A stretch of DNA of 64,000 bases from Candidatus Bathyarchaeota archaeon. GTDB lineage: Archaea; Thermoproteota; Bathyarchaeia; 40CM-2-53-6. Under the pieces are notes generated by a model that saw only the letters and a list, made by a program, of their open reading frames with translations, ran no database searches and was not told the DNA's origin. The stretch's first letter is position 1. The number at the start of each line of letters is the position of its first letter. Shown piece after piece: positions 1 through 64,000 of the stretch. The stretch is from assembly GCA_963706285.1 (NCBI GenBank), contig CAVPLU010000004.1, positions 64,001 through 128,000 of the forward strand. Reading direction: 5' to 3'. Made by a program: the position numbers and the translations under genes.

Positions 1-884
1 TGGTATCTACAACCCGTTGGCGGGTTGATTGGGCTGGGGATCTCGCCTTTTGGAATGATACGCTTCAGCTTTGCTTTGGGGTCTGGCACGGGTATTGAGG
101 ACAGTAAAGCCAATGTGTAAGGATGTATAGGGCGACCAAACACGTCCTCTTTCGAGCCTATCTCCACGATCTTGCCTAGGTACATTATCGCGATCGTGTG
201 GCAGACATAGTTGGCCATCGCAAGATCATGAGTTATGAAGAGGTAGGTTAGATCGAACTCTTTCTTCAATTCGAGCATCAATTCGAGTATCTGAGCTCTA
301 ACTGAAACGTCAACCATTGCGATGGGCTCGTCGGCCACCACGAATTTGGGATTCAGCACCAGTGCTCTTGCAATTACTACCCGCTGTCTTTGTCCTCCGC
401 TAAGCTGGTGGGGATAACGGTTGCAGAAGTTGCTCCAAGGTTTCAAGCCAACCCGTTCCATTATCGCTCGCGTTCTCTCAATCTGCTCACTCGGAGTTCC
501 CACTCCCTGAAACGACAAAGCATGCCTTATCGCGTCACCCACGTTGATGCGTGGGCTCAGTGACGCCATAGAATCTTGGAAGATCAACTGCATATTCTTC
601 CGGAAACTGCGCAGTTCTTCACCGTGGAGCGTGACAAGATCTACTCCGTTGAAGACGATACTGCCGGATGTGGGCTCTGTCAGCTTGAGGCAGAGTCGTC
701 CAGTCGTGCTCTTTCCGCTGCCGCTCTCGCCTACTAGTCCAAGAATGTCTCCGCGATTCACTGAGAATGATATGTCGTCTACGGCGTGAACGTAACTCTT
801 CTGTGAAGTCAACAGCCTATCTAGGAAGCCCTTCTCAACAGGATAATACTTCTTCAGATTCGTTACGGTGAGCAGGCGATCCAT
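1..884 (-). CDS. oppF: Oligopeptide/dipeptide ABC transporter ATP-binding subunit (3' end outside window)
   Basis: Manual translation from ATG 884: MDRLLTVTNLKKYYPV...GLVGESGSGKSTTGR...RYPHQLSGGQRQRVVIA; Walker A and ABC signature; open to the window edge. Confidence 0.92.
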   Translation of the reverse strand, partial: MDRLLTVTNLKKYYPVEKGFLDRLLTSQKSYVHAVDDISFSVNRGDILGLVGESGSGKSTTGRLCLKLTEPTSGSIVFNGVDLVTLHGEELRSFRKNMQLIFQDSMASLSPRINVGDAIRHALSFQGVGTPSEQIERTRAIMERVGLKPWSNFCNRYPHQLSGGQRQRVVIARALVLNPKFVVADEPIAMVDVSVRAQILELMLELKKEFDLTYLFITHDLAMANYVCHTIAIMYLGKIVEIGSKEDVFGRPIHPYTLALLSSIPVPDPKAKLKRIIPKGEIPSPINPPTGCRY

Positions 885-890
885 TGCATC

Positions 891-1850
891 TTACCTCTTG
901 TCGTAAAGGTGGCAGGCAACCTGTGAACCATTGTGGATCTTGAGCAGCGGTTCCTCTCTTGTGCAACGATCGAAAGCGTGTGGGCACCGTGGGTGGTAGA
1001 GACATCCTGGCGGGGGTTCTGCTAGGTCGGGTGGCGCACCAGGAATCCAAGAGAGCACTTGTCCCTTCTTGGTGATATTTGGCACAGAGTTCAGGAGTGC
1101 TTGTGTGTATGGGTGCAATGGTTTCTCGAACAAGTCATTGGTCTCGCCGACTTCGGCAAGTTTTCCAGCGTACATCACGGCAACACGATCTGCAGTCTCT
1201 GCCACAATGCCGATATTGTGTGTGATCAGAATCAATGTGAGTCCTAGGCTTTCTTTGAGTTCTTTGAGAAGTTCAATAATTTGAGCTTCAACTATCACGT
1301 CAAGGGATGTTGTTGGTTCGTCCGCGATCAGCAAATCTGGTCCTAGGACCAAGGCCAATCCGATCATGACTCTTTGTCTCATTCCACCGCTGAATTGATG
1401 AGGGAAGTCATCAATTCTTTCGAGGTTTATGCCGAGGCGCTCAAGCGTCTCTTTTCCTCGATTCAATGCATCACTCTTGCTGACTTCAGGTTCGTGTGTG
1501 TGGATCATTTCTACGAAGTGATCGCCAATTCTCTTGACAGGATTCAGAGACGTCATGGGGTCTTGGAAGATGTATCCGATTCGTTTTCCTCTTATCTTAC
1601 GTATTTCTTCGTTTGAGCAGTTTACGACGTCAATTCCGTCAAGAGTTATTTGTCCGCCGACAATCCTGCCAGGTTGAGGAACGAGACGCAAAGTCGAAAG
1701 GCCAAGCGTGGATTTTCCGCATCCTGACTCCCCAACCAAGCCGAGTGTGTGGCCTTTTTGCATCTCCAAAGAGACTCGGTCGACCGCTTTCACGTTTCCT
1801 CTCAGAGTGTGATACTCTACGACCAATGACTCGATGTTAAGCAGAGACAT
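891..1850 (-). CDS. oppD: Oligopeptide/dipeptide ABC transporter ATP-binding subunit
   Basis: GESGCGKS, FSGGMRQRV, ADEPTT, C-terminal oligo_HPY Cys motif (HPY...GCLYHPRC...C...C). Confidence 0.95.
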   Translation of the reverse strand: MSLLNIESLVVEYHTLRGNVKAVDRVSLEMQKGHTLGLVGESGCGKSTLGLSTLRLVPQPGRIVGGQITLDGIDVVNCSNEEIRKIRGKRIGYIFQDPMTSLNPVKRIGDHFVEMIHTHEPEVSKSDALNRGKETLERLGINLERIDDFPHQFSGGMRQRVMIGLALVLGPDLLIADEPTTSLDVIVEAQIIELLKELKESLGLTLILITHNIGIVAETADRVAVMYAGKLAEVGETNDLFEKPLHPYTQALLNSVPNITKKGQVLSWIPGAPPDLAEPPPGCLYHPRCPHAFDRCTREEPLLKIHNGSQVACHLYDKR

Positions 1851-1859
1851 GTCGTCGAT

Positions 1860-2753
1860 TCACCTTTGGAGGCGCGGGTTGTATAGTTCGCTCAGGCCTT
1901 CACCTATCAATGTGAATCCTAACGCGAGCAAAACGACCATAATGCCTGGGAACGTTATGACCCACCATGCCCCGCTAGTTAGGAGTCTCCTGCCGTAAGT
2001 CAAGTCCCAACCCCAGTCGGGAGTGGAGACAGGCAAGCCTAAGCCTACGAAGGTGAGGCCGGCGGCTGTGAGAATCGCGTCGGCGAAGTTGATCGTTGCA
2101 ATAGCTACGATCGACGGAATGACATTAGGAAGAATGTATCTGAATAGGGTGGTTCTTCCATTAGCGCCCATCATGCGTGCAGCTTCTACATACGGGAGTT
2201 CCTTGATTGAGAGGACTTGGCTACGGATTATTCTGTAGTAGGATGGAACGTAGACGACTGCAATCGAAAGAGCCATGTTGATGACTCCAGGCCCAAGCAT
2301 GGCCGCGATTGCTATGGCAAGCACTAGGCCCGGGAACGCGTAGATACTGTCCATCACCAATGATGTGAGCTTGTCTGCGTATCCTCCAGTGTATGAGGCA
2401 AAGAGACCGATTGGAACTCCTATGATCAGGCAGACGATGACGGATAATACTGCCACTTGAAACATTATGGTTCCACCGGATATGACTCTGCTGAGCATGT
2501 CTTGGCCAAGATGATTCGTGCCTAGCGGAAACTGATATGATGGCGGCGAGAGTAGAGGTCCGACGTTGATCGCGATCGGATTGTGAGGAGATATCAGGGG
2601 TGAGAATATTGTCATTATCGCGAGCGCCACAACTATCACTGTGCCCGCGATTATGGCCCATCCAGCCAGTCCACTCTGTTCGAGTGAAACAATCCTTTGT
2701 ATGAGGAGAACTAGCATTCTTCCACGCGTTTGGTCGTCGCTCAAGTTTTTCAC
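1860..2753 (-). CDS. oppC: Peptide ABC transporter permease (OppC/DppC type)
   Basis: LGTNHLGQDMLSR, EAA loop YVEAARMMGA, TM helices. Confidence 0.93.
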   Translation of the reverse strand: MKNLSDDQTRGRMLVLLIQRIVSLEQSGLAGWAIIAGTVIVVALAIMTIFSPLISPHNPIAINVGPLLSPPSYQFPLGTNHLGQDMLSRVISGGTIMFQVAVLSVIVCLIIGVPIGLFASYTGGYADKLTSLVMDSIYAFPGLVLAIAIAAMLGPGVINMALSIAVVYVPSYYRIIRSQVLSIKELPYVEAARMMGANGRTTLFRYILPNVIPSIVAIATINFADAILTAAGLTFVGLGLPVSTPDWGWDLTYGRRLLTSGAWWVITFPGIMVVLLALGFTLIGEGLSELYNPRLQR

Positions 2754-3785
2754 CTAGAGCCTAATTCGAGGATCCAAATACGCGTACAGCATGTCGACTA
2801 CCAAGCTTACAGCTGTGACGAGGAGGCCAAAGAACACTACAACTCCTTGAATTGCGGTGTAGTCCCTGAAACTGATCCTATCAACCAGATACCTGCCAAG
2901 CCCAGGCCACGAGAAGGTGGTTTCAGTCAAGATTGCACCGGCAAGCAGCGCGGCGAATTGCAGCCCCATCATTGTAAGGATGGGGAGGAATGCGTTTCGC
3001 AGCGCGTATCCATAAACAACGGTTCGTTCCTTGAGCCCTCTTGCTCTAGCCGCTGTGATGAAATCGAGTTGCAGTGTCTCCAGCATGTTACTCCTTGTCA
3101 GCCTAATGAAAATCCCACAGAGAACAAGCCCGAGCGCTATTGAAGGGAGAATGAGATAACGTATTGACAAGTACAGTTTCTGCATGTCGCCCTCTAGCAG
3201 ACTGTCCAGCACATACAGCCCCGTGGCATAGTGTTGTCCGCTGATCAATAGGCCGGCAGGCGATATACCGGGATACATTCGTCCGCCAGCCGGGAGCCAG
3301 CGCAAATAGATCCCGAAGATCATGATAAGAACCTCGCCAAGAAAGAACACCGGTATCGCGTAAGATGTGATGCCGAAAATTCGTATCGAGTGGTCTTTCG
3401 TCGTATTGTACGAGCGAGCCGCGGTCGCGCCCAGAAATACACCTAGCACCACCATGATGATGGTCGATGCTATCGCAAGTTCAAGCGTCGCAGGAAACGC
3501 CGAGAAAATCTGCTGGGATACAGGAGAAAAATCCTGCATTGATATACCAAAATCTCCTCGAACCAGTGCAGCGAGGTAGTCGAAATATTGCACGATAAGA
3601 GGTCTGTCAAGCCCCAATCGCTGCTTGAACACGAGTAGAGTTGCTGGAGTAACGTTCTTCTCAAAATGAAGAGATGCCGGATCTCCCGGCAGCACTCTGA
3701 TGATCAAAAAGACAAAGGTGAGTAGTAGCATGATCATCGGAATGGTCAGCAGAATCCTTGCGATGATGTAGGACCTGAGACTCAT
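2754..3785 (-). CDS. oppB: Peptide ABC transporter permease (OppB/DppB type)
   Basis: Start re-called at MSLRSYIIARILL; LPGDPA, GDFGIS, DFITAARARGL, ETTFSWPGLG. Confidence 0.93.
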   Translation of the reverse strand: MSLRSYIIARILLTIPMIMLLLTFVFLIIRVLPGDPASLHFEKNVTPATLLVFKQRLGLDRPLIVQYFDYLAALVRGDFGISMQDFSPVSQQIFSAFPATLELAIASTIIMVVLGVFLGATAARSYNTTKDHSIRIFGITSYAIPVFFLGEVLIMIFGIYLRWLPAGGRMYPGISPAGLLISGQHYATGLYVLDSLLEGDMQKLYLSIRYLILPSIALGLVLCGIFIRLTRSNMLETLQLDFITAARARGLKERTVVYGYALRNAFLPILTMMGLQFAALLAGAILTETTFSWPGLGRYLVDRISFRDYTAIQGVVVFFGLLVTAVSLVVDMLYAYLDPRIRL

Positions 3786-3861
3786 GACGATTCGAGGGAG
3801 TGTGGGCGATAGATAAGAATTGCCTGAATTGCAGCCACTAGAATTCGGGTCTTTGAAGAAA

Positions 3862-3908
3862 CAGAGCCTCACGTGGTGGCTCTGAATAAAGAAAAAAAGA
3901 AAAGAGAA
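3862..3908 (-). terminator. Oligo-T tract followed by a 7-bp hairpin between the SBP gene and the first permease
   Basis: Minus strand TTTTCTTTTTTTCTTT just after the SBP stop; CAGAGCC/GGCTCTG inverted repeat at 3862-3884. Confidence 0.6.
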
Positions 3909-3931
3909 GTTTGTGTCGGGGTAGCAGAGGC

Positions 3932-5683
3932 CTATGTCTTTCGCTTGCGCAGCATAATCACAGCGCCGACGATTGCAAGGATGATGCCAACTCCGATTGC
4001 TCCGAGGGCCAATTGGATAGTTGCCGCTGGTGTTGCTCCAGTGTAGCCAAGCCCCGTAAGCGTAGAAGTGACAAGTGCCATGTTCGCGTCTCCGAGTGTC
4101 TTGTAAGCATCTTGGTGGAACGCCATTCCGTTAGGTATCATGCTGTATAGAGGCACTGCTTGTCCTAGGAAGACCGTGTCCACTACCTCTTGTCTGTTGA
4201 GTGCTGCCGCAATCGCCTGTCTGACTTCGGGTTTGTCGAATGGTGGAGTTCGTTCTTGGAAGCATATGTATTGGATGAAGGCGCCTGTGCCTTCCCAGAC
4301 CTTCAACGTTGAGTCTGACTGCATGTTCTTGATATCGCTTGAAGCTAGTTGTCTGAAGGCCATGTCAATATCGCCGGACTTTACCGCGAGGGCTAGTGCA
4401 GTCGAATCGCTGTAGAACTTGATGATGATGTGTTTGGATTTTACGTCCGCCGCGCTAAAGTAGCTCGGGTTTGCGTCGAGTTTCATCTCGTAGTCCTTTC
4501 CACCCTTTCGCGTCCAATCTGTCAACAGGTAAGGTCCTAGATCGTTGGGGTTGCTTGCGCGAGCGTTTCCGTCAGTGTACTGGACGGCTGTGCCTGGTGT
4601 GTTAGGGGCGTACTTCGGGTTCACGATATACGATCCAGAGAACGCCATCAGTGCTAGGAATGGTGAGAATTGATTCTTCAATGTGAAGACTGCTTGGTAC
4701 TTTGAGGCTGCCGTCACGCTTTTGATGATGTCTCCGTAGCCGAGTCCTACTTGTGGGCCGTCAGGCATTGCCAGTCCGATGTTTCTGTCGAAACTGTACT
4801 TGACCGCGTCCGCAGTGAACTCAGTTCCGTCAGAGAACTTTACGCCCTGTCTTAGGTCGAAGGTGTAGGTCAAGCCGTCAGAGCTAACCGACCACTTGGT
4901 CGCCAGCGCTGGCATGAAATCATTGGGGCCTGCAGCCGATCCAGGCTTGATATAAACGAGTGGAGCACCGAGGTTCACGATCATCTCGGATCCTCCGAAG
5001 AAGTCCCAAACCTCTGCTGGGTCAAGACTAGTTTCGACCGAGTCGGTTGTTCCCACAATCAGCGTATCCTTACCCGAAGGTGGACTGATGAGCCAGTAGT
5101 ACATGTTCTGGGTGATGTCTAGGTTCACGCCTGTAACGCCTGGTTTAGTCACAGCCCATGCTGAGCCTTGGAAGACGGGAACGATCGGTGCATCCTGCAC
5201 CATTATGGTTTGGATTTGAGAATAGAGTTGACCTCTCTGGGTTGCGTCAGAGGTTGACCGTGCTTGGGCAATGAGTTTGTCCATGTCTGGGTTGCTGTAT
5301 CCTGTTCCAAGCCAGCCACCGCCGACTGTGTCAAGGAATGGTTGGATATAGTCGTCGGGATCGAGGTAGTCAGGGTACCAACCATAAACATAGACTGGCA
5401 TACTGTGTGCGTCTCTGTTCGTCTTGTAACTTGCCCAGTCAGCGCCATGGAGGTTCACTGTTATCAGTCCTGTCTTCTCCATTTGTGACTTGTAGACTGC
5501 TGCTTGGTCCGCGCTTTGCGGGTAGTGTCCTGAAGATTCATACCACCAATCAATCGTGAGCTTCGGTGGGGGAAGCGTGTAGTAGTACGCTCCCACGCCA
5601 AGACTGGCGAGGCCAAGGAGCATTACGATGATTCCGATGCCTTGCATTCGCGCTATTGCTTTCTTGTTTAGTCCAAAAGTCAT
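3932..5683 (-). CDS. Family 5 (DppA/OppA-like) substrate-binding protein, circularly permuted, with N- and C-terminal membrane anchors
   Basis: Family 5 motifs LATKWSVSSDGLTYTFDLRQGVKFSDG, VRQAIAAALNR and GWYPDYLDPDDY are present but in permuted order. Confidence 0.92.
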   Translation of the reverse strand: MTFGLNKKAIARMQGIGIIVMLLGLASLGVGAYYYTLPPPKLTIDWWYESSGHYPQSADQAAVYKSQMEKTGLITVNLHGADWASYKTNRDAHSMPVYVYGWYPDYLDPDDYIQPFLDTVGGGWLGTGYSNPDMDKLIAQARSTSDATQRGQLYSQIQTIMVQDAPIVPVFQGSAWAVTKPGVTGVNLDITQNMYYWLISPPSGKDTLIVGTTDSVETSLDPAEVWDFFGGSEMIVNLGAPLVYIKPGSAAGPNDFMPALATKWSVSSDGLTYTFDLRQGVKFSDGTEFTADAVKYSFDRNIGLAMPDGPQVGLGYGDIIKSVTAASKYQAVFTLKNQFSPFLALMAFSGSYIVNPKYAPNTPGTAVQYTDGNARASNPNDLGPYLLTDWTRKGGKDYEMKLDANPSYFSAADVKSKHIIIKFYSDSTALALAVKSGDIDMAFRQLASSDIKNMQSDSTLKVWEGTGAFIQYICFQERTPPFDKPEVRQAIAAALNRQEVVDTVFLGQAVPLYSMIPNGMAFHQDAYKTLGDANMALVTSTLTGLGYTGATPAATIQLALGAIGVGIILAIVGAVIMLRKRKT

Positions 5684-6043
5684 ATAATTTTCCCTTAAGA
5701 AGACAGGTATTGCCTCGCGTGCGGATATAAGTCTAGGCCGCTAAATCGCGCTGGACGCCTGCTTGCAGCTCAATTGAAGGTAACGATTTGCACAAGTCTC
5801 GGTTTCTTCTAGGTTGTTCGAATCATTCAAGAAGCTGAGAATTGAGGCAGTGAAGGTTAGGTGGCTGTAATCGTCCCCAAAGACAGCGAAAGGGCTTCCT
5901 TCAGCCTCTTCTTTGAGTTTTCTTCGAATTTCTCGTATGAAATTAGCCCAAATGCCGGTTCATCGTTGGGGAAAACGATAGAAGCGGCGAGATGATCAGC
6001 AGAGTGAGTATCAGAACATCGGTACGGCGTGAGATAGTCAACT

Positions 6044-7303
6044 TTGTTGCGAGTATTCAATACGCTCACAATGCGCAAAGATGAGTTACCCGATCCGAAT
6101 GGGCAAGAAATCAAGGGATTTGTTTGTGGGCCCACTGTCTATGACTACGCACACCTTGGCCATGCTAGAACATACCTCGCTGTTGACATGATTGTCAAGT
6201 ACCTCCGCTTCAGAGGGTATCACCCATATTTTCTGATGAACATCACAGACATCGATGAAGGGATAATCAAGAAATCGGGTGAGACAGGCAGAAGCGTCAA
6301 GGAGGTTGCACGTGGTTTCGAAGAATATTTTCTAGAAGATATGAGGGCTCTAGGTATCGGGACTATCGAGAAATTCGAACGAGCCTCAGACCACATCCCC
6401 GACATAATACAACAGATTCAACAATTGATCTCAACCGGCTACGCCTATGAGACAAAGACCGGCGTTTACTTTGATGTTTCAAAGCTTGCAACCTACGGGC
6501 AGCTGTCGCGTCAAAGCAAATCGGATCTGAAACTCCGGCGACTCGAACTCTGCTCAACGAAACATCATCCAGAGGACTTTTCGCTTTGGAGGAAGTTCGA
6601 AGGAAGACCTCTATGGGATTCTCCATGGAGTCGTGGACGACCAGGATGGCACATAGAAGATACAGCGATCGCCATGAAGTATCTTGGCCCAACATACGAT
6701 ATCCATGTGGGCGGTGCCGAACTCGTCTTTCCGCACCACGAAGCTGAGATAGCTCAAGGCGAAGCGTTGAGCAAGAAAAAACCCTACGTCAAGTATTGGA
6801 TCCACACGGGAATGCTCAACGTCGGCGGCGTCAAGATGAGCAAATCGCTAGGAAACGTGGTGACGATTAGAGACGCCCTTGCAGACCACACTCCAGAGGA
6901 GCTAAGGATCTTCTTTGCGAGCACCCACTATCGACGCGTCACGAACTTCTGCAAGAGCAAACTCCTCGAAACCAAGAGAGAGCTTGAATTCATGCGAGAA
7001 ACCATAAACAAGCTTAGCGTCTCTTGCTCCGGGAAAGCTGCTAGCAAATCAGAAATGCACCTACTTGGAGATCTCTCGCGGGCTGAAGCTAATTTCAAGG
7101 CCGCCATGGATGATGATTTCGACACTCCAAAGGCTCTGAGAGTTCTATCCAAGTTCCTGCGAAACGCAAGGAGCCAGGTGAGAACCCACAAAGAATTGGA
7201 GACAGTTGCCTGCCAAGTCGTCGTGAAGAGGGTGCTTGCTATGGCCAACGTTTTCGGAGTGCTGGCATCTAGTACAGCCAAGCCCTCAACGGTTTCCGAA
7301 TGA
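6044..7303 (+). CDS. cysS: Cysteine--tRNA ligase
   Basis: CGPTVYD, HLGH (HIGH), GRPGWHIE, FPHHE, KMSKS, DDFDTP. Confidence 0.97.
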   Translation: MLRVFNTLTMRKDELPDPNGQEIKGFVCGPTVYDYAHLGHARTYLAVDMIVKYLRFRGYHPYFLMNITDIDEGIIKKSGETGRSVKEVARGFEEYFLEDMRALGIGTIEKFERASDHIPDIIQQIQQLISTGYAYETKTGVYFDVSKLATYGQLSRQSKSDLKLRRLELCSTKHHPEDFSLWRKFEGRPLWDSPWSRGRPGWHIEDTAIAMKYLGPTYDIHVGGAELVFPHHEAEIAQGEALSKKKPYVKYWIHTGMLNVGGVKMSKSLGNVVTIRDALADHTPEELRIFFASTHYRRVTNFCKSKLLETKRELEFMRETINKLSVSCSGKAASKSEMHLLGDLSRAEANFKAAMDDDFDTPKALRVLSKFLRNARSQVRTHKELETVACQVVVKRVLAMANVFGVLASSTAKPSTVSE

Positions 7304-7631
7304 GCGGTCGCAGGAACTTCCATAGGTCCGTGAACTTCTCAAAATAGAACCATTTGTCATTAGATCCAACAGTGTATTTCTTGGGCTGCTTATCTCGGAT
7401 TCGATCACAGAGATTGACGCAGTAGCTGCCTCGATAGAATCCGAGAAAAATGAATCCTCCGTTCGCTAGGTCAGGTCGGTTTCCTTCTATGCGTATTCCC
7501 TCGTCTTCGTCGAGTGCACTGATGAATCTCTTCAACAGTGGAAGATCCGCGATCCTTCTTTCCATGTATATCGAACGCGCTTGTCTCATGTCTATCCGTG
7601 CTGTCACTTTGCAGTCGATAAGCGGACTCAA
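7269..7631 (-). CDS. Hypothetical protein (start uncertain)
   Basis: Fills the gap between cysS and the CDF gene with globular-looking composition; overlaps the cysS 3' end by 35 nt. Confidence 0.6.
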   Translation of the reverse strand: MSPLIDCKVTARIDMRQARSIYMERRIADLPLLKRFISALDEDEGIRIEGNRPDLANGGFIFLGFYRGSYCVNLCDRIRDKQPKKYTVGSNDKWFYFEKFTDLWKFLRPLIRKPLRAWLY

Positions 7632-7704
7632 AAACCCTTTTACCGTTCGCGTTGGAACCTAGGCTTTCTTTCGGTTTCGAGAGAAGATTGGAGCAGATTT
7701 CGAA

Positions 7705-9096
7705 GTGGGATCACTGCAGGAGAAGAACAGGGTTGCTGTCTCCTCACTTATCGTAGCTATTGCTCTGACCTCTCTAAAGGCAATTGTTGGTATCCTAACT
7801 AACAGTTTGGGGATACTTTCTGAGGCCTTGCACTCGGGCCTCGACTTGGTGGCGGCTGCCACAACCGTCTATGCGGTAAGGACCTCTAGTAAGCCCCCAG
7901 ACGAAGATCATCTGTACGGTCATGGGAAATACGAAAGCTTCTCAGCATTGATTGAAACGCTTCTTCTTCTTGCGACTTGTGTTTGGATAAGTTACGAGGC
8001 GATACAGCGTCTATTCTTCATCCAAGTGCACGTGGAAGCGAGCCTGTACGGTTTTGCTGTCATGATCATTTCTATAGTGTTGGATTTTTCGAGATCCCGT
8101 GCATTGTATCGAGTTGCGAAGAAGTATCGGAGCCAAGCGCTCGAAGCAGACGCTCTCCACTTCAGCACTGACATTATGAGCTCTTTGACAGTTATTGCGG
8201 GACTGTTCTTTGTGAGTTTCGGCTACCATATCGCTGATCCATTGGCGGCTCTAGGCGTGGTTCTTGTTGTGGTTGCATTGAGCTTACGACTTGGCAAACG
8301 AACCATCCTTGTGCTACTAGATCGTGCGCCCGAAGGACTAGCTGAAAGCATCCGTGCCCAAGTAATGACGATACCAGGAGTACATTCATGCGGCCGAGTA
8401 AGAGTGAGACCATCTGGACCGCAAACCTTCGTTGATCTAGAAGTGTTCGTTGATCACTCAACGAGTTTCGATCGAGTGAACGCGATCGCGCTTGAGGTTG
8501 AGCAGGCAATTAGGAAACTGGAACCGAATAGCGACATTGTCGTAAGGACTAACCCGACCACCGAGCCAGAGACGGGACTGGCAGAGAAAGTCAGGAAAGT
8601 CGCAAGTGGCATTAGTGGAGTGAAGGGTATTCACAACATCGAGGTCCATGATGCGGAGAACGGGCTTCACGTTGAGCTGCATTTCGAGGCTGATCCTGAC
8701 GCCAGCCTTGAGAGTGCGCATGGAGTCGCCAGCAAATTGGAATCAGCGATTAAGGCGAGCATTCCTGAGGTCGCCCAAGTCGTGACGCACATAGAGTCAG
8801 CGGAAGAGATGCCGCTCACGAGTGCAGATGTGACCGTGGAATCGCAACGGATCGTCAAAGCTGTCAGAGACAACGTGCTGCAGGTGCCCGGCGTGAGACG
8901 CTGTCGCGATATCGCAGTTCACAACGCCGAAGATGGGCTTCATCTTACGCTGACGTGTGTTCTGAAGGCGGGACTTTCGGTGTCAGAAGCGCATGAGCTC
9001 TCGACGCGTATTGAAGATGTAGTGCGCGTTCGTGTTGATGGCGTCTCAAGGGTCTTCGTTCATGTAGAACCAGAGCTGAAAGCTGCTCTACCCTAG
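7705..9096 (+). CDS. Cation diffusion facilitator (FieF-like) with three tandem C-terminal dimerisation domains
   Basis: EALHSGLD, PPDEDHLYGHGKYE, LEADALHFSTD; three repeated CTD units ending VVRTNP, VTHIES and FVHVEP. Confidence 0.93.
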   Translation: MGSLQEKNRVAVSSLIVAIALTSLKAIVGILTNSLGILSEALHSGLDLVAAATTVYAVRTSSKPPDEDHLYGHGKYESFSALIETLLLLATCVWISYEAIQRLFFIQVHVEASLYGFAVMIISIVLDFSRSRALYRVAKKYRSQALEADALHFSTDIMSSLTVIAGLFFVSFGYHIADPLAALGVVLVVVALSLRLGKRTILVLLDRAPEGLAESIRAQVMTIPGVHSCGRVRVRPSGPQTFVDLEVFVDHSTSFDRVNAIALEVEQAIRKLEPNSDIVVRTNPTTEPETGLAEKVRKVASGISGVKGIHNIEVHDAENGLHVELHFEADPDASLESAHGVASKLESAIKASIPEVAQVVTHIESAEEMPLTSADVTVESQRIVKAVRDNVLQVPGVRRCRDIAVHNAEDGLHLTLTCVLKAGLSVSEAHELSTRIEDVVRVRVDGVSRVFVHVEPELKAALP

Positions 9097-9833
9097 ACTT
9101 TCACGCCGAGCGTTTTCATTAGAACTTCCTTGAAACTGATTGACCTTCCGCCAACAACTTTGAGTTTAGCTTTGATCTCGTCCTTGCTGACCTCGACTAT
9201 GTTGTATGAGTTGTGGAAGAATCCTCTAAGCCGCTCTGAGGACACGCTCCCAGCGTGTAGTATTGGAAGTTCCTGAACGTTCCACATCCATGGTCTATGT
9301 CTGTGCCCACCAAGGACCAGATCCGCTTTTGATCCGATAAGTGCCCGCAAGGCATCTCCCGCATCTATGATCGGGATGGTGTCAGGGCCAGTGTCAGGGA
9401 CTTGCACTAGATGATGATGCATGATGACGACTCGGCACTTACTCTTGTATCTCTTCAGAGTCTGCTGAAGCCAAACCACCTGACGATGGCCGATTTCTCC
9501 CTCATCCCTTTCAGGCCTAGCGGTACCAACAACGATCATCATGGTACCATCAATCATCGCGGTTCTTCTGAATCTGAAGGCCTGCTTGAAGAGTAGATAA
9601 CCGGTTGAACGATAATCGTGATTCCCACTCGTCACGACAACGTTCTTACAATTGAGGCCATCCAGTCTCTTCCTGGCCTCCCGATACTGGCTTAGAAGGC
9701 CACTGTCAGTCAGGTCCCCAGTGACCACGACTACGTCAGGATCGAGGTTATTGATTTCGCGGGCAGCCTGTTCGAATATTGACGGTTGAAACTCATGCCC
9801 GCAATGCATGTCTGATATGTGCGCTATCAGCAA
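9093..9833 (-). CDS. Calcineurin-like metallophosphoesterase (Icc/CpdA-like)
   Basis: HISDMH, TGDLTD, GNHD, MHHH, GHRH motifs. Confidence 0.9.
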   Translation of the reverse strand: MLIAHISDMHCGHEFQPSIFEQAAREINNLDPDVVVVTGDLTDSGLLSQYREARKRLDGLNCKNVVVTSGNHDYRSTGYLLFKQAFRFRRTAMIDGTMMIVVGTARPERDEGEIGHRQVVWLQQTLKRYKSKCRVVIMHHHLVQVPDTGPDTIPIIDAGDALRALIGSKADLVLGGHRHRPWMWNVQELPILHAGSVSSERLRGFFHNSYNIVEVSKDEIKAKLKVVGGRSISFKEVLMKTLGVKV

Positions 9834-9920
9834 ACGAGACCGACTCTACAATCATGGAATCTGAATGGCTGTCAGGGATATGAGTATGTGGTTCTCCACG
9901 CGAAGCTGCCTTGTAGGTGA

Positions 9921-10178
9921 CTAGTCATCTTCCTCTTCCGACGGATCATCTTCGGCTTCCGGCAAGTCCGGGGGCTCTTCGGTTTTCTCTTTGAATCCTT
10001 TTTCCTCGAAGTTTGAGACGCGTTGAAGCGCTTCACTGAGAGCCGTCTTCGGAATCATGACGCTCATGTGCTTCTTCTCTTCCTCAGAATCATTTCGAAG
10101 CCTCAGCATGACCCAGTAGGTTTTGGATTCCTTGTCAACGCAAAGGTCGATTCTAGCCTGCCAAACATCAGAAGACAA
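9921..10178 (-). CDS. Small hypothetical protein with acidic tail
   Basis: ORF with GGAGG upstream of the TTG start and a D/E-rich C-terminus. Confidence 0.6.
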   Translation of the reverse strand: MSSDVWQARIDLCVDKESKTYWVMLRLRNDSEEEKKHMSVMIPKTALSEALQRVSNFEEKGFKEKTEEPPDLPEAEDDPSEEEDD

Positions 10179-10290
10179 ATCAGCGCCTCCACGAACTATT
10201 TCGAACTAAGAGATCAAGTCACGCACTTAAGAAATCCGTTCTTCAATGAAACACTTGGGATAATTTCGACTTTGAGTTAGAATATTGGGA

Positions 10291-10322
10291 GACCGTGACC
10301 TGGGGGTCGACAAGTCACGGTC
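10291..10322. other. Perfect 9-bp stem-loop
   Basis: GACCGTGAC / GTCACGGTC inverted repeat in an intergenic region. Confidence 0.6.
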
Positions 10323-10378
10323 CATGCGGAGTCATGCTAGGCTTGTGTGAGTTCTTTGCTGTATGCGATTTGAACGGT

Positions 10379-10738
10379 TCATCTGTCTATTCGCCAGGTT
10401 CGAACAACCGCGATAGGGAAAGAAAGAGCAAGCGAGGGCAACATTCCGAATTCCCGGTGTAGTTTGTTCTGCACGGAGTTTCTAATCTCTCTAGTGAGCG
10501 TGTTCGAATTGGAATGGGATGCGTCGTCATTGTTGTGGTTGGAAGAGGGGGAGTAGTGAGATCGATTCTCATATTGTGTCGTGGATGTTTTGGAACTGGG
10601 GCTACTCTGAGAAACGGCGCGGCGGTCTTTACTGCCTATTCTGACTGCAGCTTTGATGATGCGGTGTGCCAGAAGTGTGGGTCCCATTGCTATCGATGCG
10701 TGTGGCATTCGGAGAGCTCTGGTGGCGTATTGATTCAT
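10379..10738 (-). CDS. Hypothetical low-complexity Ser/Asn-rich protein
   Basis: ATG start with a TATA-like TAATATA about 35 nt upstream; no recognisable family. Confidence 0.35.
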   Translation of the reverse strand: MNQYATRALRMPHASIAMGPTLLAHRIIKAAVRIGSKDRRAVSQSSPSSKTSTTQYENRSHYSPSSNHNNDDASHSNSNTLTREIRNSVQNKLHREFGMLPSLALSFPIAVVRTWRIDR

Positions 10739-10888
10739 GGCTATCCCTAAGAAGTCACATGGACGATAGGTATATTAGCGTTCCGATTATGGTACGCTAA
10801 TGTACCATATTGAAGCCATTATGACACACTTGGGAAAAGGATTTTCCAAGATTACCTAGGTACACGATGCACGAGTCCTTCGAAATTA

Positions 10889-12097
10889 CTATCGTCTCAT
10901 TGCCCTTTCGAACAATGGTATTGCGGCGGTCATTGTCAAAATCGTGTAGGCGATGAGTATGAGCACGTCGGGTGTGATGGCGGCTAGACTGGCGTTGAGA
11001 ATTATCACTTTGCGCAAAGCATCTGCTGCATAGTAGAGCGGCAGAGCTTTTCCAATGTACTGCAGCCATTGTGGCAGCTGGTCGATTGGGAATAGGATGC
11101 CGCTGATGAACATCATTGGGAATTGGAGGATTAGCGTCATCATTTGGGCGGTTTCTTGATCGGGAGCGACCGCGGTCATGATGATGCCTACGCCTACGAA
11201 ACTCGCTGTCCCAAGCAGCAGGACGATGAACATGATGACTGGGCTGCCGTATATTTGTACGCCAAAGAGTAGCATGGATAGCCCGAGTATAAGGAACCCT
11301 TGAATCAGTCCACGTACAGTTTGCGCTGCCACCTTGCCGAGGATGATTGACGTGTGCGGGATAGGCGCGACGAGGAGCCCGTCCATTGTTCCCTGCTCCT
11401 TTTCACGGGATATGGCGGTAGCGACTCCTTGAAGGGAGCCCGTGATTACGGTCAGTGCCATAAAGCCCGGTGCCAGGAATTGAAACGAAGAAGAGACGCC
11501 GTTGATCAGCGGTATGCTCGTGACAGAGATAGGCTGCATGATGAAAGTGGGATTCACTCCGTTGCCAGCCATGTTTGCGAGGTTTTGTGCGGATATGCTT
11601 GAACCGATTATGTTGAAAACGACCGAGATCTCCGAGCTAACCACAGAGGCAGTTGTTGGATTCGTTTCATCGACTGTTACCTGGACGGTGCCGGGCTGTC
11701 CAGCTTCTAGGGCATCGCTGAAGCCTTGCGGTATGATTATGATGCCTTTCAGTCGTCCTTCCACAAGTTGATTGCGGGCAGTTTCGTAGCTGGCGCTTTC
11801 GGAGACAGCGAACAAACCTTGTTGTTGTGAGATTTGGATAAATTGGGCGGCAATCGAGTTCGCTGTCTGACCATCATCCATCAGGACCAACGATATCGGA
11901 AGGTTCGGGAACGCTGTGCCTATGCTGCCTGTGTTGGGATTGGATTTGGGCATTGGCGGATAGATGTTGCCGAACATGCTCATCAGTAGGATCGGGAATA
12001 GAATGAAGAAGAAGAGCAGCATCTTGGACCGCCAGAGGTCCAAGAGATCGCGGCGTGCGATATCCAGCGCCAGGTCCCAAGTGATTGTTTCTACCAT
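10889..12097 (-). CDS. ABC-2 type exporter permease
   Basis: ISREKEQGTMDGLLVAP, FISGILFPI, PLYYAADALR; start re-called at MVETITW. Confidence 0.92.
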   Translation of the reverse strand: MVETITWDLALDIARRDLLDLWRSKMLLFFFILFPILLMSMFGNIYPPMPKSNPNTGSIGTAFPNLPISLVLMDDGQTANSIAAQFIQISQQQGLFAVSESASYETARNQLVEGRLKGIIIIPQGFSDALEAGQPGTVQVTVDETNPTTASVVSSEISVVFNIIGSSISAQNLANMAGNGVNPTFIMQPISVTSIPLINGVSSSFQFLAPGFMALTVITGSLQGVATAISREKEQGTMDGLLVAPIPHTSIILGKVAAQTVRGLIQGFLILGLSMLLFGVQIYGSPVIMFIVLLLGTASFVGVGIIMTAVAPDQETAQMMTLILQFPMMFISGILFPIDQLPQWLQYIGKALPLYYAADALRKVIILNASLAAITPDVLILIAYTILTMTAAIPLFERAMRR

Positions 12098-12098
12098 T

Positions 12099-12917
12099 TC
12101 ACATTCGACCCATTGGAGCTCGCATGGAAATGCGTTCGTTTGCAGAGTCACGCAATTCGCGGCCGGTAAGCTCTAGGAAGACTTCGAGAAGGCTGTTGCT
12201 ATGGTATTTCTCTTTGAATCCGTGAGGAGTATCGACAGCCATAATCTTTCCATGGTCGATGATACAGACACGGTCCGATAGTTCGTCCGCCTCTTCCATG
12301 ATGTGTGTCGTCAGAACGACAGTGTGGCCGCGCTGCTTCAATTCCTTGACCAAATCCCTGACGAAACGTGTGCTCTGTGGATCCAGCCCGGTCGTAGGCT
12401 CGTCGAGGAAGAGGATATCGGGGTCGTGTAACAGTGCACGTATCACGTTCACTCTTTGCCTCATTCCGCTCGAAAAACCACCGACTTGCTTGTCTTTGAA
12501 CGGGGTCAGCTTGACCATTTCCAGCAGTTCCTCGGATTTCTTCCGCAGTGCATCTCGATCGATTCTGTACAGTTTGCCAAAGAACATGAGGTTCTCAAGA
12601 GCAGTTAGTCGCGGATACATGATTAGCTTCTCAGAAACTAGGCCAATCCTCTTCCGCACTTCGTTCGCTTGGTGGACAACGTCATACCCGTCAACGCTGG
12701 CGGTTCCGGACGAGGGTGAGAGTAGGGTGCAGAGTATTCGTATTGTTGTGGTCTTGCCCGCGCCGTTCGGTCCGAGGAAGCCGTAGATTTCTCCCTTGCT
12801 AACGGTGAGGTCAACGTGGTCAACCGCTGTGAAGCTATTGAAGGTCTTCGTGAGACCGTGAGTTTCAATGGCGTAGCGAGCTGGCGAAGTCAATTCAGTT
12901 CTCTGTAGAGTCATCAT
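12099..12917 (-). CDS. ABC-2 type exporter ATP-binding protein (DrrA-like)
   Basis: GPNGAGKTT, FSSGMRQR, LDEPTTGLDP, TTHIMEEA. Confidence 0.94.
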   Translation of the reverse strand: MMTLQRTELTSPARYAIETHGLTKTFNSFTAVDHVDLTVSKGEIYGFLGPNGAGKTTTIRILCTLLSPSSGTASVDGYDVVHQANEVRKRIGLVSEKLIMYPRLTALENLMFFGKLYRIDRDALRKKSEELLEMVKLTPFKDKQVGGFSSGMRQRVNVIRALLHDPDILFLDEPTTGLDPQSTRFVRDLVKELKQRGHTVVLTTHIMEEADELSDRVCIIDHGKIMAVDTPHGFKEKYHSNSLLEVFLELTGRELRDSANERISMRAPMGRM

Positions 12918-13263
12918 GGGCCTCCAGTCGATTCCTGTCGCGCTTCCAATTCCTTCTTCTAGAGTAGGCTTACTCGAAATGAGCTAAGGGATGAATTGAC
13001 AATGTCGAGCTGCACTTCCGATTTTGCCTCTTCCATCTCTTGTTCGTTCTCACTTTGTCTCACGCATAGAGTGCTTTGGGGATTTCGGTTGGGATTACAG
13101 CCTTCTCTAGCTAATATTGTGAAAATTCTGAGAAGCAATTCGAGTGTTGTGGAGCTGGGCTAGAATGCACCCGACGTGTGGGCATCGACTCGACTCAGCT
13201 TGGAACCTTCGTCCCCTCACGAGCCCGAACTCAGCACGGTTTTGGATAGCCGAGTTCAATTCT

Positions 13264-13283
13264 GCTCCTCTGGAAAGAGGAGC
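13264..13283 (-). terminator. 8-bp hairpin immediately after the ZIP transporter stop codon
   Basis: GCTCCTCT-GGAA-AGAGGAGC abutting the stop at 13284. Confidence 0.5.
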
Positions 13284-14048
13284 CTAACTTGCACCGAACA
13301 TCACTGTAGCGACATAGTTCACGATTGTCATGAATAGGAAGCCTATCATGAAACAAGTTGTGGCTGCCCTCTCGTAACCGTGGCTGTGACTCTCTGGTAT
13401 CATCTCGTCGAAGATGACGTAGAGCATTGCTCCTCCAGCAAAAGCCAGAGCGTAAGGAAGCATCCCACGGAACATACCGACGAGAAGTAGAGCCGCGAAT
13501 GCGCAGAATGGCTCCACCACACCGGACAGCAGTCCAGCAAGGAAACTGTTGCGCGTCGAAAAGCCTTGGCTCCTGAGAGGAACCGAGACGAGGAAACCTT
13601 CAGGTATGTTCTGCAGCGCAATACCCAGAGCCACAGTGCTTCCGAAGACCGTGACACCTCCAGAGTAGGCTGTGCCTGTGGCAAACCCTTCTGGAAAATT
13701 GTGGATGACAATGGCGGCCACCATCATAAGCGTGGCCCGCATACTCTTGGTGAGCTGTTGATTGGGAATCATCATCGCGTGAATGTGGGGAAGGTACTTG
13801 TCTGCCATTGAGAGTGCCGTGGCTCCAAGCGCGATCCCAATTATGACTGGAATGAAATTCTCCTTGTTTGGTCCCAAGGCCTCAGGTATGAGGCTGAGGG
13901 CCGTGACAGACAGCATGAGCCCCGCTGAAAGGCCTATCAACGCATCTCGCATCTTGTGGCTCGTTGCCTTGATGAAGAACACTAGCGCGGCGCCCAAGCT
14001 TGTGCTCATGCCAACAAAAACGACGAGCACAACTACCTGAAGATCCAA
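13284..14048 (-). CDS. ZIP family metal transporter (ZupT/GufA)
   Basis: IHNFPEG, LQNIPEG, SGVVEP, EMIPESH. Confidence 0.94.
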   Translation of the reverse strand: MDLQVVVLVVFVGMSTSLGAALVFFIKATSHKMRDALIGLSAGLMLSVTALSLIPEALGPNKENFIPVIIGIALGATALSMADKYLPHIHAMMIPNQQLTKSMRATLMMVAAIVIHNFPEGFATGTAYSGGVTVFGSTVALGIALQNIPEGFLVSVPLRSQGFSTRNSFLAGLLSGVVEPFCAFAALLLVGMFRGMLPYALAFAGGAMLYVIFDEMIPESHSHGYERAATTCFMIGFLFMTIVNYVATVMFGAS

Positions 14049-14176
14049 CGATCACATCACCGCTCCGGCACACGCGATGAAATTCTGATGTGTGGCCGGT
14101 CGTATTGTATCTTTTGCCGCGTACGCGCACAGTATAATGTATCTACAGACCGCAAGCCCGAGGGAGATTCAGTGGC

Positions 14177-14578
14177 TTACTTCTTCTCTTTTTCTCTCTC
14201 TTTCTCTTTTTCTTCCAGCGTCTTACCGCATTTCTGGCAGAATTTCGCGTCTAGGAGGTTCTTGTGTTTGCAGACAGGGCAAGTCTTCATCGGCACCGAC
14301 TCCAGCGAAGTGGAGCCTTTGATGAAGACCACATCTCCGATCCTCTCGACCTGGTCGAACGGAAGGTAGGACTCTTCCTCTCTCCCTCTCTCGACGACGA
14401 TGGCTAGCTTTCCGCTGTCGGACCATGCCAGGTCCTTTACGATGCCAATCTTCTTAGCAGCGTCATCAATTATCTCCTTACCGGCAACTTCTTCCCGGCG
14501 ATGCCACTTAACCAAGAACCCGTCTCCACCAGCTAATTTTGGATCATTCAGTGTATTTAGCATTGTCTCGCCGTTCAT
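14177..14578 (-). CDS. PRC-barrel domain protein with C-terminal zinc ribbon
   Basis: GKEIIDD..KKIGIVKDL...LPFDQVERIGDVVFIK (PRC barrel) plus CPVC-x10-CQKCG. Confidence 0.8.
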   Translation of the reverse strand: MNGETMLNTLNDPKLAGGDGFLVKWHRREEVAGKEIIDDAAKKIGIVKDLAWSDSGKLAIVVERGREEESYLPFDQVERIGDVVFIKGSTSLESVPMKTCPVCKHKNLLDAKFCQKCGKTLEEKEKEREKEKK

Positions 14579-14695
14579 ATGGGCGGATGCCAGAAATCGA
14601 AGCGCCGAACAGCGTCTTCGGGGCAGGCTGTCTTCAAGATTGAAATTCCCGTATGCATGAAGCGTTCATAGACTCGCATGAGAGGTTGAAGATGG

Positions 14696-15760
14696 ATGAA
14701 AGCACGCGCCCTTGTTGTCGCGCTCAGCAAGGGTCAGACCGCAATTGACTTGACTCGAAGAATGCGCCTCATCAACCACTCATTCAAGGTCACAACAACA
14801 GGTAGTGAGCTTTGGATCCCGCTCCTACGGCCGATTCAGGATCCGGAATACATTCACCTCTCGACCGCATTGGGTCGAATCAGGATCGAGGAACAAGAGT
14901 TCAGCGAAAGATCACATCGTCCACGAACATTGGAAGAGGCGCTCAAGGGACAACTTCCACCCGATCTCCTTGCAGTTGTTCCGAAATCGCTCGACATAGT
15001 CGGCCACATAGCGATCGTTGAACTCCCGGATGAACTTGCCTCCTTTGACGCACTTGTAGGGAAGGGTGTGCTGGAGATTTGTCCAAGCGTTAGTACCGTG
15101 ATGGCGAAGGCTGGAGAATTCTCCACCGAATACAGAACCAGAGAACTTAGACTGATTGCAGGCGAAGACAACCCAGTAACACACTACAGAGAACATGGTT
15201 GCGTCTACGAGCTAGATGTCAAGACCGTTTTCTTCAGTCCTCGACTCAGCCACGAGCGCTTGCGAATCGCTTCACAAGTCCAACCAAGAGAAACAGTGGT
15301 AGACATGTTCGCTGGAGTGGGTCCGTACTCTATACTCATAGCAAAGAAGCAGCCGCTGTCTACTGTTTACGCTGTAGATGCGAACCCTTCAGCGTTCAAG
15401 TTTCTGGTCTCAAACATACTCGCCAACCGAGTTCTCAGTAATGTCAAGCCCATGATGGGAGATGCGCGAGAAGTAGTCAGATCAAACCTCTCGAAAGTGG
15501 CTGATAGAGTAATCATGAATCTCCCTGGTAGCGCCTCGGAATTCATTGACGTAGCCTGCTCAAGCCTAAGCGAAAAAGGAGGCATCATCCACTTCTACTC
15601 ATTCGAATCCACAAAGAACGCATATGACGCCGCAACAGGAAAACTGAAAGAACGAATTGAAGCGTCTGGAAGAAAGCTGGAATCAATTCTAGCCGTTAGG
15701 ACTGTGAAAGAGATCGCTCCCTACCGTGTTCAAGTAGCCGTCGACGCTCACGTTGCCTGA
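14696..15760 (+). CDS. trm5: tRNA (guanine-37-N1)-methyltransferase, Trm5/TYW2 family
   Basis: DIVGHIAI, FFSPRLSHER, VDMFAGVGPY, DRVIMNLP. Confidence 0.88.
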   Translation: MKARALVVALSKGQTAIDLTRRMRLINHSFKVTTTGSELWIPLLRPIQDPEYIHLSTALGRIRIEEQEFSERSHRPRTLEEALKGQLPPDLLAVVPKSLDIVGHIAIVELPDELASFDALVGKGVLEICPSVSTVMAKAGEFSTEYRTRELRLIAGEDNPVTHYREHGCVYELDVKTVFFSPRLSHERLRIASQVQPRETVVDMFAGVGPYSILIAKKQPLSTVYAVDANPSAFKFLVSNILANRVLSNVKPMMGDAREVVRSNLSKVADRVIMNLPGSASEFIDVACSSLSEKGGIIHFYSFESTKNAYDAATGKLKERIEASGRKLESILAVRTVKEIAPYRVQVAVDAHVA

Positions 15761-15766
15761 TCGTGA

Positions 15767-16198
15767 TCACAGATCGAGTTCCGCGATCAGTTCGATTCGA
15801 ATTCGCGTACGTGGGTCGCGAAGCATCCTGACGAATTCGCGGTTCAGATCCGAAGCGGACTTGTTCGCTTGAACCATGATGGTTCTGTTGCATGTGTAGT
15901 TGCTCTTGCGTGCAACCAGATCAGTTGGATGCGTGAGTGTGAGTTTGGTGTCTCCTCGTCCTGTGATAGTCTCGCTCCGTCCTCCGGCTTCAATCGTGAG
16001 AGTCACGTGCGTTTCGTTGTTCCTCATCAGTTTCGAGAATTCCGGCGAAAGATCGGCGCACCCTTTGGAGGCGCAGGTAGCGACTATGCAGTCTCCCCTC
16101 TTTGTGAGGTGAGTTTCCTTGGTGATCTCAAGTGTCATCTGATGGGTAGCCCTGATCTCAGGATGTCCTGACGCTTGAATCACTTCGACGATCCGCAT
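15767..16198 (-). CDS. DUF371 family protein
   Basis: GHPEIRATH..TLEITKE..LT.RGDCI, ARKSNY, ANKSA. Confidence 0.9.
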   Translation of the reverse strand: MRIVEVIQASGHPEIRATHQMTLEITKETHLTKRGDCIVATCASKGCADLSPEFSKLMRNNETHVTLTIEAGGRSETITGRGDTKLTLTHPTDLVARKSNYTCNRTIMVQANKSASDLNREFVRMLRDPRTRIRIELIAELDL

Positions 16199-16286
16199 GA
16201 TCGGTTTCGCTTTCTAGTTTGGTGTGGTTGTTCTAAGGCTTTTATCGGCGCTTTGCACTAGGCCCTTTTCGGATCGGGCGCTAGGT

Positions 16287-16970
16287 TTGACTGACTTCTC
16301 TGAGAAGCGGAGAAGAGTTGTCGAGGCGCTTAGATCCGAAGGCGTCCTACACGACCACCGCGTCATTCAGGCAATGCTGAAAGTTCCGCGTGAATTGTTT
16401 CTGCGAACTGAGGAAATGCAGTATGCGTATGTTGATTCTCCACTCCCTATTGGTCATGGACAGACAACGAGTGCTCTGCACATGACCGCGATGTTCTGCG
16501 AGTATGCCGAAATGAAACCTGGCCAGAAGGTGCTAGAGGTTGGTACGGGTTGCGGATACATGAGTTGCGTCTACGCAGAGGTCGTCGCTCCCAGCGATCG
16601 ACCTGAACGGGAGTGGGGTCATGTGTGGTCGGTGGAGATAATCAAGGAGCTGGCTGAATCCGCGGAACTCAACGTTGAGAAAGCAGGATACTCGAAGAGA
16701 GTCAATGTGCTCCACGGAGACGCATCCGTCGGGCTCCCAGAACATGGTCCCTATGATGTGATAATCGTAACGAGCGCGGCGCCTGACGTTCCATCTCCAC
16801 TGACGGAGCAACTTAGCCCTGGCGGTGTCCTATTGATACCGCTTGGAACACCACACTTCTTCCAAGAACTCTACCGTGTGAGAAAGAACGATGATGGAAA
16901 GGTGACACGCGAGAATATGGGTGGGGTTGCGTTTGTGCCCATGAGAGGACGCCACGGATGGCATGAATAA
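16287..16970 (+). CDS. pcm: Protein-L-isoaspartate O-methyltransferase
   Basis: VPRELF, AYVDSPLPIGHGQT, LEVGTGCGY, PYDVIIVT, VAFVPM. Confidence 0.95.
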   Translation: MTDFSEKRRRVVEALRSEGVLHDHRVIQAMLKVPRELFLRTEEMQYAYVDSPLPIGHGQTTSALHMTAMFCEYAEMKPGQKVLEVGTGCGYMSCVYAEVVAPSDRPEREWGHVWSVEIIKELAESAELNVEKAGYSKRVNVLHGDASVGLPEHGPYDVIIVTSAAPDVPSPLTEQLSPGGVLLIPLGTPHFFQELYRVRKNDDGKVTRENMGGVAFVPMRGRHGWHE

Positions 16971-17081
16971 GACCCAGCGAAGTCATCTGGACCGAGAGCC
17001 ACGCGAGATGAGACTTCTTATCTAGTCCGAGAGATGCGATCTCGCCCAGTGGAAAGGGAGCCTAGCGGGTTCGTCAGAAAG

Positions 17082-17162
17082 CGCGGGAGGGGGGATTCGA
17101 ACCCCCGAACTGAAGCTGACTTCGCCTTCGGCTCGTCAGGGCTTACGCCATAGGCTCCTGAA
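17082..17162 (-). pseudogene. 3' half of tRNA-Leu(CAG), from the anticodon loop to the acceptor stem, with a 30-nt insert; att-like remnant
   Basis: Minus strand TTCAGGA-GCCTA-TGGCGTAAGCC-[30 nt]-TTC-GGGGGTTCGAATCCCCC-CTCCCGC-G; no D arm or 5' acceptor strand upstream. Confidence 0.8.
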
Positions 17163-17334
17163 CTATTATCATTCGACATACAATAATTCCCTCAACATCC
17201 AAACATTGTACGTTCAAACCTATAGGGAATGAGGGGTCCATTTTATTTTGGTTCTCAAGATTCGATCATGGTGTCATGATGAGAGTCCCGCGATTCTTGC
17301 AGTCTTGCTTGGAACATATCTGCAATAGGGTTTG

Positions 17335-17739
17335 TCATTTAGAAGTACTGACTTCTGCCTGAGGCCACTTCCATGCGTACCAGACAATGAATGAAGTGGT
17401 CAGGATTTCTATGGCTCCAAAGAATAGGTAGTAAGTGGTTGTCGTCCCACTCGATATCGGAAGGATAAACTGTATTGACAAAGTAACTAAAGCATACGCT
17501 GTGCCTGCGATGATGTTTGTCCAGCGATTGGCCCTGTATTTCAATACCCGGTAGAGGATAACCATCGCCATCGGTATCTCCATGAGGACTGACACTCCAA
17601 GCAGGGTGGCTGGAGTGAATTGAATAGACCCAAGTTTGCCGTTGTAGATTATGTCAAACAATGCGAGAACGTCCGCATAGACAAAATTGAACATTAGAAA
17701 GACCCACAGCGTCGAGAGTCTTGCTTTCCTGTCTTCCAT
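17335..17739 (-). CDS. DUF6326-like membrane protein
   Basis: LSTLWVFLMFNFVYADV...EIPMAMVIL...NRWTNIIAG...IVWYAWKW; GAGGTGA upstream of ATG 17739. Confidence 0.8.
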   Translation of the reverse strand: MEDRKARLSTLWVFLMFNFVYADVLALFDIIYNGKLGSIQFTPATLLGVSVLMEIPMAMVILYRVLKYRANRWTNIIAGTAYALVTLSIQFILPISSGTTTTYYLFFGAIEILTTSFIVWYAWKWPQAEVSTSK

Positions 17740-18117
17740 AGCGATCACCTCTCTGTTTGCGGCTCTTGAGCCTTGCAGGATATTTGAAAGTTCGGGTTCA
17801 CGGTTCCAGCAACCCGTCTGAGGATGATGCGCTTCGAAAGATGAGGTAAACATAACCTATTCTCACTCACTTACGTTTGGGTCTCGCCACGTTTGGACCC
17901 GTAACTTTCCACTAGAATAACATATGACTAGAACAACGAGGCGAGTTGTGTCTAATGGTTCTCGGAGATTGAGCAAGTCCTGACCAGCTCTACCGTGCTG
18001 GCGGTTCCGAGGGGGCAAAACCACAAATCAAAGCGGTAACATGATTACATGATGGTTCGCTTTGCCAAAAAGCGCTAGCAAGCTAGACGGCGGGTAAGAA
18101 TCCCCATTTCTCGAGCC

Positions 18118-18600
18118 GTGTTGAATGCAAGGAACCCAATAGTCCATGTCGACAAGTCTTGGGACCACGTGAATAGGCGCTCAAAAGACCGAAGAATAGT
18201 GTACTTCATTTTAGGCGACAAGGACTTCCTGTATGACAAGGGACCGATCTACTCCAAGGTCAACGGTGGCCGATCAAGGATATTGTACATTGGGATGACT
18301 GAAAAGAAAGATGCGAACGTCCTTCTTACTCTGAGGAGAAAAGCAACAGAACTTTGGCATTGGGGTCTCAAGCACTTGGAAGTCAGATACATATCACCAC
18401 AGGGACGACAAAACGTCTCTGCTGTGGACGAACTCGAGACAGTCTGTCTCTATGAGTTTGCCCAGATGTTTGGTCGTCTTCCTCTTGGGAACGTGAAGCC
18501 GAAGTGGAACAGATATTCCGATAAGGAACTGGAAAAGGTCTTCCGTCACTATCCACCGTTTGAAACAATCAGACCTTTGCTGCGGGAGGCAGGAGACTAG
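18118..18600 (+). CDS. GIY-YIG-like nuclease (start uncertain)
   Basis: IVYFI...RILYIGMT, conserved Glu in ELETVCL and Asn in GRLPLGN. Confidence 0.65.
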   Translation: MLNARNPIVHVDKSWDHVNRRSKDRRIVYFILGDKDFLYDKGPIYSKVNGGRSRILYIGMTEKKDANVLLTLRRKATELWHWGLKHLEVRYISPQGRQNVSAVDELETVCLYEFAQMFGRLPLGNVKPKWNRYSDKELEKVFRHYPPFETIRPLLREAGD

Positions 18601-18699
18601 AGCTACTTGTGCTCTCTATTTGTCAGGGATACCGACAAGCTCGACAGATCTTTCGATACGATGTTCATTATCGTCTGAGTTTTCAATGTTGGCCTGATA

Positions 18700-19137
18700 T
18701 TGTCCACGAGTGTGAGGCTTGGTGAGACTTCACTTGCAGCGAACTCGGCAGCGATAACCCAGCAAATGATTCCAATTATGTTGCTAGTAATCGTCTGGTG
18801 GGCAGCTGGATTTTACGACAAGCTTGGACTCAAGATACTGGGATGGTTCATCTTATTCATACTCGTTTTCTATTCAAGCGTGTTTCTTCTGATAATGCTT
18901 GGTGTGGACAGATACTTCGGATTCAATGTAATGTATCTTGTCTATTTGTATGTGGTATTGCCTCTTCCATCATCAGCGGTCGCGTGGAAAATAAAGAACC
19001 GTTATTGCTCATTGCTTAACCGTCGCTTAACTGGTCGGGAGAAGCTCGTAGGTGTGAGTCTGATTATCCTGTTCGCGGCGTACTGGTTCATTGTTCCATG
19101 GGATCTGACTTCAATTGGCATACCATGGTGGCTGTAA
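18700..19137 (+). CDS. Hypothetical four-TM membrane protein
   Basis: Four hydrophobic segments; no recognisable family. Confidence 0.6.
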   Translation: MSTSVRLGETSLAANSAAITQQMIPIMLLVIVWWAAGFYDKLGLKILGWFILFILVFYSSVFLLIMLGVDRYFGFNVMYLVYLYVVLPLPSSAVAWKIKNRYCSLLNRRLTGREKLVGVSLIILFAAYWFIVPWDLTSIGIPWWL

Positions 19138-19317
19138 GAGGTCGTGGTTCCGGTGGTGCGCACATAACTATCTTGAATTCACGCTTGGCCTCACAAGAGG
19201 ACGCTTTGAATTTGACTTCTCTCGGGCTCACCGAAGAGAGTTGGTCGAGGCATGATACACAGCGCGTGATCCTTCCCAATCTATGAATTGGCCATGTGTC
19301 TTGTTCTCATTGATGTG

Positions 19318-21702
19318 ATGACTATGACGCTGAAATATCGACTGAGCGTTCTTGGATGGTACAATTTCGAGACCCTTGTTCTAACCATGCTCAAAGTAAT
19401 CATAGGTCCCGGGGTGACATCGTTTGGAGGCACGAAAGACGGGGGCCGAGATGCTTCTTTCGAGGGGACTGCTCTCTTCCCCAGTGACAGTGAAAATTGG
19501 CAAGGAAAGTGGATATTTCAAGTCAAGTATAGTGAGTTAGAAAGTATCGAATCTGAATCCGGAACCATGGTGTTGAGCACTCTGCGGAAGGAAATGAGCC
19601 GGATACTCGAGAATAACTCGCCAGACAATTACATCCTCATTACGAACTATAGGATTTCAGCTTCATTACGTGAGGATCTTTGCAATCTGGCACGTGAAGC
19701 AGGTCTTCAAGGAAGATTTCACTCAATAGATGGAAGAGAGGTATGCGAATTCCTTGACATACATCCTCAGCTTCGGCGTTCGTTTCCTGAACTGTTAGGC
19801 CTCGCTGATGTGGATCAAGTAATCAACAAAGAGCTTTACGTCAGGAGTCAAGCCTTCGTATCTGATTGGCAGCCTAGGCTTGTCACATTTGTAGCTGTGA
19901 GTCAATACTTCGTGGCTTTGGATATACTCAGGAACCACAACTTTGTGGTTATCGACGGTCCACCAGAAGTCGGGAAGTCCTTCATAGGAGCAGCGATAAC
20001 GCTGGTCTATGCGGCAGACGGGGTAGGATCTTCTTCATACGAACACCTCAAGAAATATTCCGTGTGTACGATGTCGCCCGAAAGCAGCTATATTTTGCTG
20101 ATGACGCAGTAGGGACCATAAATTTTGACCCAAGTCTGGGAGATTATTGGGGCAGAGACCTGCCCGGTATCCTGAACAAACTTTCCACACGACACAAATT
20201 GATATGGACTGTACGATCCTATATTCTGGAGGAAGCTATTGCTTCAACGAAAATTAGAGAAAACGTGGATCAATTCCCCGGTAGAGCACGAGGTGTTGGT
20301 TAGAGTCGATCATGATACTGCCATCGAGAAGGCGGTGATGTTAGAACCACGCTAAGCATTCAGGGCTATCCGACAATGCACGGGATTTTGTGAAGTACCG
20401 CCCAGAACTAATTTGCCTTCACCCGAGTTTCACGCCAGAGAGAGTACGACAAACGATTCAATTCCTGTCCACAGTACCCACCGAATCGATTAGTCCGATA
20501 TCTTATTCGAAACTAATGGGTCAAGTTGATCAGCTACTAAGCAACCCTGGTGAGAGGCTTCATAGGGCGTATGAAGCATTGGATTTCTCTCAGAAACAGA
20601 TGCTTCTCGCGATGCTCAGTATTGGATCTACGGTGTCTAAAGATGAGCTGAGAGTAGAATATGAGAAACGATTCTCTGCCCTTTGACAAGTGCCTTCGCC
20701 TTCTGGAGGACAGCTTCCTCAAGATCGTCAAAGTGTTCAGAGGGGAAGATGTGGCGGAGGTAGTGGCATTTCAACACCCCAGCATTAGAGATATGCTTCT
20801 CGAGGTTCTTCGAGGAGACGGAAATGTTAGGCGCCAGTATCTGTCGATGATTTCGGCTGAAGGCATTACTTCTTATTATTGAGGCAGTTCCAATGTTTGG
20901 GTCTAAGCTCGAAGATGCTCCGCATCGGATAATACTGAGTACAGAGGATGAGCTGGATCTCCTGTGCAAGCGCATTCGAGTCATCGTAATCGCGCCAATT
21001 CCTTTTAGTCATCTAGAAGGAATACTCGCAACGAGTGCCGTCCTGATACCGCAAGAAGGCAGTGCTACAGCGGCAGATTTGAAGACTAAGGCTTCTCGAA
21101 CCCGTGCTTCAGTAAGAGTGTTACAAGAGATTCTGTCTTCTGTATGCAGCCAAGCAGCTTATGACACCAAGACCGGGTACAGTCTACGTAACTGGATCTT
21201 CATACTGGATCGCATCTATAAGCTGTCGACCTCTCTCCCTTCACGTCCAAGACCATCGTATCTGAACATCTTGGTGGAAAGAGCGGCCTCAGCTCAATTG
21301 CCTGAAAGAGTCTCGTATTACAGAATGCTTCGACAATGCGACTTTGACGTATTCAAATCGGTCTATACAGAGGAAATTGATTATGCGCTACGCAGGTCCT
21401 TGACCGATGAAATAGAGGAATGCGTTGCTGCTTATCACGATCTTCCCGATCATTGCAGCGACGACAACGAACTTGAGGCATATTCGCGGTGGATTCTGGA
21501 CGCTAAGGGCATCCTTGAGGTCGCAGATGAGTATTTCATTTTCGGCTCACACGAGCTTACCGACATTGATGATTTGCAGTCTGGCTTGGAAATTATAGAA
21601 GAAAGAGTAAGCGACTACCAAAGAGAGACTTCGGAACCTCCGGAAGAAGAGTATGAAGAAGATGAAGACTGGACAATTAGCCAGATATTTGAGGATCTGT
21701 AG
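19318..21702 (+). CDS. Restriction-endonuclease-like domain fused to an nSTAND3-type P-loop NTPase; split by several indels
   Basis: FETLV...GTKDGGRDA...WIFQVKY (Mrr-like PD-QxK); GPPEVGKS Walker A; next frame QLYFADDAVG Walker B and KLIWTVRSYIL; five consecutive ORF fragments. Confidence 0.72.
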
Positions 21703-22042
21703 TCTGTCCCGTTTCGCCTCGGATAACATGAGTACCCATCCATCCGCCGCAATTGCGTTTGCTCTGGCAGCACATAAAAACGGGTCTACATCGTAATGGG
21801 TACATAGTGTATAACCTCTTACTCACCTCATAACCCACACCTGATCCCGCACAGTGTTTACAGAAATCTGGTCAAACAGACAAGGACTAGAAGCTAGAAC
21901 AACATACGGGCATTCTTGCTACTCCCCAATTCTCTTGATGACTAAGCGGGGATACGTATGTCTGGTATGTTCACCCTCACACACACGTTTGATCCCGTGC
22001 ATCATGTCGGAACGTCTCTGGCTGCCGGAAAAATCGAACTCC

Positions 22043-23077
22043 CTAGCCGAAGTAGCGGTCAAGGGTGGGTTTCGTTGTTGGATTCGCCAAACCCGCCTCC
22101 ATCTTCTCTAGCGCTTTTCTGACGCGGTCTTCGCTGAAATCCCGTTCTTTGCAGAGAAAATCCACTATCTCTTCGACATTCGGTTTCGTCCAGTTCAGTG
22201 TGTAGTCAGATCTTACGTCTGGTCTTAGGAAGAATTCCTTGATCCTGTTGACATTCTCAGGTAGATCAATGTCTGGAGTTCGATTCACAATTGTTGTTAT
22301 GTCGCCATACTCTCTGACCAATTTCAGTGCGGTCTTGGGTCCAACTCCCTTGACGCCATCTGGATTATAGTCTGTGCCAATTAGTATGCCAACGTCAACG
22401 AGTTGTTCGCGTGTCAGACCGAGATCGGTGAGCGTCTCAGCGAGTTCGATCATTTCGGGTTCGATCTCTACGTATGCTTGCCTGTTGGGTAGTTTTCTTT
22501 TTCCGGATATGGTGAGGTTCTTCACCATGCGTGGTGCTCCGAATAGGAGCGAGTCATGGTCTTGGGATGCTGCTGCCCAAACATCGCCTTTCATAGCCAT
22601 GTAGGCTGCTTGTGCTTCGCCTTCTGAAGGCGCTTGCACCCATGGAATACCGAGGCCTTTGAGTAGTCTCTTCGAGTCCTCGATCATCAATTCCTTTACC
22701 GTTGCGGTGGCCTGAGCGTACTTTCTCGCATCCTCCATGCTTCCGGCTTTGATTGCCGCCTCGTACTTGACGGTCGCCTCTTCTCTGACCTTACGTCGGC
22801 GTTTGATCTCCATCTCTTTCATTTCGGGCGGCTGACCGTCGAAGACGTAGACGAGTTGAATTCCTTTCTCGCCCAGGTTCGCTGTTCTATACAGTATACC
22901 GCTGAGGTGGCTCGTGATTCTGCCTTGTCTATCCTTCAGTGGTGTGCCGTCAGGTTGCCTGATAATCGCAAGGAACTGGTACAGTGTATTGTATGCGTCA
23001 ACGGCTAGGCTCTTGCCTGATAGGTCGTCTAAGAGTATCTTGCGTTTATGCAAGACTTCGCCTAGGTCTACTCCCAA
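22043..23077 (-). CDS. fen: Flap endonuclease 1
   Basis: MGVDL, DAYNTLYQFL, APSEGEAQAA, GTDYNPDG, C-terminal PIP-like TLDRYF. Confidence 0.98.
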   Translation of the reverse strand: MGVDLGEVLHKRKILLDDLSGKSLAVDAYNTLYQFLAIIRQPDGTPLKDRQGRITSHLSGILYRTANLGEKGIQLVYVFDGQPPEMKEMEIKRRRKVREEATVKYEAAIKAGSMEDARKYAQATATVKELMIEDSKRLLKGLGIPWVQAPSEGEAQAAYMAMKGDVWAAASQDHDSLLFGAPRMVKNLTISGKRKLPNRQAYVEIEPEMIELAETLTDLGLTREQLVDVGILIGTDYNPDGVKGVGPKTALKLVREYGDITTIVNRTPDIDLPENVNRIKEFFLRPDVRSDYTLNWTKPNVEEIVDFLCKERDFSEDRVRKALEKMEAGLANPTTKPTLDRYFG

Positions 23078-23231
23078 AGCAGCGGCCTCATTCTGTGTCT
23101 CTGTGGAACTTCGTAAAGGCTATTGCGAGTGTACAGGGTGAACGTTTGAGTCAATTTCATTCGTCTCTCTCACCCTAATATAGCCTCCAACATCATGAAT
23201 ATTTCATCAGGATCATCAAGGCTGCATCTCT

Positions 23232-24555
23232 TTGAGTTCCGAACTCGTCTGGGTCAATGATTTTCTCTCAAACGGGATAGGCCGAGAGCCCGACGCCCTC
23301 AAAGATCTTCGTGTAGTTCGTGGTCCATCAGCAGATCTCTGTGTACGCTGTAGGGGCGGGCGAATGCTCTGTGGCAAGATCTCTTGCCCTCTCCTGACCA
23401 AGGCGAGAGCAATAGCAACCGTCGGCAGTCTCATTTCCTCTGAACAAATAGACGGCTCTACGCCGCCAGGAGTCTTCGTGGGCAGATTCGGGTATCCTCG
23501 CGTGTCTGTTGGTCCTCTGATACCGCCCTACCATGGAGACACGACAATCTACGATGCGCCTGAGCTTTGGCTTGGCAAGTCCATACAAGAAATAGTCGAC
23601 TTGCGATACTCGCTCGTTAGGGGAAAGACTCGCGTCAGCATCTTCGACGCACAGGAACCCTACGGGATAGTGGATCGACTCCAAGAGCTCACTTTGAGCG
23701 CGGCGCCCGCAGAGTCAGAGGCTAAGTTCGCAAAGAAACCTGGAGGCCCTCTGACATTAAGTGATGAGATACAGCCGTTCGGTCCCTCAGCCCCGCTGAA
23801 GAGTTTTCAGGCTTGGGGAGTCAAAGCGGATAGACGAGTTGAGAAGGCATACTATGATCGGGATCTGAACGCCTCTGACGCCATACTCACTCTGCATGAA
23901 GATGGAGTCCAAGTCACACGAATACAAAGAGCCCTCAGCATGGGCATGTTCGGAGTTGGATCGAGAAGGAAACTTGTCCCAACTCGCTGGAGCATAACCG
24001 CCGTCGATAGTACAATCTCAGAACGATTGCTCGATGAAATCAAACATTCACCCACAATCGACGATTTTCGTGTCCACACCTACAATTACATCGATAACCG
24101 GTACATCGTGATGCTCATGCCCGAGAAATGGCATTACGAGTCGATAGAAGCTTGGTTCCCTGGCACCGCTTGGAATGAGGGCGGAGAATATCCGGCGATG
24201 ATGGGTGATCATGAAGAGTATCAGGGAAGGACAACGTATGCGAGCATCGGCGGCTGCTACTATGCATGTCGGCTCGCAATCGCAGAGCATCTCCTCAGAG
24301 AAAGAAGACAGAGCTCAGCTTTGGTGTTGAGAGAAATTCATTCCGGATATATCCTGCCGGTTGGAGTCTGGAATGTGCGGGAGAGCATACGGGCTGCGCT
24401 TGACCCGAAGTCCAGCACGATTCGACAATTTCAACTCGGCTCTAGAATTTGGATTGTCTAAGTTGAGTATTCCACGCAAGGCATGGCTGCAGAGCAGCCA
24501 CATGCTACGAGAGGCTTTCTTCCAGAGAAAAATCAACAGCTACTTCGGCATGTAA
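23232..24555 (+). CDS. nreA: DNA repair protein NreA (indel near 24400)
   Basis: CVRCRG..LCG...CP, FVGRFGYP, LVPTRWSITAVD, PVGVWNVRE; shifted frame ends in PIP box QRKINSYF. Confidence 0.92.
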
Positions 24556-24577
24556 CATTCCGCAGCGCTGGGATGCG

Positions 24578-24988
24578 TTAGTCGCCTAGTCCTTTGAGTG
24601 CTTCTTCTTCAACCGGTCGCTGGTATGTCCTGGCGTATCCCTCTCTCAGCGCACCTACTGTGCTCAAGTTTACTATCGTGTTTGTGCTAGCTTCGCCGCT
24701 GAGTTTTCCAAGGTCGCCTTTGAACTCTCTCCACTTCAGGTGAGTGTTTCCGCTCTTCGAGTTGTAGATGATGCCGAGAACATTTGAGACTCGCATGAAT
24801 CTTATCTCTCTAATCTGTTCGAGGGTCTCTTTGTCCTCAGCCTCTACGTACATGGTTCCGTGTTCTGAGGCCCTTTCAGGGAAGACGCTCTCGTCGTTGA
24901 CAAACTGGTCGGGAATGAAAGAGTCACAGGTGCTTACAATCATGAACCGTCTAAAGCTGCTCAGATCGCAGACGGTGTCAATCTTCAA
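24578..24988 (-). CDS. Conserved hypothetical protein
   Basis: Clean 136-aa ORF filling the gap; globular composition (FPER...MYVEAEDK...GIIYNSKSG). Confidence 0.7.
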   Translation of the reverse strand: MKIDTVCDLSSFRRFMIVSTCDSFIPDQFVNDESVFPERASEHGTMYVEAEDKETLEQIREIRFMRVSNVLGIIYNSKSGNTHLKWREFKGDLGKLSGEASTNTIVNLSTVGALREGYARTYQRPVEEEALKGLGD

Positions 24989-25197
24989 GTGCGTAGCTCA
25001 CTCTCTTGCGGGCGTTGGTTACGGCGACTAGAAGTAGGCACGGGCGAGCGGGTGAGATATGCCTGTCGGTCCCATGGATTCGCCTCGTTTTCGAGCAGTT
25101 GGTTGAGATTGACGTTTCCGGTGGGCGGATCGGCCGAGCGGGGTCCCGAGCAACGGATAAATAAACGGCGGCTGGTGCCCTGTAGGAAAAGAAGGCG

Positions 25198-25389
25198 TTG
25201 GAACTGAGCGAAACCAAAACGGTACGAATGCCAACCTGTACATGGTGTTCGAGAACCATAATGCCTGGAGAAGGCGCGGTACGTTTTCCCTGTCCGAACT
25301 GTGGCGAAGTCACTATGTGGCGCTGCGAGAAGTGCAGGACTTTCGGTAGACCATACAAGTGTGCAAAGTGCGGATTCACAGGGCCATAG
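25198..25389 (+). CDS. Small zinc-finger protein, DUF1610 / HVO_2753 family
   Basis: Four CxxC motifs ending CGFTGP; conserved position upstream of aEF1-beta. Confidence 0.92.
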   Translation: MELSETKTVRMPTCTWCSRTIMPGEGAVRFPCPNCGEVTMWRCEKCRTFGRPYKCAKCGFTGP

Positions 25390-25403
25390 AGTAGTGACTG
25401 TGC

Positions 25404-25670
25404 TTGGCTAAGGTAATTGCACAGATCAAGATCTTCCCAACCGAGACTACGGTGGACCTTGTGGAACTTAGGAAGAAAGTGGAGGCTGGGTTGCCGGCAG
25501 GAACGTCGGTTGCGCGGTTCGATGAGGAGCCCATAGCTTTTGGGCTCGTTGCCTTGGTTGCAAGGGTCGCAATGCCTGAGCAAGAGGGACAAATGGATAA
25601 GGTTGAAGAGGCCTTGAAGTCCGTGGAGAATGTGGGTGAGATTCAGGTCGTCAATGTTTGGCGGACCTGA
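25404..25670 (+). CDS. ef1b: Translation elongation factor aEF-1 beta
   Basis: KIFP, EEPIAFGLVAL. Confidence 0.95.
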   Translation: MAKVIAQIKIFPTETTVDLVELRKKVEAGLPAGTSVARFDEEPIAFGLVALVARVAMPEQEGQMDKVEEALKSVENVGEIQVVNVWRT

Positions 25671-25795
25671 ATTCTGTTACTATAAGTAACACTTATATTC
25701 ATGTCCCGTTACCTGTAGTAACAGATTCCGCGAGCCCCGGCCGCGTTCGAAAGCTGGGCCCGCAAACACGATCAAGATCAAAGGAATGAAGAAAC

Positions 25796-27976
25796 GTGGT
25801 AGGAAAAGACACTCAGTTGAGAGTCGCCGACGCAAGACAAAGAGACGTCGGCCATGGCAAAGTTAGGATAGACAACGAAACAATGCAGAAACTCGGAATC
25901 ACTGCCGGTGATTTCGTTGAAGTCCAAGGCAAGAAGATGACAGTCGCAGTCGCATGGCCCGCATACGCAGAAGATCAGGGCGAAGAGATCGTACGAATGG
26001 ACGGTCTGATCAGAAGAAACGCGGGCGTAGCGCTGAACGAGTATGTCGCGCTCAAGAAAGCCGACGTGAAAGATGCACAAGCGATAATTTTCGCGCCGAC
26101 CGACGTAAGACTAAGTGTCGATGAAGAATTCGTCAGTTTCGTGAAACGAAGATTCATGGACATGCCATTCGTTGAAGGCGACATGACTCTCCTCTCCATC
26201 TTTGGAAGCGCGGTCCCACTTGTGGTCACTCGAACCAGACCGCACGGTCCAATCAAGATACTCGAAACCAGTACCGTGCAGGTTCTCAGTGAGCCGACAC
26301 CAGAGAAGAAAGGCATCTCGATGATCACCTACGAAGACATCGGTGGCCTTCACGAAGAGATACAACGTATCAGAGAGATGGTTGAGCTTCCTCTTCGACA
26401 TCCAGAACTATTCCAGAGACTCGGCATCGAACCACCCAGAGGAGTCTTTCTCTACGGTCCTCCTGGATGCGGTAAGACACTATTGGCGAAGGCTGTCGCG
26501 AACGAGTCCGATGCAAACTTCTACGTGATTTCTGGACCAGAGATAATGTCCAAGTTCTACGGCGAATCTGAAGCCAGACTCCGAGAGATCTTCCAGAAGG
26601 CACACGAGACTGCACCGAGCATAGTATTCATCGATGAGATGGACGCGATCGCACCGAAACGCGAAGAAGTCACGGGCGAGGTTGAACGACGCGTTGTTGC
26701 ACAACTTCTCTCACTCATGGACGGAATGGGAACGAGAGGCAACATCATCGTCATCGGTGCAACGAACCGACCCAGCGCGATAGATCCAGCACTTAGACGT
26801 CCTGGAAGGTTCGATCGTGAGATAGAGATCGGTGTCCCGGACAAGAAAGGCCGCAACGAAATCGTCCAGATACACACGAGGAACATGCCGCTCGCCGAAG
26901 ATGTTGACATCAAACGTCTTTCAGACATCACACACGGGTACACGGGAGCTGACATCTCTGCGCTCTCAAGGGAAGCTGCGATGAAAGCATTGAGGCGCTA
27001 CATGCCTGAGATAAACCTCGAAGAGGAACGAGTTCCACCCGAAATACTGGACAAGATGGTTGTAAAGGAGGACGATTTCCTCTCCGCATACACAGAAATC
27101 ACCCCCACTGCGATGAGAGAAGTATACGTCGAAGTCCCATCGGTGCATTGGAAAGAAGTTGGCGGGCTTGAGGAAATCAAGAACGAGCTAATCCAATCAG
27201 TCGAATGGCCTCTGAAGAAGCCAGAAGTCTTCAAGAGGATGGGCATCAAGCCTCCAAGAGGCATACTGCTCTATGGTCCTCCAGGATGCGGCAAGACTCT
27301 GCTTGCAAGAGCTGTGGCAACAGAAAGCGAGGCGAACTTCATCTCAGTCAAGGGGCCTGAAATCTTCTCCAAGTGGGTTGGAGAATCTGAGAAGGCAATC
27401 AGAGAGGTGTTTAGGAAGGCAAGGACCGCAGCGCCTGCAATAATCTTCTTCGATGAACTCGACTCGATAATTCCGAGAAGAGGAGCTGGCTATTCGGACT
27501 CTGGAGCCAGCGAGAGAGTGATCAGTCAACTTCTCACAGAAATGGACGGTATAGAAGCGCTCCAGAACGTCGTCGTGATCGGTGCAACCAATCGGCCCGA
27601 CATTCTCGATCCCGCGGTCATGCGGCCAGGCAGGTTCGATCGGTTGATCGACGTGCCTGCACCTGACTCGAAGGCGCTCATGCAGATCTTCAAGATCCAT
27701 GCGCAAAGTATGCCTCTCTCAGCAGATGTGGATCTACAAGAGGTCGCCGTGAAGGCAAAAGGGTACTCGGGCGCAGATGTTGAGGCTCTCTGCAGGGAAG
27801 CAGCCATGAACGCACTTCGTGAGAGTATTGATGCCAAGGAAGTTACGCGTAAAGACTTCGACAAAGCAATGGAGACAGTCAGCCCCAGCATCAACCCAAA
27901 GATGGAAGATTACTACTCGCAGTTCCACGAACGTTCCAGAAAGGAACGGGCCACTCCGCCTGCAATAATATCGTAG
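25796..27976 (+). CDS. cdc48: Cdc48/VCP/VAT AAA+ ATPase
   Basis: N domain plus two AAA modules (GPPGCGKT twice, RPGRFDR twice). Confidence 0.98.
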
Positions 27977-27995
27977 GAAAATGTAGGAGAATTCT

Positions 27996-28232
27996 ATGAA
28001 CAAGGTCTGGGGGCCCCGTCCCCTCAACTTGGCTGTCGTTGAGACACTCCAGCGCAAAGGTCCCCTCACCGACGGTGATCTGCTAGATCAAGTCAAGGAG
28101 AGCTACGGAGACATCAGCTTCCGGGAACTTAACAGCGTCCTCCTTAAACTCGAAATCAACGGTATCCTGTATGTCTCACGTCTAATGAAAGGAAAGAGAC
28201 GAGTAGAACTCGTTGCACCTAGGCAGGCATAG
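27996..28232 (+). CDS. Small winged-helix-like protein downstream of cdc48
   Basis: LTDGDL...ELNSVLLKLEINGILYV pattern. Confidence 0.75.
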   Translation: MNKVWGPRPLNLAVVETLQRKGPLTDGDLLDQVKESYGDISFRELNSVLLKLEINGILYVSRLMKGKRRVELVAPRQA

Positions 28233-28345
28233 TCCCGCATTCCATGCGTATTCGCGAGCCCTATCTATCACAATCAGTCTCGGTACGAACATCCGGCTTC
28301 AAGCTCTAAGCTAAGAGATGTTGCCAACCGAGGCATGCATATTCC

Positions 28346-29587
28346 ATGGGTTTGGATGCTGACATCATTGTAGTCGGCTGTGGAGTAGCCGGTGCCACAG
28401 CTGCGGAAACTGCCGCCTCCTTGGGATCGAAGGTTCTCCTCCTAGAAGAGCACGATCGAATCGGTGTCCCGTCACACTGCTCAGGCCACGTTGGAATCAA
28501 CAGCATGAAACGCCTAGGTGTTTCACTGCCAAAGCAAGTCATCAAGAATCAGATCCGTGGCGCGATCTTCCATTCGCCATTAGACCAAGTTCTCCAACTC
28601 GAGCGTCAGAGCCCAATCACGTGGGTGCTTGATCGCGGAGCATTCGACGAATATATGACAAACAGAGCACAAGAAGCAGGAGCACAAATCCAGCTCAATA
28701 CACGCGCGATCTCGATCCAAACCCCTACTGACAATCAGGTCCAACTACGAGTTACAACTGATTCCAAATCACACACACTCAATTCCCAACTCGTTGTAGA
28801 CTGTGAAGGTGCGTCGCCTGCACTTGCTCCTCCTCGGGCCATGAGCGAACGCCGCAGATCGATGTGGGTGAACTCTGCTCAAGTCCACGTAGATCATGTG
28901 GAGAATTTGAGCCAGGATATGGTGGAAGTGTTCCTTGGATCTGCTTATGCGCCGGGATTCTTTGCGTGGATAATCCCTTGGCAAGATGGATCGGCAAAGA
29001 TCGGGCTCGCAGCTCGGGAGGGCAATCCGCGGCTCTTTCTCGAGAGATTCATGACGAAACACCCTGTTGTTTCTCAGAGACTAAAAGGCGCCAAGCGGCG
29101 TGATGTCTCTTTTCATCCCATACCATTGGGTGGACCAATTCGGAAGACGTACTATCCGAACATGTTGATCGCGGGAGATTCAGCGCAACAGGTGAAGCCG
29201 ACAACCGGTGGAGGAGTCGTGTTTAGCCTCATCTGCGGAAAAATCGCTGGAGAAATCGCACACGACGCGTGCACATCCAAGCACCTCTCAGAAGCCTTCC
29301 TCTCCGGGTATGAGAAGCGATGGAAGAGCGAGATAGGTCGTGATCTCGACGCAATGCGGCACATCCGGAGGATGCTATTCAAGCTACCAGACCGTCGAGT
29401 TGAGAAAATATTCTCGATCGCCCGAAGATTTGACGTTGAGACTGTCCTGAACAGAGCAGACGACATTGACATGCAAGGCAGAACTTTGGCTAAGCTGGGA
29501 CTTGATCCGCGTTTGACGATAAGCTTGCTCTGTTCCTCAATCCTCTCGCTGCCATTCATCGTCGACTCCAATAAGACCGAGGCTTGA
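28346..29587 (+). CDS. Geranylgeranyl reductase family FAD-dependent oxidoreductase
   Basis: VVGCGVAG, IGVPSHCSG, APGFFAWIIP, GDSAQQVKPTTGGG. Confidence 0.9.
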   Translation: MGLDADIIVVGCGVAGATAAETAASLGSKVLLLEEHDRIGVPSHCSGHVGINSMKRLGVSLPKQVIKNQIRGAIFHSPLDQVLQLERQSPITWVLDRGAFDEYMTNRAQEAGAQIQLNTRAISIQTPTDNQVQLRVTTDSKSHTLNSQLVVDCEGASPALAPPRAMSERRRSMWVNSAQVHVDHVENLSQDMVEVFLGSAYAPGFFAWIIPWQDGSAKIGLAAREGNPRLFLERFMTKHPVVSQRLKGAKRRDVSFHPIPLGGPIRKTYYPNMLIAGDSAQQVKPTTGGGVVFSLICGKIAGEIAHDACTSKHLSEAFLSGYEKRWKSEIGRDLDAMRHIRRMLFKLPDRRVEKIFSIARRFDVETVLNRADDIDMQGRTLAKLGLDPRLTISLLCSSILSLPFIVDSNKTEA

Positions 29588-29609
29588 CTCAGCGTGTTCG
29601 GTCTGCGGG

Positions 29610-30575
29610 TCAGATTTCTATCGGTCTTCCTGCATCCGTCCACTCGATCAAGTCGTCCGGAAAGGGGCTGAAGAGTGTTTGGTTCAGCAAGTACTGGTTC
29701 TGAAACCTAACCGCCCACGCCTTAAGCAATCTCACGGCTGACGTGAATGGTACTCTTTCGTCCCTGTAGAGTTCCAGCGTTTCTAGGAAGAATTGTCGTT
29801 CGTTCTTTGAGAGTTCTTTGGAGAAGTAGCCTAGGATGTGCATGAGAACGTTAATGTTAGATGAGCGCTTAGGCGGATTCTCGAGACTCTTCTGGAGGTG
29901 AATCTCATATTCTTGGATGATTTCTCCCAAGGGCCTTTTCTTGGGGTTCGCAACCACGTTTCCAAGCAGCCGCATCTCTCTCTGGTTGTATGCCATCAGC
30001 ATGAATTTGTTCTCTGTATGGAAGCGGACTAGGTCACGCATCGCACTAGATTCCTTCACTGTCCGGAATCGCGCGAGAGTGAAGAGCTTCGTAAGATAGT
30101 GTTCGCGTATCTTCAGACTTCTTAGCCTGCCCTCATCTTCGATGGCGAGGCCTGGGAAGTGTTTGAGTATCTTAGCTCCGAAGAATCCGGGGCCTTTTCC
30201 GGTTGCGGGGGATTTCTCGCTTTTTGCATATATCCGTACGTCTTTGAATCCACATGACGGTGATCGGAATTTCAGAATGAAACCGTCCACCTTTTTCAGA
30301 GACATGAGAAACTTGTCTGAGAATTCGTTCATATCATCTGTCACGTCTTTGCTGGTTGCAGGCTGGATGAGTCTCAGCTTGTTCGTGGAAACGATTCTTA
30401 TGGGAAAACGGGGAGTTCCGAGACCTATCGCGACTTCCGGACAGACTGGGACATAATCGACGTGCTTCTCTAGTCTCCTGACGAAGGCATCTCGTATCAT
30501 TTGACCATTGTATCTGCATGCCTCAAATTCCAAGCATTTGCTCACGACGACGGTCGGTTTCGAGTGCGAGTCCAT
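29610..30575 (-). CDS. DUF523 (TudS) + DUF1722 fusion protein, YbgA/RudS-like
   Basis: SKCL...CRYNG, PVCPEV..GLGTPR, SPSCG, EDEGRL, FH..NK, NVLMHILGYF. Confidence 0.9.
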   Translation of the reverse strand: MDSHSKPTVVVSKCLEFEACRYNGQMIRDAFVRRLEKHVDYVPVCPEVAIGLGTPRFPIRIVSTNKLRLIQPATSKDVTDDMNEFSDKFLMSLKKVDGFILKFRSPSCGFKDVRIYAKSEKSPATGKGPGFFGAKILKHFPGLAIEDEGRLRSLKIREHYLTKLFTLARFRTVKESSAMRDLVRFHTENKFMLMAYNQREMRLLGNVVANPKKRPLGEIIQEYEIHLQKSLENPPKRSSNINVLMHILGYFSKELSKNERQFFLETLELYRDERVPFTSAVRLLKAWAVRFQNQYLLNQTLFSPFPDDLIEWTDAGRPIEI

Positions 30576-30594
30576 CCTTCCACCTAGCTTGTGT

Positions 30595-31563
30595 CTATTC
30601 GCGTAGGATTTGAGCGAGCTGTTCGGGTTCTATGTTACCGCCAGTGAGGACGAGCACGACCTTGCTTCCGGATAGCTTGTCTTTGATCTTGTAGGCTGCT
30701 GCGGTCGATGCGGCACCCGATAGTTCAGCGACCTGTCCTGTTGATCGGAATATCGTCTTGACCGCCTGTTTCATCTCCTGATCGCTAACCAGAATGATGT
30801 CATCCAGCTTCTCTCTGAGAATCCTCAAGGGTAACTCGTACGCTCGACTCGTCGCAAGACCTTCTGCAATTGTCTGCACACCGTCTGTGGATGATATGGC
30901 GCCTTCCTTCCAGGAACGGTAGAAAGCAGGGGCGCCTTCAGCTTGCACGCCTATCACTCTGATGCTGGGATTCAAGCTCTTGTGGACGATGCATGCGGCA
31001 GAAGCCCCCGACCCACCACCAATAGGAACGATGACTACGTTCACGTCTCGAAGCTCATCAGATACCTCGAGATGCATGGTTCCGACACCTTCGAACAGCA
31101 GCGGTTCGTTGATGCCGTGCACGTATAGGAATCCTCTCTCGTGGGACAGTTTCTCTGCATACTCGCGAGCCTCTTCATAATAGCTGCCGTGGAAGATCAC
31201 TTCGGCGCCGAGATCTCTAATCGCCTCGGTCTTGATCTCTGGAACACCATGAGGCATAACAATGCGAACATTCACTCCGAACAGGGAACCCGCGTAGGCG
31301 ATTGACTGAGCGTGATTTCCGGTGGAGGCTGTGACGACGCCGCGGTTGAGCGCTTCTTCTTTCTTTCTCTCCATATAGTTGACGCCTCCGCGGACTTTGA
31401 ACGCTCTTGTCGGCTGGAGATTCTCCAGTTTCAAGTAGATTTGGCATCCGAGAAGTCTGGAGAGTTGTCGTGAGTAGAGAAGCGGAGTGGGCTTCAGGTA
31501 ACGGTTGACTACGTCTCTGGCGGCATAGACGTCTTTCAGCTGTGGAATTCTTAGCTGCTCCAC
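30595..31563 (-). CDS. PLP-dependent threonine/serine dehydratase without ACT domain
   Basis: KLENLQPTRAFKVRG, STGNHAQ, PIGGGSG, TGGN. Confidence 0.9.
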   Translation of the reverse strand: MEQLRIPQLKDVYAARDVVNRYLKPTPLLYSRQLSRLLGCQIYLKLENLQPTRAFKVRGGVNYMERKKEEALNRGVVTASTGNHAQSIAYAGSLFGVNVRIVMPHGVPEIKTEAIRDLGAEVIFHGSYYEEAREYAEKLSHERGFLYVHGINEPLLFEGVGTMHLEVSDELRDVNVVIVPIGGGSGASAACIVHKSLNPSIRVIGVQAEGAPAFYRSWKEGAISSTDGVQTIAEGLATSRAYELPLRILREKLDDIILVSDQEMKQAVKTIFRSTGQVAELSGAASTAAAYKIKDKLSGSKVVLVLTGGNIEPEQLAQILRE

Positions 31564-31652
31564 TTTTGGAACCAGCTGTACCTTTTCGGGTAGGCTCGCG
31601 TATCATAATCGTTGGATACATTATCTCTTTTGCGTGGCTTGTTCGCACGCGA

Positions 31653-31691
31653 GGTGGGAGTCACCCTTGAAGGGGTGGGAGTCACCCTTGA
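31653..31691. repeat. 18-bp direct repeat, two copies, 21-bp period
   Basis: GGTGGGAGTCACCCTTGA at 31653 and 31674. Confidence 0.85.
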
Positions 31692-31969
31692 TCGCATTAG
31701 CGCCCTCATCAAGTCGAAACGCGAGCAGGCCCCTGTTTGGGCAGGTGGCAGAGGTCATCATTGAGTTCTCAGGTCTGCGAGATCTACGATCTCTTCATCA
31801 CTCCGCTGCGACTGGTATCCCTTTTGGGTGGCCTATTTTTGTGCACCCTAGAGAGATCTGGGAGCTGCGTGAGAGCACGCATTTCAGGTGCTGCCTGTGA
31901 GCCTGTTGATCGATGCTCTGCAAAGCGTTAAATGTGGTCTTGTCTTCAACCAGAAACGTGGAATCAGTT

Positions 31970-32146
31970 ATGCCACTTTTCAAGAAACGTCATACAGGCC
32001 ATGAGAACCATCTGTGTAAGAAAGTGGAAGGGGGAACCACTCTCAGCGCGTTTCTGGTCTTCATCAAGAATCCAAAGTTCGTTTGCATGCAGTGTGGACG
32101 AGCAGCGGCTAAGGCTGAGAACCTCTGCGAACCAACACCAATCTAG
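31970..32146 (+). CDS. Small Cys/His-rich hypothetical protein
   Basis: HLC...NPKFVCMQCGRAA...NLCEP; TTAAAT TATA-like element upstream. Confidence 0.7.
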   Translation: MPLFKKRHTGHENHLCKKVEGGTTLSAFLVFIKNPKFVCMQCGRAAAKAENLCEPTPI

Positions 32147-32331
32147 AACTAGAACTCTGCCTTCTATTCCCCGCACGCCAACTTTCCGTCAGTCATTTCG
32201 ATACAGGAATTGTGAAAGTGGAACTTCCCCGAGCAGACTGCTCGTCGAAAACCACGCCAACAGAATTACGACGATGGAAAGTTTGAGTCTACTCCAAGAT
32301 GGCTCGGCGGATATTGATTTCAGGCATTATT

Positions 32332-32637
32332 CTAAGATGCTTGCGATCCAGCAACCATGTCTTCATGGCTCACATTGAGCGGTCCATTACATTTTGGACA
32401 GTCATGAGGGATCTTTGCTAGAGCCTTCAACTTCACGTTGTGTTCGGGGCAGTCTCCCTCGAACTCTCTGTTGTTTACGTCGATCGAATGAAGCGTTTCG
32501 TCGATGTCACATTGAAACAACTTGTAGAAGGCAAAGTCCTCGTTCATATCCGAAAGTGTCTGACCGTGCTCCTTCGTTCCGATGAGCAGATCCGTATTAT
32601 AGTTGCACCTCGAACAGGCTAACTGGATATGTTCCAT
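32332..32637 (-). CDS. Multi-Cys zinc-ribbon hypothetical protein
   Basis: CSRC, CDID, CPEH, CPKC motifs; start re-called at MEHIQL. Confidence 0.65.
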   Translation of the reverse strand: MEHIQLACSRCNYNTDLLIGTKEHGQTLSDMNEDFAFYKLFQCDIDETLHSIDVNNREFEGDCPEHNVKLKALAKIPHDCPKCNGPLNVSHEDMVAGSQAS

Positions 32638-32907
32638 TTCGCAACCTTCTACAAGACAAACACTCCTGTTGTAGGAATAAGAACCTGTCCGCTTGCGAGA
32701 GCGAACAAGAACTATTGGCCCACCTGACAAAGACAGAACAATCCACCGTCGGATCGGTGCATTCACAAAGCCTGACATGAGTAAAACCGCAAGAATCCAA
32801 GGCTAGCGTTCTAGTTGGAACTCAAGCTTGGCCTCAAGAAGAGCTTTGAATTGATTATCAGTCATTTTATGCTGGTTGTGCCATGGTGAATTGTTGAGGG
32901 GAGAGAA

Positions 32908-33316
32908 ATGTTCTCAGAGCCTGAGGTTGAGTATCTGAAGACTCAGCGTCTAGCTAGGATTGCGACTGTATCATCTACCGGTCAACCTGATGTGGTGCCG
33001 GTTGCTTTCGAATTTGATGGCAAGTTCTTCTATGTCGGTAGTCACAGCCAAGACATCTTTCACAGAACACGCAAGTACAAGAATGTTAGAGACGGCAATC
33101 GGATGGTGGCATTAACAATTGACGACATGGAATCCATCGACCCATGGAGACCTCGAGCCGTCAAGGTATACGGAAGCGCCGAGATTACCGAACATGACGG
33201 AATATTCGGACCTGGAAAGTACCTGCGGATCACTCCGAAGATTTCCTGGAGCTGGGGCATTCACGGACTCAAAGCGAAAGAAGGCCAATGGATCGTCAAG
33301 ACCTGTCCACGAATAG
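32908..33316 (+). CDS. PPOX-class putative F420-dependent oxidoreductase (indel near 33304)
   Basis: LARIATVSSTGQPDVVPV, KYKNV, IDD...PWRPR, ISWSWG; removing one base gives a natural end TVHE-stop. Confidence 0.82.
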
Positions 33317-33367
33317 ACCTATTCACAAGCAAACGCTTTCGGATCGATTCATGGAGGCGCGAATCAC

Positions 33368-33715
33368 ATGATGGGTGGTGCAGGAGATTCTGGTCGAAAA
33401 GCTCTGATGGGCAGGGCTACGGAGTTAGCTGGTCTGGTCAACTATCAAGAAGGCGCTGTAGTAAGCAAGACAATAATCGAGAAGAAAACTGGTACTGTCA
33501 CTCTGTTTGCTTTTGATGAGGCGCAGGGGTTGAGTGAGCACACTGCTCCGTTTGATGCTCTCGTCTGTATACTTGACGGCGAAGCCATGGTGACAGTTTC
33601 GGGGAAGAGTCAGCGGGTGAAGAAGGGCGAGGCTATTCTGATGCCGGCGAACGAGCCGCACGCCCTGGAAGGCCCTGGAAGATTCAAGATGATGCTGACT
33701 ATGATACGGTCATAG
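33368..33715 (+). CDS. Cupin domain protein
   Basis: TLFAFD..QGLSEHTAPFDA, MPANEPHAL, FKMML. Confidence 0.92.
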   Translation: MMGGAGDSGRKALMGRATELAGLVNYQEGAVVSKTIIEKKTGTVTLFAFDEAQGLSEHTAPFDALVCILDGEAMVTVSGKSQRVKKGEAILMPANEPHALEGPGRFKMMLTMIRS

Positions 33716-33751
33716 TTGCTGACCGTTTTCAGAAGCGGTTAGTGAAAGGGG

Positions 33752-34744
33752 CTACTTCCGTGATGAGAGCTGCTTGAATGCCTCCGTCAGGGCTGGCAAG
33801 ATCTTGTAAAGATCCCCAACGATCCCGTAGTCGGCATACTCGAAGATAGGTGCCTTCGAGTCCGTGTTCACGCACACCACAACACGGGCGTTCTGAATGC
33901 CTGTAATGTGTTGTATCTGGCCCGAGATGCCGCAGGCGACATAGAGTTTCGGTGCAACCTTCTGGCCGGATAATCCTACGTATTGATCGATCGGGAGCCA
34001 CTTTAGGTCCTCAGCGATCGGTCTAGAGCAGCCAACAACCCCGTTGATGGTCTTCGCAAGTTCCTCGACAATCGGTATATCTTCCTTTTTCTTGAGTCCA
34101 CGTCCAAATGAGACGATCGCCTCAGCTTCCGTGACTCTCACTCCTGCGAACTGTTTCGTCTTCCGTCCAAGAACCTTCACAGGAGATTCAGCTAACTTTG
34201 GCTGGACTTGTACGGTCTCTCCGGTTCTATTCGGATCTTTGGCTAGTGGTTGGAAGACTCCTTTCGGGAGAGTGAAGATTTGGGGCCTCGGTCGGATGAT
34301 CAGCGTTTCGGTTATGTTTCCTCCGAGTACGAGACGGTCAACAACCACGCATTTCTTCTCTGAATCAATGTCTAGCTTCGAACATTCTGTGCAACATCCA
34401 GTCTTCAGGCGTTCCGCAAGCCGTGCGGCAAGTTCCAGTCCGTTTCTGGTGGCTCCGATGAGTATGACATCTGGTCGGTAGGTTTGAGTTATCTGAGTCA
34501 GCACGTCTGAATACGGATGAACTTGGTAACTCCCCAGCGACGGATCCTGAACAGTGTACACTTTGTCCGCGCCGAAGGCCACGAAGTCTTTGCTGTTATC
34601 TGAAACGTTGTCGCCTATGGCGACTGCGGCTAGGTGAGTTCCAAGCTTTCCCGCAAGCTCGCGTCCCTTTGAAAGTAGTTCTCGAGTGATTGCAGGGTTC
34701 TCTGAGAACACGCAGACGCCGTCGTGTTTCTGAGTGGTAGTCAT
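33752..34744 (-). CDS. etfA: Electron transfer flavoprotein alpha subunit
   Basis: SFGRG, GCSRPI, VGLSGQKVAPKLYVACGISGQIQH, NTDSKAPIF..ADYG. Confidence 0.96.
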   Translation of the reverse strand: MTTTQKHDGVCVFSENPAITRELLSKGRELAGKLGTHLAAVAIGDNVSDNSKDFVAFGADKVYTVQDPSLGSYQVHPYSDVLTQITQTYRPDVILIGATRNGLELAARLAERLKTGCCTECSKLDIDSEKKCVVVDRLVLGGNITETLIIRPRPQIFTLPKGVFQPLAKDPNRTGETVQVQPKLAESPVKVLGRKTKQFAGVRVTEAEAIVSFGRGLKKKEDIPIVEELAKTINGVVGCSRPIAEDLKWLPIDQYVGLSGQKVAPKLYVACGISGQIQHITGIQNARVVVCVNTDSKAPIFEYADYGIVGDLYKILPALTEAFKQLSSRK

Positions 34745-35535
34745 GCGACCTTCACCACTCCTTCACTGATCAGGGTGGACGCAAGCTTCTCCGCGGCTTC
34801 CTTAGGTTCACCCTGTATCAGGATCCTCTTCCTTTCGCCCGTAGCGACAGCTGATTTCAACGCTTCAGTTAGCGAGCCGTCCCGACCTAGGTCGCTGGGC
34901 TTCAATCCTATGTCCGCGACTGTCCAGGCGGTCATAGGTTTCTTTGAGGCGGCCATTATGGCCATGAGTGTGGGGAGTCTTGGTTCGTTAATCTCTCGCG
35001 AAACCGTGATGAAGACTGGAAGTTTTGATTCGACCGTCTCGTAGGAGTCCTCAAGGTTTCTTTCCGCGGTGACTTTTCCATCTTGAATGGTGATCTTGGC
35101 TGCGTAGGTTATCTGGGGAAGGTTCAGGATCTCGGCTGTTCGCGGTCCGACTTGGAATGAGTATTGATCCTCAGATGTTTCGCCGCATAGTATGATGTCG
35201 AATTGTCCGATCTTTCGTATTCCTGCTGCAAGAGCGGCTGCTGTCGCATGAGCGTCTGAGTTCTCGAATTCGGGACCAGTTAACATGTAGCCTTCGTCTG
35301 CTCCCATGGCTATGGCCTCGCGAAGTGCCTCCTTCGCTTGAGCTGGTCCCATTGTGAGTACGGTGATCTTGCCACCGAGTTTCTCTTTCAGTCTGACTGC
35401 TTCCTCAATTGCGTTTTTGTCGGATTCGCTGATGACGCGGGCGACACCTTCTGTCACGAGTTTCTTGTTGGTTCGGTCGATTCGCAGGTCTTGTGTGTAG
35501 AAGACCTGTTTGGCAAGCACAATTATGTTCGGCAT
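34741..35535 (-). CDS. etfB: Electron transfer flavoprotein beta subunit
   Basis: KQV, DKNAIEEA, AIAMGAD, QVGP, INEPRLP. Confidence 0.96.
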   Translation of the reverse strand: MPNIIVLAKQVFYTQDLRIDRTNKKLVTEGVARVISESDKNAIEEAVRLKEKLGGKITVLTMGPAQAKEALREAIAMGADEGYMLTGPEFENSDAHATAAALAAGIRKIGQFDIILCGETSEDQYSFQVGPRTAEILNLPQITYAAKITIQDGKVTAERNLEDSYETVESKLPVFITVSREINEPRLPTLMAIMAASKKPMTAWTVADIGLKPSDLGRDGSLTEALKSAVATGERKRILIQGEPKEAAEKLASTLISEGVVKVA

Positions 35536-35592
35536 GATGATCCTCCTACAGCGCGTTTCGCAAGTATGGCTGGCTAGGGTTTATGATATTGA

Positions 35593-37507
35593 CTATTCGA
35601 GCGCGTCTGCGACTAGCTCGGCGATGTCTCGGATAGGCATCTTCTCGGATGTGCCAAGTACTTTCGAGGCGTCTTCGAACATTGAGATGCAGTATGGGCA
35701 GGCTGCTGCTAGGATCTCAGGGCCGAGTTTTTCGGCTTCCTCGATTCTTATCACGCTACACTTCTTCTCGGCTTCTACGGTGTACCAGGTGTTTCCTCCG
35801 CCTCCGCCGCAGCAGAAGCTCTTAACTCGTGATCGTGGAAGCTCGACAAGTTTCCCGTTCGAGAGTGTTCGGATGATGGCTCGTGGGGATTCGTACTCGT
35901 CATTGTATCTGCCTAAGTAGCATGGGTCATGGTATGTGATGGTCCGGTCGGTTTCTTTCTTGAGTTTGAGTTTTCCGTCGCGCAGCAGTTGCGCTATCAG
36001 CTGTGTGTGGTGTATGACTTGGAACTTTGCGCCGAATCTCGGGTACTCGTTCTTGAAAGTGTTGTAGCAGTGGGGGCACTGGGTCACGATCTTCTTGACA
36101 CCGCGCTTATTCATCAGTTCGATCAGTTCCATTGCTGATTGCTGGAATCTTCCTTCTTCACCGATTCGGCGTGCAACTTCGCAGTTGCATTTTTCTTCGT
36201 TTCCTAGTATTCCGAAACTGATCTGTGCCGTCTTCATGATCTTGACTAGTGCTCGAGAGACCATTTGGTTTCGCGTGTCGTAGGAGCCAGCGCAACCAAC
36301 CCAGTACAGGAACTCTTGGTTAGGTTCATCGCCGTACAGTTTTACGTCGAGTCCTTCTGCCCATTTTGCTCTGTCTGAACTGCCGAGCCCGTATGTGTTG
36401 CCAACCGTTGTCAGAAAGGTGAGGAGATCTCGCTTCTTCTTGTCGACTTTGCCTTCTGCCATCAGGTGTCGGCGCATGTCACAAATTGCGTTGACATGGT
36501 GAATCAGGACCGGGCATTCCTGAACGCAGGCGCGGCAGGTGGTACATGCCCAGAGTTCCTCTGGATCTACAGTTTGTCCGTGAAGTTGCTTCGCTGCACT
36601 TGGCGATTGAAGTTCAAGGTTCTTGAGTTTCAGTATGACATGCATCGGTGACAGTTTGGTTCCACCTGCTTTTGCGGGGCATGCGTCTGAGCAGCGTTGG
36701 CAGAGTGTACATGCGTCAAAGCTGAGTTTCTGTTGACAGGTGAAGTCATTGATCTCTGATGCGCCGACTTTGACGTCGAAGTTGCCTGACTCCATCATTT
36801 GTTTGAGGTCGAATGGCGTTGTCATCTCGCCCTTCACTGCATTTGGCGTCCAGTAGACGTTCAGTGGCGAGGTAATCAGGTGAATCAGGCGAGAGTTCGG
36901 TATGTATGCGATCAGTGAGAAGACTAATGCTGAGTGAATCAGAAAGAGGCTCGGGTAAAGGTCCACGAGCACTTTAGGTCCCAACTGCGTGAAGAGCGGC
37001 GAGAGTACTTCTCCAACTGGGGAGTCCCAAGCCCAAGTGTTGACTCCCATCATCAGAAATCCGGAGAGTGGCCATCGCAATTATGACGCCGAAGACAAAG
37101 GAGTCTTCCCAGGCGGTCTCAAGCGGAGGCCCGATAGCTCTAAGACGTTTGTATTCGAGAAGAATCAATCCCAAAACGAATAACAGAGCCAGGTAACCTA
37201 CGATCTCTTCCAAGATCGGAAAGAACATTCCTAGGAGAAGCAGGAAACCGATTATCGAGATGAGCGCGTGCATTGTTCCGTTGTATCTTTTGTTAAGAAC
37301 CTTAGCCTGCGCTATTCCGAAGTATAGGAGTCTCTTCAACCGTGAGAGTGCCGTTCCGGAGATCTGATCTGCTTTTCCTTGCTTCCACGCACGCACGTGT
37401 CTTCTGATCCCGATAATGAAGAGGAAAGCGCTGATGGCGCCGAATATCCACCAAGCGATCACGAAAAAGATGGGAAGATACTGGAAGACGTCTCTGATGA
37501 TCTCCAT
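35593..37507 (-). CDS. Membrane-bound Fe-S oxidoreductase (FadF/EMO type: heme-b membrane domain, two 4Fe-4S motifs, two CCG domains); indel near 37070
   Basis: TM region with His residues (MHAL, LIHS, LIHL); CTLCQRC...CP; CTTCRAC...CP; VGC, CPHC, HDPCYLGR, CCGGGG, ACPYC. Confidence 0.88.
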
Positions 37508-37509
37508 TC

Positions 37510-38874
37510 TTAGGCCTCCTGTTTGCTGGTCTTTCTTGCGTGGCCGCGAAGTATCGCATAGAACGGAATCGCGACTACTAGTGGTGCTACAATAACGATT
37601 GATCCTAGGACCAGGTTCATTGTTTCAATTGGAATGGAGAGGCTTGCTGAGAGGATCTCGTTCAATGCGTAGAGTGTCAGTGTAGAGAGAAGTCCGAGAG
37701 ACCACACTCCGATAGCCGTCTTGATTGGTCTTCTAAGTGCACGAACTTCGTTTCCACGGTCGATCACGGGCATTAGAAGAAGCACGAGGAACATCGCGGC
37801 TGCGATCAGAATGCCAACAACCTTTGCGCTCAGCAGGTCAACGCCGAAGACTGTGGCGGGCGGGACAAAATGAAGGAGATCGTAGGCCCAACCGACCCAT
37901 TTGAGAAGTCCATACGCCCAGAGGAAATACCATTCAGGAGCTATGAACTGTGGCGTAAGGAATCTGTTTGCAGGATCACCCGGCGCTTGGACGGCATACG
38001 CCCCTAAGAGCAACACAATACCGAGCGTGACAAGTGAGAGGATCAGGACAGGAGTAATTTGGTGTGGGATGAAGGGGGCGAAGAGCGGTCCTTCCTGCTT
38101 CCCAGCTTCGGTTTGACCTGTCGGAGGTTTCCATGCTTCCTCAGGCTCCGAGACCCCCTGAAGCAGCACTAGGACAATGTGTGCGCCCACTAAGACGATC
38201 GCGACAACGGGAAGGAGGCTGACGTGATAGAAGTACATCCTCGTCAACGTAATGGCGGAAAGACCGGTTCCGCCCAGAAGCACCCGCGCAATCAAGTCAC
38301 CCAGAAAAGGAATCGACCTCATAATCTGCACGCTAATCGTCGCAGCCCAATAGCCGAGCTGATCCCAAGGAAGAAGGTACCCTGAAAACGAGTAAGCAAG
38401 TGCCAGCCCTAGCGAAAGGACGCCTAACATCCATGATATTTCACGTCCGATTCTGTAGGGATTGCGGAAGAACGCCCAGAACGCGTGAATCACAAGCGCG
38501 GCAACGAGCAGGTTCGCGCCCCATTGATGTGTTCCTCTAATTAGCGCTCCGAGTGGAACGTACCTCATTATGTTCTGAACGCTCTGGTACGCTTGAGTTG
38601 GGGTTCCTGGATCGCCCACGGCGGAGGGCACATAGTTGAAAGCAAGAAGTAGACCGGTGACACCCTGCAGAATGGCAAGAAAAGCCACTATCGAACCCGC
38701 ATAGTAGAACGGGTAACCAAACCAGAAGATCTTGGATCTATTCTGTCGTGTCAGAGAACTCGGCAGAGCGAAGTTGACACTTCTCTGAGCCTCCGCAATC
38801 AAAGGAGAGATGTTGAAACGTCTATCAAACCACTCGTAAATCCTCTTCCTCCGCGATGACATAGCCAAACTCAT
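37510..38874 (-). CDS. petB: Cytochrome b of a Rieske/cytochrome b complex (unsplit)
   Basis: RGTHQWGA...IH, SGYLLPWDQLGYWA, FYH-x14-H, PEWYF Qo motif. Confidence 0.94.
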   Translation of the reverse strand: MSLAMSSRRKRIYEWFDRRFNISPLIAEAQRSVNFALPSSLTRQNRSKIFWFGYPFYYAGSIVAFLAILQGVTGLLLAFNYVPSAVGDPGTPTQAYQSVQNIMRYVPLGALIRGTHQWGANLLVAALVIHAFWAFFRNPYRIGREISWMLGVLSLGLALAYSFSGYLLPWDQLGYWAATISVQIMRSIPFLGDLIARVLLGGTGLSAITLTRMYFYHVSLLPVVAIVLVGAHIVLVLLQGVSEPEEAWKPPTGQTEAGKQEGPLFAPFIPHQITPVLILSLVTLGIVLLLGAYAVQAPGDPANRFLTPQFIAPEWYFLWAYGLLKWVGWAYDLLHFVPPATVFGVDLLSAKVVGILIAAAMFLVLLLMPVIDRGNEVRALRRPIKTAIGVWSLGLLSTLTLYALNEILSASLSIPIETMNLVLGSIVIVAPLVVAIPFYAILRGHARKTSKQEA

Positions 38875-39509
38875 CCACAGTAGTCGTAGATTCCGAGATC
38901 CGTGACAACCCCGAGGACTTTGCCGTCTTTGATTTCGATCGGTATCATCGGCGCAGCTCTCGGCGGCGGACCTGCAATCACCTTTGCTCCGGAATATTCA
39001 ATGCCATTGAGCATGATGTCCTTGACGATGTTGTACGGATCGAAGGCGCCATCATGGCATCTACAGAACAACACATCCTCCTTTGGTCGATCCAGATGCC
39101 ATGTGAATATGCAACACAGGTGAGTGCAGGCAGCTGCGAATGCAATCAATCCGTTAGTGGCCGTTGCACCTTGAAGTCTATTTTCGTCAACGCGTATGAC
39201 GACGGCTGGAATCATTCCACGCCAAAGAACACTGGCACCTTTTCCAACTTGATCGAAATCCTCCAGCTTGACTTCAGTTCCTGCCTTGCTTGAGTACCAT
39301 GTGTCCTTTTCCGGTCCGTACCTGAAGATGTTGTCAACTTCTCCCAGTGGTCCGCCAGCTCCGGCGCGCGGGAGAAGCGATGTAAGAAGCGACAGGAATG
39401 AGACGACGGTTCCTGCAATTCCCAGCGAGATTATGGTCTGGACGAACTCGCGTCTGTTGATTCGAAGTCTGATCTTCTTCTCCGATCCGTCGGCTGGTTT
39501 CTCAGTCAT
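38871..39509 (-). CDS. Rieske 2Fe-2S protein of a Rieske/cytochrome b complex, with Tat signal
   Basis: NRREFV Tat motif plus TM helix; CTHLCC and CRCHDGAF; GPPPR. Confidence 0.93.
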   Translation of the reverse strand: MTEKPADGSEKKIRLRINRREFVQTIISLGIAGTVVSFLSLLTSLLPRAGAGGPLGEVDNIFRYGPEKDTWYSSKAGTEVKLEDFDQVGKGASVLWRGMIPAVVIRVDENRLQGATATNGLIAFAAACTHLCCIFTWHLDRPKEDVLFCRCHDGAFDPYNIVKDIMLNGIEYSGAKVIAGPPPRAAPMIPIEIKDGKVLGVVTDLGIYDYCG

Positions 39510-39990
39510 GCTCCTTGTCTCCGCTGACTTCTTTCTTCGACAAGTTCGATAAGTTCGCGGCAACGAGTTCTAGTCGCGGTTTTCTCGTGAAAGCTTCGCT
39601 CATGAACGTGCTCCTGTATGCCGCCAAAATTATTGCCGCAAGGAATGCTGCCACTGCGAGCATAGTCCCGAGTGCAATTGATCCCATCCCTTGAAGCGCA
39701 CTCAAGACTATCAAGGCGTCCAATAGGAGCTCCAGGATCACCATCGTTACGATTCCAATGTATGCGGCATCCGATGACGAGAGAGGATTTCCAAGCCTAA
39801 CAATGTCTTTTGGTCCAAGTGGGCTCAATTGTGGCATTGTTTTGTTTCTATCCGATCTGAGAACGTAGTACATGATGCCCATCAAGAGGAAGACAAAGAG
39901 GAAGGCGACGAGTCCAGCCTCGAATGAAGGTATCTCCGTGATCAAAGCTCGCTGGCTGAAAGTTCCGAGAACTCCGCTAACAAGCTCCAT
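39502..39990 (-). CDS. Hypothetical membrane protein, first gene of the Rieske/cytochrome b operon
   Basis: About three TM helices; stop overlaps the Rieske start. Confidence 0.75.
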   Translation of the reverse strand: MELVSGVLGTFSQRALITEIPSFEAGLVAFLFVFLLMGIMYYVLRSDRNKTMPQLSPLGPKDIVRLGNPLSSSDAAYIGIVTMVILELLLDALIVLSALQGMGSIALGTMLAVAAFLAAIILAAYRSTFMSEAFTRKPRLELVAANLSNLSKKEVSGDKEHD

Positions 39991-40225
39991 CGGAGGATCG
40001 ATCGGTGAGTAGCCTTTATCACTCTATATTAGTCCTCCTTCCAAATTGTGTACTGCTCATTGTTCCTGAAGATCCTCGGCACCCTTTGACCATACTTCTC
40101 ATAGTGAATCCAGTTCTTTCAACACGATTGAGAGAAGATCTCGAATCGGCGCGTCCCAATATGGCAATCAACTAGGCATGAAGCGGCAAGTACGCGAGAC
40201 GCCATCTGCAATGTAGTGCATTGAG

Positions 40226-40336
40226 ATGGCCTCGCCTCTAATCAGATGCGGCTACTGTGGACAGTGGATTCCGAGATTCACTCCATTCTGCCCTTGCTGC
40301 CAGAAGAAGTTCCTCTTCAAGGGATTGGGGCTCTAG
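40226..40336 (+). CDS. 36-aa zinc-finger microprotein (below the ORF-track cutoff)
   Basis: MASPLIRCGYCGQWIPRFTPFCPCCQKKFLFKGLGL: CxxC-x10-CxxC. Confidence 0.5.
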   Translation: MASPLIRCGYCGQWIPRFTPFCPCCQKKFLFKGLGL

Positions 40337-40503
40337 GCTCACCCACCAACTGCCCACTCCCGTTCTGATCTCACGCCTATTAGTGGTCTTGCTGGACCAA
40401 CCAGCCAGTCCACACAAAGCCCAATACCGACGAAAGTGTCCTTGCCTGAAAGTCTAGGACACTGACGCAACCTAACAATACAGAATCGTGAGTGGAGCAG
40501 AGA

Positions 40504-40728
40504 ATGCTAGGCGCGTTAGAGATCATCGTGATCCTAATCGTCGTGGGAGGACTTCTGCTGCTTCAAATCAAGACACGAACGGGCCCCTTAATTCCCTACA
40601 TGGCTGTCGTGGTTCTGCTTCTGTTACTTATGGCCGCCATGGAAATGATTCGTTCTCTCACTGGCGTTGTGTTAGTGCTTGCATTACTCTGCGGGCTTCT
40701 CTTGTACAGAGTCGTGCGGACAAGATAG
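40504..40728 (+). CDS. Small three-TM membrane protein
   Basis: Very hydrophobic ORF with GGAG upstream of the ATG. Confidence 0.55.
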   Translation: MLGALEIIVILIVVGGLLLLQIKTRTGPLIPYMAVVVLLLLLMAAMEMIRSLTGVVLVLALLCGLLLYRVVRTR

Positions 40729-40777
40729 CCTCTTACCCGACGAGTCGCGAGCTCTGCGATCGAGGAGTAGTTGGAAT

Positions 40778-41668
40778 TCAGAGGTAGGCTCCGATCAGGA
40801 ATCCTGCGGCCAACAGTGCGATTGTAGAAAGAATGACTATCACGTTCAGTCCTAGTGCTGGCACAAGTTCGGGAATTCGATCATAGTTCTTGAGCACGGT
40901 AGTTATTGCCTTGTATGCGATTGGCGTGGCGATTAAGGAGACTAGTACAGTGAACGGTGATGCGCCCAAGACGACTGCCAAGAGAATTGAGAGATACGTT
41001 GCGACAACAAACGTGACGTAGATCAAGGCCGATATTCTTCTCCCAACTAGTATCACTATATGTCTTCTTCCAGCTGCTTTGTCAGCTTCAGCGTCGGGGA
41101 ACTCGTTCAAGAACAAGAGCAACCCAACAAGGATACTGACCGGTACAAAGACCGCGATCCCTGTCGCGTCCACGACTCTCGATTGAACAACGTATGCTCC
41201 CAAAGCCATGAATCCGAATCCGGTTCCAGCCACAATTTCGCTGAGCGCGTGCACTCTCGAAAGCACAGGCGTGTAGAAGAATATCGCAACTAGTCCGTAG
41301 AGGAGAATGGGTAACAAGGTATAGATTCCGCGAAATAGAAAGTAGGCGCCTACTACGGAGGCACCAGCGAGACACAGGATGCCAACGGTAAAGGCAGCGG
41401 ATGGTTTCATCGTGCCCTTTACGAGGATGTCAACGCCTCCGCTGAAAGGCGTCTTGATCGTTTGGGCGTCGATCTTGGATCTGTAGTCGAAATAGTTGTT
41501 GAACACGTTTGCAGCCATGTGAGTCAGCAAAGCTCCAATGAACACGATAAGAGCGTCGAACGGGTTGAAGACTCCATGCGCGTAGAATGCTGCTGAAATT
41601 CCCGCCGCGACAATCACGACTGTCAACAAGAGGAAGTTCGCCCTAGTTATCAACACTAGATTGTTCAA
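40778..41668 (-). CDS. menA: UbiA-family prenyltransferase, MenA-like
   Basis: NVFNNYFDY...D, TPFSGG, NEFPD..AD..AGR; multi-TM. Confidence 0.8.
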   Translation of the reverse strand: MNNLVLITRANFLLLTVVIVAAGISAAFYAHGVFNPFDALIVFIGALLTHMAANVFNNYFDYRSKIDAQTIKTPFSGGVDILVKGTMKPSAAFTVGILCLAGASVVGAYFLFRGIYTLLPILLYGLVAIFFYTPVLSRVHALSEIVAGTGFGFMALGAYVVQSRVVDATGIAVFVPVSILVGLLLFLNEFPDAEADKAAGRRHIVILVGRRISALIYVTFVVATYLSILLAVVLGASPFTVLVSLIATPIAYKAITTVLKNYDRIPELVPALGLNVIVILSTIALLAAGFLIGAYL

Positions 41669-41725
41669 GACCTTCGCCCCTTAAACAGGAATTATTCGTA
41701 CAGTGCAGTCTGGTCAGAGCGGGAT

Positions 41726-43215
41726 CTATCCCTTTGTTACTCCGATTGGTGTGAGACGGCATACTTTGGTTGCGATGCCTACTTGGTGGCTGACTTCCAC
41801 TACGCGGTCAACATCTTTGTAGGCTCCTGGCGCTTCCTCAGTCACTGTTCCCATTTCGGCTGCTCGAATCATGATGCCCTTGTCTGCGAGTCCCTTCTTG
41901 ACTTCTTGTGGTCCCCATCGTCTCTTTGCGGCTGCTCTGCTCATCATGCGGCCTGCGCCGTGTGCGGTGGAGCCGAAGCTTAGTTCCATACTCTTCGCGG
42001 TTCCGACGAGTAGCCATGAGCTGGTTCCCATGCTGCCGGGGATGAGGACCGGTTGTCCGATCTCTCTGTACTCTGCTGGGATGTCGGAATGTCCTGGAGG
42101 AAACGCTCGCGTTGCGCCTTTACGGTGGACTATCACCTTTCGTTGATGTCCTTCTTGGTCAACCACGTGGTTCTCGATTTTCGCGACATTGTGGCATACA
42201 TCGTAGATCAGGTGCATGTCAAGCTGATCTGCGGTTTTTCCAAATGTCTTCTCGAAAGCTTCTCTCGTCCAGTGCGTGATCATTTGCCTGTTTACCCAAG
42301 CGAAATTGCATGCTGCACGCCATCGCTGGGAGGTAATCCTCTCCCTCTGGACTCTTCGAGGGAGCGCATGCGAGCTGTCGATCTGGCAAGTTGATGTGAT
42401 ACTTGCTCACGGCTCGTTCCATGACTCGAAGATAGTCACTGCATACTTGATGCCCGTATCCTCTGCTACCAGTGTGAACTAGGACTAGTATCTGTCCAGG
42501 GCGTTCTATTCCTAGATACTTCGCGACGCGTTCATCGAAGATCTTGTCCACTCTCTCTATCTCGAGAAAGTGGTTTCCGCTCCCGAGACTGCCGAGTTGG
42601 CGATGTCCCCTGCTCTTTGCGGTTGAGGAGACCTTGGAGGGGTCGGCCGATTCCATGCATCCGTTTTCTTCGCAATGGTTCTTGTCTTCAGACCATCCGT
42701 AGCCGTGATCAACTGCCCACTCGACTCCATCCGCCACCACCTTGTCAATCTCCCCCTGCGTAACACGGATTTTGCCGAGGCTCCCAAGACCTGATGGAAC
42801 ATTGTCAAACAATGCATCAAGCAGCTTCGAGAGGGCTGGTTTCATATCGTTCTCGTTGAGGTTCGTGCGAATGAGTCTGACGCCGCAATTTATGTCGTAG
42901 CCGACTCCCCCGGGGCTGATGACTCCTTCATCGTAGTCCATTGCCGCGACGCCGCCGATTGGAAAGCCATAGCCTTCGTGGCCGTCCGGCATCGTTATTG
43001 ACCATTTATGGATGCCGGGTAGAGTGGCGACGTTTGCACATTGTTCAAGCGTTGCATCTAGATCTCATTTTCTCGATGAGTGTCTTGTCAGCGTAGATTC
43101 TTCCGGCAACTTTCATGCCGGGTCTGAACGATTGGGGAATCTCCCACATGTACTCGTCGAGTTGCTTTAACTGAACACGTTCTGATGATCGCCCATAGGC
43201 GCCTTCGTCTGGCAA
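41726..43215 (-). CDS. rtcB: tRNA-splicing ligase RtcB (indels near 43062 and 42312)
   Basis: MPDGHEGYGFPIGG, GYDINCG, GSGNHFLE, HTGSRG, HN, HRKGATRA, PGSMGT, HGAGR, EEAPGAYK across three frames. Confidence 0.96.
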
Positions 43216-43308
43216 GGTTTAGCACTGAGTCGCGTCATTCCGAGAACGCCGCGTATTTAGGTTTCGTTGACTTCGCCGATTCTCGCCTTTCCTGAAAGAT
43301 CCACTAGG

Positions 43309-44055
43309 CTAGAGGACCGCGATACGCTTGATGGCTGGAACAATGTCGGAAACTGAAGATACTGTGATGTCAGGTTCCACCTTGAGATCCAGTTTCATGG
43401 GGATCTCGTCGTTGCCGTCACCGAATATGACTCGGATTGTCTTGATGCCGAGAGGTTTAGCTCCAGCCACATCAGCCTCCATCGAGTTGCCGATCATCAC
43501 GGTGTCGCTTGCTCTGACACCGAGCAATTCGAGCATTTGCCTGAAAGGTTCCGGTCTAGGTTTTCGAATCCCAACTGCCGCCGAGGTCAAGATCGCGTCA
43601 AAGAACCTCGAAAGTCCCAGATGCTCCACGATTTCTCTGACGGCCCAGTCGTTTCTTGCGTTTGAAAGTAGCCCCAATTTCAATCCGAGATCGCGAACTT
43701 GCTGCAGCATTTCCGTGACTCCAGGGAAAAGCACCCAAGAGTCAACCTCAACAGCAAAGAATCTCTTCACTAGTTTCTCTATTTCGGGTCGCTGACTCGC
43801 TTTCACACCTAGCCTATCGAAGAGGTTGTTGAATGATGCCGCGATCTCAATCTCCTCAAGCGTGCGGCTAGCATATTCAGATTCCTCTTCATGCAGTTGC
43901 AGGTCTTCTCGCTTCAAGTTGTTGAGATCCAGTGTAACGCCGTGTTCCTTCAGAACTTCGTAGATGGCGCTAGTTCTGGCTTCTCTGATCTGATCCCAAG
44001 TCACGGTGAGATGTATTAGCGTCCCTCCGAGGTCGAATATCGCGCCCTTCAACAT
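43309..44055 (-). CDS. HAD-superfamily hydrolase
   Basis: FDLGGTL, LLSN, RKP, MIGNSMEADV. Confidence 0.92.
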   Translation of the reverse strand: MLKGAIFDLGGTLIHLTVTWDQIREARTSAIYEVLKEHGVTLDLNNLKREDLQLHEEESEYASRTLEEIEIAASFNNLFDRLGVKASQRPEIEKLVKRFFAVEVDSWVLFPGVTEMLQQVRDLGLKLGLLSNARNDWAVREIVEHLGLSRFFDAILTSAAVGIRKPRPEPFRQMLELLGVRASDTVMIGNSMEADVAGAKPLGIKTIRVIFGDGNDEIPMKLDLKVEPDITVSSVSDIVPAIKRIAVL

Positions 44056-44163
44056 AGCGATCTCGCCGCAACCTCAAGATCGCATACTGATAATCATTGC
44101 CGCTCTGCAAAAGCAAGAGGATATCAGAGTATTCCACGTTAGAGTCTGCTGGGACGCATCCGC

Positions 44164-45501
44164 TTGAAACGATCGAACTCCACTTTCATACCGCTCGGCG
44201 GGGTTGGAGAAATAGGTGGTAACAAGTTCCTTGTTCAAGACGGAGATTCTAGGATTCTGCTAGATTTTGGGATGAGCTACGCAGATCGCAGAAGATTCTA
44301 TTCGGAACCTTTTCTCTCGCCGAGGGATGAAAAGGAACTGTTCGAGTTCGGAATGCTACCCAAGCTTCGTGGTTTGTACAAGTTCGAAGAATCTGAACCC
44401 GATATTCAAGGAGTCTTCTTGTCTCACTCACATGGTGACCATTCAGGTTGTATCTCGTTTCTCAACAGGAAGATCCCTGTCTACTGCGGAGAGACGACTG
44501 CGACGATTATCAAGGCACTTTACGAGACGCGAACCAAGACGTTGGAAGCCGACATTTCAGGTCTCAGGTTCAACACCTTCAGGACTGGATCGAAGATCAA
44601 ACTAGGATCCATTGAAGTTGAGCCGATACATGTGGATCATTCAGTGCCGGCCGCGTACGGGTTCATAGTCTACACGTCAGAAGGCACACTCGTCTACACA
44701 GGTGATCTTAGAGTTCATGGCACAAAGCCTCGAATGACGAATGATTTCCTCGAACGTGCACAACAAGAGAAGGCAGATGCGCTGCTGGCAGAAGGAACAA
44801 ACCTCATCGGCGCAACCCTGACCACAGAAACAGAAGTACAATCGAAGCTCTCCTCGATCGTACACGCAAGTTCAAAGCTTGTCCTGGCGGATTTCTCGAA
44901 TGTTGACGTGGATCGTTTCAGAACTTTCTACAATGTAGCCAAACAGAACGATCGGAAACTCGCAATTTCCCTCAGGCAAGCATACTTACTATCGAAGCTT
45001 GCCAAAGAAGGGCGAATCGATATTCCGGATGTTGCTAACGATCCGAACGTGGTCGTATACCAACGGCGGAAGAAGCGGTACTATGAATGGGAGAAGCGCG
45101 TGCTCTCATTCAAGAACGTGGTGGAAGCATCCGATATCAAGGGTACTCAGAGTAAGACGATTCTCGCGAGTTCAGCTAACTCTTTCAAGGAATTGGTGGA
45201 CATCCGTCCGGAACCGGGGAGTTGCTTCATTCTTTCTATCTCTGAACCATTCAATGAGGAGCAGGAATTCGAGTTTGAACGCGTAGTCAATTGGCTTGAC
45301 CACTTTGGATTGCCGATGTATCATGTGCACTGTTCAGGTCACATAATGCCTGAACAACTAAAGGCGGCCATATCCAGAATCGCTCCGAAGGTAATCTATC
45401 CGATACATACTGATCATCCTGAGTTGTATGCGAAGTTCGTCTCTGATGTGGCGAGCGTTACGGTACCTCAGAAGAACGTGGCTTATCCCGTGAGTTCGTG
45501 A
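44164..45501 (+). CDS. Metallo-beta-lactamase / beta-CASP hydrolase (RNase J-like)
   Basis: GGVGEIGGN, HSHGDH, VDHS, YTGD, HCSGH, PIH. Confidence 0.85.
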   Translation: MKRSNSTFIPLGGVGEIGGNKFLVQDGDSRILLDFGMSYADRRRFYSEPFLSPRDEKELFEFGMLPKLRGLYKFEESEPDIQGVFLSHSHGDHSGCISFLNRKIPVYCGETTATIIKALYETRTKTLEADISGLRFNTFRTGSKIKLGSIEVEPIHVDHSVPAAYGFIVYTSEGTLVYTGDLRVHGTKPRMTNDFLERAQQEKADALLAEGTNLIGATLTTETEVQSKLSSIVHASSKLVLADFSNVDVDRFRTFYNVAKQNDRKLAISLRQAYLLSKLAKEGRIDIPDVANDPNVVVYQRRKKRYYEWEKRVLSFKNVVEASDIKGTQSKTILASSANSFKELVDIRPEPGSCFILSISEPFNEEQEFEFERVVNWLDHFGLPMYHVHCSGHIMPEQLKAAISRIAPKVIYPIHTDHPELYAKFVSDVASVTVPQKNVAYPVSS

Positions 45502-45505
45502 AATG

Positions 45506-46021
45506 TTAGGTTCTCTCGAACTCGATTCTGAGGCTCATGTTTCGCAGTTGCTTAGCGAGACCTTTTGCTACTTCTAAGTCTACGGGCATTCTTCTCGGTT
45601 CTCGGCCGCTGAGTATTACTTTGGTCTCAGTGGTTCCGTCGGGAATCCAGATCGTGTTCAACGTCAAGATTGAGAGCGGGTTGAGAAGGTCTTCCAAGAA
45701 TTGTCGGTCGTCTCCTCCATAGCTGAGGATCTTCACTTTCTTTCCAAGCGAATCGGATATTGCGTGAACCGTCTTCGCTCCGTCTGAAAGGACCTTCCCC
45801 ATATCTCGTTTGTCGAGAAGAATTACCACGCTATTCTCTGCTTCGACAGCTTTCTGGTAAGTCACGTCTTGTAGTGCGGGATTCTGTTTCTCTAATTCGG
45901 TAAGGAGTCTAATGATTTTCAGGTCAAGATCCGTTATCTGACCTTTCTCAATCTTTTCTTGGCACTTGCGGCAAAATGTGCCGCTCTTGACGCAGAAAGC
46001 GTCCAGAATCGTTTTGACCAT
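45506..46021 (-). CDS. NusA-like KH domain protein with N-terminal Cys motif
   Basis: FCVKSGTFCRKC, LGKKVKIL, LNTIWIPDGT. Confidence 0.78.
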   Translation of the reverse strand: MVKTILDAFCVKSGTFCRKCQEKIEKGQITDLDLKIIRLLTELEKQNPALQDVTYQKAVEAENSVVILLDKRDMGKVLSDGAKTVHAISDSLGKKVKILSYGGDDRQFLEDLLNPLSILTLNTIWIPDGTTETKVILSGREPRRMPVDLEVAKGLAKQLRNMSLRIEFERT

Positions 46022-46239
46022 GCATCTTCATCGTTTCGTTGCCCTTGGCTGTGGCTTCGACATCTCACTCCATAGAGCGAAATGTTTCATCGAGAAGGTA
46101 CGAGTCTGCAACGCTAATTAAGTTTGCTCGCACTTCTCAGTCCGAAACGTCACCAAGCAACACGGAATTCAGCGATTGATGCCGGAAGGCGTTATATCAA
46201 CCAACCAGAAACATTAGATCGCTATCGGAAACTGACGTA

Positions 46240-47400
46240 TTGAAGGTGAGAGGGCTGAAGATCTTCGAGTATGAAGCGAAGCGAATTGCCTCCCAATACG
46301 GTCTGCATGTGCCTCTTGGATATTTGGCGTCCAGCCCTCAGGAAGCAAGAGACGTCGCACAGAAACTCGCCTGCCCAGTAGTGGTGAAGGCGCAGGTTCT
46401 TGTTGCGGGTAGAGGAAAAGCAGGTGGAATAAAGCTCGCCGATACACCTGATGACGCCGAAAAGGCCGCATCCACTATCCTCGGATCCAAGATCAAAGGC
46501 GAGAAAGTCTCTAAACTGCTAGTCGAGAAGAGACTCGATATTGCACGTGAGCTCTACGTTAGCTTGGTCGTTGATCGTTCAGCCAAGTGTTACACTCTGC
46601 TCGCGTCTCAGGTGGGAGGTGTCGACATTGAAGAGGTTGCGCAGAAGACACCTGAAAAGATAATCAAGCGTCCCATCGAGGCGGGAAGAGCTGTGGAAGT
46701 GTTTCAGGCTCGCGAGTTGGCGCAATCGCTCGGATACAAGGGAACCCAAGTCGTGGAACTCGGCGCCTTCATCAAGGAGTTGTGCTTGGCGGCGAATGAG
46801 TATGACTGCGAGCTCGCTGAGTCGAACCCGTTGGTCGAAACGAAAGATGGAGAGTTTGTTGCCGCAGATCTCCGAATGATCGTTGACGACAACGCATTGT
46901 TCAGGCACAAGCCCCTGCTTGAGGAGACAAGAGATGTGGAAGATGAGCTGCCGCCGCTCGAAGTGAAGGCGCGTGAGAAGGGGCTCGCCTATGTTGAGCT
47001 CGACGGTGACGTGGGGATAGTTGGCAACGGCGCAGGCCTGGTGATGGCAACTCTAGACATGATTCAGGACTATGGTGGTCGACCTGCCAACTTTTGCGAT
47101 GTGGGCGGAGGCGCAGGCGCACAGCGAATCGCGGATGCGCTTGAAGTGGTCTTGGGCAATCCGAAGGTGAGGGTGCTCTTCCTGAACATTATGGGCGGGA
47201 TCACGCGTTGCGATGATGTTGCCAAAGGGTTACTTGAAGTTCGCAAGAAGATGGGACTCACGAAACCAACGGTCATTAGGCTTGTGGGAACAAACGAAGA
47301 AGAAGGTCGCAAGATCCTCCAAGAGGCCGGGATACCTTCGTTGGAAACGATGGAGGATGCTGCTGCGAAAGCAGTGGAGCTAGCGAAGGGAGCGAAATAG
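46240..47400 (+). CDS. sucC: Succinyl-CoA synthetase beta subunit
   Basis: [45 protein letters not shown]. Confidence 0.96.
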
Positions 47401-47401
47401 T

Positions 47402-48268
47402 TTGGCAATACTGGTTGGTTCGGGGACAAGGGCGATCGTCCAGAATATCACAGGCTCCCAAGGCATGTTTCACACAAAGCTAATGCTTGAATACGGTACC
47501 AAGATTGTGGGAGGCGCCACTCCCGGCAAGGGCGGCGTGCAGGTCGAAGGTGTCCCAGTCTTCGATACAGTGAAGGAAGCGGTATCGGGGACAGGAGCTA
47601 ATGCGTCAATAATTTTCGTTCCAGCTCCCTTTGCTCGCGATGCCACGCTTGAGGCGATCTCAAACGGACTGAATCCGATCGTAGTAATTACTGAAGGAAT
47701 CCCAATTAGAGATGCGATAGATATTATGGCTCAAGCGAAAGAGAGAGGTTGCGTCATAATTGGTCCTAACACCCCAGGCATCATCGCGCCACGCGAGTGC
47801 AAACTTGGCATAATGCCGTCCCACGTGTTCAAGGAAGGCGGAGTTGGTCTGGCCTCCCGAAGCGGAACCTTGACCTACGAAATTGCCGCAAGCCTCAGCA
47901 GAGCTGGCCTTGGGCAATCCACCTGCCTCGGACTCGGCGGTGACCCGATCGTGGGTCTCAGCTTTGTAGACATCTTGGAGATGTTCAGAAAGGATCCGCA
48001 GACGAAATCAGTCGCATTGGTTGGAGAAATTGGTGGCAACGCTGAGGAACTGGCCGCCCAGTATATTATAGACACCAAATACCCGAAGCCTGTGGCTGCC
48101 TACATTGCCGGCAGATCAGCTCCACCAGGAAAACGGATGGGTCACGCGGGAGCAATAATAATGGGTAGAAGCGGAACTGCAGAGTCCAAGATCGATGCCC
48201 TGAAGAGTGCAGGAGTAAGAGTGGCTCTCAAACCTGGAGAGATCGCCACGCTCCTTGCGAAGAAATGA
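47402..48268 (+). CDS. sucD: Succinyl-CoA synthetase alpha subunit
   Basis: [32 protein letters not shown]. Confidence 0.97.
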
Positions 48269-48281
48269 CGAGGCACAACAA

Positions 48282-49601
48282 ATGACGCTGGATCGTCTAG
48301 GTGATTGGAGAAGAACACACTATTCTGCCCAACTGACTCCGGAGCAGAATGGCCAAGAGGTTACTCTGTTCGGTTGGGTCGAGGACATACGTGACCTTGG
48401 CAATCTCACTTTTCTCACCTTGCGCGACCGAGAAGGCATAGTCCAGATCACGATTTTCAAGAAGAATGCCTCACCCAACGTATTGGACAGGCTAGCATCG
48501 ATTGGCAAGCAATACGCAATAGGCGTGCGAGGAAACGTCAAGGCTCGAAAAGAGGCTCCCCGCGGCGTCGAAGTTGCTCCCACTGATATGAAGATCCTTG
48601 GTGATGTTGTATATCCACTCCCCTTGGATCCTACGGGTCGGGTTCCCGCTGATATTGATGTTCGACTTGACGCTCGAGTGATGGACCTCAGGAGAAGTAC
48701 TTCACGAGCGATCTTCAAGATACGCCACGAGATCCTACGTGCCGCAAGAGAGTTTCTCATCGGTGACGATTTCACGGAGATTCAAACGCCCAGATTGATC
48801 GGTTCAGCTACTGAGGGAGGAGCCGCACTTTTCTCACTGGACTACTTCGGCCAGAAAGCGTACTTGGCTCAGAGCCCCCAACTGTACAAAGAACAGTTGA
48901 CATCGGTCTTCGAGAAGGTCTTCGAGATCGGGCCTTTCTTCCGAGCTGAGCAATCGCGCACGAGGAGACACATTAGTGAATTCACATCTCTGGACGTAGA
49001 GTGTGCTTTCATGAACCAAAAGGGCGTTCTTGAGATTCTCGAACGCCTCGTTCACGAAGTATACACGTCGATTGCAGGCCGTTGCTCAAGAGAACTCGAA
49101 ACGCTGAACATTCACCTTGAGGTGCCGACACTACCCTTCAGACGCCTCACCTACGATGAGATCATAGGTGCGCTTTCGAGGGAAGGTGTCGAGATCAAGT
49201 GGGGAGAAGATATTCCGACAGCCGCCGAGAAGAAACTTGGCGAACTCTATCCAGGATACTACTTCCTAACGGACTGGCCATCAGCGACTAAGCCATTCTA
49301 TATTTCACCGCGAGAGGATGATGAGAAGTACTCTGATTCGTTTGACATGATGTGCGGCGCACTCGAGCTTGCTTCAGGTGGTACTCGAGTTCACGAATAT
49401 TCTGTGCTGCTTGGGAGATTGAAGGCGCAGGGTCTTGATCCGGAAGGTTTCAAGGATCATCTCGCCGTTTTTCGCATGGGCCTCGCCCCCCACGCTGGAT
49501 GGGCGATCGGTCTTGACAGACTTGTGATGCTGATTACAGGCGCCGAGAATATCAGAGAATGTATCTTCTACCCAAGAGATCGAGACCGATTGCGTCCCTA
49601 G
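48282..49601 (+). CDS. aspS: Aspartate--tRNA ligase, archaeal type (possibly non-discriminating)
   Basis: RDLG, ATEGGA, QSPQLYK, FRAE, GLDR, PRD; Pro in the APRG loop. Confidence 0.96.
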   Translation: MTLDRLGDWRRTHYSAQLTPEQNGQEVTLFGWVEDIRDLGNLTFLTLRDREGIVQITIFKKNASPNVLDRLASIGKQYAIGVRGNVKARKEAPRGVEVAPTDMKILGDVVYPLPLDPTGRVPADIDVRLDARVMDLRRSTSRAIFKIRHEILRAAREFLIGDDFTEIQTPRLIGSATEGGAALFSLDYFGQKAYLAQSPQLYKEQLTSVFEKVFEIGPFFRAEQSRTRRHISEFTSLDVECAFMNQKGVLEILERLVHEVYTSIAGRCSRELETLNIHLEVPTLPFRRLTYDEIIGALSREGVEIKWGEDIPTAAEKKLGELYPGYYFLTDWPSATKPFYISPREDDEKYSDSFDMMCGALELASGGTRVHEYSVLLGRLKAQGLDPEGFKDHLAVFRMGLAPHAGWAIGLDRLVMLITGAENIRECIFYPRDRDRLRP

Positions 49602-49850
49602 ACTAGTTCGGTAAGACGTGGTCTGTGGTCACAAACCAAACGGGCCAATCAGAATCAGGAAAAGCAACTGCGGATCGACATTCTCTGACTGCGACTAGCT
49701 GACTGAGCCGATTTTGAAACAATTAAGCGCTCTTCCATTTGACGCTGTCAAGAATCAGCGATCAGTTGCGGGACTCTGGCAAGAGGGCTGTCGTCATGGC
49801 GTAGTGATGCCACGCTTGTGAAGCTCTTTCTTGTTTGACTAAGCTTCGAT

Positions 49851-50523
49851 CTAGCAGCAGGATGGGGACAACGTAATCTGAGTGACAATCTGACCCCCCT
49901 GGAGATCGTACTTGAGAACTTCAGCCGGATCTGTGGTCCCTGGTGGACCGTGTCCGTGTATCGTCGGCGGTCCCATGCCCACAACGTAGATGTCCCCTGT
50001 AGCTTGGTCATACTCGAGCATGACTCGTGGAACAGGGAAAGGAGCAGGTCCTCCAATTACCCTGCCATTGTGAACGAAATCAAACTGCGAATTGTGGCAG
50101 CCACAGAAGCCTTCAGGCGGATTGGAGGCTGCGGCACCGGGCGGCAAGAAGTTGAAGACGCAGCCTTGGTGTTGGCATAGGCTGCTGAAGGCAACGATAT
50201 CGCCATCCGGCCCGACTCCATTGTCAGCCTTCACGCCGAGCTTGACGAGGATGTTGGAGGTACCAACCATAGGATAGTCAAACGAGAGCGCTTTCAGCGG
50301 CTGCAGCGACTTTGCATTAGTCGCTATTAGTCTGGGCCATGCGAGTGACATAGTGGTAGAAGTAGCTCCAGTAGTACCCGTGCTCGTGGTGGAGGAAGGA
50401 GCCTCAGGACTCCCGGAAAAGATTCTGAAAGTGCCTGCTACCACAGCTGCGATTGCCTAGGATTCCAGCGCCAATTACTATCTTGAGGGTTCTTCTTCTA
50501 CTATTCTGTTCAGTAGATTTCAT
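49851..50523 (-). CDS. AioB-like (arsenite oxidase small subunit family) Rieske protein with Tat signal (indel near 50457)
   Basis: MKSTEQNSRRRTLKIV; FDYP...LVKLG...GVGPDGDIVAFS.LCQHQGC...CGCHNSQFD...GPAP. Confidence 0.85.
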
Positions 50524-50774
50524 CAAGAGCCACCTTGACGCGTTCGGCAGATAGTGGAATCACTTCTAATTAAGGTGAGTCAATCACCAGGATAACCGAG
50601 AATGATCCGTTTTCTTGGAAAGCCACTCCGCTTAAGTAGAGGCATGCCGTACGCACGGCGGCCGTGAAATAATGTCTCACTCGCATCTGAGATCTGAGAT
50701 AGACCTCAACGATATTACGTTTGGATTGAGAAGGTGCGAGCGGGAATGTGTTATGCGCGGCAGGCTCGCTTGAA

Positions 50775-51932
50775 ATGGTCACTAAAGAGAGCATTATGCA
50801 AGTCCTCAAGACAGTGAACGACCCGGAAATCGGCGCCAGTATTGTGAATTTGGGCATGGTTCGGGCGGTTGAAGTGCGAGGAAGCAAAGTCGACATTCAG
50901 ATTGCGCTGACAGTTCCCAACTGCCCAGCCAGGACGACGATTAAGGATGATGTGGTGAAAGCTGTCTCAAAGATAGAGGGCGTTGCAGGGGTTGATGTGC
51001 AATTCGCCTCAATGACAGATCAAGAAAGAGGCAAGCTCTCACAGACGACGGCAAATCGCCCTCCCGTGGAGCAGAGCAATTCTCAGCAGATATCGAGTTC
51101 TAAATTCATGGGAATCGACAAGCTTCCAAAGCGAAAATTCCGCCAGATCATAGCAATCACTTCAGGGAAAGGAGGAGTCGGGAAATCCTTGGTGACAGGC
51201 TTGCTGGCTGTTGAGCTTCGTAGGCACGGTTTCTCGGTCGGCATTCTTGACGCGGATTTGACTGGAGCTAGTATTGGGAAGATTTTCGGAATAAAGGACC
51301 GACCGATTTGGACATCGGCCACCCCAGCTCCACCGGCAAGTGGAACAGGCATTAAGTTGGCTTCAATGGGGTTTCTCTTGGATCGCGAAGATGCAGCTTT
51401 GATTTGGCGCGGCCCGTTGATCAACAGCGCTATTCGCCAATTCTACAGTGACTTCGAATGGGGAGATGTTGACTTTCTGCTCGTGGATTTGCCTCCGGGG
51501 ACATCTGATGCTCCGCTCTCGGTTTTTCAGTCTCTTCCGCTTGACGCGGCGCTGATAGTCTCCTCACCGCAAGAGCTGGCTGTTATGATTGTTGGCAAGG
51601 CAATCAACTTGGCTAAGACGATGCAGATTCCCATCCTAGGCCTTGTTGAGAATATGAGTTTCGCGACTTGTCCAGATTGCGGAAGGAGAATCGATCTATT
51701 CGGAAGATCGAAAGGCCAAGAAGCTTCCAAAGCCGCCGGCATAGAATTTCTCGGCTCGATACCGGTTAATCCGATGATATCGCAACTCTGCGACGAAGGG
51801 AAGATTGAAGATTTCAAGAGTCCAGAATTCGCGGCGATAGCCCATAGGGTGATTGAGAAGATGAAACAGCTCAAAGCGATTCAGGAGCCGAAAGGCACTG
51901 ATAAGTCGCCTGAGAAGGATTCAGGGAGGTGA
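50775..51932 (+). CDS. Mrp/NBP35 (ApbC) Fe-S carrier ATPase with N-terminal DUF59 domain
   Basis: VNDPEI..SIVNLGMV, SGKGGVGKS, WRGP, DLPPGTSD, ENMS...CPDC. Confidence 0.94.
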   Translation: MVTKESIMQVLKTVNDPEIGASIVNLGMVRAVEVRGSKVDIQIALTVPNCPARTTIKDDVVKAVSKIEGVAGVDVQFASMTDQERGKLSQTTANRPPVEQSNSQQISSSKFMGIDKLPKRKFRQIIAITSGKGGVGKSLVTGLLAVELRRHGFSVGILDADLTGASIGKIFGIKDRPIWTSATPAPPASGTGIKLASMGFLLDREDAALIWRGPLINSAIRQFYSDFEWGDVDFLLVDLPPGTSDAPLSVFQSLPLDAALIVSSPQELAVMIVGKAINLAKTMQIPILGLVENMSFATCPDCGRRIDLFGRSKGQEASKAAGIEFLGSIPVNPMISQLCDEGKIEDFKSPEFAAIAHRVIEKMKQLKAIQEPKGTDKSPEKDSGR

Positions 51933-52234
51933 CTTGTTTGGTCACTATGGAAGATATTGTGAAAGCGCTCAAGGAATGCTACGACCCTGAGATACCAGTC
52001 AACGTCTGGGATCTAGGCCTGATCTACGACGTGAACGTGGATGGAGACAAAGTGCATGTGAAGATGACGCTCACCGCGCCAGGATGCCCGATGCACTCGT
52101 TCATCTCAAAAGAGGTCAAAGAAAAGATCCAAAGCGTAAGCGGAGTGAAAGAAGCAAGTGTCGAGGTTGTCTGGGATCCGCCTTGGAGTCCTGACAAGAT
52201 GAGCCCAGAAGCCCGAGCCCAACTTGGCGTCTAG
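51929..52234 (+). CDS. DUF59 / SufT-like Fe-S assembly protein
   Basis: YDPEIPVNVWDLGLIY, MTLTAPGCP, VWDPPW. Confidence 0.94.
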   Translation: MTCLVTMEDIVKALKECYDPEIPVNVWDLGLIYDVNVDGDKVHVKMTLTAPGCPMHSFISKEVKEKIQSVSGVKEASVEVVWDPPWSPDKMSPEARAQLGV

Positions 52235-52285
52235 AGCGGCTTGGAAGTCTGGAGTGTAGCAGAAACTCGATCGTGAGCGTTGGAG

Positions 52286-52450
52286 CTACTTGGCTCCGAG
52301 CTCACGTTTCTTCCAGCGAAGGTTGTGACCCTTACACTTACGGCAACCTGTCGCCGCTTTCGCGTTTCTCGCTCCGCAGTCGCGACACACCTTATAGTGT
52401 AGTCTATGTTCCTGTGCAAGTTGTTTCTTGGCTACGTCTGTTATCGGCAA
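52286..52450 (-). CDS. rpl40e: 50S ribosomal protein L40e
   Basis: KVCRDCGARN...ATGCRKC...NLRWKK; start re-called at TTG (PITD). Confidence 0.95.
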   Translation of the reverse strand: MPITDVAKKQLAQEHRLHYKVCRDCGARNAKAATGCRKCKGHNLRWKKRELGAK

Positions 52451-52530
52451 TGCTGGATCGCCTTGAGGCTTCGGCCTTACTGCCAAGGGCTCAGATATAT
52501 CTTCTGCGAAGTTCTCTCAGGCTGTGTCAA

Positions 52531-53160
52531 TTGGAGGATTCGCCGACGAGCGATAGCGTAGAGTCGAGCATTCGAGACCTTCACGGGAAGATCTCGGTTT
52601 GCACGCTTTGTCGGCTCTCGCAGACTCGGCAGAAGGCGGTTCCTGGAGAGGGGCCTGCGAACGCAAAGGTCATTTTGATCGGTGAGGGGCCAGGCCGGCA
52701 GGAAGATCTTGAAGGTCGCCCCTTCGTCGGCAGAGCTGGCAAATTCCTAGACGAATGTCTCAAATCGATCGGTCTCCAGCGAGAACAAATATTCGTCACA
52801 AATATCGTCAAATGTCGCCCCACCGAGAAAGCTCGCAACTGGGTTAAAGATCGAAAACCCGCCACGGATGAGATAGACGCCTGCAAACCCTACTTGGACA
52901 AGCAAATCGAACTTCTCAAGCCAGAGGTCATTTGCACGCTCGGCGACACAGCAAGGTCCCAGATCTTCAAGCGATTCGGGTTAGAAGAGGACACAATCGG
53001 GCACGTGCATGGGCGCTTGTTTCTGGCAGGGAGCATGAGGATAGCGCCTCTGTATCATCCCGCGGCGGCGCTTTATGACAACAGCCTCCGCCAAATAATC
53101 ATGATCGACTTCCAGAATCTACGACAAGTGCTTTCGCAGAGCAAGCTCACAAACTTCTAA
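52531..53160 (+). CDS. udg: Uracil-DNA glycosylase family 4
   Basis: CTLCRL, GEGPG..ED..GRPFVG.AG, TNIVKCRP, HPAA. Confidence 0.95.
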   Translation: MEDSPTSDSVESSIRDLHGKISVCTLCRLSQTRQKAVPGEGPANAKVILIGEGPGRQEDLEGRPFVGRAGKFLDECLKSIGLQREQIFVTNIVKCRPTEKARNWVKDRKPATDEIDACKPYLDKQIELLKPEVICTLGDTARSQIFKRFGLEEDTIGHVHGRLFLAGSMRIAPLYHPAAALYDNSLRQIIMIDFQNLRQVLSQSKLTNF

Positions 53161-53191
53161 AGCATAGATCAGCAAGAGAAACACTATGAAT

Positions 53192-53292
53192 GGGCCGGTA
53201 GTCCAGCTCGGTTAAGTGACGCTGCCCTCACACCCACACGTGAACGGTGAGAACGGCAGAGGTCGAGGGTTCAAATCCCTCCCGGCCCACCA
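53192..53292 (+). tRNA. tRNA-Val(CAC) with a 21-nt intron at 37/38 (53233-53253) and encoded CCA
   Basis: GGGCCGG/CCGGCCC acceptor stem; CTGCC/GGCAG anticodon stem; BHB motif CTCA/TGAG with bulges CAC and AAC; GAGGG-TTCAAAT-CCCTC T arm. Confidence 0.95.
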
Positions 53293-53407
53293 GAAGCATA
53301 GCTGCGCCGCCGGCAACGAAGAGTCGAGTTTTTCTGGTCAGTGCAGCGTTGAGTTTCTCCAGTTCCGTTTCAATGTATTGCCTGTTGAATGTCTGATTTC
53401 GGATCAA
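53293..53407 (-). pseudogene. N-terminal remnant of a DUF6036/AbiEii-like nucleotidyltransferase, truncated at the tRNA-Val 3' end
   Basis: TTG overlapping the upstream TGA; MIRNQTFNRQYIETELEKLNAALTRKTRLFVAGGAAML then runs into antisense tRNA. Confidence 0.65.
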
Positions 53408-54310
53408 ATCCGGACACCGTAGTCTTTGGCTCTTTCGGCGAATTCATTCCAATTCGGGAGAACGGTGTTATTTTGTGGCTCATGACTGCCCAGAAAGTGT
53501 AACATTCCTTCGACTTGATCTCGAAGACCGAGTCTCTCTGCCGTTGCAAGGAGATAGTCTGGATTAGTCTTCGCCTTTGCCATCAGGATTAGGGCGTATG
53601 TGACGTTGGTGACTCCGTCTATGAGAATGGTGTGCAGTACAATATCTTCAGGCCTAAGCGCTCTCCTTAGTGGAGAGAAATAGTAGTATTCCACGTCGGA
53701 AATCAGAGGGATACCATAGGTTGCCAATGCCGTCGTTGCGGTAGGCTTGAACCGCTTGTCCCTGATTGCAGTTCCAGCTGCCACGCGAATAATGAACTGA
53801 GAGCCGAAGGCCCAGACTATTGCTGCGTTTTCGGAAACCTGTGCTGCCAGTTTCAAATTGATGAAATTCACGAATTCACGGATGAACTCGGTGATCTTGT
53901 CAAACCTTGGGTTGACGGTTTGGCCCTCTGCCTCAGGGATGATTATGCCATGCGCCATCAGGTTCCTCATAGCTCTCCACTCAGTTACTCTTGAGACCGA
54001 GGTTGTTGCAACATTTTCAAGCTTGAGTAGAGGGTGAATCTGAGAGTCTGCCAGAATCGACTCCCAAGGCACGTGGGGATAGGCTAGGAACAATTCTTTG
54101 AGAAGCTGGGCATGCTTTGCTTGACTGAGCTCAACCATCTTGCGCATCCCCGCCCTTTTCGTAGCAACGAACCCTTTGGCTTGGAGTTTCTCGACAGCCG
54201 CTGTTGCCGTTGGCTGGGATTTTCCAATGCGCTTAGCCAACTCGGACACGGAGGCTGACGATTGTGTTAGCTCTTTCAGTATCTCTAGCTCAGTTCTTGA
54301 GAACTCGTAT
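53404..54310 (-). CDS. Winged-HTH protein, putative antitoxin/regulator partner of the nucleotidyltransferase (start uncertain)
   Basis: In-frame FSRTELEILKEL...SVSELAKRIGKSQPTAT..VEKL..KGFV; C-terminal LPNWNEFAERAKDYG. Confidence 0.75.
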
Positions 54311-54503
54311 GCCGGCCCACCACCTTTTGGGTTCAGAAGCTCGAGGATATCAAGAAGATATCTTGCGGACGGAAACCCTGAACCGAGCAGTCAAGAATAT
54401 GATGAACTGTCGAACGCCAGATGGCGATCAATCATCTAGACGGGCCAGGCATTCATGCGAGGTAGTGACTCACATTTTTCCACCGTTGATGAGAGCTGTC
54501 AAA

Positions 54504-54537
54504 GCGGCACCTCTTTCCCGGGGGGCGGCACCTCTTT
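54504..54537. repeat. 13-bp direct repeat, two copies, 21-bp period
   Basis: GCGGCACCTCTTT at 54504 and 54525. Confidence 0.8.
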
Positions 54538-54896
54538 GGAGGATGCGATCGTGCACCATGTCGCGCACGTATTTCGACTCGCGCGCCGGATTGAAGAGCG
54601 AATGCTTTGATCAATGCAATATATCCCAGACTGCATCCGTACCTGAAGAAGAAAATGACGAAACGTCCAGTAACAACCCCAATGTTCGCAACAGATCTCA
54701 AAACACAATAGAATGATCCCCATTCTATCCTTCGCCGGCTCAAACAACTGCATGATGTAGACTGGAGCGCACGTCTCCTGTTGCGGATGCGTATAGTCGC
54801 TCAAATCTGAACCGTTAGGAGCGGATTCGAATATCCGTGATTGACGAGGACGGGCGCGAAGGTACAAGTGCCGAAAACGGGCGATCCACGCACCAT

Positions 54897-56020
54897 TTAT
54901 CGACCTGTTAGGTTGTCTTTCTCATTATGTAGGATAGCGAGCCTCATCAAGGCTTGCTCGTACACTGCGATTGCGGCTAGATAGTCTTCGATGACGATCT
55001 CTTCTTGGTCTGTGTGATCTAGTCTAGAATCTCCTGGCCCATAAGCGATCATTGGAATCCGTATCTTCGATGCAAGAAGATTCATGTCTGAAGTTCCAGT
55101 CTTCTTAAGGAAAACTGGATTCTTACTTCTGACCTTTCTTATGGCCCATGAGAATGATTGTGCAAGCGTCGAGTCGGCATTCATCAGACATGCGCCAATA
55201 TGATCTACCATTTTCAATTTGACTGAAACGCCTGAGTTGTTTTTCCTATAGGATTTGATGGTTCCTCTGACGTTGTTCAATACGTCCGTAGACTTGAGTT
55301 CCGGCGGGATACGCACGTCTAGCGTGAGCGTGCATTCAGATGGAATCACGTTAACTGAAGTTCCGCCTCCAATGCTGGTCAGGCTGCCTGTTACCGAGTG
55401 GAAGCGAGATTCGCTGTTGCTGAAATCCACAAATCCCTTCTTCAGTAGGCTCCAGAGTTCCATCCCCTTCTCGATGGCATTATCTGACATCCACGGGGCC
55501 GCTGAATGCCCTGCCTTTGTAATGCATTTTAGCGTGAGACGAATGAAGCCCTTGTATCCAATTACGATATTCTCGGTGTTGCTGGGTTCTCCAAAGACAG
55601 CGTAATCCAGATCAAGCGAATCTGATTTGATGAAATTCTTTATGCCCGTGCTGTGGCTCTCTTCACTCACAACTCCCACCAGCAAAATTCTGCCGGGGAA
55701 TCTATCCTTCAGTCTTGAGGCTGCCACGATCATGGCCGCAAGAGGCGATTTAGCGTCAACTGCGCCTCTTCCCCGGATCTTCGTTCTCTCCAGCTTGATT
55801 TCCAGATTTCCTGGAACCGTGTCCATGTGTCCGCACAGATAGGACTCTCGGGTGACCCGTGGCCAGATTCGGCTATCACGTTTCCAACATCGTCTCTGCG
55901 TGAGTGAAAGCCAAGCTTCTTCGTCTCGGTCAAGAGAAAATTGGACAACTCGCTTTCTTGACCGGACGGGCTGTATAGCTCAAGCATGTTCTTCAGAAGG
56001 TTTACCGGGTAATCGTCCAC
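54897..56020 (-). CDS. lysK: [LysW]-ornithine/lysine hydrolase, M20 family (indels near 55840-55855)
   Basis: YSPSGQE...DDVGNVI, then CGHMDTVPG, GRGAVDAKSPL, GEPS, GTSDMN, YGPGDSRLDHT. Confidence 0.92.
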
Positions 56021-57200
56021 TCTCTTTCTCTCCGATGATTTCATCCAACACCTCGGCGGTTCGGTCTATGTGCGCCCGTGTGATAACAAGCGGCGGCAAG
56101 AAACGTAGCACGTTCCTACCCGCATCTAGCATCAGCACTCCTCTCTCCAATGATTCAAGAATCACTTCTCGGACATCAAAACGCATCTCCGCACCGATCA
56201 TGAGGCCAAGTCCTCTGACCTCTCTTATGATCGGATGATTCTCCCTCAAATGATTCAGTTTCGAGGCAAGGTACTCTCCCTGGACACGTGCCTTTTCGGG
56301 AAGATTCTCTTGCTCAAGAACGCCAATCGTTGCTGCTGCGGCGGCGCATGCAATGGGGTTGCCGCCATAGGTAGTTGAGTGCTCTCCCACCTTCAGGCTT
56401 GACATAATCTCATTCTTGGAAAGTGTCAGGCCTATTGGAATGCCGCCGGCTACGCCTTTGGCTAAGCAGGTGATATCCGGAACTATTCCAGAATGCTGAA
56501 AGGCAAAGAGTTTTCCTGTTCTTCCAAATCCTGTTTGGATCTCATCGACGATTAACAAGATTCCTTTCTCGTTACAGAGTTCCCGCAACTGTTTGAGGAA
56601 ATCGTTCGGGGGAAACCTGACTCCGCCCTCTCCCTGGATCGGTTCAGTTATCACGGCCGCAGTATCCGTGCCGATATTTTCTTTCAGCTTCTCGATGTTG
56701 CCGAAAGGAACATGTTTCATCTGGGGAACTAGTGGCATGAACGGGTCTCTGTACTTCTTATCCCATGTTACTGATAGGGCGCCGAATGTTTTTCCGTGAT
56801 AGGCGCCCATCATTGCGATGATCTCTTTCTTTCCAGTGTATTTTCTAGCGAGTTTGAGAGCGCACTCAATCGCTTCAGCGCCGCTATTCGACAGAAACAC
56901 TTTGTCTAAACCGTTGGGAGCTATGTTCGCGATTCTCTGCAGCAGCTCCGATCTGGAGTCGTTGTACATGAACCCATGGCATGAGGTGAGCTTCTCGCTC
57001 TGGTTCCTTATCGCCTCAACTACTCTTGGGTGGCAGTATCCGACTATGCATGAACCATAGCTTCCCGCACAATCGATGTACTCCTTGCCATCCTCATCCC
57101 AAAGTAGGTCTGCGCTTCCCTTCACAATCACGACTGGGCGTTTGGCGTATACGTTCGCCATGATCCTCTGTTCGGTCGCGATGATCTGGTCTCTATCCAT
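55980..57200 (-). CDS. lysJ: [LysW]-semialdehyde aminotransferase (class III)
   Basis: NSGAEAIE, EPIQGEGG, DEIQTGFGRTG, AKG, TYGGNP. Confidence 0.93.
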   Translation of the reverse strand: MDRDQIIATEQRIMANVYAKRPVVIVKGSADLLWDEDGKEYIDCAGSYGSCIVGYCHPRVVEAIRNQSEKLTSCHGFMYNDSRSELLQRIANIAPNGLDKVFLSNSGAEAIECALKLARKYTGKKEIIAMMGAYHGKTFGALSVTWDKKYRDPFMPLVPQMKHVPFGNIEKLKENIGTDTAAVITEPIQGEGGVRFPPNDFLKQLRELCNEKGILLIVDEIQTGFGRTGKLFAFQHSGIVPDITCLAKGVAGGIPIGLTLSKNEIMSSLKVGEHSTTYGGNPIACAAAAATIGVLEQENLPEKARVQGEYLASKLNHLRENHPIIREVRGLGLMIGAEMRFDVREVILESLERGVLMLDAGRNVLRFLPPLVITRAHIDRTAEVLDEIIGEKESGRLPGKPSEEHA

Positions 57201-58002
57201 GAACAATCACTGTCCCCGTTTTGCCGCTCAACGATTTTGAGATGGGGTCTTCCTGTAGTCCTGACATCACGACGGCTTGGCCAACACCCATTTTGACGGC
57301 TTCGACTGCCGCGTGAATCTTGGTTATCATTCCTTTTCCTATTCCTGGTAGAGTTGACTCTGCTTCTTGCAGCGTCAGTCTTGGAACCAGGCTGCCATTC
57401 AGGACAAGCCCTTCCACATCGGTTAGCAAGACGAGTCTCTCAGCTCTCAAGCTTCCCGCTATGTGAGCTGCCATGCGGTCTCCGTCAACGTTCAGCTCCT
57501 CGAATTCTTCGCTGATGACAATTGGGGCAACAACAGGAGTGTATCCATTCTCAAGCAGAAGGTTGATGAGCCTGGGGTCTACACTCTCAATCTTGCCGGT
57601 ATAGCTGTCATCAACCAGTCTTTTTCTGCCGGTTTCGTTCACTGCAATGATCTGTTTCTTTCTGCTTGCTCTTACAGACGCTCCATCGATTCCAGTGATG
57701 CCGACAGCTTGTACTCCTTGCGCCAAGAAGGATGATACGATTCGTTTGTTTATCTTCCCCGCCATCACCATCGTGAAGATTTCCATTGTGTCCTTGTCAG
57801 TGTAGCGGCTCTTGAAGCCATCAGGGGAAACTAGAAACTGTTGTTCCTTTCCCATCTTTGAGGCGATCTGTGTGACTTTGTTTCCGCCGCCGTGAACTAG
57901 TACTATCTTGGTTTGGGAGAGGCTTCGTTTGATATCCGCGATGAAGGATTCTGTCATTCCTTCGTCGAGCACGGTACCTCCTACCTTCACAACTGTGATC
58001 AT
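57193..58002 (-). CDS. lysZ: [LysW]-glutamate/aminoadipate kinase
   Basis: VKVGG, VHGGG, SPDGFKSRYTD, NVDGDR, GMITK. Confidence 0.94.
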   Translation of the reverse strand: MITVVKVGGTVLDEGMTESFIADIKRSLSQTKIVLVHGGGNKVTQIASKMGKEQQFLVSPDGFKSRYTDKDTMEIFTMVMAGKINKRIVSSFLAQGVQAVGITGIDGASVRASRKKQIIAVNETGRKRLVDDSYTGKIESVDPRLINLLLENGYTPVVAPIVISEEFEELNVDGDRMAAHIAGSLRAERLVLLTDVEGLVLNGSLVPRLTLQEAESTLPGIGKGMITKIHAAVEAVKMGVGQAVVMSGLQEDPISKSLSGKTGTVIVHG

Positions 58003-58008
58003 GGTTTT

Positions 58009-59061
58009 TCACGCTGGGTGAAGTGGAGGTGTCTTCAGTCCAGTCTTCTCATCCAATCCGTACATGATGTTCAGGCATTGAACGGCTTGTCCGGCTGCTC
58101 CTTTGACTAGATTGTCGATGGCTGAGAAGATGACTAGTCGGTTCACGTGGTCGTCTAGTTCGAAGCCGATATCGCAGAAATTGGATCCCACGACCACTTT
58201 GGGGTCGGGCAGTCTGTAGAGCCCTTCGCTATCTTTGACAAATCGGATGAATGGTTCATTCTTGTAGAACGAGCGGTAACTCTTCCAGATATCAAGATCG
58301 CTGGACTTCTGGGTCAGGAACACGTGAATGGTTGCTAGTATTCCGCGGACGGAGTTGACGGCGTGTGGTGAGAATGAAATCTTCACAGGCTGGTTGGTGA
58401 GTTGGTTCAGTTCTTGTTCAATTTCTGCGATGTGTCTATGGCCTATGGTTTTGTATGGTCTCACGCCGCCGAATCGTTCAGCGTGATGTGACGCGATCGA
58501 AGGTTCCGACCCTGACCCTGAGGATCCCACCTTCAAGTCAACGACTATTCTTTCCTTCTCAATCATGTTGTCCTTCACGGGAGGTGCAAGGGCTAAGATG
58601 GCTGATGTCGCCATGCATCCTGGCACGCCAATTAGGTCAGCTTTTCTAATTTCCTCCCTGTGCAGCTCCGGCAATCCGTAGGTGGCCTTACTCAGAAGTT
58701 GAGCGTTGGTGTGTTCCCAACCATACCAGTGCGGGTAGTCCTGCGGATTTTTCAGACGGAAATCAGCGCTCATGTCTATGAGCTTCAGATTGGATTTCAA
58801 GAGTTCCGGGATGAGATCTTTGGATGCGCCGTGTGGCGTTGCTGTGAATACGACCTCGCACGTTTTTGCGATGTAGTCTACATCCAGTGGAGAGAACTTG
58901 AGCGTGGTATAGCCTCTCAGGTTTGGGTGTGCTTTGTGTACGTACTTTCCCGCGTGTTGTCTTGATACTATTGTCGTCAGGTCGACGTCAGGGTGGCCTA
59001 GGAGTATGCGTATGAGTTCACCGCCAATGTATCCTGACCCGCCGACTACTCCGACTTTCAA
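58009..59061 (-). CDS. lysY: [LysW]-glutamyl/aminoadipyl-phosphate reductase (ArgC-like)
   Basis: GGSGYIG, SADFRL, YGLPE, PGC, HRH..EI, DNLVKGAAGQA. Confidence 0.94.
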   Translation of the reverse strand: MKVGVVGGSGYIGGELIRILLGHPDVDLTTIVSRQHAGKYVHKAHPNLRGYTTLKFSPLDVDYIAKTCEVVFTATPHGASKDLIPELLKSNLKLIDMSADFRLKNPQDYPHWYGWEHTNAQLLSKATYGLPELHREEIRKADLIGVPGCMATSAILALAPPVKDNMIEKERIVVDLKVGSSGSGSEPSIASHHAERFGGVRPYKTIGHRHIAEIEQELNQLTNQPVKISFSPHAVNSVRGILATIHVFLTQKSSDLDIWKSYRSFYKNEPFIRFVKDSEGLYRLPDPKVVVGSNFCDIGFELDDHVNRLVIFSAIDNLVKGAAGQAVQCLNIMYGLDEKTGLKTPPLHPA

Positions 59062-59062
59062 T

Positions 59063-59917
59063 TTAATGCCTCGCCAAGTCGATCAAGTGGTCTAGGATCA
59101 GTCCGGGTACGTCTACGCCTGATGATTCTGTGAGGGCTTTGAACTCAGTTGTATAGTTTACTTCATGAACGACGAGTCCTCCGGGAGTTTCCATCACGTC
59201 AACTCCGAAGGCTCCTCCTCCCACCGCCTCCACAGCTTTCACGCACAACGCTTCGAGTTCTGGGGTTATCTTGCATGCTTCTGCTCGACCTCCTCTGGCA
59301 ACGTTGGTTCGCCATTCACCGGGTGAAGGGTATCGATACATCGCCGCGACGGCGTGGTCACCTATTACGAAGCATCTTATGTCTCGCAGAAGGTTTTGCA
59401 TCATCTCCTGGATGTAGAAGACTTGGTAAAGAGGGAACATGAATTCTCTCGTTTCTAGGATAGCTCTCGCGGAGTCCAAGTCCTTCAAAGGAGCGATCAG
59501 TCTTCCCCAGCTTCCCACGACTGGTTTCAGGATTGCAGGGTAACCGACTTTCTCGAGAGCCTTGATGGCTGAGTCTTCGGTGAAAGCTACGAGGGTTTTC
59601 GGCGTGGGCACTCCAGCTTTTGACAGTGCTATGGAGGTTAGGAGCTTGTTCCCGCAGACAACTGCGGTGTTGAACGAGTTTACGACCTTTACGCCGTTGT
59701 TCTCTAGCAGGGCGGTTACGTGCATACTCTTGAAGTAGCTCATCGACCTCTGGAGAACAACTTTCTCAAATTCGGTTTCGGGATCTCTGGCGGTGTCGAA
59801 AACTATTTCGTCCACATTGTGGACGTTCAGGTTCACACCCTTAGATTTGGCTGCCTCTATGATCATCCTCTCGTCGGGTCTAATGCGATCACAGAGCATC
59901 CCGAGCCGTACGGTCAC
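59063..59917 (-). CDS. lysX: LysW ligase of the LysX/ArgX family (ArgX-like signature)
   Basis: KPVVGSWGRL, YIQE, DIR, EWRTNVARGG, HEVN..EFK. Confidence 0.93.
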   Translation of the reverse strand: MTVRLGMLCDRIRPDERMIIEAAKSKGVNLNVHNVDEIVFDTARDPETEFEKVVLQRSMSYFKSMHVTALLENNGVKVVNSFNTAVVCGNKLLTSIALSKAGVPTPKTLVAFTEDSAIKALEKVGYPAILKPVVGSWGRLIAPLKDLDSARAILETREFMFPLYQVFYIQEMMQNLLRDIRCFVIGDHAVAAMYRYPSPGEWRTNVARGGRAEACKITPELEALCVKAVEAVGGGAFGVDVMETPGGLVVHEVNYTTEFKALTESSGVDVPGLILDHLIDLARH

Positions 59918-60088
59918 CTACTCTCCCCAATCTTCTTTTTCGATCAGGATTTTTTTCAGTTCGAGACTCTGACCTTCGATCTTTGCAACTTCGAGCTCTA
60001 GCCCGCAATCGGGGCAGCTCAGGATTTCCTTTAGCATTACATCGCTGGGCGCGTTTATCTCTGCGCCACATTCAGGACAACTAACCAT
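59918..60088 (-). CDS. lysW: Amino-group carrier protein LysW
   Basis: CPEC...CPDCGLELEV...EDWGE C-terminus; start re-called at MVSCPECG. Confidence 0.97.
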   Translation of the reverse strand: MVSCPECGAEINAPSDVMLKEILSCPDCGLELEVAKIEGQSLELKKILIEKEDWGE

Positions 60089-60148
60089 GCTGATTGTTGT
60101 AGCCTCCGTCTCCACTTTTGGTTTAGCCCCATGGGCGTTCATGATTCA

Positions 60149-60204
60149 TTAATAAATGTTGCGTGTAAGTGATGATTCCGCATAGAATATGTCGAAAATC
60201 GAAC
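60149..60204 (-). promoter_or_regulatory. lysW promoter (TATA-like TTTATTAA) with an upstream LysM/Lrp-type operator
   Basis: TTTATTAA at 60156-60149; semi-palindrome TGTCGAAAATCGAAC at 60190-60204. Confidence 0.6.
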
Positions 60205-60422
60205 GATACATTAACACGGTCGCCTCTGCCCGTAAGAGGCGTTTGTGCGGCTCAGGTTGAATAACCCAGACGAGCGTCAGCGATGGCCTAGCAGCGGAAA
60301 TCTGGTTCAGCGGCTCTCTGACTCGAAGATGATGGCGCAGCTTCGCGCAGGAAAAGGGAAACCACTGAGTCTTGATTCTTGGAGCCAATGTTATTACTTC
60401 ATTCCAAGACTAGATTCGCCAA

Positions 60423-60848
60423 GTGAAGTTCTTTTTGGACGAGGTTGATCGGAAGATTATTGATATCCTAAGACAGGACGCAAGGACCTCGCATGTTGAA
60501 CTGTCCAAGTCGCTGAGATTGACTGAGGGCGCGATCCGAAGGAGAATAAAGAGACTTGTGCAAGATGGTCAGATACGCAAGTTCACGATAGAGACTGCTG
60601 AAGAAGGGCCCGCAGCACTCATGTTGGTATCCGTCAGCCCCTCTGTACCCACCTCACAGATTTCCACGGCTTTGAAGAAGATGAAGGGAGTCAGGAGAGT
60701 CTATGAGGTCACTGGTGAATTTGACGTGATTGCATTCCTCTCAGCAAGCGATACTACATCACTAGATGCTTGTATTGAGAAGGCTAGGATGCTCGAGGGG
60801 ACCGCTCGCACCAATACCATGATGGTTCTCAAAGCAATGCAGAACTAG
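60423..60848 (+). CDS. lysM: Lrp/AsnC family regulator (LysM-like)
   Basis: LDEVDRKII..L..DAR, LTEGAIRRRIKRL...G.IRKFTI, YEVTGEFD; divergent from lysW. Confidence 0.88.
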   Translation: MKFFLDEVDRKIIDILRQDARTSHVELSKSLRLTEGAIRRRIKRLVQDGQIRKFTIETAEEGPAALMLVSVSPSVPTSQISTALKKMKGVRRVYEVTGEFDVIAFLSASDTTSLDACIEKARMLEGTARTNTMMVLKAMQN

Positions 60849-60895
60849 ATATGCTACCGATCTCAGGCGAACTGCTCCATTTGAAGTGTCGATGC

Positions 60896-62068
60896 TCATA
60901 GGATGCTGGTCATTCTCTCGCAGGCCTCAGCTATCCTGTGGGTTGGAATGGTGAGTGCGAATCTAGCATATCCTTCTCCGTATCTCCCGAACCCTATGCC
61001 GGGAGTCACAACAACTCCTTTGTCCAGAAGCTTCTTTGCGAATTCCATCGAATCCATTCCACAATGTGCCCAAACGTAGAACGTCGCTCTTGGTGTCATG
61101 CACTGCAGTCCTAGCCTCCTCAGTTCCTTGACTAACAAATCTCGTCGCTCTTGATAGATTGCGACATTCTTCTTGACATAGTCGGGTGGTCCACTGTCTG
61201 TGTAGCTTCTCAGTGCTCTTGCAGCAGCTTTCTGCACATAGAGAGAAGGACCTGAATCAACCTGGGACTTCACCTTCTCAAAATCTGCTATGATCCGCTC
61301 GCTACCAACTGCAAATCCTATTCTGTCGCCCGTCATGCTGAAGGTCTTGGAGCAGGAGTGTATCTCTATGCCGACATCTTTGAAGCCATCGATCTCCATG
61401 ATGCTTGGCGGCTGGAAGTTGTCGAATGCTATCTCGGAGTATGCGTTGTCGTAGCAGATGATGGTTCCTTTCTCTCTGGCGAAGTTCACCAGTTCCTCTA
61501 GGAAGGGTTTCTCGACGGTTGCTGACGTAGGGTTGTTCGGATAGTTCAGGAATATGATCTTCGGCCTTTCGCTGGTAATCTGATCAAGGTTGGGTTTGAA
61601 GTCATTCTCCTCTAGTAGTGGCATGACAACCGGTTTGCCATCGCACAGTAGTGTGGCTCCGTTCAGGTATACAGGGTATGCCGGATCTGGGACGAGGACT
61701 TCGTCGCCTGGGTTGACGTAGGCTCTTGCAACGTTTGCTATTCCCTCCTTCGATCCAATCAGGCCTATGACCTCTCTACTCGGGTCTATCTCGACGTCAT
61801 AACGTGTGTTGTACCACTTTGCAACGGCTTCTCTAAACTCTGGCTCTCCTTGACTCAACGAATAGTTGTGGTTCTTTGGGTTTGAAGCCTCTTCTCTCAG
61901 AGCCTCCAGAACGAAGTCTGGTGGAGGGAGGTCTGGATCTCCAATTCCAAAAGAGATGACATCGACTCCGCGTTTTCTCTTTTCAATAACGAGCTTCTCC
62001 ATCTCGCTGAACAGATACGGCGGGAGGCTGTCCAGTCTCTTAGCTCTCTCAGTTCTAGGTCTTGCCAT
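60896..62068 (-). CDS. dapL: LL-diaminopimelate aminotransferase (class I)
   Basis: LPPYLF, GIGDPDLP, LIGSKEGI, NYPNNPT, DNAYSE, SCSKTFSMTGDRIG; follows lysA-dapF. Confidence 0.85.
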   Translation of the reverse strand: MARPRTERAKRLDSLPPYLFSEMEKLVIEKRKRGVDVISFGIGDPDLPPPDFVLEALREEASNPKNHNYSLSQGEPEFREAVAKWYNTRYDVEIDPSREVIGLIGSKEGIANVARAYVNPGDEVLVPDPAYPVYLNGATLLCDGKPVVMPLLEENDFKPNLDQITSERPKIIFLNYPNNPTSATVEKPFLEELVNFAREKGTIICYDNAYSEIAFDNFQPPSIMEIDGFKDVGIEIHSCSKTFSMTGDRIGFAVGSERIIADFEKVKSQVDSGPSLYVQKAAARALRSYTDSGPPDYVKKNVAIYQERRDLLVKELRRLGLQCMTPRATFYVWAHCGMDSMEFAKKLLDKGVVVTPGIGFGRYGEGYARFALTIPTHRIAEACERMTSIL

Positions 62069-62890
62069 CGAATAGTTCCGCTTCAAATACTCTTTCGACC
62101 GGCCCTTCAAGAATGGCTGAATCGCCGAGCTCCACGAGCAGTTCTCCACCTTGAAGTTGGACCTTGACCCGCCTTCCTGTCTTGCCAAGCCTTGATGCAG
62201 CGGCAACGCTCGCACAGGTGCCCGTCCCGCAGGCGGTAGTCTCTCCTACCCCACGCTCCCAAGTTCTAACTTTGATTTCCTCTGGAGACCTGACGCTAAC
62301 AAATTCGACGTTCGTGCCTTCAGGGAAGTAAGCGTGCCTTTCCAGCAGGGACCCAATTTCGTGGACAGGAAATGATTCGACATCTTCAACAAACGTGACA
62401 CAATGAGGATTTCCCATCGACAGACAGGTGATTCTGAGTTCCCTGTCTCCAGCAGTCACCGGTTCATCAATGCATTCTCCTTGACCGACCATGGGCACAG
62501 ACTGGCGACTAAATGATGGTTGTCCCATGTTCACTCGCACATTCGTTGTGTTCTTCTTGTCTGTTCTTAATTCTACTCTGCGATTTCCGGATAGCGTTTC
62601 TACGTTCATGATCCTTCTTCGAACGATCCGTTTTCATAGCAGTACTTTGCAAAGCATCGTATACCGTTGCCGCACATCTCTGCCTCTGAACCGTCTGAGT
62701 TGAAGATTCTCATGCGAACGTCAGCGGTTCTTGAATTCCGCACAACGAGAAGTCCGTCTGCTCCAACAGAGAACCTTCTCCTGCAGAGATTTCTTGCGAG
62801 TGTCCCAAGACGCTTATCGTTAATACGTTTGCGTCTGTCGTCAATAATCACGTAGTCGTTGCCAAGGCCGTGCATCTTCCAGAATTTCAT
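62055..62890 (-). CDS. dapF: Diaminopimelate epimerase (indel near 62625)
   Basis: [26 protein letters not shown], then [27 protein letters not shown]. Confidence 0.95.
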
Positions 62891-62915
62891 TGAAACCAAC
62901 CCGCGCACATAGTGA

Positions 62916-64000
62916 TCAGCTTAAAGAACGATCTGAAAGGATCGCCGCTGTCTCCAACCCTTTGTCATTCCGCTTGACTTGAAGTCGCTCAGGAATTCTC
63001 TGTCCCATTGTTAGAACGTCGAAGCTCTCCCGTTCTCTCACAACAGAGTACGTGGAGTCTTTCACGAGAACCTCAGCAGGTCTCGGTCTGGAGTTGTAGT
63101 GCGAGCTCATGGAGAAACCGTAAGCGCCTGCGTTTAGTATCACGAGACAATCACCGACCCTAGTCTCCTGGAGTTTTCTGTCTCTGGCAAGGAAGTCGCC
63201 GGATTCGCATAGAGGTCCCACAACATCGTAGACTCTTTCGGTTGTTGCTCCTACAGTGTCCGCCAAGACTATCTCGTGATATGCATCGTACATGGCCGGT
63301 CTGATCAGCGTGTTGAAGCCAGCGTCTACACCAATGAACTCTTTGTTGCCGGTCGATTTCACCGTATTAACTTTCGTCAGGAGCACGCCTGCGTCGCACA
63401 CTATGTACCTGCCCGGCTCGATGCAAAGCATAGGCTCTCCGAGGCCATATTCTGATATTCGCTTCTTGAAGAGGGCAACAATGGAGTCAGCCGCCTCTTC
63501 GATGTTGAGTTCTTCCTCCTCGGGTCTATAAGGAACCCCGAAACCGCCTCCAATATCAATGAATTCAAAGTTGATACCGAGACCTCTATGGATATCCCCT
63601 GCTGCTTTGAGAAGGTTCTCCATCGCGCGTCTGTGTGGTTCAGGGTTCAGTATGCCCGATCCAATGTGCATCTGGATTCCGAATCTCTTTACTCCGGCGT
63701 CTCTAGCCATTCTATATGCCGTGTATGCGTCTGCATGCAGCAGGCCGAATTTTGCGCTTCTGGAACCTGTGACAACGTGTGAGTGATGTCCTGCTCCAAC
63801 TTCTGGATTCAGTCTGACCGAAACTGTGAACGGTAGGATCTTCTTGAGCAACGAGGCCATTTGGGAGACTGAATCTACGTTTATCGTTACATTTGACTTG
63901 ATTGCGTAATCGAGCTCTTCTTCGCCAACGCTTGTCCCAGTGTAAAGGATGTGTTCTGGCTCAAAGCCCGACTCCAACGCAAGATATATCTCGCCAGCTG
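62916..64000 (-). CDS. lysA: Diaminopimelate decarboxylase (5' end outside window)
   Basis: [45 protein letters not shown]. Confidence 0.96.

Follow-up and report, generated by a model that had tools for sequence, protein, structure and literature searches.

The window analysed here is a stretch of 64,000 nucleotides of DNA from an uncultured archaeon, a Candidatus Bathyarchaeota. On its minus strand, at positions 3932..5683, an uninterrupted reading frame of 583 codons plus stop (P0001) encodes a circularly permuted family-5 substrate-binding protein (SBP). The gene heads a DppBCDF-type operon whose permease and ATPase genes follow directly downstream on the same strand, an arrangement kept in relatives: a DppB-type permease (2754..3788; BPD_transp_1_N and BPD_transp_1 domains), a DppC-type permease (1860..2753; BPD_transp_1), a DppD-type ATPase (891..1850; ABC_tran and oligo_HPY) and a DppF-type ATPase (3..884; ABC_tran and oligo_HPY), the 3' end of which lies beyond the window. 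The DppB-type gene likely starts at the ATG at 3788 rather than at the GTG at 3872 that opens the mechanically called frame, since alignments with its orthologues begin only near residue 30 of the longer ORF. At the corresponding locus of a sister species of the same genus (G006), the genes are arranged as PPase-CDF-orf120-cysS followed by SBP-permB-permC-ATPaseD-ATPaseF, and the SBP has the canonical order. Flanking genes of the two loci are 69-81% identical, the cognate permeases 72% and the SBPs 52-59%.

The protein can be divided into a leader, two blocks joined by a linker, and a tail. The N-terminal part (aa 1-40; 5564..5683, minus strand) comprises a positively charged N-terminus, a hydrophobic helix that could be either a signal anchor or a signal peptide (peak Kyte-Doolittle mean 2.03 in a 19-aa window; helix 7-35 in the AF2 model) and a short TLPPP tether; this leader is homologous to that of canonical-order relatives. 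It is followed by block A (aa 41-200; 5084..5563, minus strand), which corresponds to the canonical C-terminal part, that is, the second half of the C-lobe and the last N-lobe elements, and onto which OppA 359-508 and DppA 357-493 align. The SPPSGK linker (aa 200-205; 5069..5086, minus strand) connects the ancestral C- and N-termini, and P202 and D206-T207-L208 are near-invariant in an alignment of 99 permuted sequences (A1). Block B (aa 206-550; 4034..5068, minus strand) is the canonical N-terminal part, containing the N-lobe and the first part of the C-lobe. It ends in LGY; in canonical-order relatives, only 3-4 residues separate this motif from the KL.LDWWY strand, with which block A begins. 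The C-terminal part (aa 551-583; 3935..4033, minus strand) consists of a short tether, a transmembrane-like helix (Kyte-Doolittle 2.75; AF2 helix 552-580) and an RKRKT end. Each block occurs only once in the ORF, with no second copy of A or B.

Profile, sequence and structure comparisons place the two blocks in reversed order. The Pfam profile PF00496 (SBP_bac_5) matches the protein well above its curated threshold (249.5 bits; cut-off 32.4; E 7.3e-74), in two swapped stretches: aa 256-547, within block B, correspond to profile positions 2-278 of 368, and aa 47-122, within block A, to positions 291-366. In a phmmer search against PDB sequences, which returned 101 distinct sequences at E<=0.01, aa 241-517 match residues 37-313 of 3m8u while aa 55-180 match residues 361-486, and 5u4o and 4qfk display the same reversal. 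A collinear match to the SBP_bac_5 profile or to its solved members is absent; this non-collinearity is a feature of the variant and no sign of non-homology. A model computed with AF2 from the 99 permuted sequences, replacing an unusable single-sequence AlphaFold prediction (pLDDT 37.7), reached pLDDT 90.4 and pTM 0.84, and residues 191-210 across the linker pLDDT 93-97. Foldseek and VIA-align, being sequential aligners, superposed block B alone: residues 206-549 of the model align with residues 1-342 of mature E. coli DppA (1dpp_A; Z 23.9, rmsd 3.3, 322 residues aligned), and block B gives Z 23-25 on DppA, NikA, OppA and others. We infer that the whole protein would adopt the three-domain, bilobed cluster C fold with A packed on B, since the model is confident and the canonical proteins P0064 and P0068 are 91-92% identical over B plus A to the permuted P0058 and P0059, an identity that implies the same fold.

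The break falls between DppA residues ~342 and ~345. Given domain III of DppA, which we take to span about residues 261-478, the C-lobe therefore carries the new termini as well as the two hydrophobic anchors. The earlier note, made from the sequence alone, had proposed that the canonical C-terminal block directly follows the signal/TM segment, that a short SPPSGK linker at about nt 5069-5086 leads into the normal N-terminus, and that the latter ends at the helix normally preceding the first block. Separate alignment of the blocks to SBP_bac_5 and to DppA/OppA bears out this order, and the linker lies exactly where it was claimed to be. Two further proposals agree with the model: the native termini lie close enough to be joined, as the linker is short and confidently modelled, and termini and anchors have moved to the other lobe. 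The 583-aa ORF is thus confirmed as a natural circular permutant of a family-5, cluster C SBP.

The permuted order is widespread among its relatives. Both blocks match at full length, and in the A-then-B order, in 97 of the best 120 homologues (53-97% identity), whereas the remaining 23 have B before A, with both blocks 58-77% identical to the window protein; with full-length matches of both blocks in both groups, the resemblance is not due to chance. The named relatives come mostly from Bathyarchaeia. The same-order homologues that the earlier note had suggested looking for exist: full-length orthologues are present in five of nine further genomes belonging to this genus (G001, 98%; G009, 78%; G007, 77%; G004, 73%; G002, 71%), and a full-length permuted copy with 76% identity is found in G036, which belongs to a different family of the same taxonomic order. 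In close metagenome loci, A precedes B in 48 of 54, mostly with permease and ATPase genes next. A search of genome contigs with A1 yielded 80 loci, 77 with B before A, one A-B-like (L059) and two partial, a count that is a poor guide to the frequency of the permuted form.

Comparison of closely related loci indicates how the two orders are connected. Positions 1-1370 of L107, where the SBP is canonical, are 93.9% identical to positions 1802-3174 of L145, where the leader is joined to block A, and block A itself (L107 2442-2848, L145 3178-3584) is 91.6% identical; L108 and L145 share 93.0% identity over 2388 nt. Upstream DNA and leader being about 94% identical in a canonical and a permuted locus, the order must have changed in situ between close strains. 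Trees require at least eight order switches at the breakpoint of the window gene and at least five at a second breakpoint. Constraining the A-B rows to a single group lowers the log-likelihood by 1275 units (AU p 2.5e-7), and a single origin of the permuted order is rejected. What the earlier note had presented as a single oddity is shown by this evidence to be a large clade with repeated switching between orders.

These data have led us to the view that the gene very probably encodes a working, membrane-tethered, permuted receptor of the adjacent Dpp/Opp-type ABC importer, whose segment order was exchanged in place. The chain starts at the strand after DppA residue ~342 and runs to the ancestral C-terminus, from where a 5-6 residue linker leads to the ancestral N-terminus, and it ends at the helix that would normally precede its own first strand. 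The fold would remain that of an ordinary three-domain cluster C protein, with ligand capture between the lobes and permease docking expected as in DppA and OppA. The change is one of connectivity and tethering, the N-terminal segment and, in this protein, the C-terminal tail being attached side by side to the C-lobe rather than to the N-lobe. In the DNA, the adjacent B segment (about 1.03 kb) and A segment (about 0.48 kb) were swapped in place between an unchanged leader and an unchanged downstream permease gene, and such exchanges have recurred within this SBP subfamily. Transport by the permuted SBP would resemble that of its canonical counterparts. The predicted membrane topology of the anchors would shift both tethers to the C-lobe, which may alter the way the permease encounters the SBP.

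Whether this shift matters is where the strongest alternative arises. Under neutral permutation, to which we assign slightly less than an even chance, the new order would be tolerated since its break falls in a surface loop and the old termini touch, and the position of the tether would have no functional meaning. Such neutrality is favoured by the presence of both orders at one locus beside the same permeases, by a tether length that varies among permuted proteins from about 5 residues to a Thr-rich stretch of about 15-20, and by the lack of a C-terminal anchor in 50 of the 96 complete permuted proteins; in P0128, moreover, a whole SBP seems to have been inserted at the same loop, which suggests that the loop is permissive. 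Against it, C-terminal membrane tails accompany the permuted order only (44 of the 96 permuted proteins that are complete, but none of 23 canonical ones, the relatives not being independent), and the permuted clade is large and long-lived, neither of which is proof of an advantage. Inspection by eye revealed no convincing similarity between the C-terminal tail and the leader that would mark the tail as a duplicated leader.

More tentatively, and with less than an even chance, the family-5 SBPs of archaea and some bacteria may be a hot spot of reversible permutation. Loci would flip between leader-B-A and leader-A-B in strains with about 94% identical flanks, reusing two break points, the loop after DppA residue ~342 and the lobe boundary near DppA residue ~270. 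A facile DNA route would be provided, for instance, if the mature region were duplicated in tandem and in frame and then trimmed, or by illegitimate recombination seeded by Thr-linker repeats, and the permuted order might be retained because two anchors beside the C-lobe pin the receptor to the membrane. The junction DNA of L107, L110, L115 and L145 showed neither long direct repeats nor recombination sites. The blocks begin after an AAG Lys codon in L107, L115 and L145, which may be chance. Among 23 matches to longer proteins (1022-2915 aa), no B-A-B-A or A-B-A intermediate was found near the clade, which is weak evidence; multi-SBP chains are confined to distant relatives.

Repeated switching could also be only apparent. 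If one or a few old permuted lineages had swapped sequence with canonical paralogues, by recombination or gene conversion and for example through low-complexity Thr-linker DNA, A-B and B-A genes would look like sisters. The leader of the permuted P0058 is almost unchanged from that of the canonical P0068 while its closest permuted relative, P0059, has another leader, as would be expected of a recombinant; Thr-rich linker codons are located at the leader joints, and the permuted copy in another family (G036) implies that transfer does occur. However, sister pairs of opposite order appear at the eight or more tree places at this breakpoint and the five or more at the second, at very different depths, and the likelihood penalty for uniting all A-B rows applies here as well. 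In addition, similarity within a pair is about as high in one block as in the other, so conversion would be needed separately for both blocks each time, and the predominance of canonical loci in the A1 search indicates that permuted donors are not everywhere. We therefore regard this explanation as unlikely and retain repeated exchange in place.

The gene is under purifying selection. Its dN/dS is 0.059 relative to the G001 orthologue (583 codons, dS 0.164) and 0.097 relative to L142 (dS 1.18), and constraint acts on both blocks as well as on the tail. A rearranged relic that persists while no longer serving the transporter is thus highly improbable, even though signs of damage are present in the group: the G009 orthologue contains an in-frame TAG within block A and the G002 orthologue is shortened near its 3' end, either of which could reflect MAG errors or decay. 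In the source genome, a second permuted copy on contig C9 has a frameshift and no adjoining transporter genes, and fragments on C16 contain stops. Against decay, the frame is intact in the window gene and in G001, G007 and G004, the permuted proteins form a large, diverse clade whose operon context is conserved, and no close canonical copy that could serve the operon is found among the eight matches to the window SBP in its own genome (the gene itself, the C9 copy in two pieces, four overlapping C16 fragments and one weak match on C12). The argument of the earlier note that an uninterrupted ORF in a complete operon should be functional is strengthened by this constraint, together with the two permease and two ATPase genes.

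The source assembly is of metagenome type (21 contigs, 89% complete, 7.5% contamination) and the related contig L110 ends in a chimeric-looking piece, but an assembly or gene-calling error that joined two fragments of canonical SBP genes, from either one gene or two, in the wrong order has a negligible probability and is in practice refuted, since the leader-A, A-B and B-tail joints recur in the 97 same-order homologues from several archives and in the five sister genomes, contigs from other runs bridge the order-specific joints, and the linker is conserved, with neither a stop codon nor a second leader between A and B. The region around 5060-5090, singled out by the earlier note as the place to check, is spanned by DNA contigs from two studies that bridge 5069-5086 (X1 record 3, covering 4645-5163, and X4 record 19, covering 5003-5114), and the leader-A joint is bridged by contigs of four runs. 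Metatranscriptomic contigs from two runs cover 4172-4984 and 5073-5682, which is no proof of transcription; none of the RNA-library contigs listed bridges the A-B linker, leaving 4985-5072 without cover, and this is evidence of nothing.

Relative to canonical cluster C SBPs, here E. coli DppA (1DPP, 1DPE, 8Z1Y/8Z1Z), OppA (1B05, 3TCF), NikA and GbpA (3M8U), the window protein shares the Pfam family, the fold over the 320 aligned residues (Z 23-25), an operon with two permeases and two oligo_HPY ATPases, and the conserved Asp for the amino group. It differs from them in that the equivalent of DppA residues ~345-507 comes first and that of 1-342 second, both termini lying in the C-lobe, and in having hydrophobic anchors at both ends, whereas canonical SBPs have a cleaved signal peptide or an N-terminal lipid. 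Canonical archaeal relatives (the G006 locus L100, the P0064/P0068 group and L107) have the same leader type, blocks 52-77% identical to those of the window SBP, and the neighbours cysS and permB-permC-ATPases in common with it; they differ in their leader-B-A order, a B-A joint of 3-4 residues and the lack of a C-terminal transmembrane tail (0/23).

Natural circular permutants are uncommon, and those known usually go back to a single old event. In the portion of its report at hand, TpMglB-2 (Tp0684) of Treponema pallidum is described as a naturally permuted, membrane-tethered ABC binding protein that still binds its ligand, proposed as 'Type Ic / Cluster Bc', with a single permuted topology found in treponemes/spirochaetes and mainly Gram-positive bacteria; its authors raised the question of whether this topology might be an adaptation to membrane attachment (PMC4990184). 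That portion of the report makes no mention of both orders switching at one locus (PMC4990184). TpMglB-2 belongs to cluster B of glucose/galactose type, with another fold class, another break point and no sequence relation to the window SBP. No MglB-like protein is found among the best 60 of the 101 PDB matches or among the structure matches listed, all of which are family-5. No description of natural permutation in family-5/cluster C SBPs was found in open-access papers and bioRxiv, and the string 'permut' is absent from the main text of the GisABCD paper.

With both chain orders at one chromosomal spot in close relatives, this system constitutes a natural experiment in protein rewiring. The sequences number in the dozens and cover both orders, some pairs exceed 90% identity, the locus is shared and at least two break points are reused, which makes it possible to test the DNA origin of permutation, the tolerance of a two-lobed hinge protein for new termini and the importance of tether position in SBP-dependent ABC import. 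The natural break points already provide sites at which biosensors can be engineered on cluster C scaffolds. For annotation, collinear profiles under-cover permuted SBPs, the best Pfam stretch here being aa 256-547 only.

Residue D105 in block A is invariant among the 99 permuted sequences of A1 and aligns with OppA D419, the Asp that holds the ligand alpha-amino group. The corresponding contact to the amino group of the peptide is made by D436 in DppA of E. coli (PMC12136057). The ligand may therefore be peptide-like, judging from an Asp equivalent to these two residues. The carboxylate-binding Arg of DppA (R383) is without a counterpart in the alignment, which leaves the ligand class uncertain, and in close canonical relatives the SBP is joined to beta-helix, NosD, dockerin or pectinesterase domains, fusions that could point to non-peptide substrates.

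The permuted substrate-binding protein (SBP) gene occupies 3932..5683 on the minus strand as an uninterrupted ORF of 583 codons. In its product, P0001, the canonical C-terminal part of family 5 (cluster C) SBPs (block A, aa 41-200) precedes the linker SPPSGK (aa 200-205, nt 5069-5086) and the canonical N-terminal part (block B, aa 206-550), followed by a tail composed of a hydrophobic helix and RKRKT. The earlier note, which claimed a natural circular permutation, had placed both blocks and the linker exactly, and the reversed match order to family 5 was confirmed. P0001 matches the Pfam profile SBP_bac_5 with 249.5 bits (threshold 32.4) in two stretches of reversed order, aa 256-547 corresponding to positions 2-278 of 368 and aa 47-122 to positions 291-366. 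Phmmer matched 101 distinct PDB sequences at E<=0.01, and every printed alignment displays the same reversal, as for 3m8u (aa 241-517 with 37-313; aa 55-180 with 361-486). Block A by itself aligns with OppA 359-508 and DppA 357-493, both canonical-order references.

Same-order homologues were found in other genomes. A search with P0001 returned 1989 matches among 8000 scored candidates; in the best 120 of these, block A precedes block B in 97 (53-97% identity) and the canonical order is present in 23 (58-77%). In a set of 41 related genomes, the permuted order was matched over its full length in five of the nine further members of the genus (71-98%), as well as in G036, from another family (76%). 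Sequence across the A|B junction was also sought: public-run contigs belonging to two studies span the linker, and the joint between leader and block A is bridged by contigs of four runs, two metatranscriptomic libraries among them, where an RNA-library contig denotes presence in the library, not proven transcription. None of the listed RNA-library contigs spans the A|B linker. Comparison of P0001 with its orthologue in the related genome G001 gave a dN/dS of 0.059 (dS 0.164), and with L142 a dN/dS of 0.097, with constraint present in block A, block B and the C-terminal tail. The permuted SBP is real, conserved and constrained.

Counted against functional conservation were an in-frame TAG in block A of the G009:C38 orthologue (L010, about 1990-2000), where relatives carry E/D/Q/K (..NP*MD..), and an early end near the 3' side of the G002:C12 orthologue (L014, ..AFHEDAR then stop); both could reflect sequencing error or decay, and the TAG also read-through. 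A second A-then-B copy in the window's own genome (G000:C9:76050-77670; L103 9159-10668; 61-74% identical) was counted likewise. It has the linker ESSR, versus PPSGK in P0001, and its block B is interrupted by a single frameshift. Permease and ATPase genes were looked for beside it in 19 kb of sequence, with no match; this orphan is possibly a pseudogene, or else the frameshift is an assembly indel. At G000:C16:4712-5328 (L004, L005, L007, L008) there are short SBP-like fragments interrupted by TAA/TGA stops, with identities of 33-63% depending on the aligner and the piece; they look like what is left of one more family 5 SBP gene.

Both orders are found at one locus. The gene neighbourhood of the window recurs in G006, of the same genus: PPase, CDF, orf120 and cysS flank the SBP gene at one end, and permB, permC and the two ATPase genes at the other. 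The SBP encoded there is canonical. Identity to the window is 69-81% for the flanking genes and only 52-59% for the SBP. G009 carries a permuted SBP at a G006-type locus (80%). Metagenome contigs searched with canonical P0064 yielded 54 close loci, 48 A-then-B, two B-first (L107, L108) and four partial. L107 and the permuted L145 share 93.9% identical DNA over the 1.37 kb upstream flank and leader; block A follows the leader directly in L145 and lies 1.07 kb further on in L107 (91.6% identical). L108 and L145 are 93.0% identical over 2388 nt. The joints read leader-Thr linker-KDTL..., ...LGY-TTQK-KLVLDWW... and ...ITPGS-stop in L107, and leader-(Thr linker)-ALK-KLVLDW... and ...ITPPEG-KDTL... 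in L115 and L145. Thus, the two blocks changed places in situ, with the leader before them and the gene downstream both conserved. No long repeats were seen at the joints of L107, L110, L115 and L145, and the exchange could have occurred through duplication and trimming, or recombination. At G008:C10 (L101), in another genome of the genus, the SBP is canonical and the transporter operon as a whole has the opposite orientation with respect to cysS. Identity is 51-61% across this operon, against 78-89% for the adjacent cysS-CDF genes, which suggests that the operon was replaced or rearranged. The last ~55 nt of L110 no longer follow the gene but duplicate an inner stretch of block B, and look like a chimeric contig end.

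Switching between both chain orders is unusually well documented among the relatives of P0001. For 149 of the 150 representatives listed from 46,444 matches at E<=1e-3, the order was classified as B-A (108), A-B (15), B-A-B (six), B only (nine) or other compound orders (11); the 150th, P0031, is A-B. In the B-A-B proteins the chain is broken at a second point, on the lobe boundary close to residue 478 of P0001. Trees were built on re-ordered block alignments, omitting any row with an identity of 88% or more to one retained, a rule that removed P0064, P0068, P0070 and P0071 from the first tree. In the FastTree tree (176 rows), P0001 belongs to a clade whose 59 rows are all A-B and which is itself surrounded by canonical proteins. 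The IQ-TREE tree (60 rows) requires, counting starred branches only, at least eight changes for A-B and at least five for B-A-B, and unites the permuted P0058/P0059 and the canonical P0064/P0068 with support 100, far inside the permuted clade. Forcing all 22 A-B rows together was rejected (log-likelihood 1275 lower, AU p 2.5e-7). The leader of permuted P0058 is almost identical to that of canonical P0068, and gene conversion among paralogues is a rival explanation for part of the recurrence pattern.

The second kind of permutant, B(273-343)-A-B(1-273), comprises P0127, P0180, P0187, P0201, P0248, P0265 and P0270, six of which entered the tree (P0187, classed B-A-B-B, was left out). With the break at about DppA ~270, on the lobe boundary, their chain would cross between lobes only once. 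P0128 (1036 aa, B-B-A-A) looks like a complete SBP inserted in the B|A loop of another, the loop of the P0001 break point. P0233, P0249 (about 2700 aa), P0242, P0209 and P0203, only 26-29% identical to P0001, are giant one-frame proteins of 2-4 tandem SBP units (B-A-B-A...), arrays of the sort from which permutants could be cut. L059, a Thaumarchaeota MAG contig 31-36% identical, is the only A-before-B case among 80 genome-contig loci and may be a further independent permutant.

An AlphaFold model of P0001 built on A1, an alignment of 99 same-order sequences, reached pLDDT 90.4 and pTM 0.84, with 93-97 across the linker-spanning residues 191-210 and lower confidence in both terminal helices. 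Foldseek matched it to DppA, GbpA, AapF and relatives (E about 1e-18), and VIA-align matched 322 residues within aa 206-549 to positions 1-342 of mature DppA (Z 23.9, rmsd 3.3), with like results for NikA, OppA and MppA; both aligners are sequential, and the superposition covers block B only. This placement puts the ancestral N-terminus directly after the linker and the new C-terminus after DppA residue ~342, which, by the domain limits of DppA, falls inside the C-lobe (domain III). The proposal that the cut moves both termini to the other lobe therefore holds. That the whole fold would be kept follows from the model confidence and from canonical relatives 91-92% identical.

Hydrophobic segments (mean Kyte-Doolittle >=1.6 over 19 residues) are present at the N-terminus in 86 of 87 evaluable permuted proteins and at the C-terminus in 44 of 96 complete ones, versus none of 23 canonical relatives; of the other complete permuted proteins, 50 end within 8 residues past block B and two are otherwise. 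P0001 has such segments at both ends, on short tethers of about 5 and about 10 residues, and its charge distribution would fit a topology in which both ends are inside (N-in/C-in) and the SBP is outside. Family and transporter type are ordinary for P0001, which stands out by its rotated chain and double anchoring. No report of natural permutation in family 5/cluster C SBPs was found in the open-access literature, and 'permut' is absent from the main text of the GisABCD paper. The nearest published precedent found comes from Treponema pallidum, whose glucose receptor TpMglB-2 is permuted but belongs to cluster B, not to cluster C like P0001; the authors proposed a 'Cluster Bc' for it and raised the question whether its topology is an adaptation to tethering (PMC4990184).

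Downstream of the SBP lie DppB-type and DppC-type permeases and two ATPases with oligo_HPY domains, and upstream is the divergent cysS; a search of the same genome with P0001 found no close canonical copy. A peptide-like ligand is plausible because D105, invariant in A1, aligns with OppA D419 and is equivalent to E. coli DppA D436, which holds the peptide's amino group (PMC12136057). Canonical-order relatives 46-56% identical (P0271-P0284, also P0122, P0129 and P0130) carry large C-terminal extensions, which in 12 of P0271-P0284 contain Beta_helix and NosD domains, some plus dockerin or pectinesterase, and in P0277, P0281 and P0283 other domains. Such extensions are surface-display-like SBP fusions in Bathyarchaeota-type archaea, and these fusions of close canonical relatives leave room for non-peptide substrates. 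The first permease is mechanically called from a GTG at 3872 (window 3789-3872); since the alignment to its orthologues begins only at about residue 30 of this long ORF and an ATG (MSLRSY...) lies at 3788, the intergenic spacer that follows the SBP gene probably measures about 143 nt rather than 59.

Follow-up and report, generated by a model that had tools for sequence, protein, structure and literature searches.

What could a Rieske/cytochrome b complex that has no cytochrome c gene beside it do for a member of the Bathyarchaeia, a lineage thought to consist of fermenters, when its genes are packed against those of an ETF:quinone oxidoreductase and an electron transfer flavoprotein (ETF)? 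This question is raised by a gene string on the minus strand of a 64,000-nucleotide stretch of DNA (the window) from an uncultured wetland archaeon, which belongs to one genus of that lineage. A previous sequence-only reading had interpreted the string as a menaquinone-based module. We re-examined the genes, their relatives and the rest of the genome, and weighed the possible ways in which the two halves of the string could work together.

The gene string and its possible control regions

The six minus-strand genes and the identities assigned to them earlier were confirmed by ORF analysis and Pfam. The string starts with a small membrane protein of 162 aa (39502..39990), followed by a Rieske [2Fe-2S] protein of 212 aa, recognised by its ORF, Pfam and motifs (38871..39509, with the ATG at 39509), and a cytochrome b of 454 aa (37510..38874). 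Next come an EtfD/EMO-type haem/Fe-S/CCG protein of the ETF:quinone oxidoreductase type (35593..37507), EtfB (electron transfer flavoprotein beta, 264 aa, 34741..35535) and EtfA (electron transfer flavoprotein alpha, 330 aa, 33752..34744, with the Pfam families ETF and ETF_alpha). The junctions, when re-read, matched the earlier description of overlaps or 2-nt spacing except for 57 nt before etfB: the start of the Rieske gene overlaps the membrane protein gene by 8 nt, the Rieske and cytochrome b genes overlap by 4 nt, the stop of cytochrome b lies 2 nt from the start of EtfD, a spacer of 57 nt (35536..35592) separates EtfD from etfB, and etfB overlaps etfA by 4 nt. The gap between cytochrome b and EtfD, which in the window leaves no space for a promoter, was also short in the loci of nine relatives, as judged from the ends of tblastn matches.

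The region upstream of the first gene (39991..40045, minus strand) contains GAAGGAGGACTAATATA, a BRE/TATA-like motif with 34 nt between its end and the first ATG; it was invariant in the seven genus sequences compared, with variable flanks, suggesting that it is a promoter. Another conserved element, TCAATATCATAAAC, is located in the 57-nt spacer directly after the EtfD stop. This element is near-invariant in all nine genus sequences and differs in two sequences of the sister genus, and it could represent a separate internal TATA-type promoter for etfBA. In the one metatranscriptome analysed, RNA contigs were found on all six genes; none of them bridged the cytochrome b–EtfD or the EtfD–etfB junction.

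Two features of the earlier description had to be amended. The MenA-like gene that had been placed just upstream does belong to the UbiA family (40778..41668, minus strand; Pfam UbiA, 100 bits), but it lies 787 nt away with a plus-strand ORF (40488-40787) in between, and hence we consider it a syntenic neighbour and not a member of the operon. The NCBIfam models for DHNA prenyltransferase gave 100 bits with this protein, under their cut-offs of at least 239. The CCG gene, which had been listed as one gene, is indeed an EtfD/EMO homologue, but it is split by one extra C near 37069-37070 into two ORFs (36974-37507 and 35593-37080), a feature that had been overlooked. The extra C was absent from every contig covering this site in three wetland metagenomes, and EtfD is in frame (~637 aa) in all nine genus relatives.

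The Rieske/cytochrome b half and its possible electron acceptors

The cytochrome b carries the Pfam Cytochrome_B N and C domains, with b6-like and subunit-IV-like parts in one chain. The pairs His116/His130 and His217/His232 were invariant in alignments of 14 and 31 sequences, 14 residues separate His217 from His232, and P313-E314-W315-Y316 was invariant in the 31-sequence alignment. The protein has no Cys anywhere in its 454 residues and hence no ligand Cys for haem ci, so that the four His, the PEWY motif, the helix D spacing and the absence of this Cys all stand as first described. Orthologues with 78-98% identity were present in the ten genus genomes, the values for 31 other relatives were 33% or lower, and no sequence outside the clade was more than 47% identical.

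The Pfam match of the Rieske protein was weak (19.1 bits with hmmscan versus a cut-off of 20.3; 20.6 in the genome search), and its closest solved structures were the Thermus Rieske proteins 3fou/1nyk (E ~1e-10). Over all 212 residues it is 69-97% identical in the seven relatives' loci where the gene is complete. Box I (CTHLCC) and box II (CRCHDGAF, in one case with V for A) were found in the eight genus relatives, as was the RR motif of a twin-arginine (Tat) signal/anchor; the disulfide Cys is present, and two further conserved Cys are located in box I and at the C-terminal end. Box II lacks Ser and Tyr, in agreement with the earlier reading, and a low potential is predicted for the protein. 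The small membrane protein shows three hydrophobic helices, has no Cys and has its sole His in the C-terminal tail. Pfam gave a weak DUF7318 match (24 bits, under the cut-off of 27), NCBIfam gave no match and the Atlas nothing above 0.84; the protein was encoded in all seven genus loci that extend that far.

These proteins resemble the b6-like complexes, that is, cytochrome b6f and the Firmicute or actinobacterial menaquinol:cytochrome c reductases, in the 14-residue helix D spacing, the four His, the PEWY motif of the Qo site and the Tat anchor of the Rieske protein, in which the two boxes and the disulfide Cys are present as well. In contrast to these complexes, b6 and subunit IV are fused in a single chain, the Cys that binds haem ci near the N-terminus of b6 in b6f and Firmicute b6c is missing, no cytochrome c/f or cupredoxin gene accompanies the string, box II is without Ser and Tyr, and extra Cys are present. 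Close packing of Rieske/cytochrome b genes with another respiratory enzyme has been described for Sulfolobus SoxM-type clusters (PMC4122944) and for haloarchaeal NarB/NarC with nitrate reductase (PMC4683180). In those systems the Rieske electron goes to a terminal oxidase or reductase at the outside of the membrane, whereas the partner in the window, EtfD, faces the cytoplasm and is known as a quinone reductase.

The sequence-only reading had found no CxxCH cytochrome or blue-copper gene in the cluster, and our searches agree: no CxxCH occurred in ORFs of at least 80 aa across the window, and Pfam detected no cytochrome c1, cytochrome f or di-haem c domain in the cluster. Genome-wide, 31 ORFs contain one CxxCH and none contains two or more, no multihaem or evident c-type cytochrome was noted, and the sole cupredoxin match (PF00127) is on another contig. 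Whether a partner encoded elsewhere explains the complex received a divided answer. The genome does hold that cupredoxin and a SoxM-like cluster (Rieske-cytochrome b-COX2-COX1-COX3-COX4, adjoined by SdhABCD), but a haem-copper oxidase exceeded the cut-off in only three of the ten genus genomes and therefore cannot explain the cluster in general. Cytochrome bd and cupredoxin were each detected in one of five genus genomes. A further cluster, Rieske-b6-subunit IV-SdhC/D-like-SdhA-SdhB, was kept in the six loci examined.

The proposal that the module is based on menaquinone was not borne out by the two pathway markers searched, MqnA/D and MenD. In five genus genomes, which are 89-95% complete, MqnA/D (PF02621) gave no match, and no MenD match (TIGR00173) passed the cut-off (best score 67 bits versus 244).

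EtfD and the electron transfer flavoprotein

Pfam recognises in EtfD two CCG stretches, Fer4 families and a NarI tail; Nitrate_red_gam falls under the cut-off in the broken window ORF and is listed for intact homologues. The predicted architecture is a NarI-like haem b domain with five transmembrane helices, plus CCG domains and [4Fe-4S] motifs, two of each. An intact orthologue (P0121) matched M. smegmatis EtfD (PDB 9ojn_A) with an E value of 4.7e-88. The cofactor ligands described for the latter comprise the cluster D1-D4 Cys, together with His583, the haem ligand His241, and Arg306 (PMC13083937). All 17 cluster Cys and His583 of 9OJN aligned with identical residues in P0121 (C405/C440/C477/C480, C529/C565/C566/C603/C606 and H479, C276/C321/C324/C327, C266/C269/C272/C331), while H209 corresponds to His241 and R271 to Arg306. 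Nearly all of these residues are invariant among 33 homologues. H80 is also invariant, although the aligned stretch excluded the His78 region of 9OJN, and H191, the third invariant His, lacks an evident partner. The match to 9ojn_A, the conservation of the aligned ligands and the adjoining etfBA genes uphold the earlier assignment to the FadF/EMO type.

EtfD of M. smegmatis, EMO of Syntrophus aciditrophicus and FadF of B. subtilis are ETF:(methyl)menaquinone oxidoreductases, and they provide a functional precedent for electron flow from ETF through EtfD/EMO to (methyl)menaquinone (PMC13083937, PMC8805022). The window protein shares with them a predicted five-helix, NarI-like haem b domain, the two cubane [4Fe-4S] motifs, the two CCG domains, the aligned ligands, among which are the ones for the linear [3Fe-4S] site D1, and the neighbouring etfB and etfA. 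It differs in that its gene starts 2 nt after cytochrome b and its membrane domain has diverged; moreover, the genus EtfD is shorter than that of M. smegmatis (637 versus 1042 aa) and is without the long disordered C-terminal tail. Residues 1-225, which form the membrane domain, share no more than 24-29% identity with all other EtfD groups, while those groups are 31-37% identical among themselves. Compared with the sister group this domain is 29% identical versus 62% for the soluble part, whose relationships fit the expected phylogeny. A search of 1.84 billion representatives revealed no closer donor for this domain; the best match was 38% identical, one 104-aa fragment excepted.

EtfB matches Pfam ETF in a single stretch (7e-50), and among solved chains it is nearest to bifurcating ETFs (6fah_B scores 181 bits, human ETF 112 bits). 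The EtfB 'zipper' of bifurcating ETFs is DGDTAQ, with its Thr 100% conserved in 216 of them (PMC8958531). The aligned hexapeptide in the window is DQYSFQ, which also differs from the canonical D-D-D-S-N-Q, and we therefore did not classify this EtfB as bifurcating (group 2) by its zipper. Membership in the quinone-dependent bifurcating EtfABCX/FixABCX systems, which likewise join an ETF to a membrane-linked quinone reductase, was also rejected, since the cluster has neither the flavoprotein quinone reductase EtfC/FixC nor the ferredoxin EtfX/FixX. The two other ETF systems of the genome adjoin FixC-type ETF-QO genes, which identifies the window ETF as the one linked to EtfD. Possible electron donors exist, given that four to six acyl-CoA dehydrogenase matches were obtained per genome in the five genus genomes searched.

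Distribution and possible coupling of the two halves

The cluster was present in all ten genus genomes. The order of genes is kept within the genus, with the string complete in seven of the nine relatives' loci and cut by contig ends in the other two, but it is not the same outside it: among 41 relatives the arrangement is confined to this genus, and the sister genus has only the trio EtfD-etfB-etfA (four of four loci). Taken alone, the constant order inside the genus carries little weight, because the flanking HAD, RtcB, UbiA and cupin genes are kept in the same order. The trio also occurs in five of eight Chloroflexota loci, and in the EtfD tree the genus sequences form the sister group of the remaining Bathyarchaeia EtfDs (SH-aLRT 100). 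From the sister genus, which carries the trio without the Rieske/cytochrome b half, it follows that this half was added later, ahead of an older EtfD-etfBA unit. In a more distant relative, whose cytochrome b is 77% identical, etfB adjoins the Rieske/cytochrome b genes in divergent orientation.

A Rieske/cytochrome b operon with an EtfD-family gene was also found in Chloroflexota, in 4 of 80 genome loci and 6 of 80 metagenome contigs (L044, L047, L054, L068, L138, L139, L141, L146, L147, L205). This Anaerolineae-type operon encodes cytochrome b6, subunit IV, a Rieske protein, an EtfD-like protein and an FrhB-like Fe-S protein. As in the window, the Rieske/cytochrome b genes are followed by the EtfD-family gene with short overlaps or 1-nt gaps (three of the four loci checked with Pfam), and in these four loci the four operon genes examined gave no Pfam match to a c-type cytochrome. 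Unlike the window, cytochrome b is split, the gene order is different, the EtfD-like protein falls in a separate clade (36% identical), and what follows it is not ETF genes but the Fe-S protein, plus SdhA/SdhB in L054. Both trees, that of EtfD and that of cytochrome b, place the Chloroflexota and the genus sequences in separate clades, and the arrangement arose independently.

We favour, with a probability of about one half, the reading that the two halves of the operon in this Bathyarchaeia genus are membrane modules belonging to one respiratory branch. In the first, acyl-CoA-type flavoprotein dehydrogenases would reduce ETF (EtfBA), which would pass electrons through EtfD to a membrane quinone. 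In the second, the small membrane subunit, the Tat-exported Rieske protein and the one-piece b6-like cytochrome b would form a complex without cytochrome c that re-oxidises the quinol through a Q-cycle and hands the Rieske electron to an acceptor encoded outside the cluster. An ETF:quinone oxidoreductase is functionally tied to complex III in the mitochondrial ETFDH-complex III metabolon, as described in PMC10896730; unlike the present case, that system is eukaryotic, its ETF-QO is unrelated, and the link is a protein interaction and not a shared operon.

Some observations count against the two-module branch. No gene for an acceptor of the Rieske electron lies nearby, the oxidases are patchy, no menaquinone pathway was found with the two markers, and EtfD is frameshifted in the assembly. 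No RNA contig crossed from cytochrome b into EtfD, TCAATATCATAAAC may be a separate promoter, and the strong divergence of the EtfD membrane domain is not predicted by plain separate complexes.

This divergence, with no closer donor known among the sequences searched, would fit a new contact within the membrane, and it leads to the tentative second candidate, a hard-wired supercomplex. EtfD would then be built into the Rieske/cytochrome b complex as an arm on the cytoplasmic side, and its haem/Fe-S wire would either pass electrons straight to and from cytochrome b or the Rieske cluster or channel quinol to them, without a free pool; a pmf-driven reversed Q-cycle could lift ETF electrons onto a low-potential quinone, or a non-cycling bifurcation could let the b-haem electron exit through EtfD/ETF. 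The 2-nt spacing between cytochrome b and EtfD, the independent Chloroflexota pairing and the presence of the cluster in seven genus genomes without a detected haem-copper oxidase point in the same direction. However, a change of quinone could explain the membrane domain equally well, and EMO by itself carries out pmf-driven quinone reduction (PMC8805022). In addition, H80/H209 is the sole haem ligand pair with clear conservation and H191 lacks an evident partner, so that a two-haem wire across the membrane is hypothetical.

It is unlikely that the two halves are functionally unconnected, that is, two independent respiratory units brought together by a single insertion event, with the tight spacing due to compaction. 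The restriction to one genus, the equally syntenic flanking genes, the possible promoter before etfB and the tendency of respiratory genes to cluster in this genome anyway (SdhABCD next to the oxidase cluster) would agree with such an origin. On the other side, the cytochrome b/EtfD junction has no room for a promoter, the pairing recurs independently in Chloroflexota, etfB stays beside the 77%-identical cytochrome b in spite of its divergent orientation, and the membrane domain of EtfD is altered specifically in the genus that bears the cluster.

In a further reading, EtfD, encoded next to the Rieske/cytochrome b genes, would be their electron acceptor, as nitrate reductase is in haloarchaea and the SoxM oxidase in Sulfolobus. 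Such enoyl-CoA respiration, in which quinol electrons would run through Rieske/cytochrome b, EtfD and ETF to enoyl-CoA (the second Rieske/cytochrome b6 cluster would likewise serve fumarate reductase), can draw on the haloarchaeal Nar clusters, the genome's own Rieske-cytochrome b-COX cluster, the conserved Sdh-containing cluster, the lack of a visible oxidase in most genus genomes and the reversal of EMO during growth of Syntrophus on crotonate (PMC8805022), but it is very improbable, since the Rieske cluster lies outside the membrane and the EtfD Fe-S chain and ETF inside, the ~60-140 mV per electron that we estimate from the potentials in PMC8805022 is too small for a Q-cycle plus inward electron transfer, and the sister genus runs the trio without a Rieske partner.

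Returning to the two-module branch, the operon is unusual and hints at how supposedly fermenting Bathyarchaeia may respire. A broader proposition, which we regard as doubtful, is that Rieske/cytochrome b with an EtfD/HdrD-type haem/Fe-S wire replacing cytochrome c1/f represents a distinct, undescribed respiratory class with several origins, in which the partner here is ETF. If this were true, bifurcation at the Qo site, or its pmf-driven reversal, would be coupled directly to the ETF pool; an anaerobe without cytochrome c, and usually without an oxidase, could run a Q-cycle enzyme, and electrons at the acyl-CoA level could be moved onto or off a low-potential quinone.

Gene content and sequence signatures of the cluster

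The cluster lies on contig C4 of an archaeal genome bin of 2.13 Mb (21 contigs, 89% complete, 7.5% contaminated) and extends on the minus strand from 39990 down to 33752. Its six genes encode a 162-aa membrane protein (39502-39990), a Rieske protein (38871-39509), a 454-aa cytochrome b (37510-38874), a NarI-like/Fe-S/CCG protein, referred to here as EtfD (35593-37507), EtfB (34741-35535) and EtfA (33752-34744). The successive junctions are overlaps of 8 and 4 nt, gaps of 2 and 57 nt, and a 4-nt overlap; ORF coordinates and Pfam assignments agree with the tightly packed string, interrupted by 57 nt before etfB, that a sequence-only reading had described. The same reading placed a MenA-like gene just upstream; a UbiA gene is present (40778-41668), but it lies 787 nt away and an ORF on the opposite strand stands between. 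For the small membrane protein, no NCBIfam match was obtained, Pfam returned DUF7318 only below threshold, and its look-alikes in the Atlas all scored 0.84 or less. Elsewhere in the window, a row of LysW-type lysine/arginine biosynthesis genes (LysX, ArgC, a LysZ-like kinase, LysJ and a LysK-like hydrolase; 54897-59917, minus strand), of a kind that is ordinary in archaea, and genes of the diaminopimelate pathway (60896-63977) were observed.

In this assembly, a single additional C near 37069-37070 breaks the reading frame of EtfD and leaves two ORFs that overlap. The gene is in frame, with a product of about 637 aa, in 9/9 relatives of the genus, and the extra C is absent from every contig that covers the site in three wetland metagenomes (three contigs in X1, one in X2 and two in X3). 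The RtcB tRNA ligase gene (41726-42992, minus strand) is likewise broken, into a pair of ORFs that overlap but do not share a frame (41726-42283 and 42219-42992), and occupies a single frame in relatives. Elsewhere in the genome, breaks also affect COX1, SdhA, a cytochrome b6 and an EtfA. We read these breaks as probable assembly indels and not as gene decay.

The intact EtfD orthologue from the genome of the closest relative (P0121, genome G001) aligned with the EtfD of M. smegmatis (9ojn_A) with an E value of 4.7e-88. Compared with the structure report for 9OJN (PMC13083937), this alignment shows identical residues at every Cys ligand of the D1-D4 clusters, those of the linear [3Fe-4S] site among them, and at His583, the haem ligand His241 and Arg306. 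Because these positions are also nearly all invariant across 33 homologues, the CCG protein can be assigned as an ETF:quinone oxidoreductase of the EtfD/EMO type, in agreement with the FadF/EMO-type identity proposed earlier. In Syntrophus, according to PMC8805022, the family is represented by a di-haem/Fe-S enzyme that faces the cytoplasm and is able to run in both directions.

The membrane domain of EtfD (residues 1-225) showed a distinct pattern, since the genus proteins are only 29% identical to those of the sister group in this region and 62% identical in the soluble part, while the membrane domains of the remaining EtfD groups are 31-37% identical to one another. A HMMER scan of this domain against 1.84 billion representatives yielded 14 matches at E≤1e-10, the closest of which, leaving aside one 104-aa fragment, was 38% identical. 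A domain swap was rejected because the scan found no closer source; divergence in place is therefore preferred, and the membrane part thus changed fast in the lineage that gained a cytochrome b neighbour. A partial EtfD that is 82% identical to the Bathyarchaeia protein (P0164) is filed under [Eubacterium] cellulosolvens and probably represents contamination of a bacterial assembly.

The cytochrome b retains the two pairs His116/His130 and His217/His232, the second enclosing 14 residues, and the PEWY motif, and it does not contain a single cysteine; sequence and alignments thus bear out the four His ligands, the spacing and the missing haem ci Cys noted before. A search with residues 255-454 for longer proteins in which subunit IV is fused to an HdrD-type part found none, which is weak evidence. 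The Rieske protein, 69-97% identical to those of the genus relatives, carries a twin-arginine signal, box I CTHLCC and box II CRCHDGAF, the latter as originally claimed, and these features are kept in 8/8 relatives. Given the missing Ser and Tyr, the Rieske potential is predicted to be well under +150 mV. The absence of a CxxCH cytochrome gene from the cluster also held, as no ORF of at least 80 aa in the window span contains the motif; across the genome, 31 ORFs above the same length limit have a single motif and none has two or more. The window includes, at 49851-50444 (minus strand), a lone 197-aa Rieske protein that is closest to arsenite-oxidase small subunits and SoxL2 (NCBIfam TIGR02694, 73 bits, below the cut-off) and has no partner gene alongside.

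EtfB aligned better with solved bifurcating ETFs (181 bits) than with human ETF (112 bits), and its loop reads DQYSFQ where bifurcating ETFs have the diagnostic DGDTAQ. Overall similarity thus favours a bifurcating (group 2) ETF, but the signature of that group is absent. Matches to acyl-CoA dehydrogenases were detected in 5/5 genus genomes, at 4-6 per genome. The genome encodes two more ETF systems, each beside a FixC-type ETF-QO gene, on contigs C12 (about 15700-18950; locus L121, 3718-6942) and C3 (about 116800-121500; locus L120); in one of them, EtfB and EtfA are fused into a single protein of 637 aa.

Distribution, assembly and transcription of the cluster

Among 41 related genomes searched, the cytochrome b was found in the 10/10 genomes of the genus at 78-98% identity, and the best match in the other 31 was 33% identical. 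In a collection of 5.8 billion proteins, 113 of the 120 matches listed were at least 68% identical; beyond that block, the matches listed included two partial proteins at 46-47% and then none above 38%, and matches outside the genus in GTDB species genomes reached at most 40%. At source, proteins in the cytochrome b and EtfD protein clusters carry the name Candidatus Bathyarchaeia archaeon. In a quick tree built from the N-terminal domain of cytochrome b (184 columns, midpoint root), the genus clade grouped with the two partial proteins (SH-aLRT 97), followed by an Archaeoglobus bin (SH-aLRT 91), and stood far from the other cytochrome b paralogues of the family.

The six-gene order is complete at 7/9 of the loci of relatives, and the remaining two end at contig edges and hold the genes that fit. 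This conservation is weak evidence when taken alone, because unrelated neighbours (a HAD hydrolase, RtcB, UbiA and a cupin) are equally syntenic in close relatives. Synteny of the whole cluster exists within the genus but does not extend to the sister genus, where the trio EtfD-etfB-etfA is present in 4/4 loci and Rieske and cytochrome b genes are absent from the fetched flanks. In a quick maximum-likelihood tree, the EtfD proteins of the genus are monophyletic (SH-aLRT 99), with the other EtfDs of Bathyarchaeia as their sister group (SH-aLRT 100). Together with the trio of the sister genus, this topology indicates that the trio is old and that the three Rieske/cytochrome b genes were later placed in front of it. 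A metagenome contig from a more distant relative (L136, 3-2623; cytochrome b 77% identical) has another layout, in which the ETF is still adjacent to the Rieske/cytochrome b unit: etfB is divergent and directly upstream, on the strand opposite to the membrane gene-Rieske-cytochrome b unit, and the contig ends within cytochrome b.

Upstream of the first gene, the sequence GAAGGAGGACTAATATA, whose end is 34 nt from the first ATG, is invariant in 7/7 genus sequences, with variable flanks, and constitutes a putative BRE/TATA promoter. Within the 57-nt spacer before etfB, TCAATATCATAAAC is near-invariant in 9/9 sequences and could be a second promoter, so that etfBA may be transcribed separately as well; given this possibility, the firm link comprises only the membrane gene, Rieske, cytochrome b and EtfD. 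In one metatranscriptome (X20), each of the six genes was matched by contigs 90-99% alike. Two of these contigs span junctions, namely etfB/etfA and Rieske/membrane gene; none crosses the cytochrome b/EtfD or EtfD/etfB junction, and DNA carry-over is possible in this sample.

Respiratory context and related operons

The genus possesses three Rieske/cytochrome b clusters, associated with a haem-copper oxidase, with SdhABCD-like genes and with EtfD-ETF, respectively, which implies that it must have a quinone pool and some respiration. The first (contig C6, 50305-56972; locus L116, 4306-10973) reads Rieske-cytochrome b-two small ORFs-COX2-COX1 (broken)-COX3-COX4-haem O synthase, with SdhABCD beside it on the other strand, and is a SoxM-like aerobic set. 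Bathyarchaeia are usually described as an anaerobic class. The second (contig C4, 156714-162076; locus L117, 4714-10076) consists of Rieske-cytochrome b6-subunit IV-small ORF-SdhC-like-small ORF-SdhA-SdhB, was kept in all six loci examined, five of the genus plus one of the sister genus, and, judging from its genes, joins a Rieske/cytochrome b unit closely to a predicted succinate dehydrogenase or fumarate reductase. A haem-copper oxidase above the cut-off was detected in 3/10 genus genomes; in the five genomes inventoried, cytochrome bd and cupredoxin were each found in one, a Nuo-like complex in all five, and molybdopterin enzymes were variable. MqnA/D was found in 0/5 genus genomes and MenD above the cut-off in 0/5, and for this reason the label "menaquinone-based" given to the system is not supported. 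This result agrees with a genomic study of Bathyarchaeia (PMC11697101), which found neither a known quinone pathway nor a terminal electron acceptor.

Outside the Bathyarchaeia, a tight cytochrome b6-subunit IV-Rieske-EtfD-like operon occurs in 4 of the 80 best outside cytochrome b loci from GTDB genomes, all of them from Chloroflexota, and in 6 more cases among 80 metagenome contigs. In their respective trees, the EtfD-like proteins and the cytochromes b of this operon form their own clades, apart from those of Bathyarchaeia, which indicates that the pairing arose independently. The operon is followed by an Fe-S protein in 2/4 of the Chloroflexota loci (L054 and L068), and in L054 also by SdhA/SdhB. 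In this last locus (455-8030, from a Chloroflexota bin), SdhA/SdhB come after the EtfD-like and Fe-S proteins without a classical membrane anchor, which suggests a possible role for the EtfD-like protein as the anchor of a succinate or fumarate enzyme. In a wider sample of Chloroflexota, 51/201 genomes have an EtfD homologue at E≤1e-120 (the tally includes one unpublished genome, G082, on which no conclusion depends). Eight of these EtfD loci were fetched; the order etfB-etfA-EtfD was observed in five and cytochrome b in none, and so the cytochrome-b-linked form appears to be a narrow lineage in this phylum. Among the Rieske/cytochrome b and EtfD-type loci examined, only the window cluster names ETF as the cytoplasmic partner.

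Proposed electron flow and possible coupling

The best-supported interpretation of the cluster is a single respiratory branch in which dehydrogenases of the acyl-CoA type would reduce ETF, EtfD would pass the electrons to quinone, and the Rieske/cytochrome b complex would oxidise the quinol and deliver electrons to an acceptor outside the cluster. The gene identities and the ETF-EtfD-quinone-Rieske/cytochrome b sequence of the sequence-only reading are thus retained, and the nature of the quinone that it specified is not. A closer association, in which EtfD is physically joined to Rieske/cytochrome b in a putative supercomplex instead of forming one of two separate complexes, is favoured by some points, namely the 2-nt cytochrome b/EtfD junction, the altered membrane domain of EtfD, the independent recurrence of the pairing in another phylum and the fact that some genomes have the cluster and no oxidase. 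However, only one clear haem ligand pair is kept, and EtfD-ETF would be an energetically poor acceptor for a Q-cycle.

The operon unites known component families in a new variant; the open-access papers and preprints searched contained no description of a Rieske/cytochrome b and EtfD combination. A precedent for Rieske/cytochrome b genes beside a partner enzyme is the haloarchaeal nitrate reductase (PMC4683180). For the genus, the cluster is present in every genome and an oxidase is not, so that the role of a Q-cycle enzyme without a high-potential acceptor becomes a concrete question; all six proteins are amenable to expression, purification and assay. Few archaea are more abundant than Bathyarchaeia in anoxic sediments and wetlands. 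In this genus, ETF is a candidate cytoplasmic partner of the Rieske/cytochrome b complex, and it offers a clue for the Rieske/cytochrome b and EtfD-like operons of other phyla.
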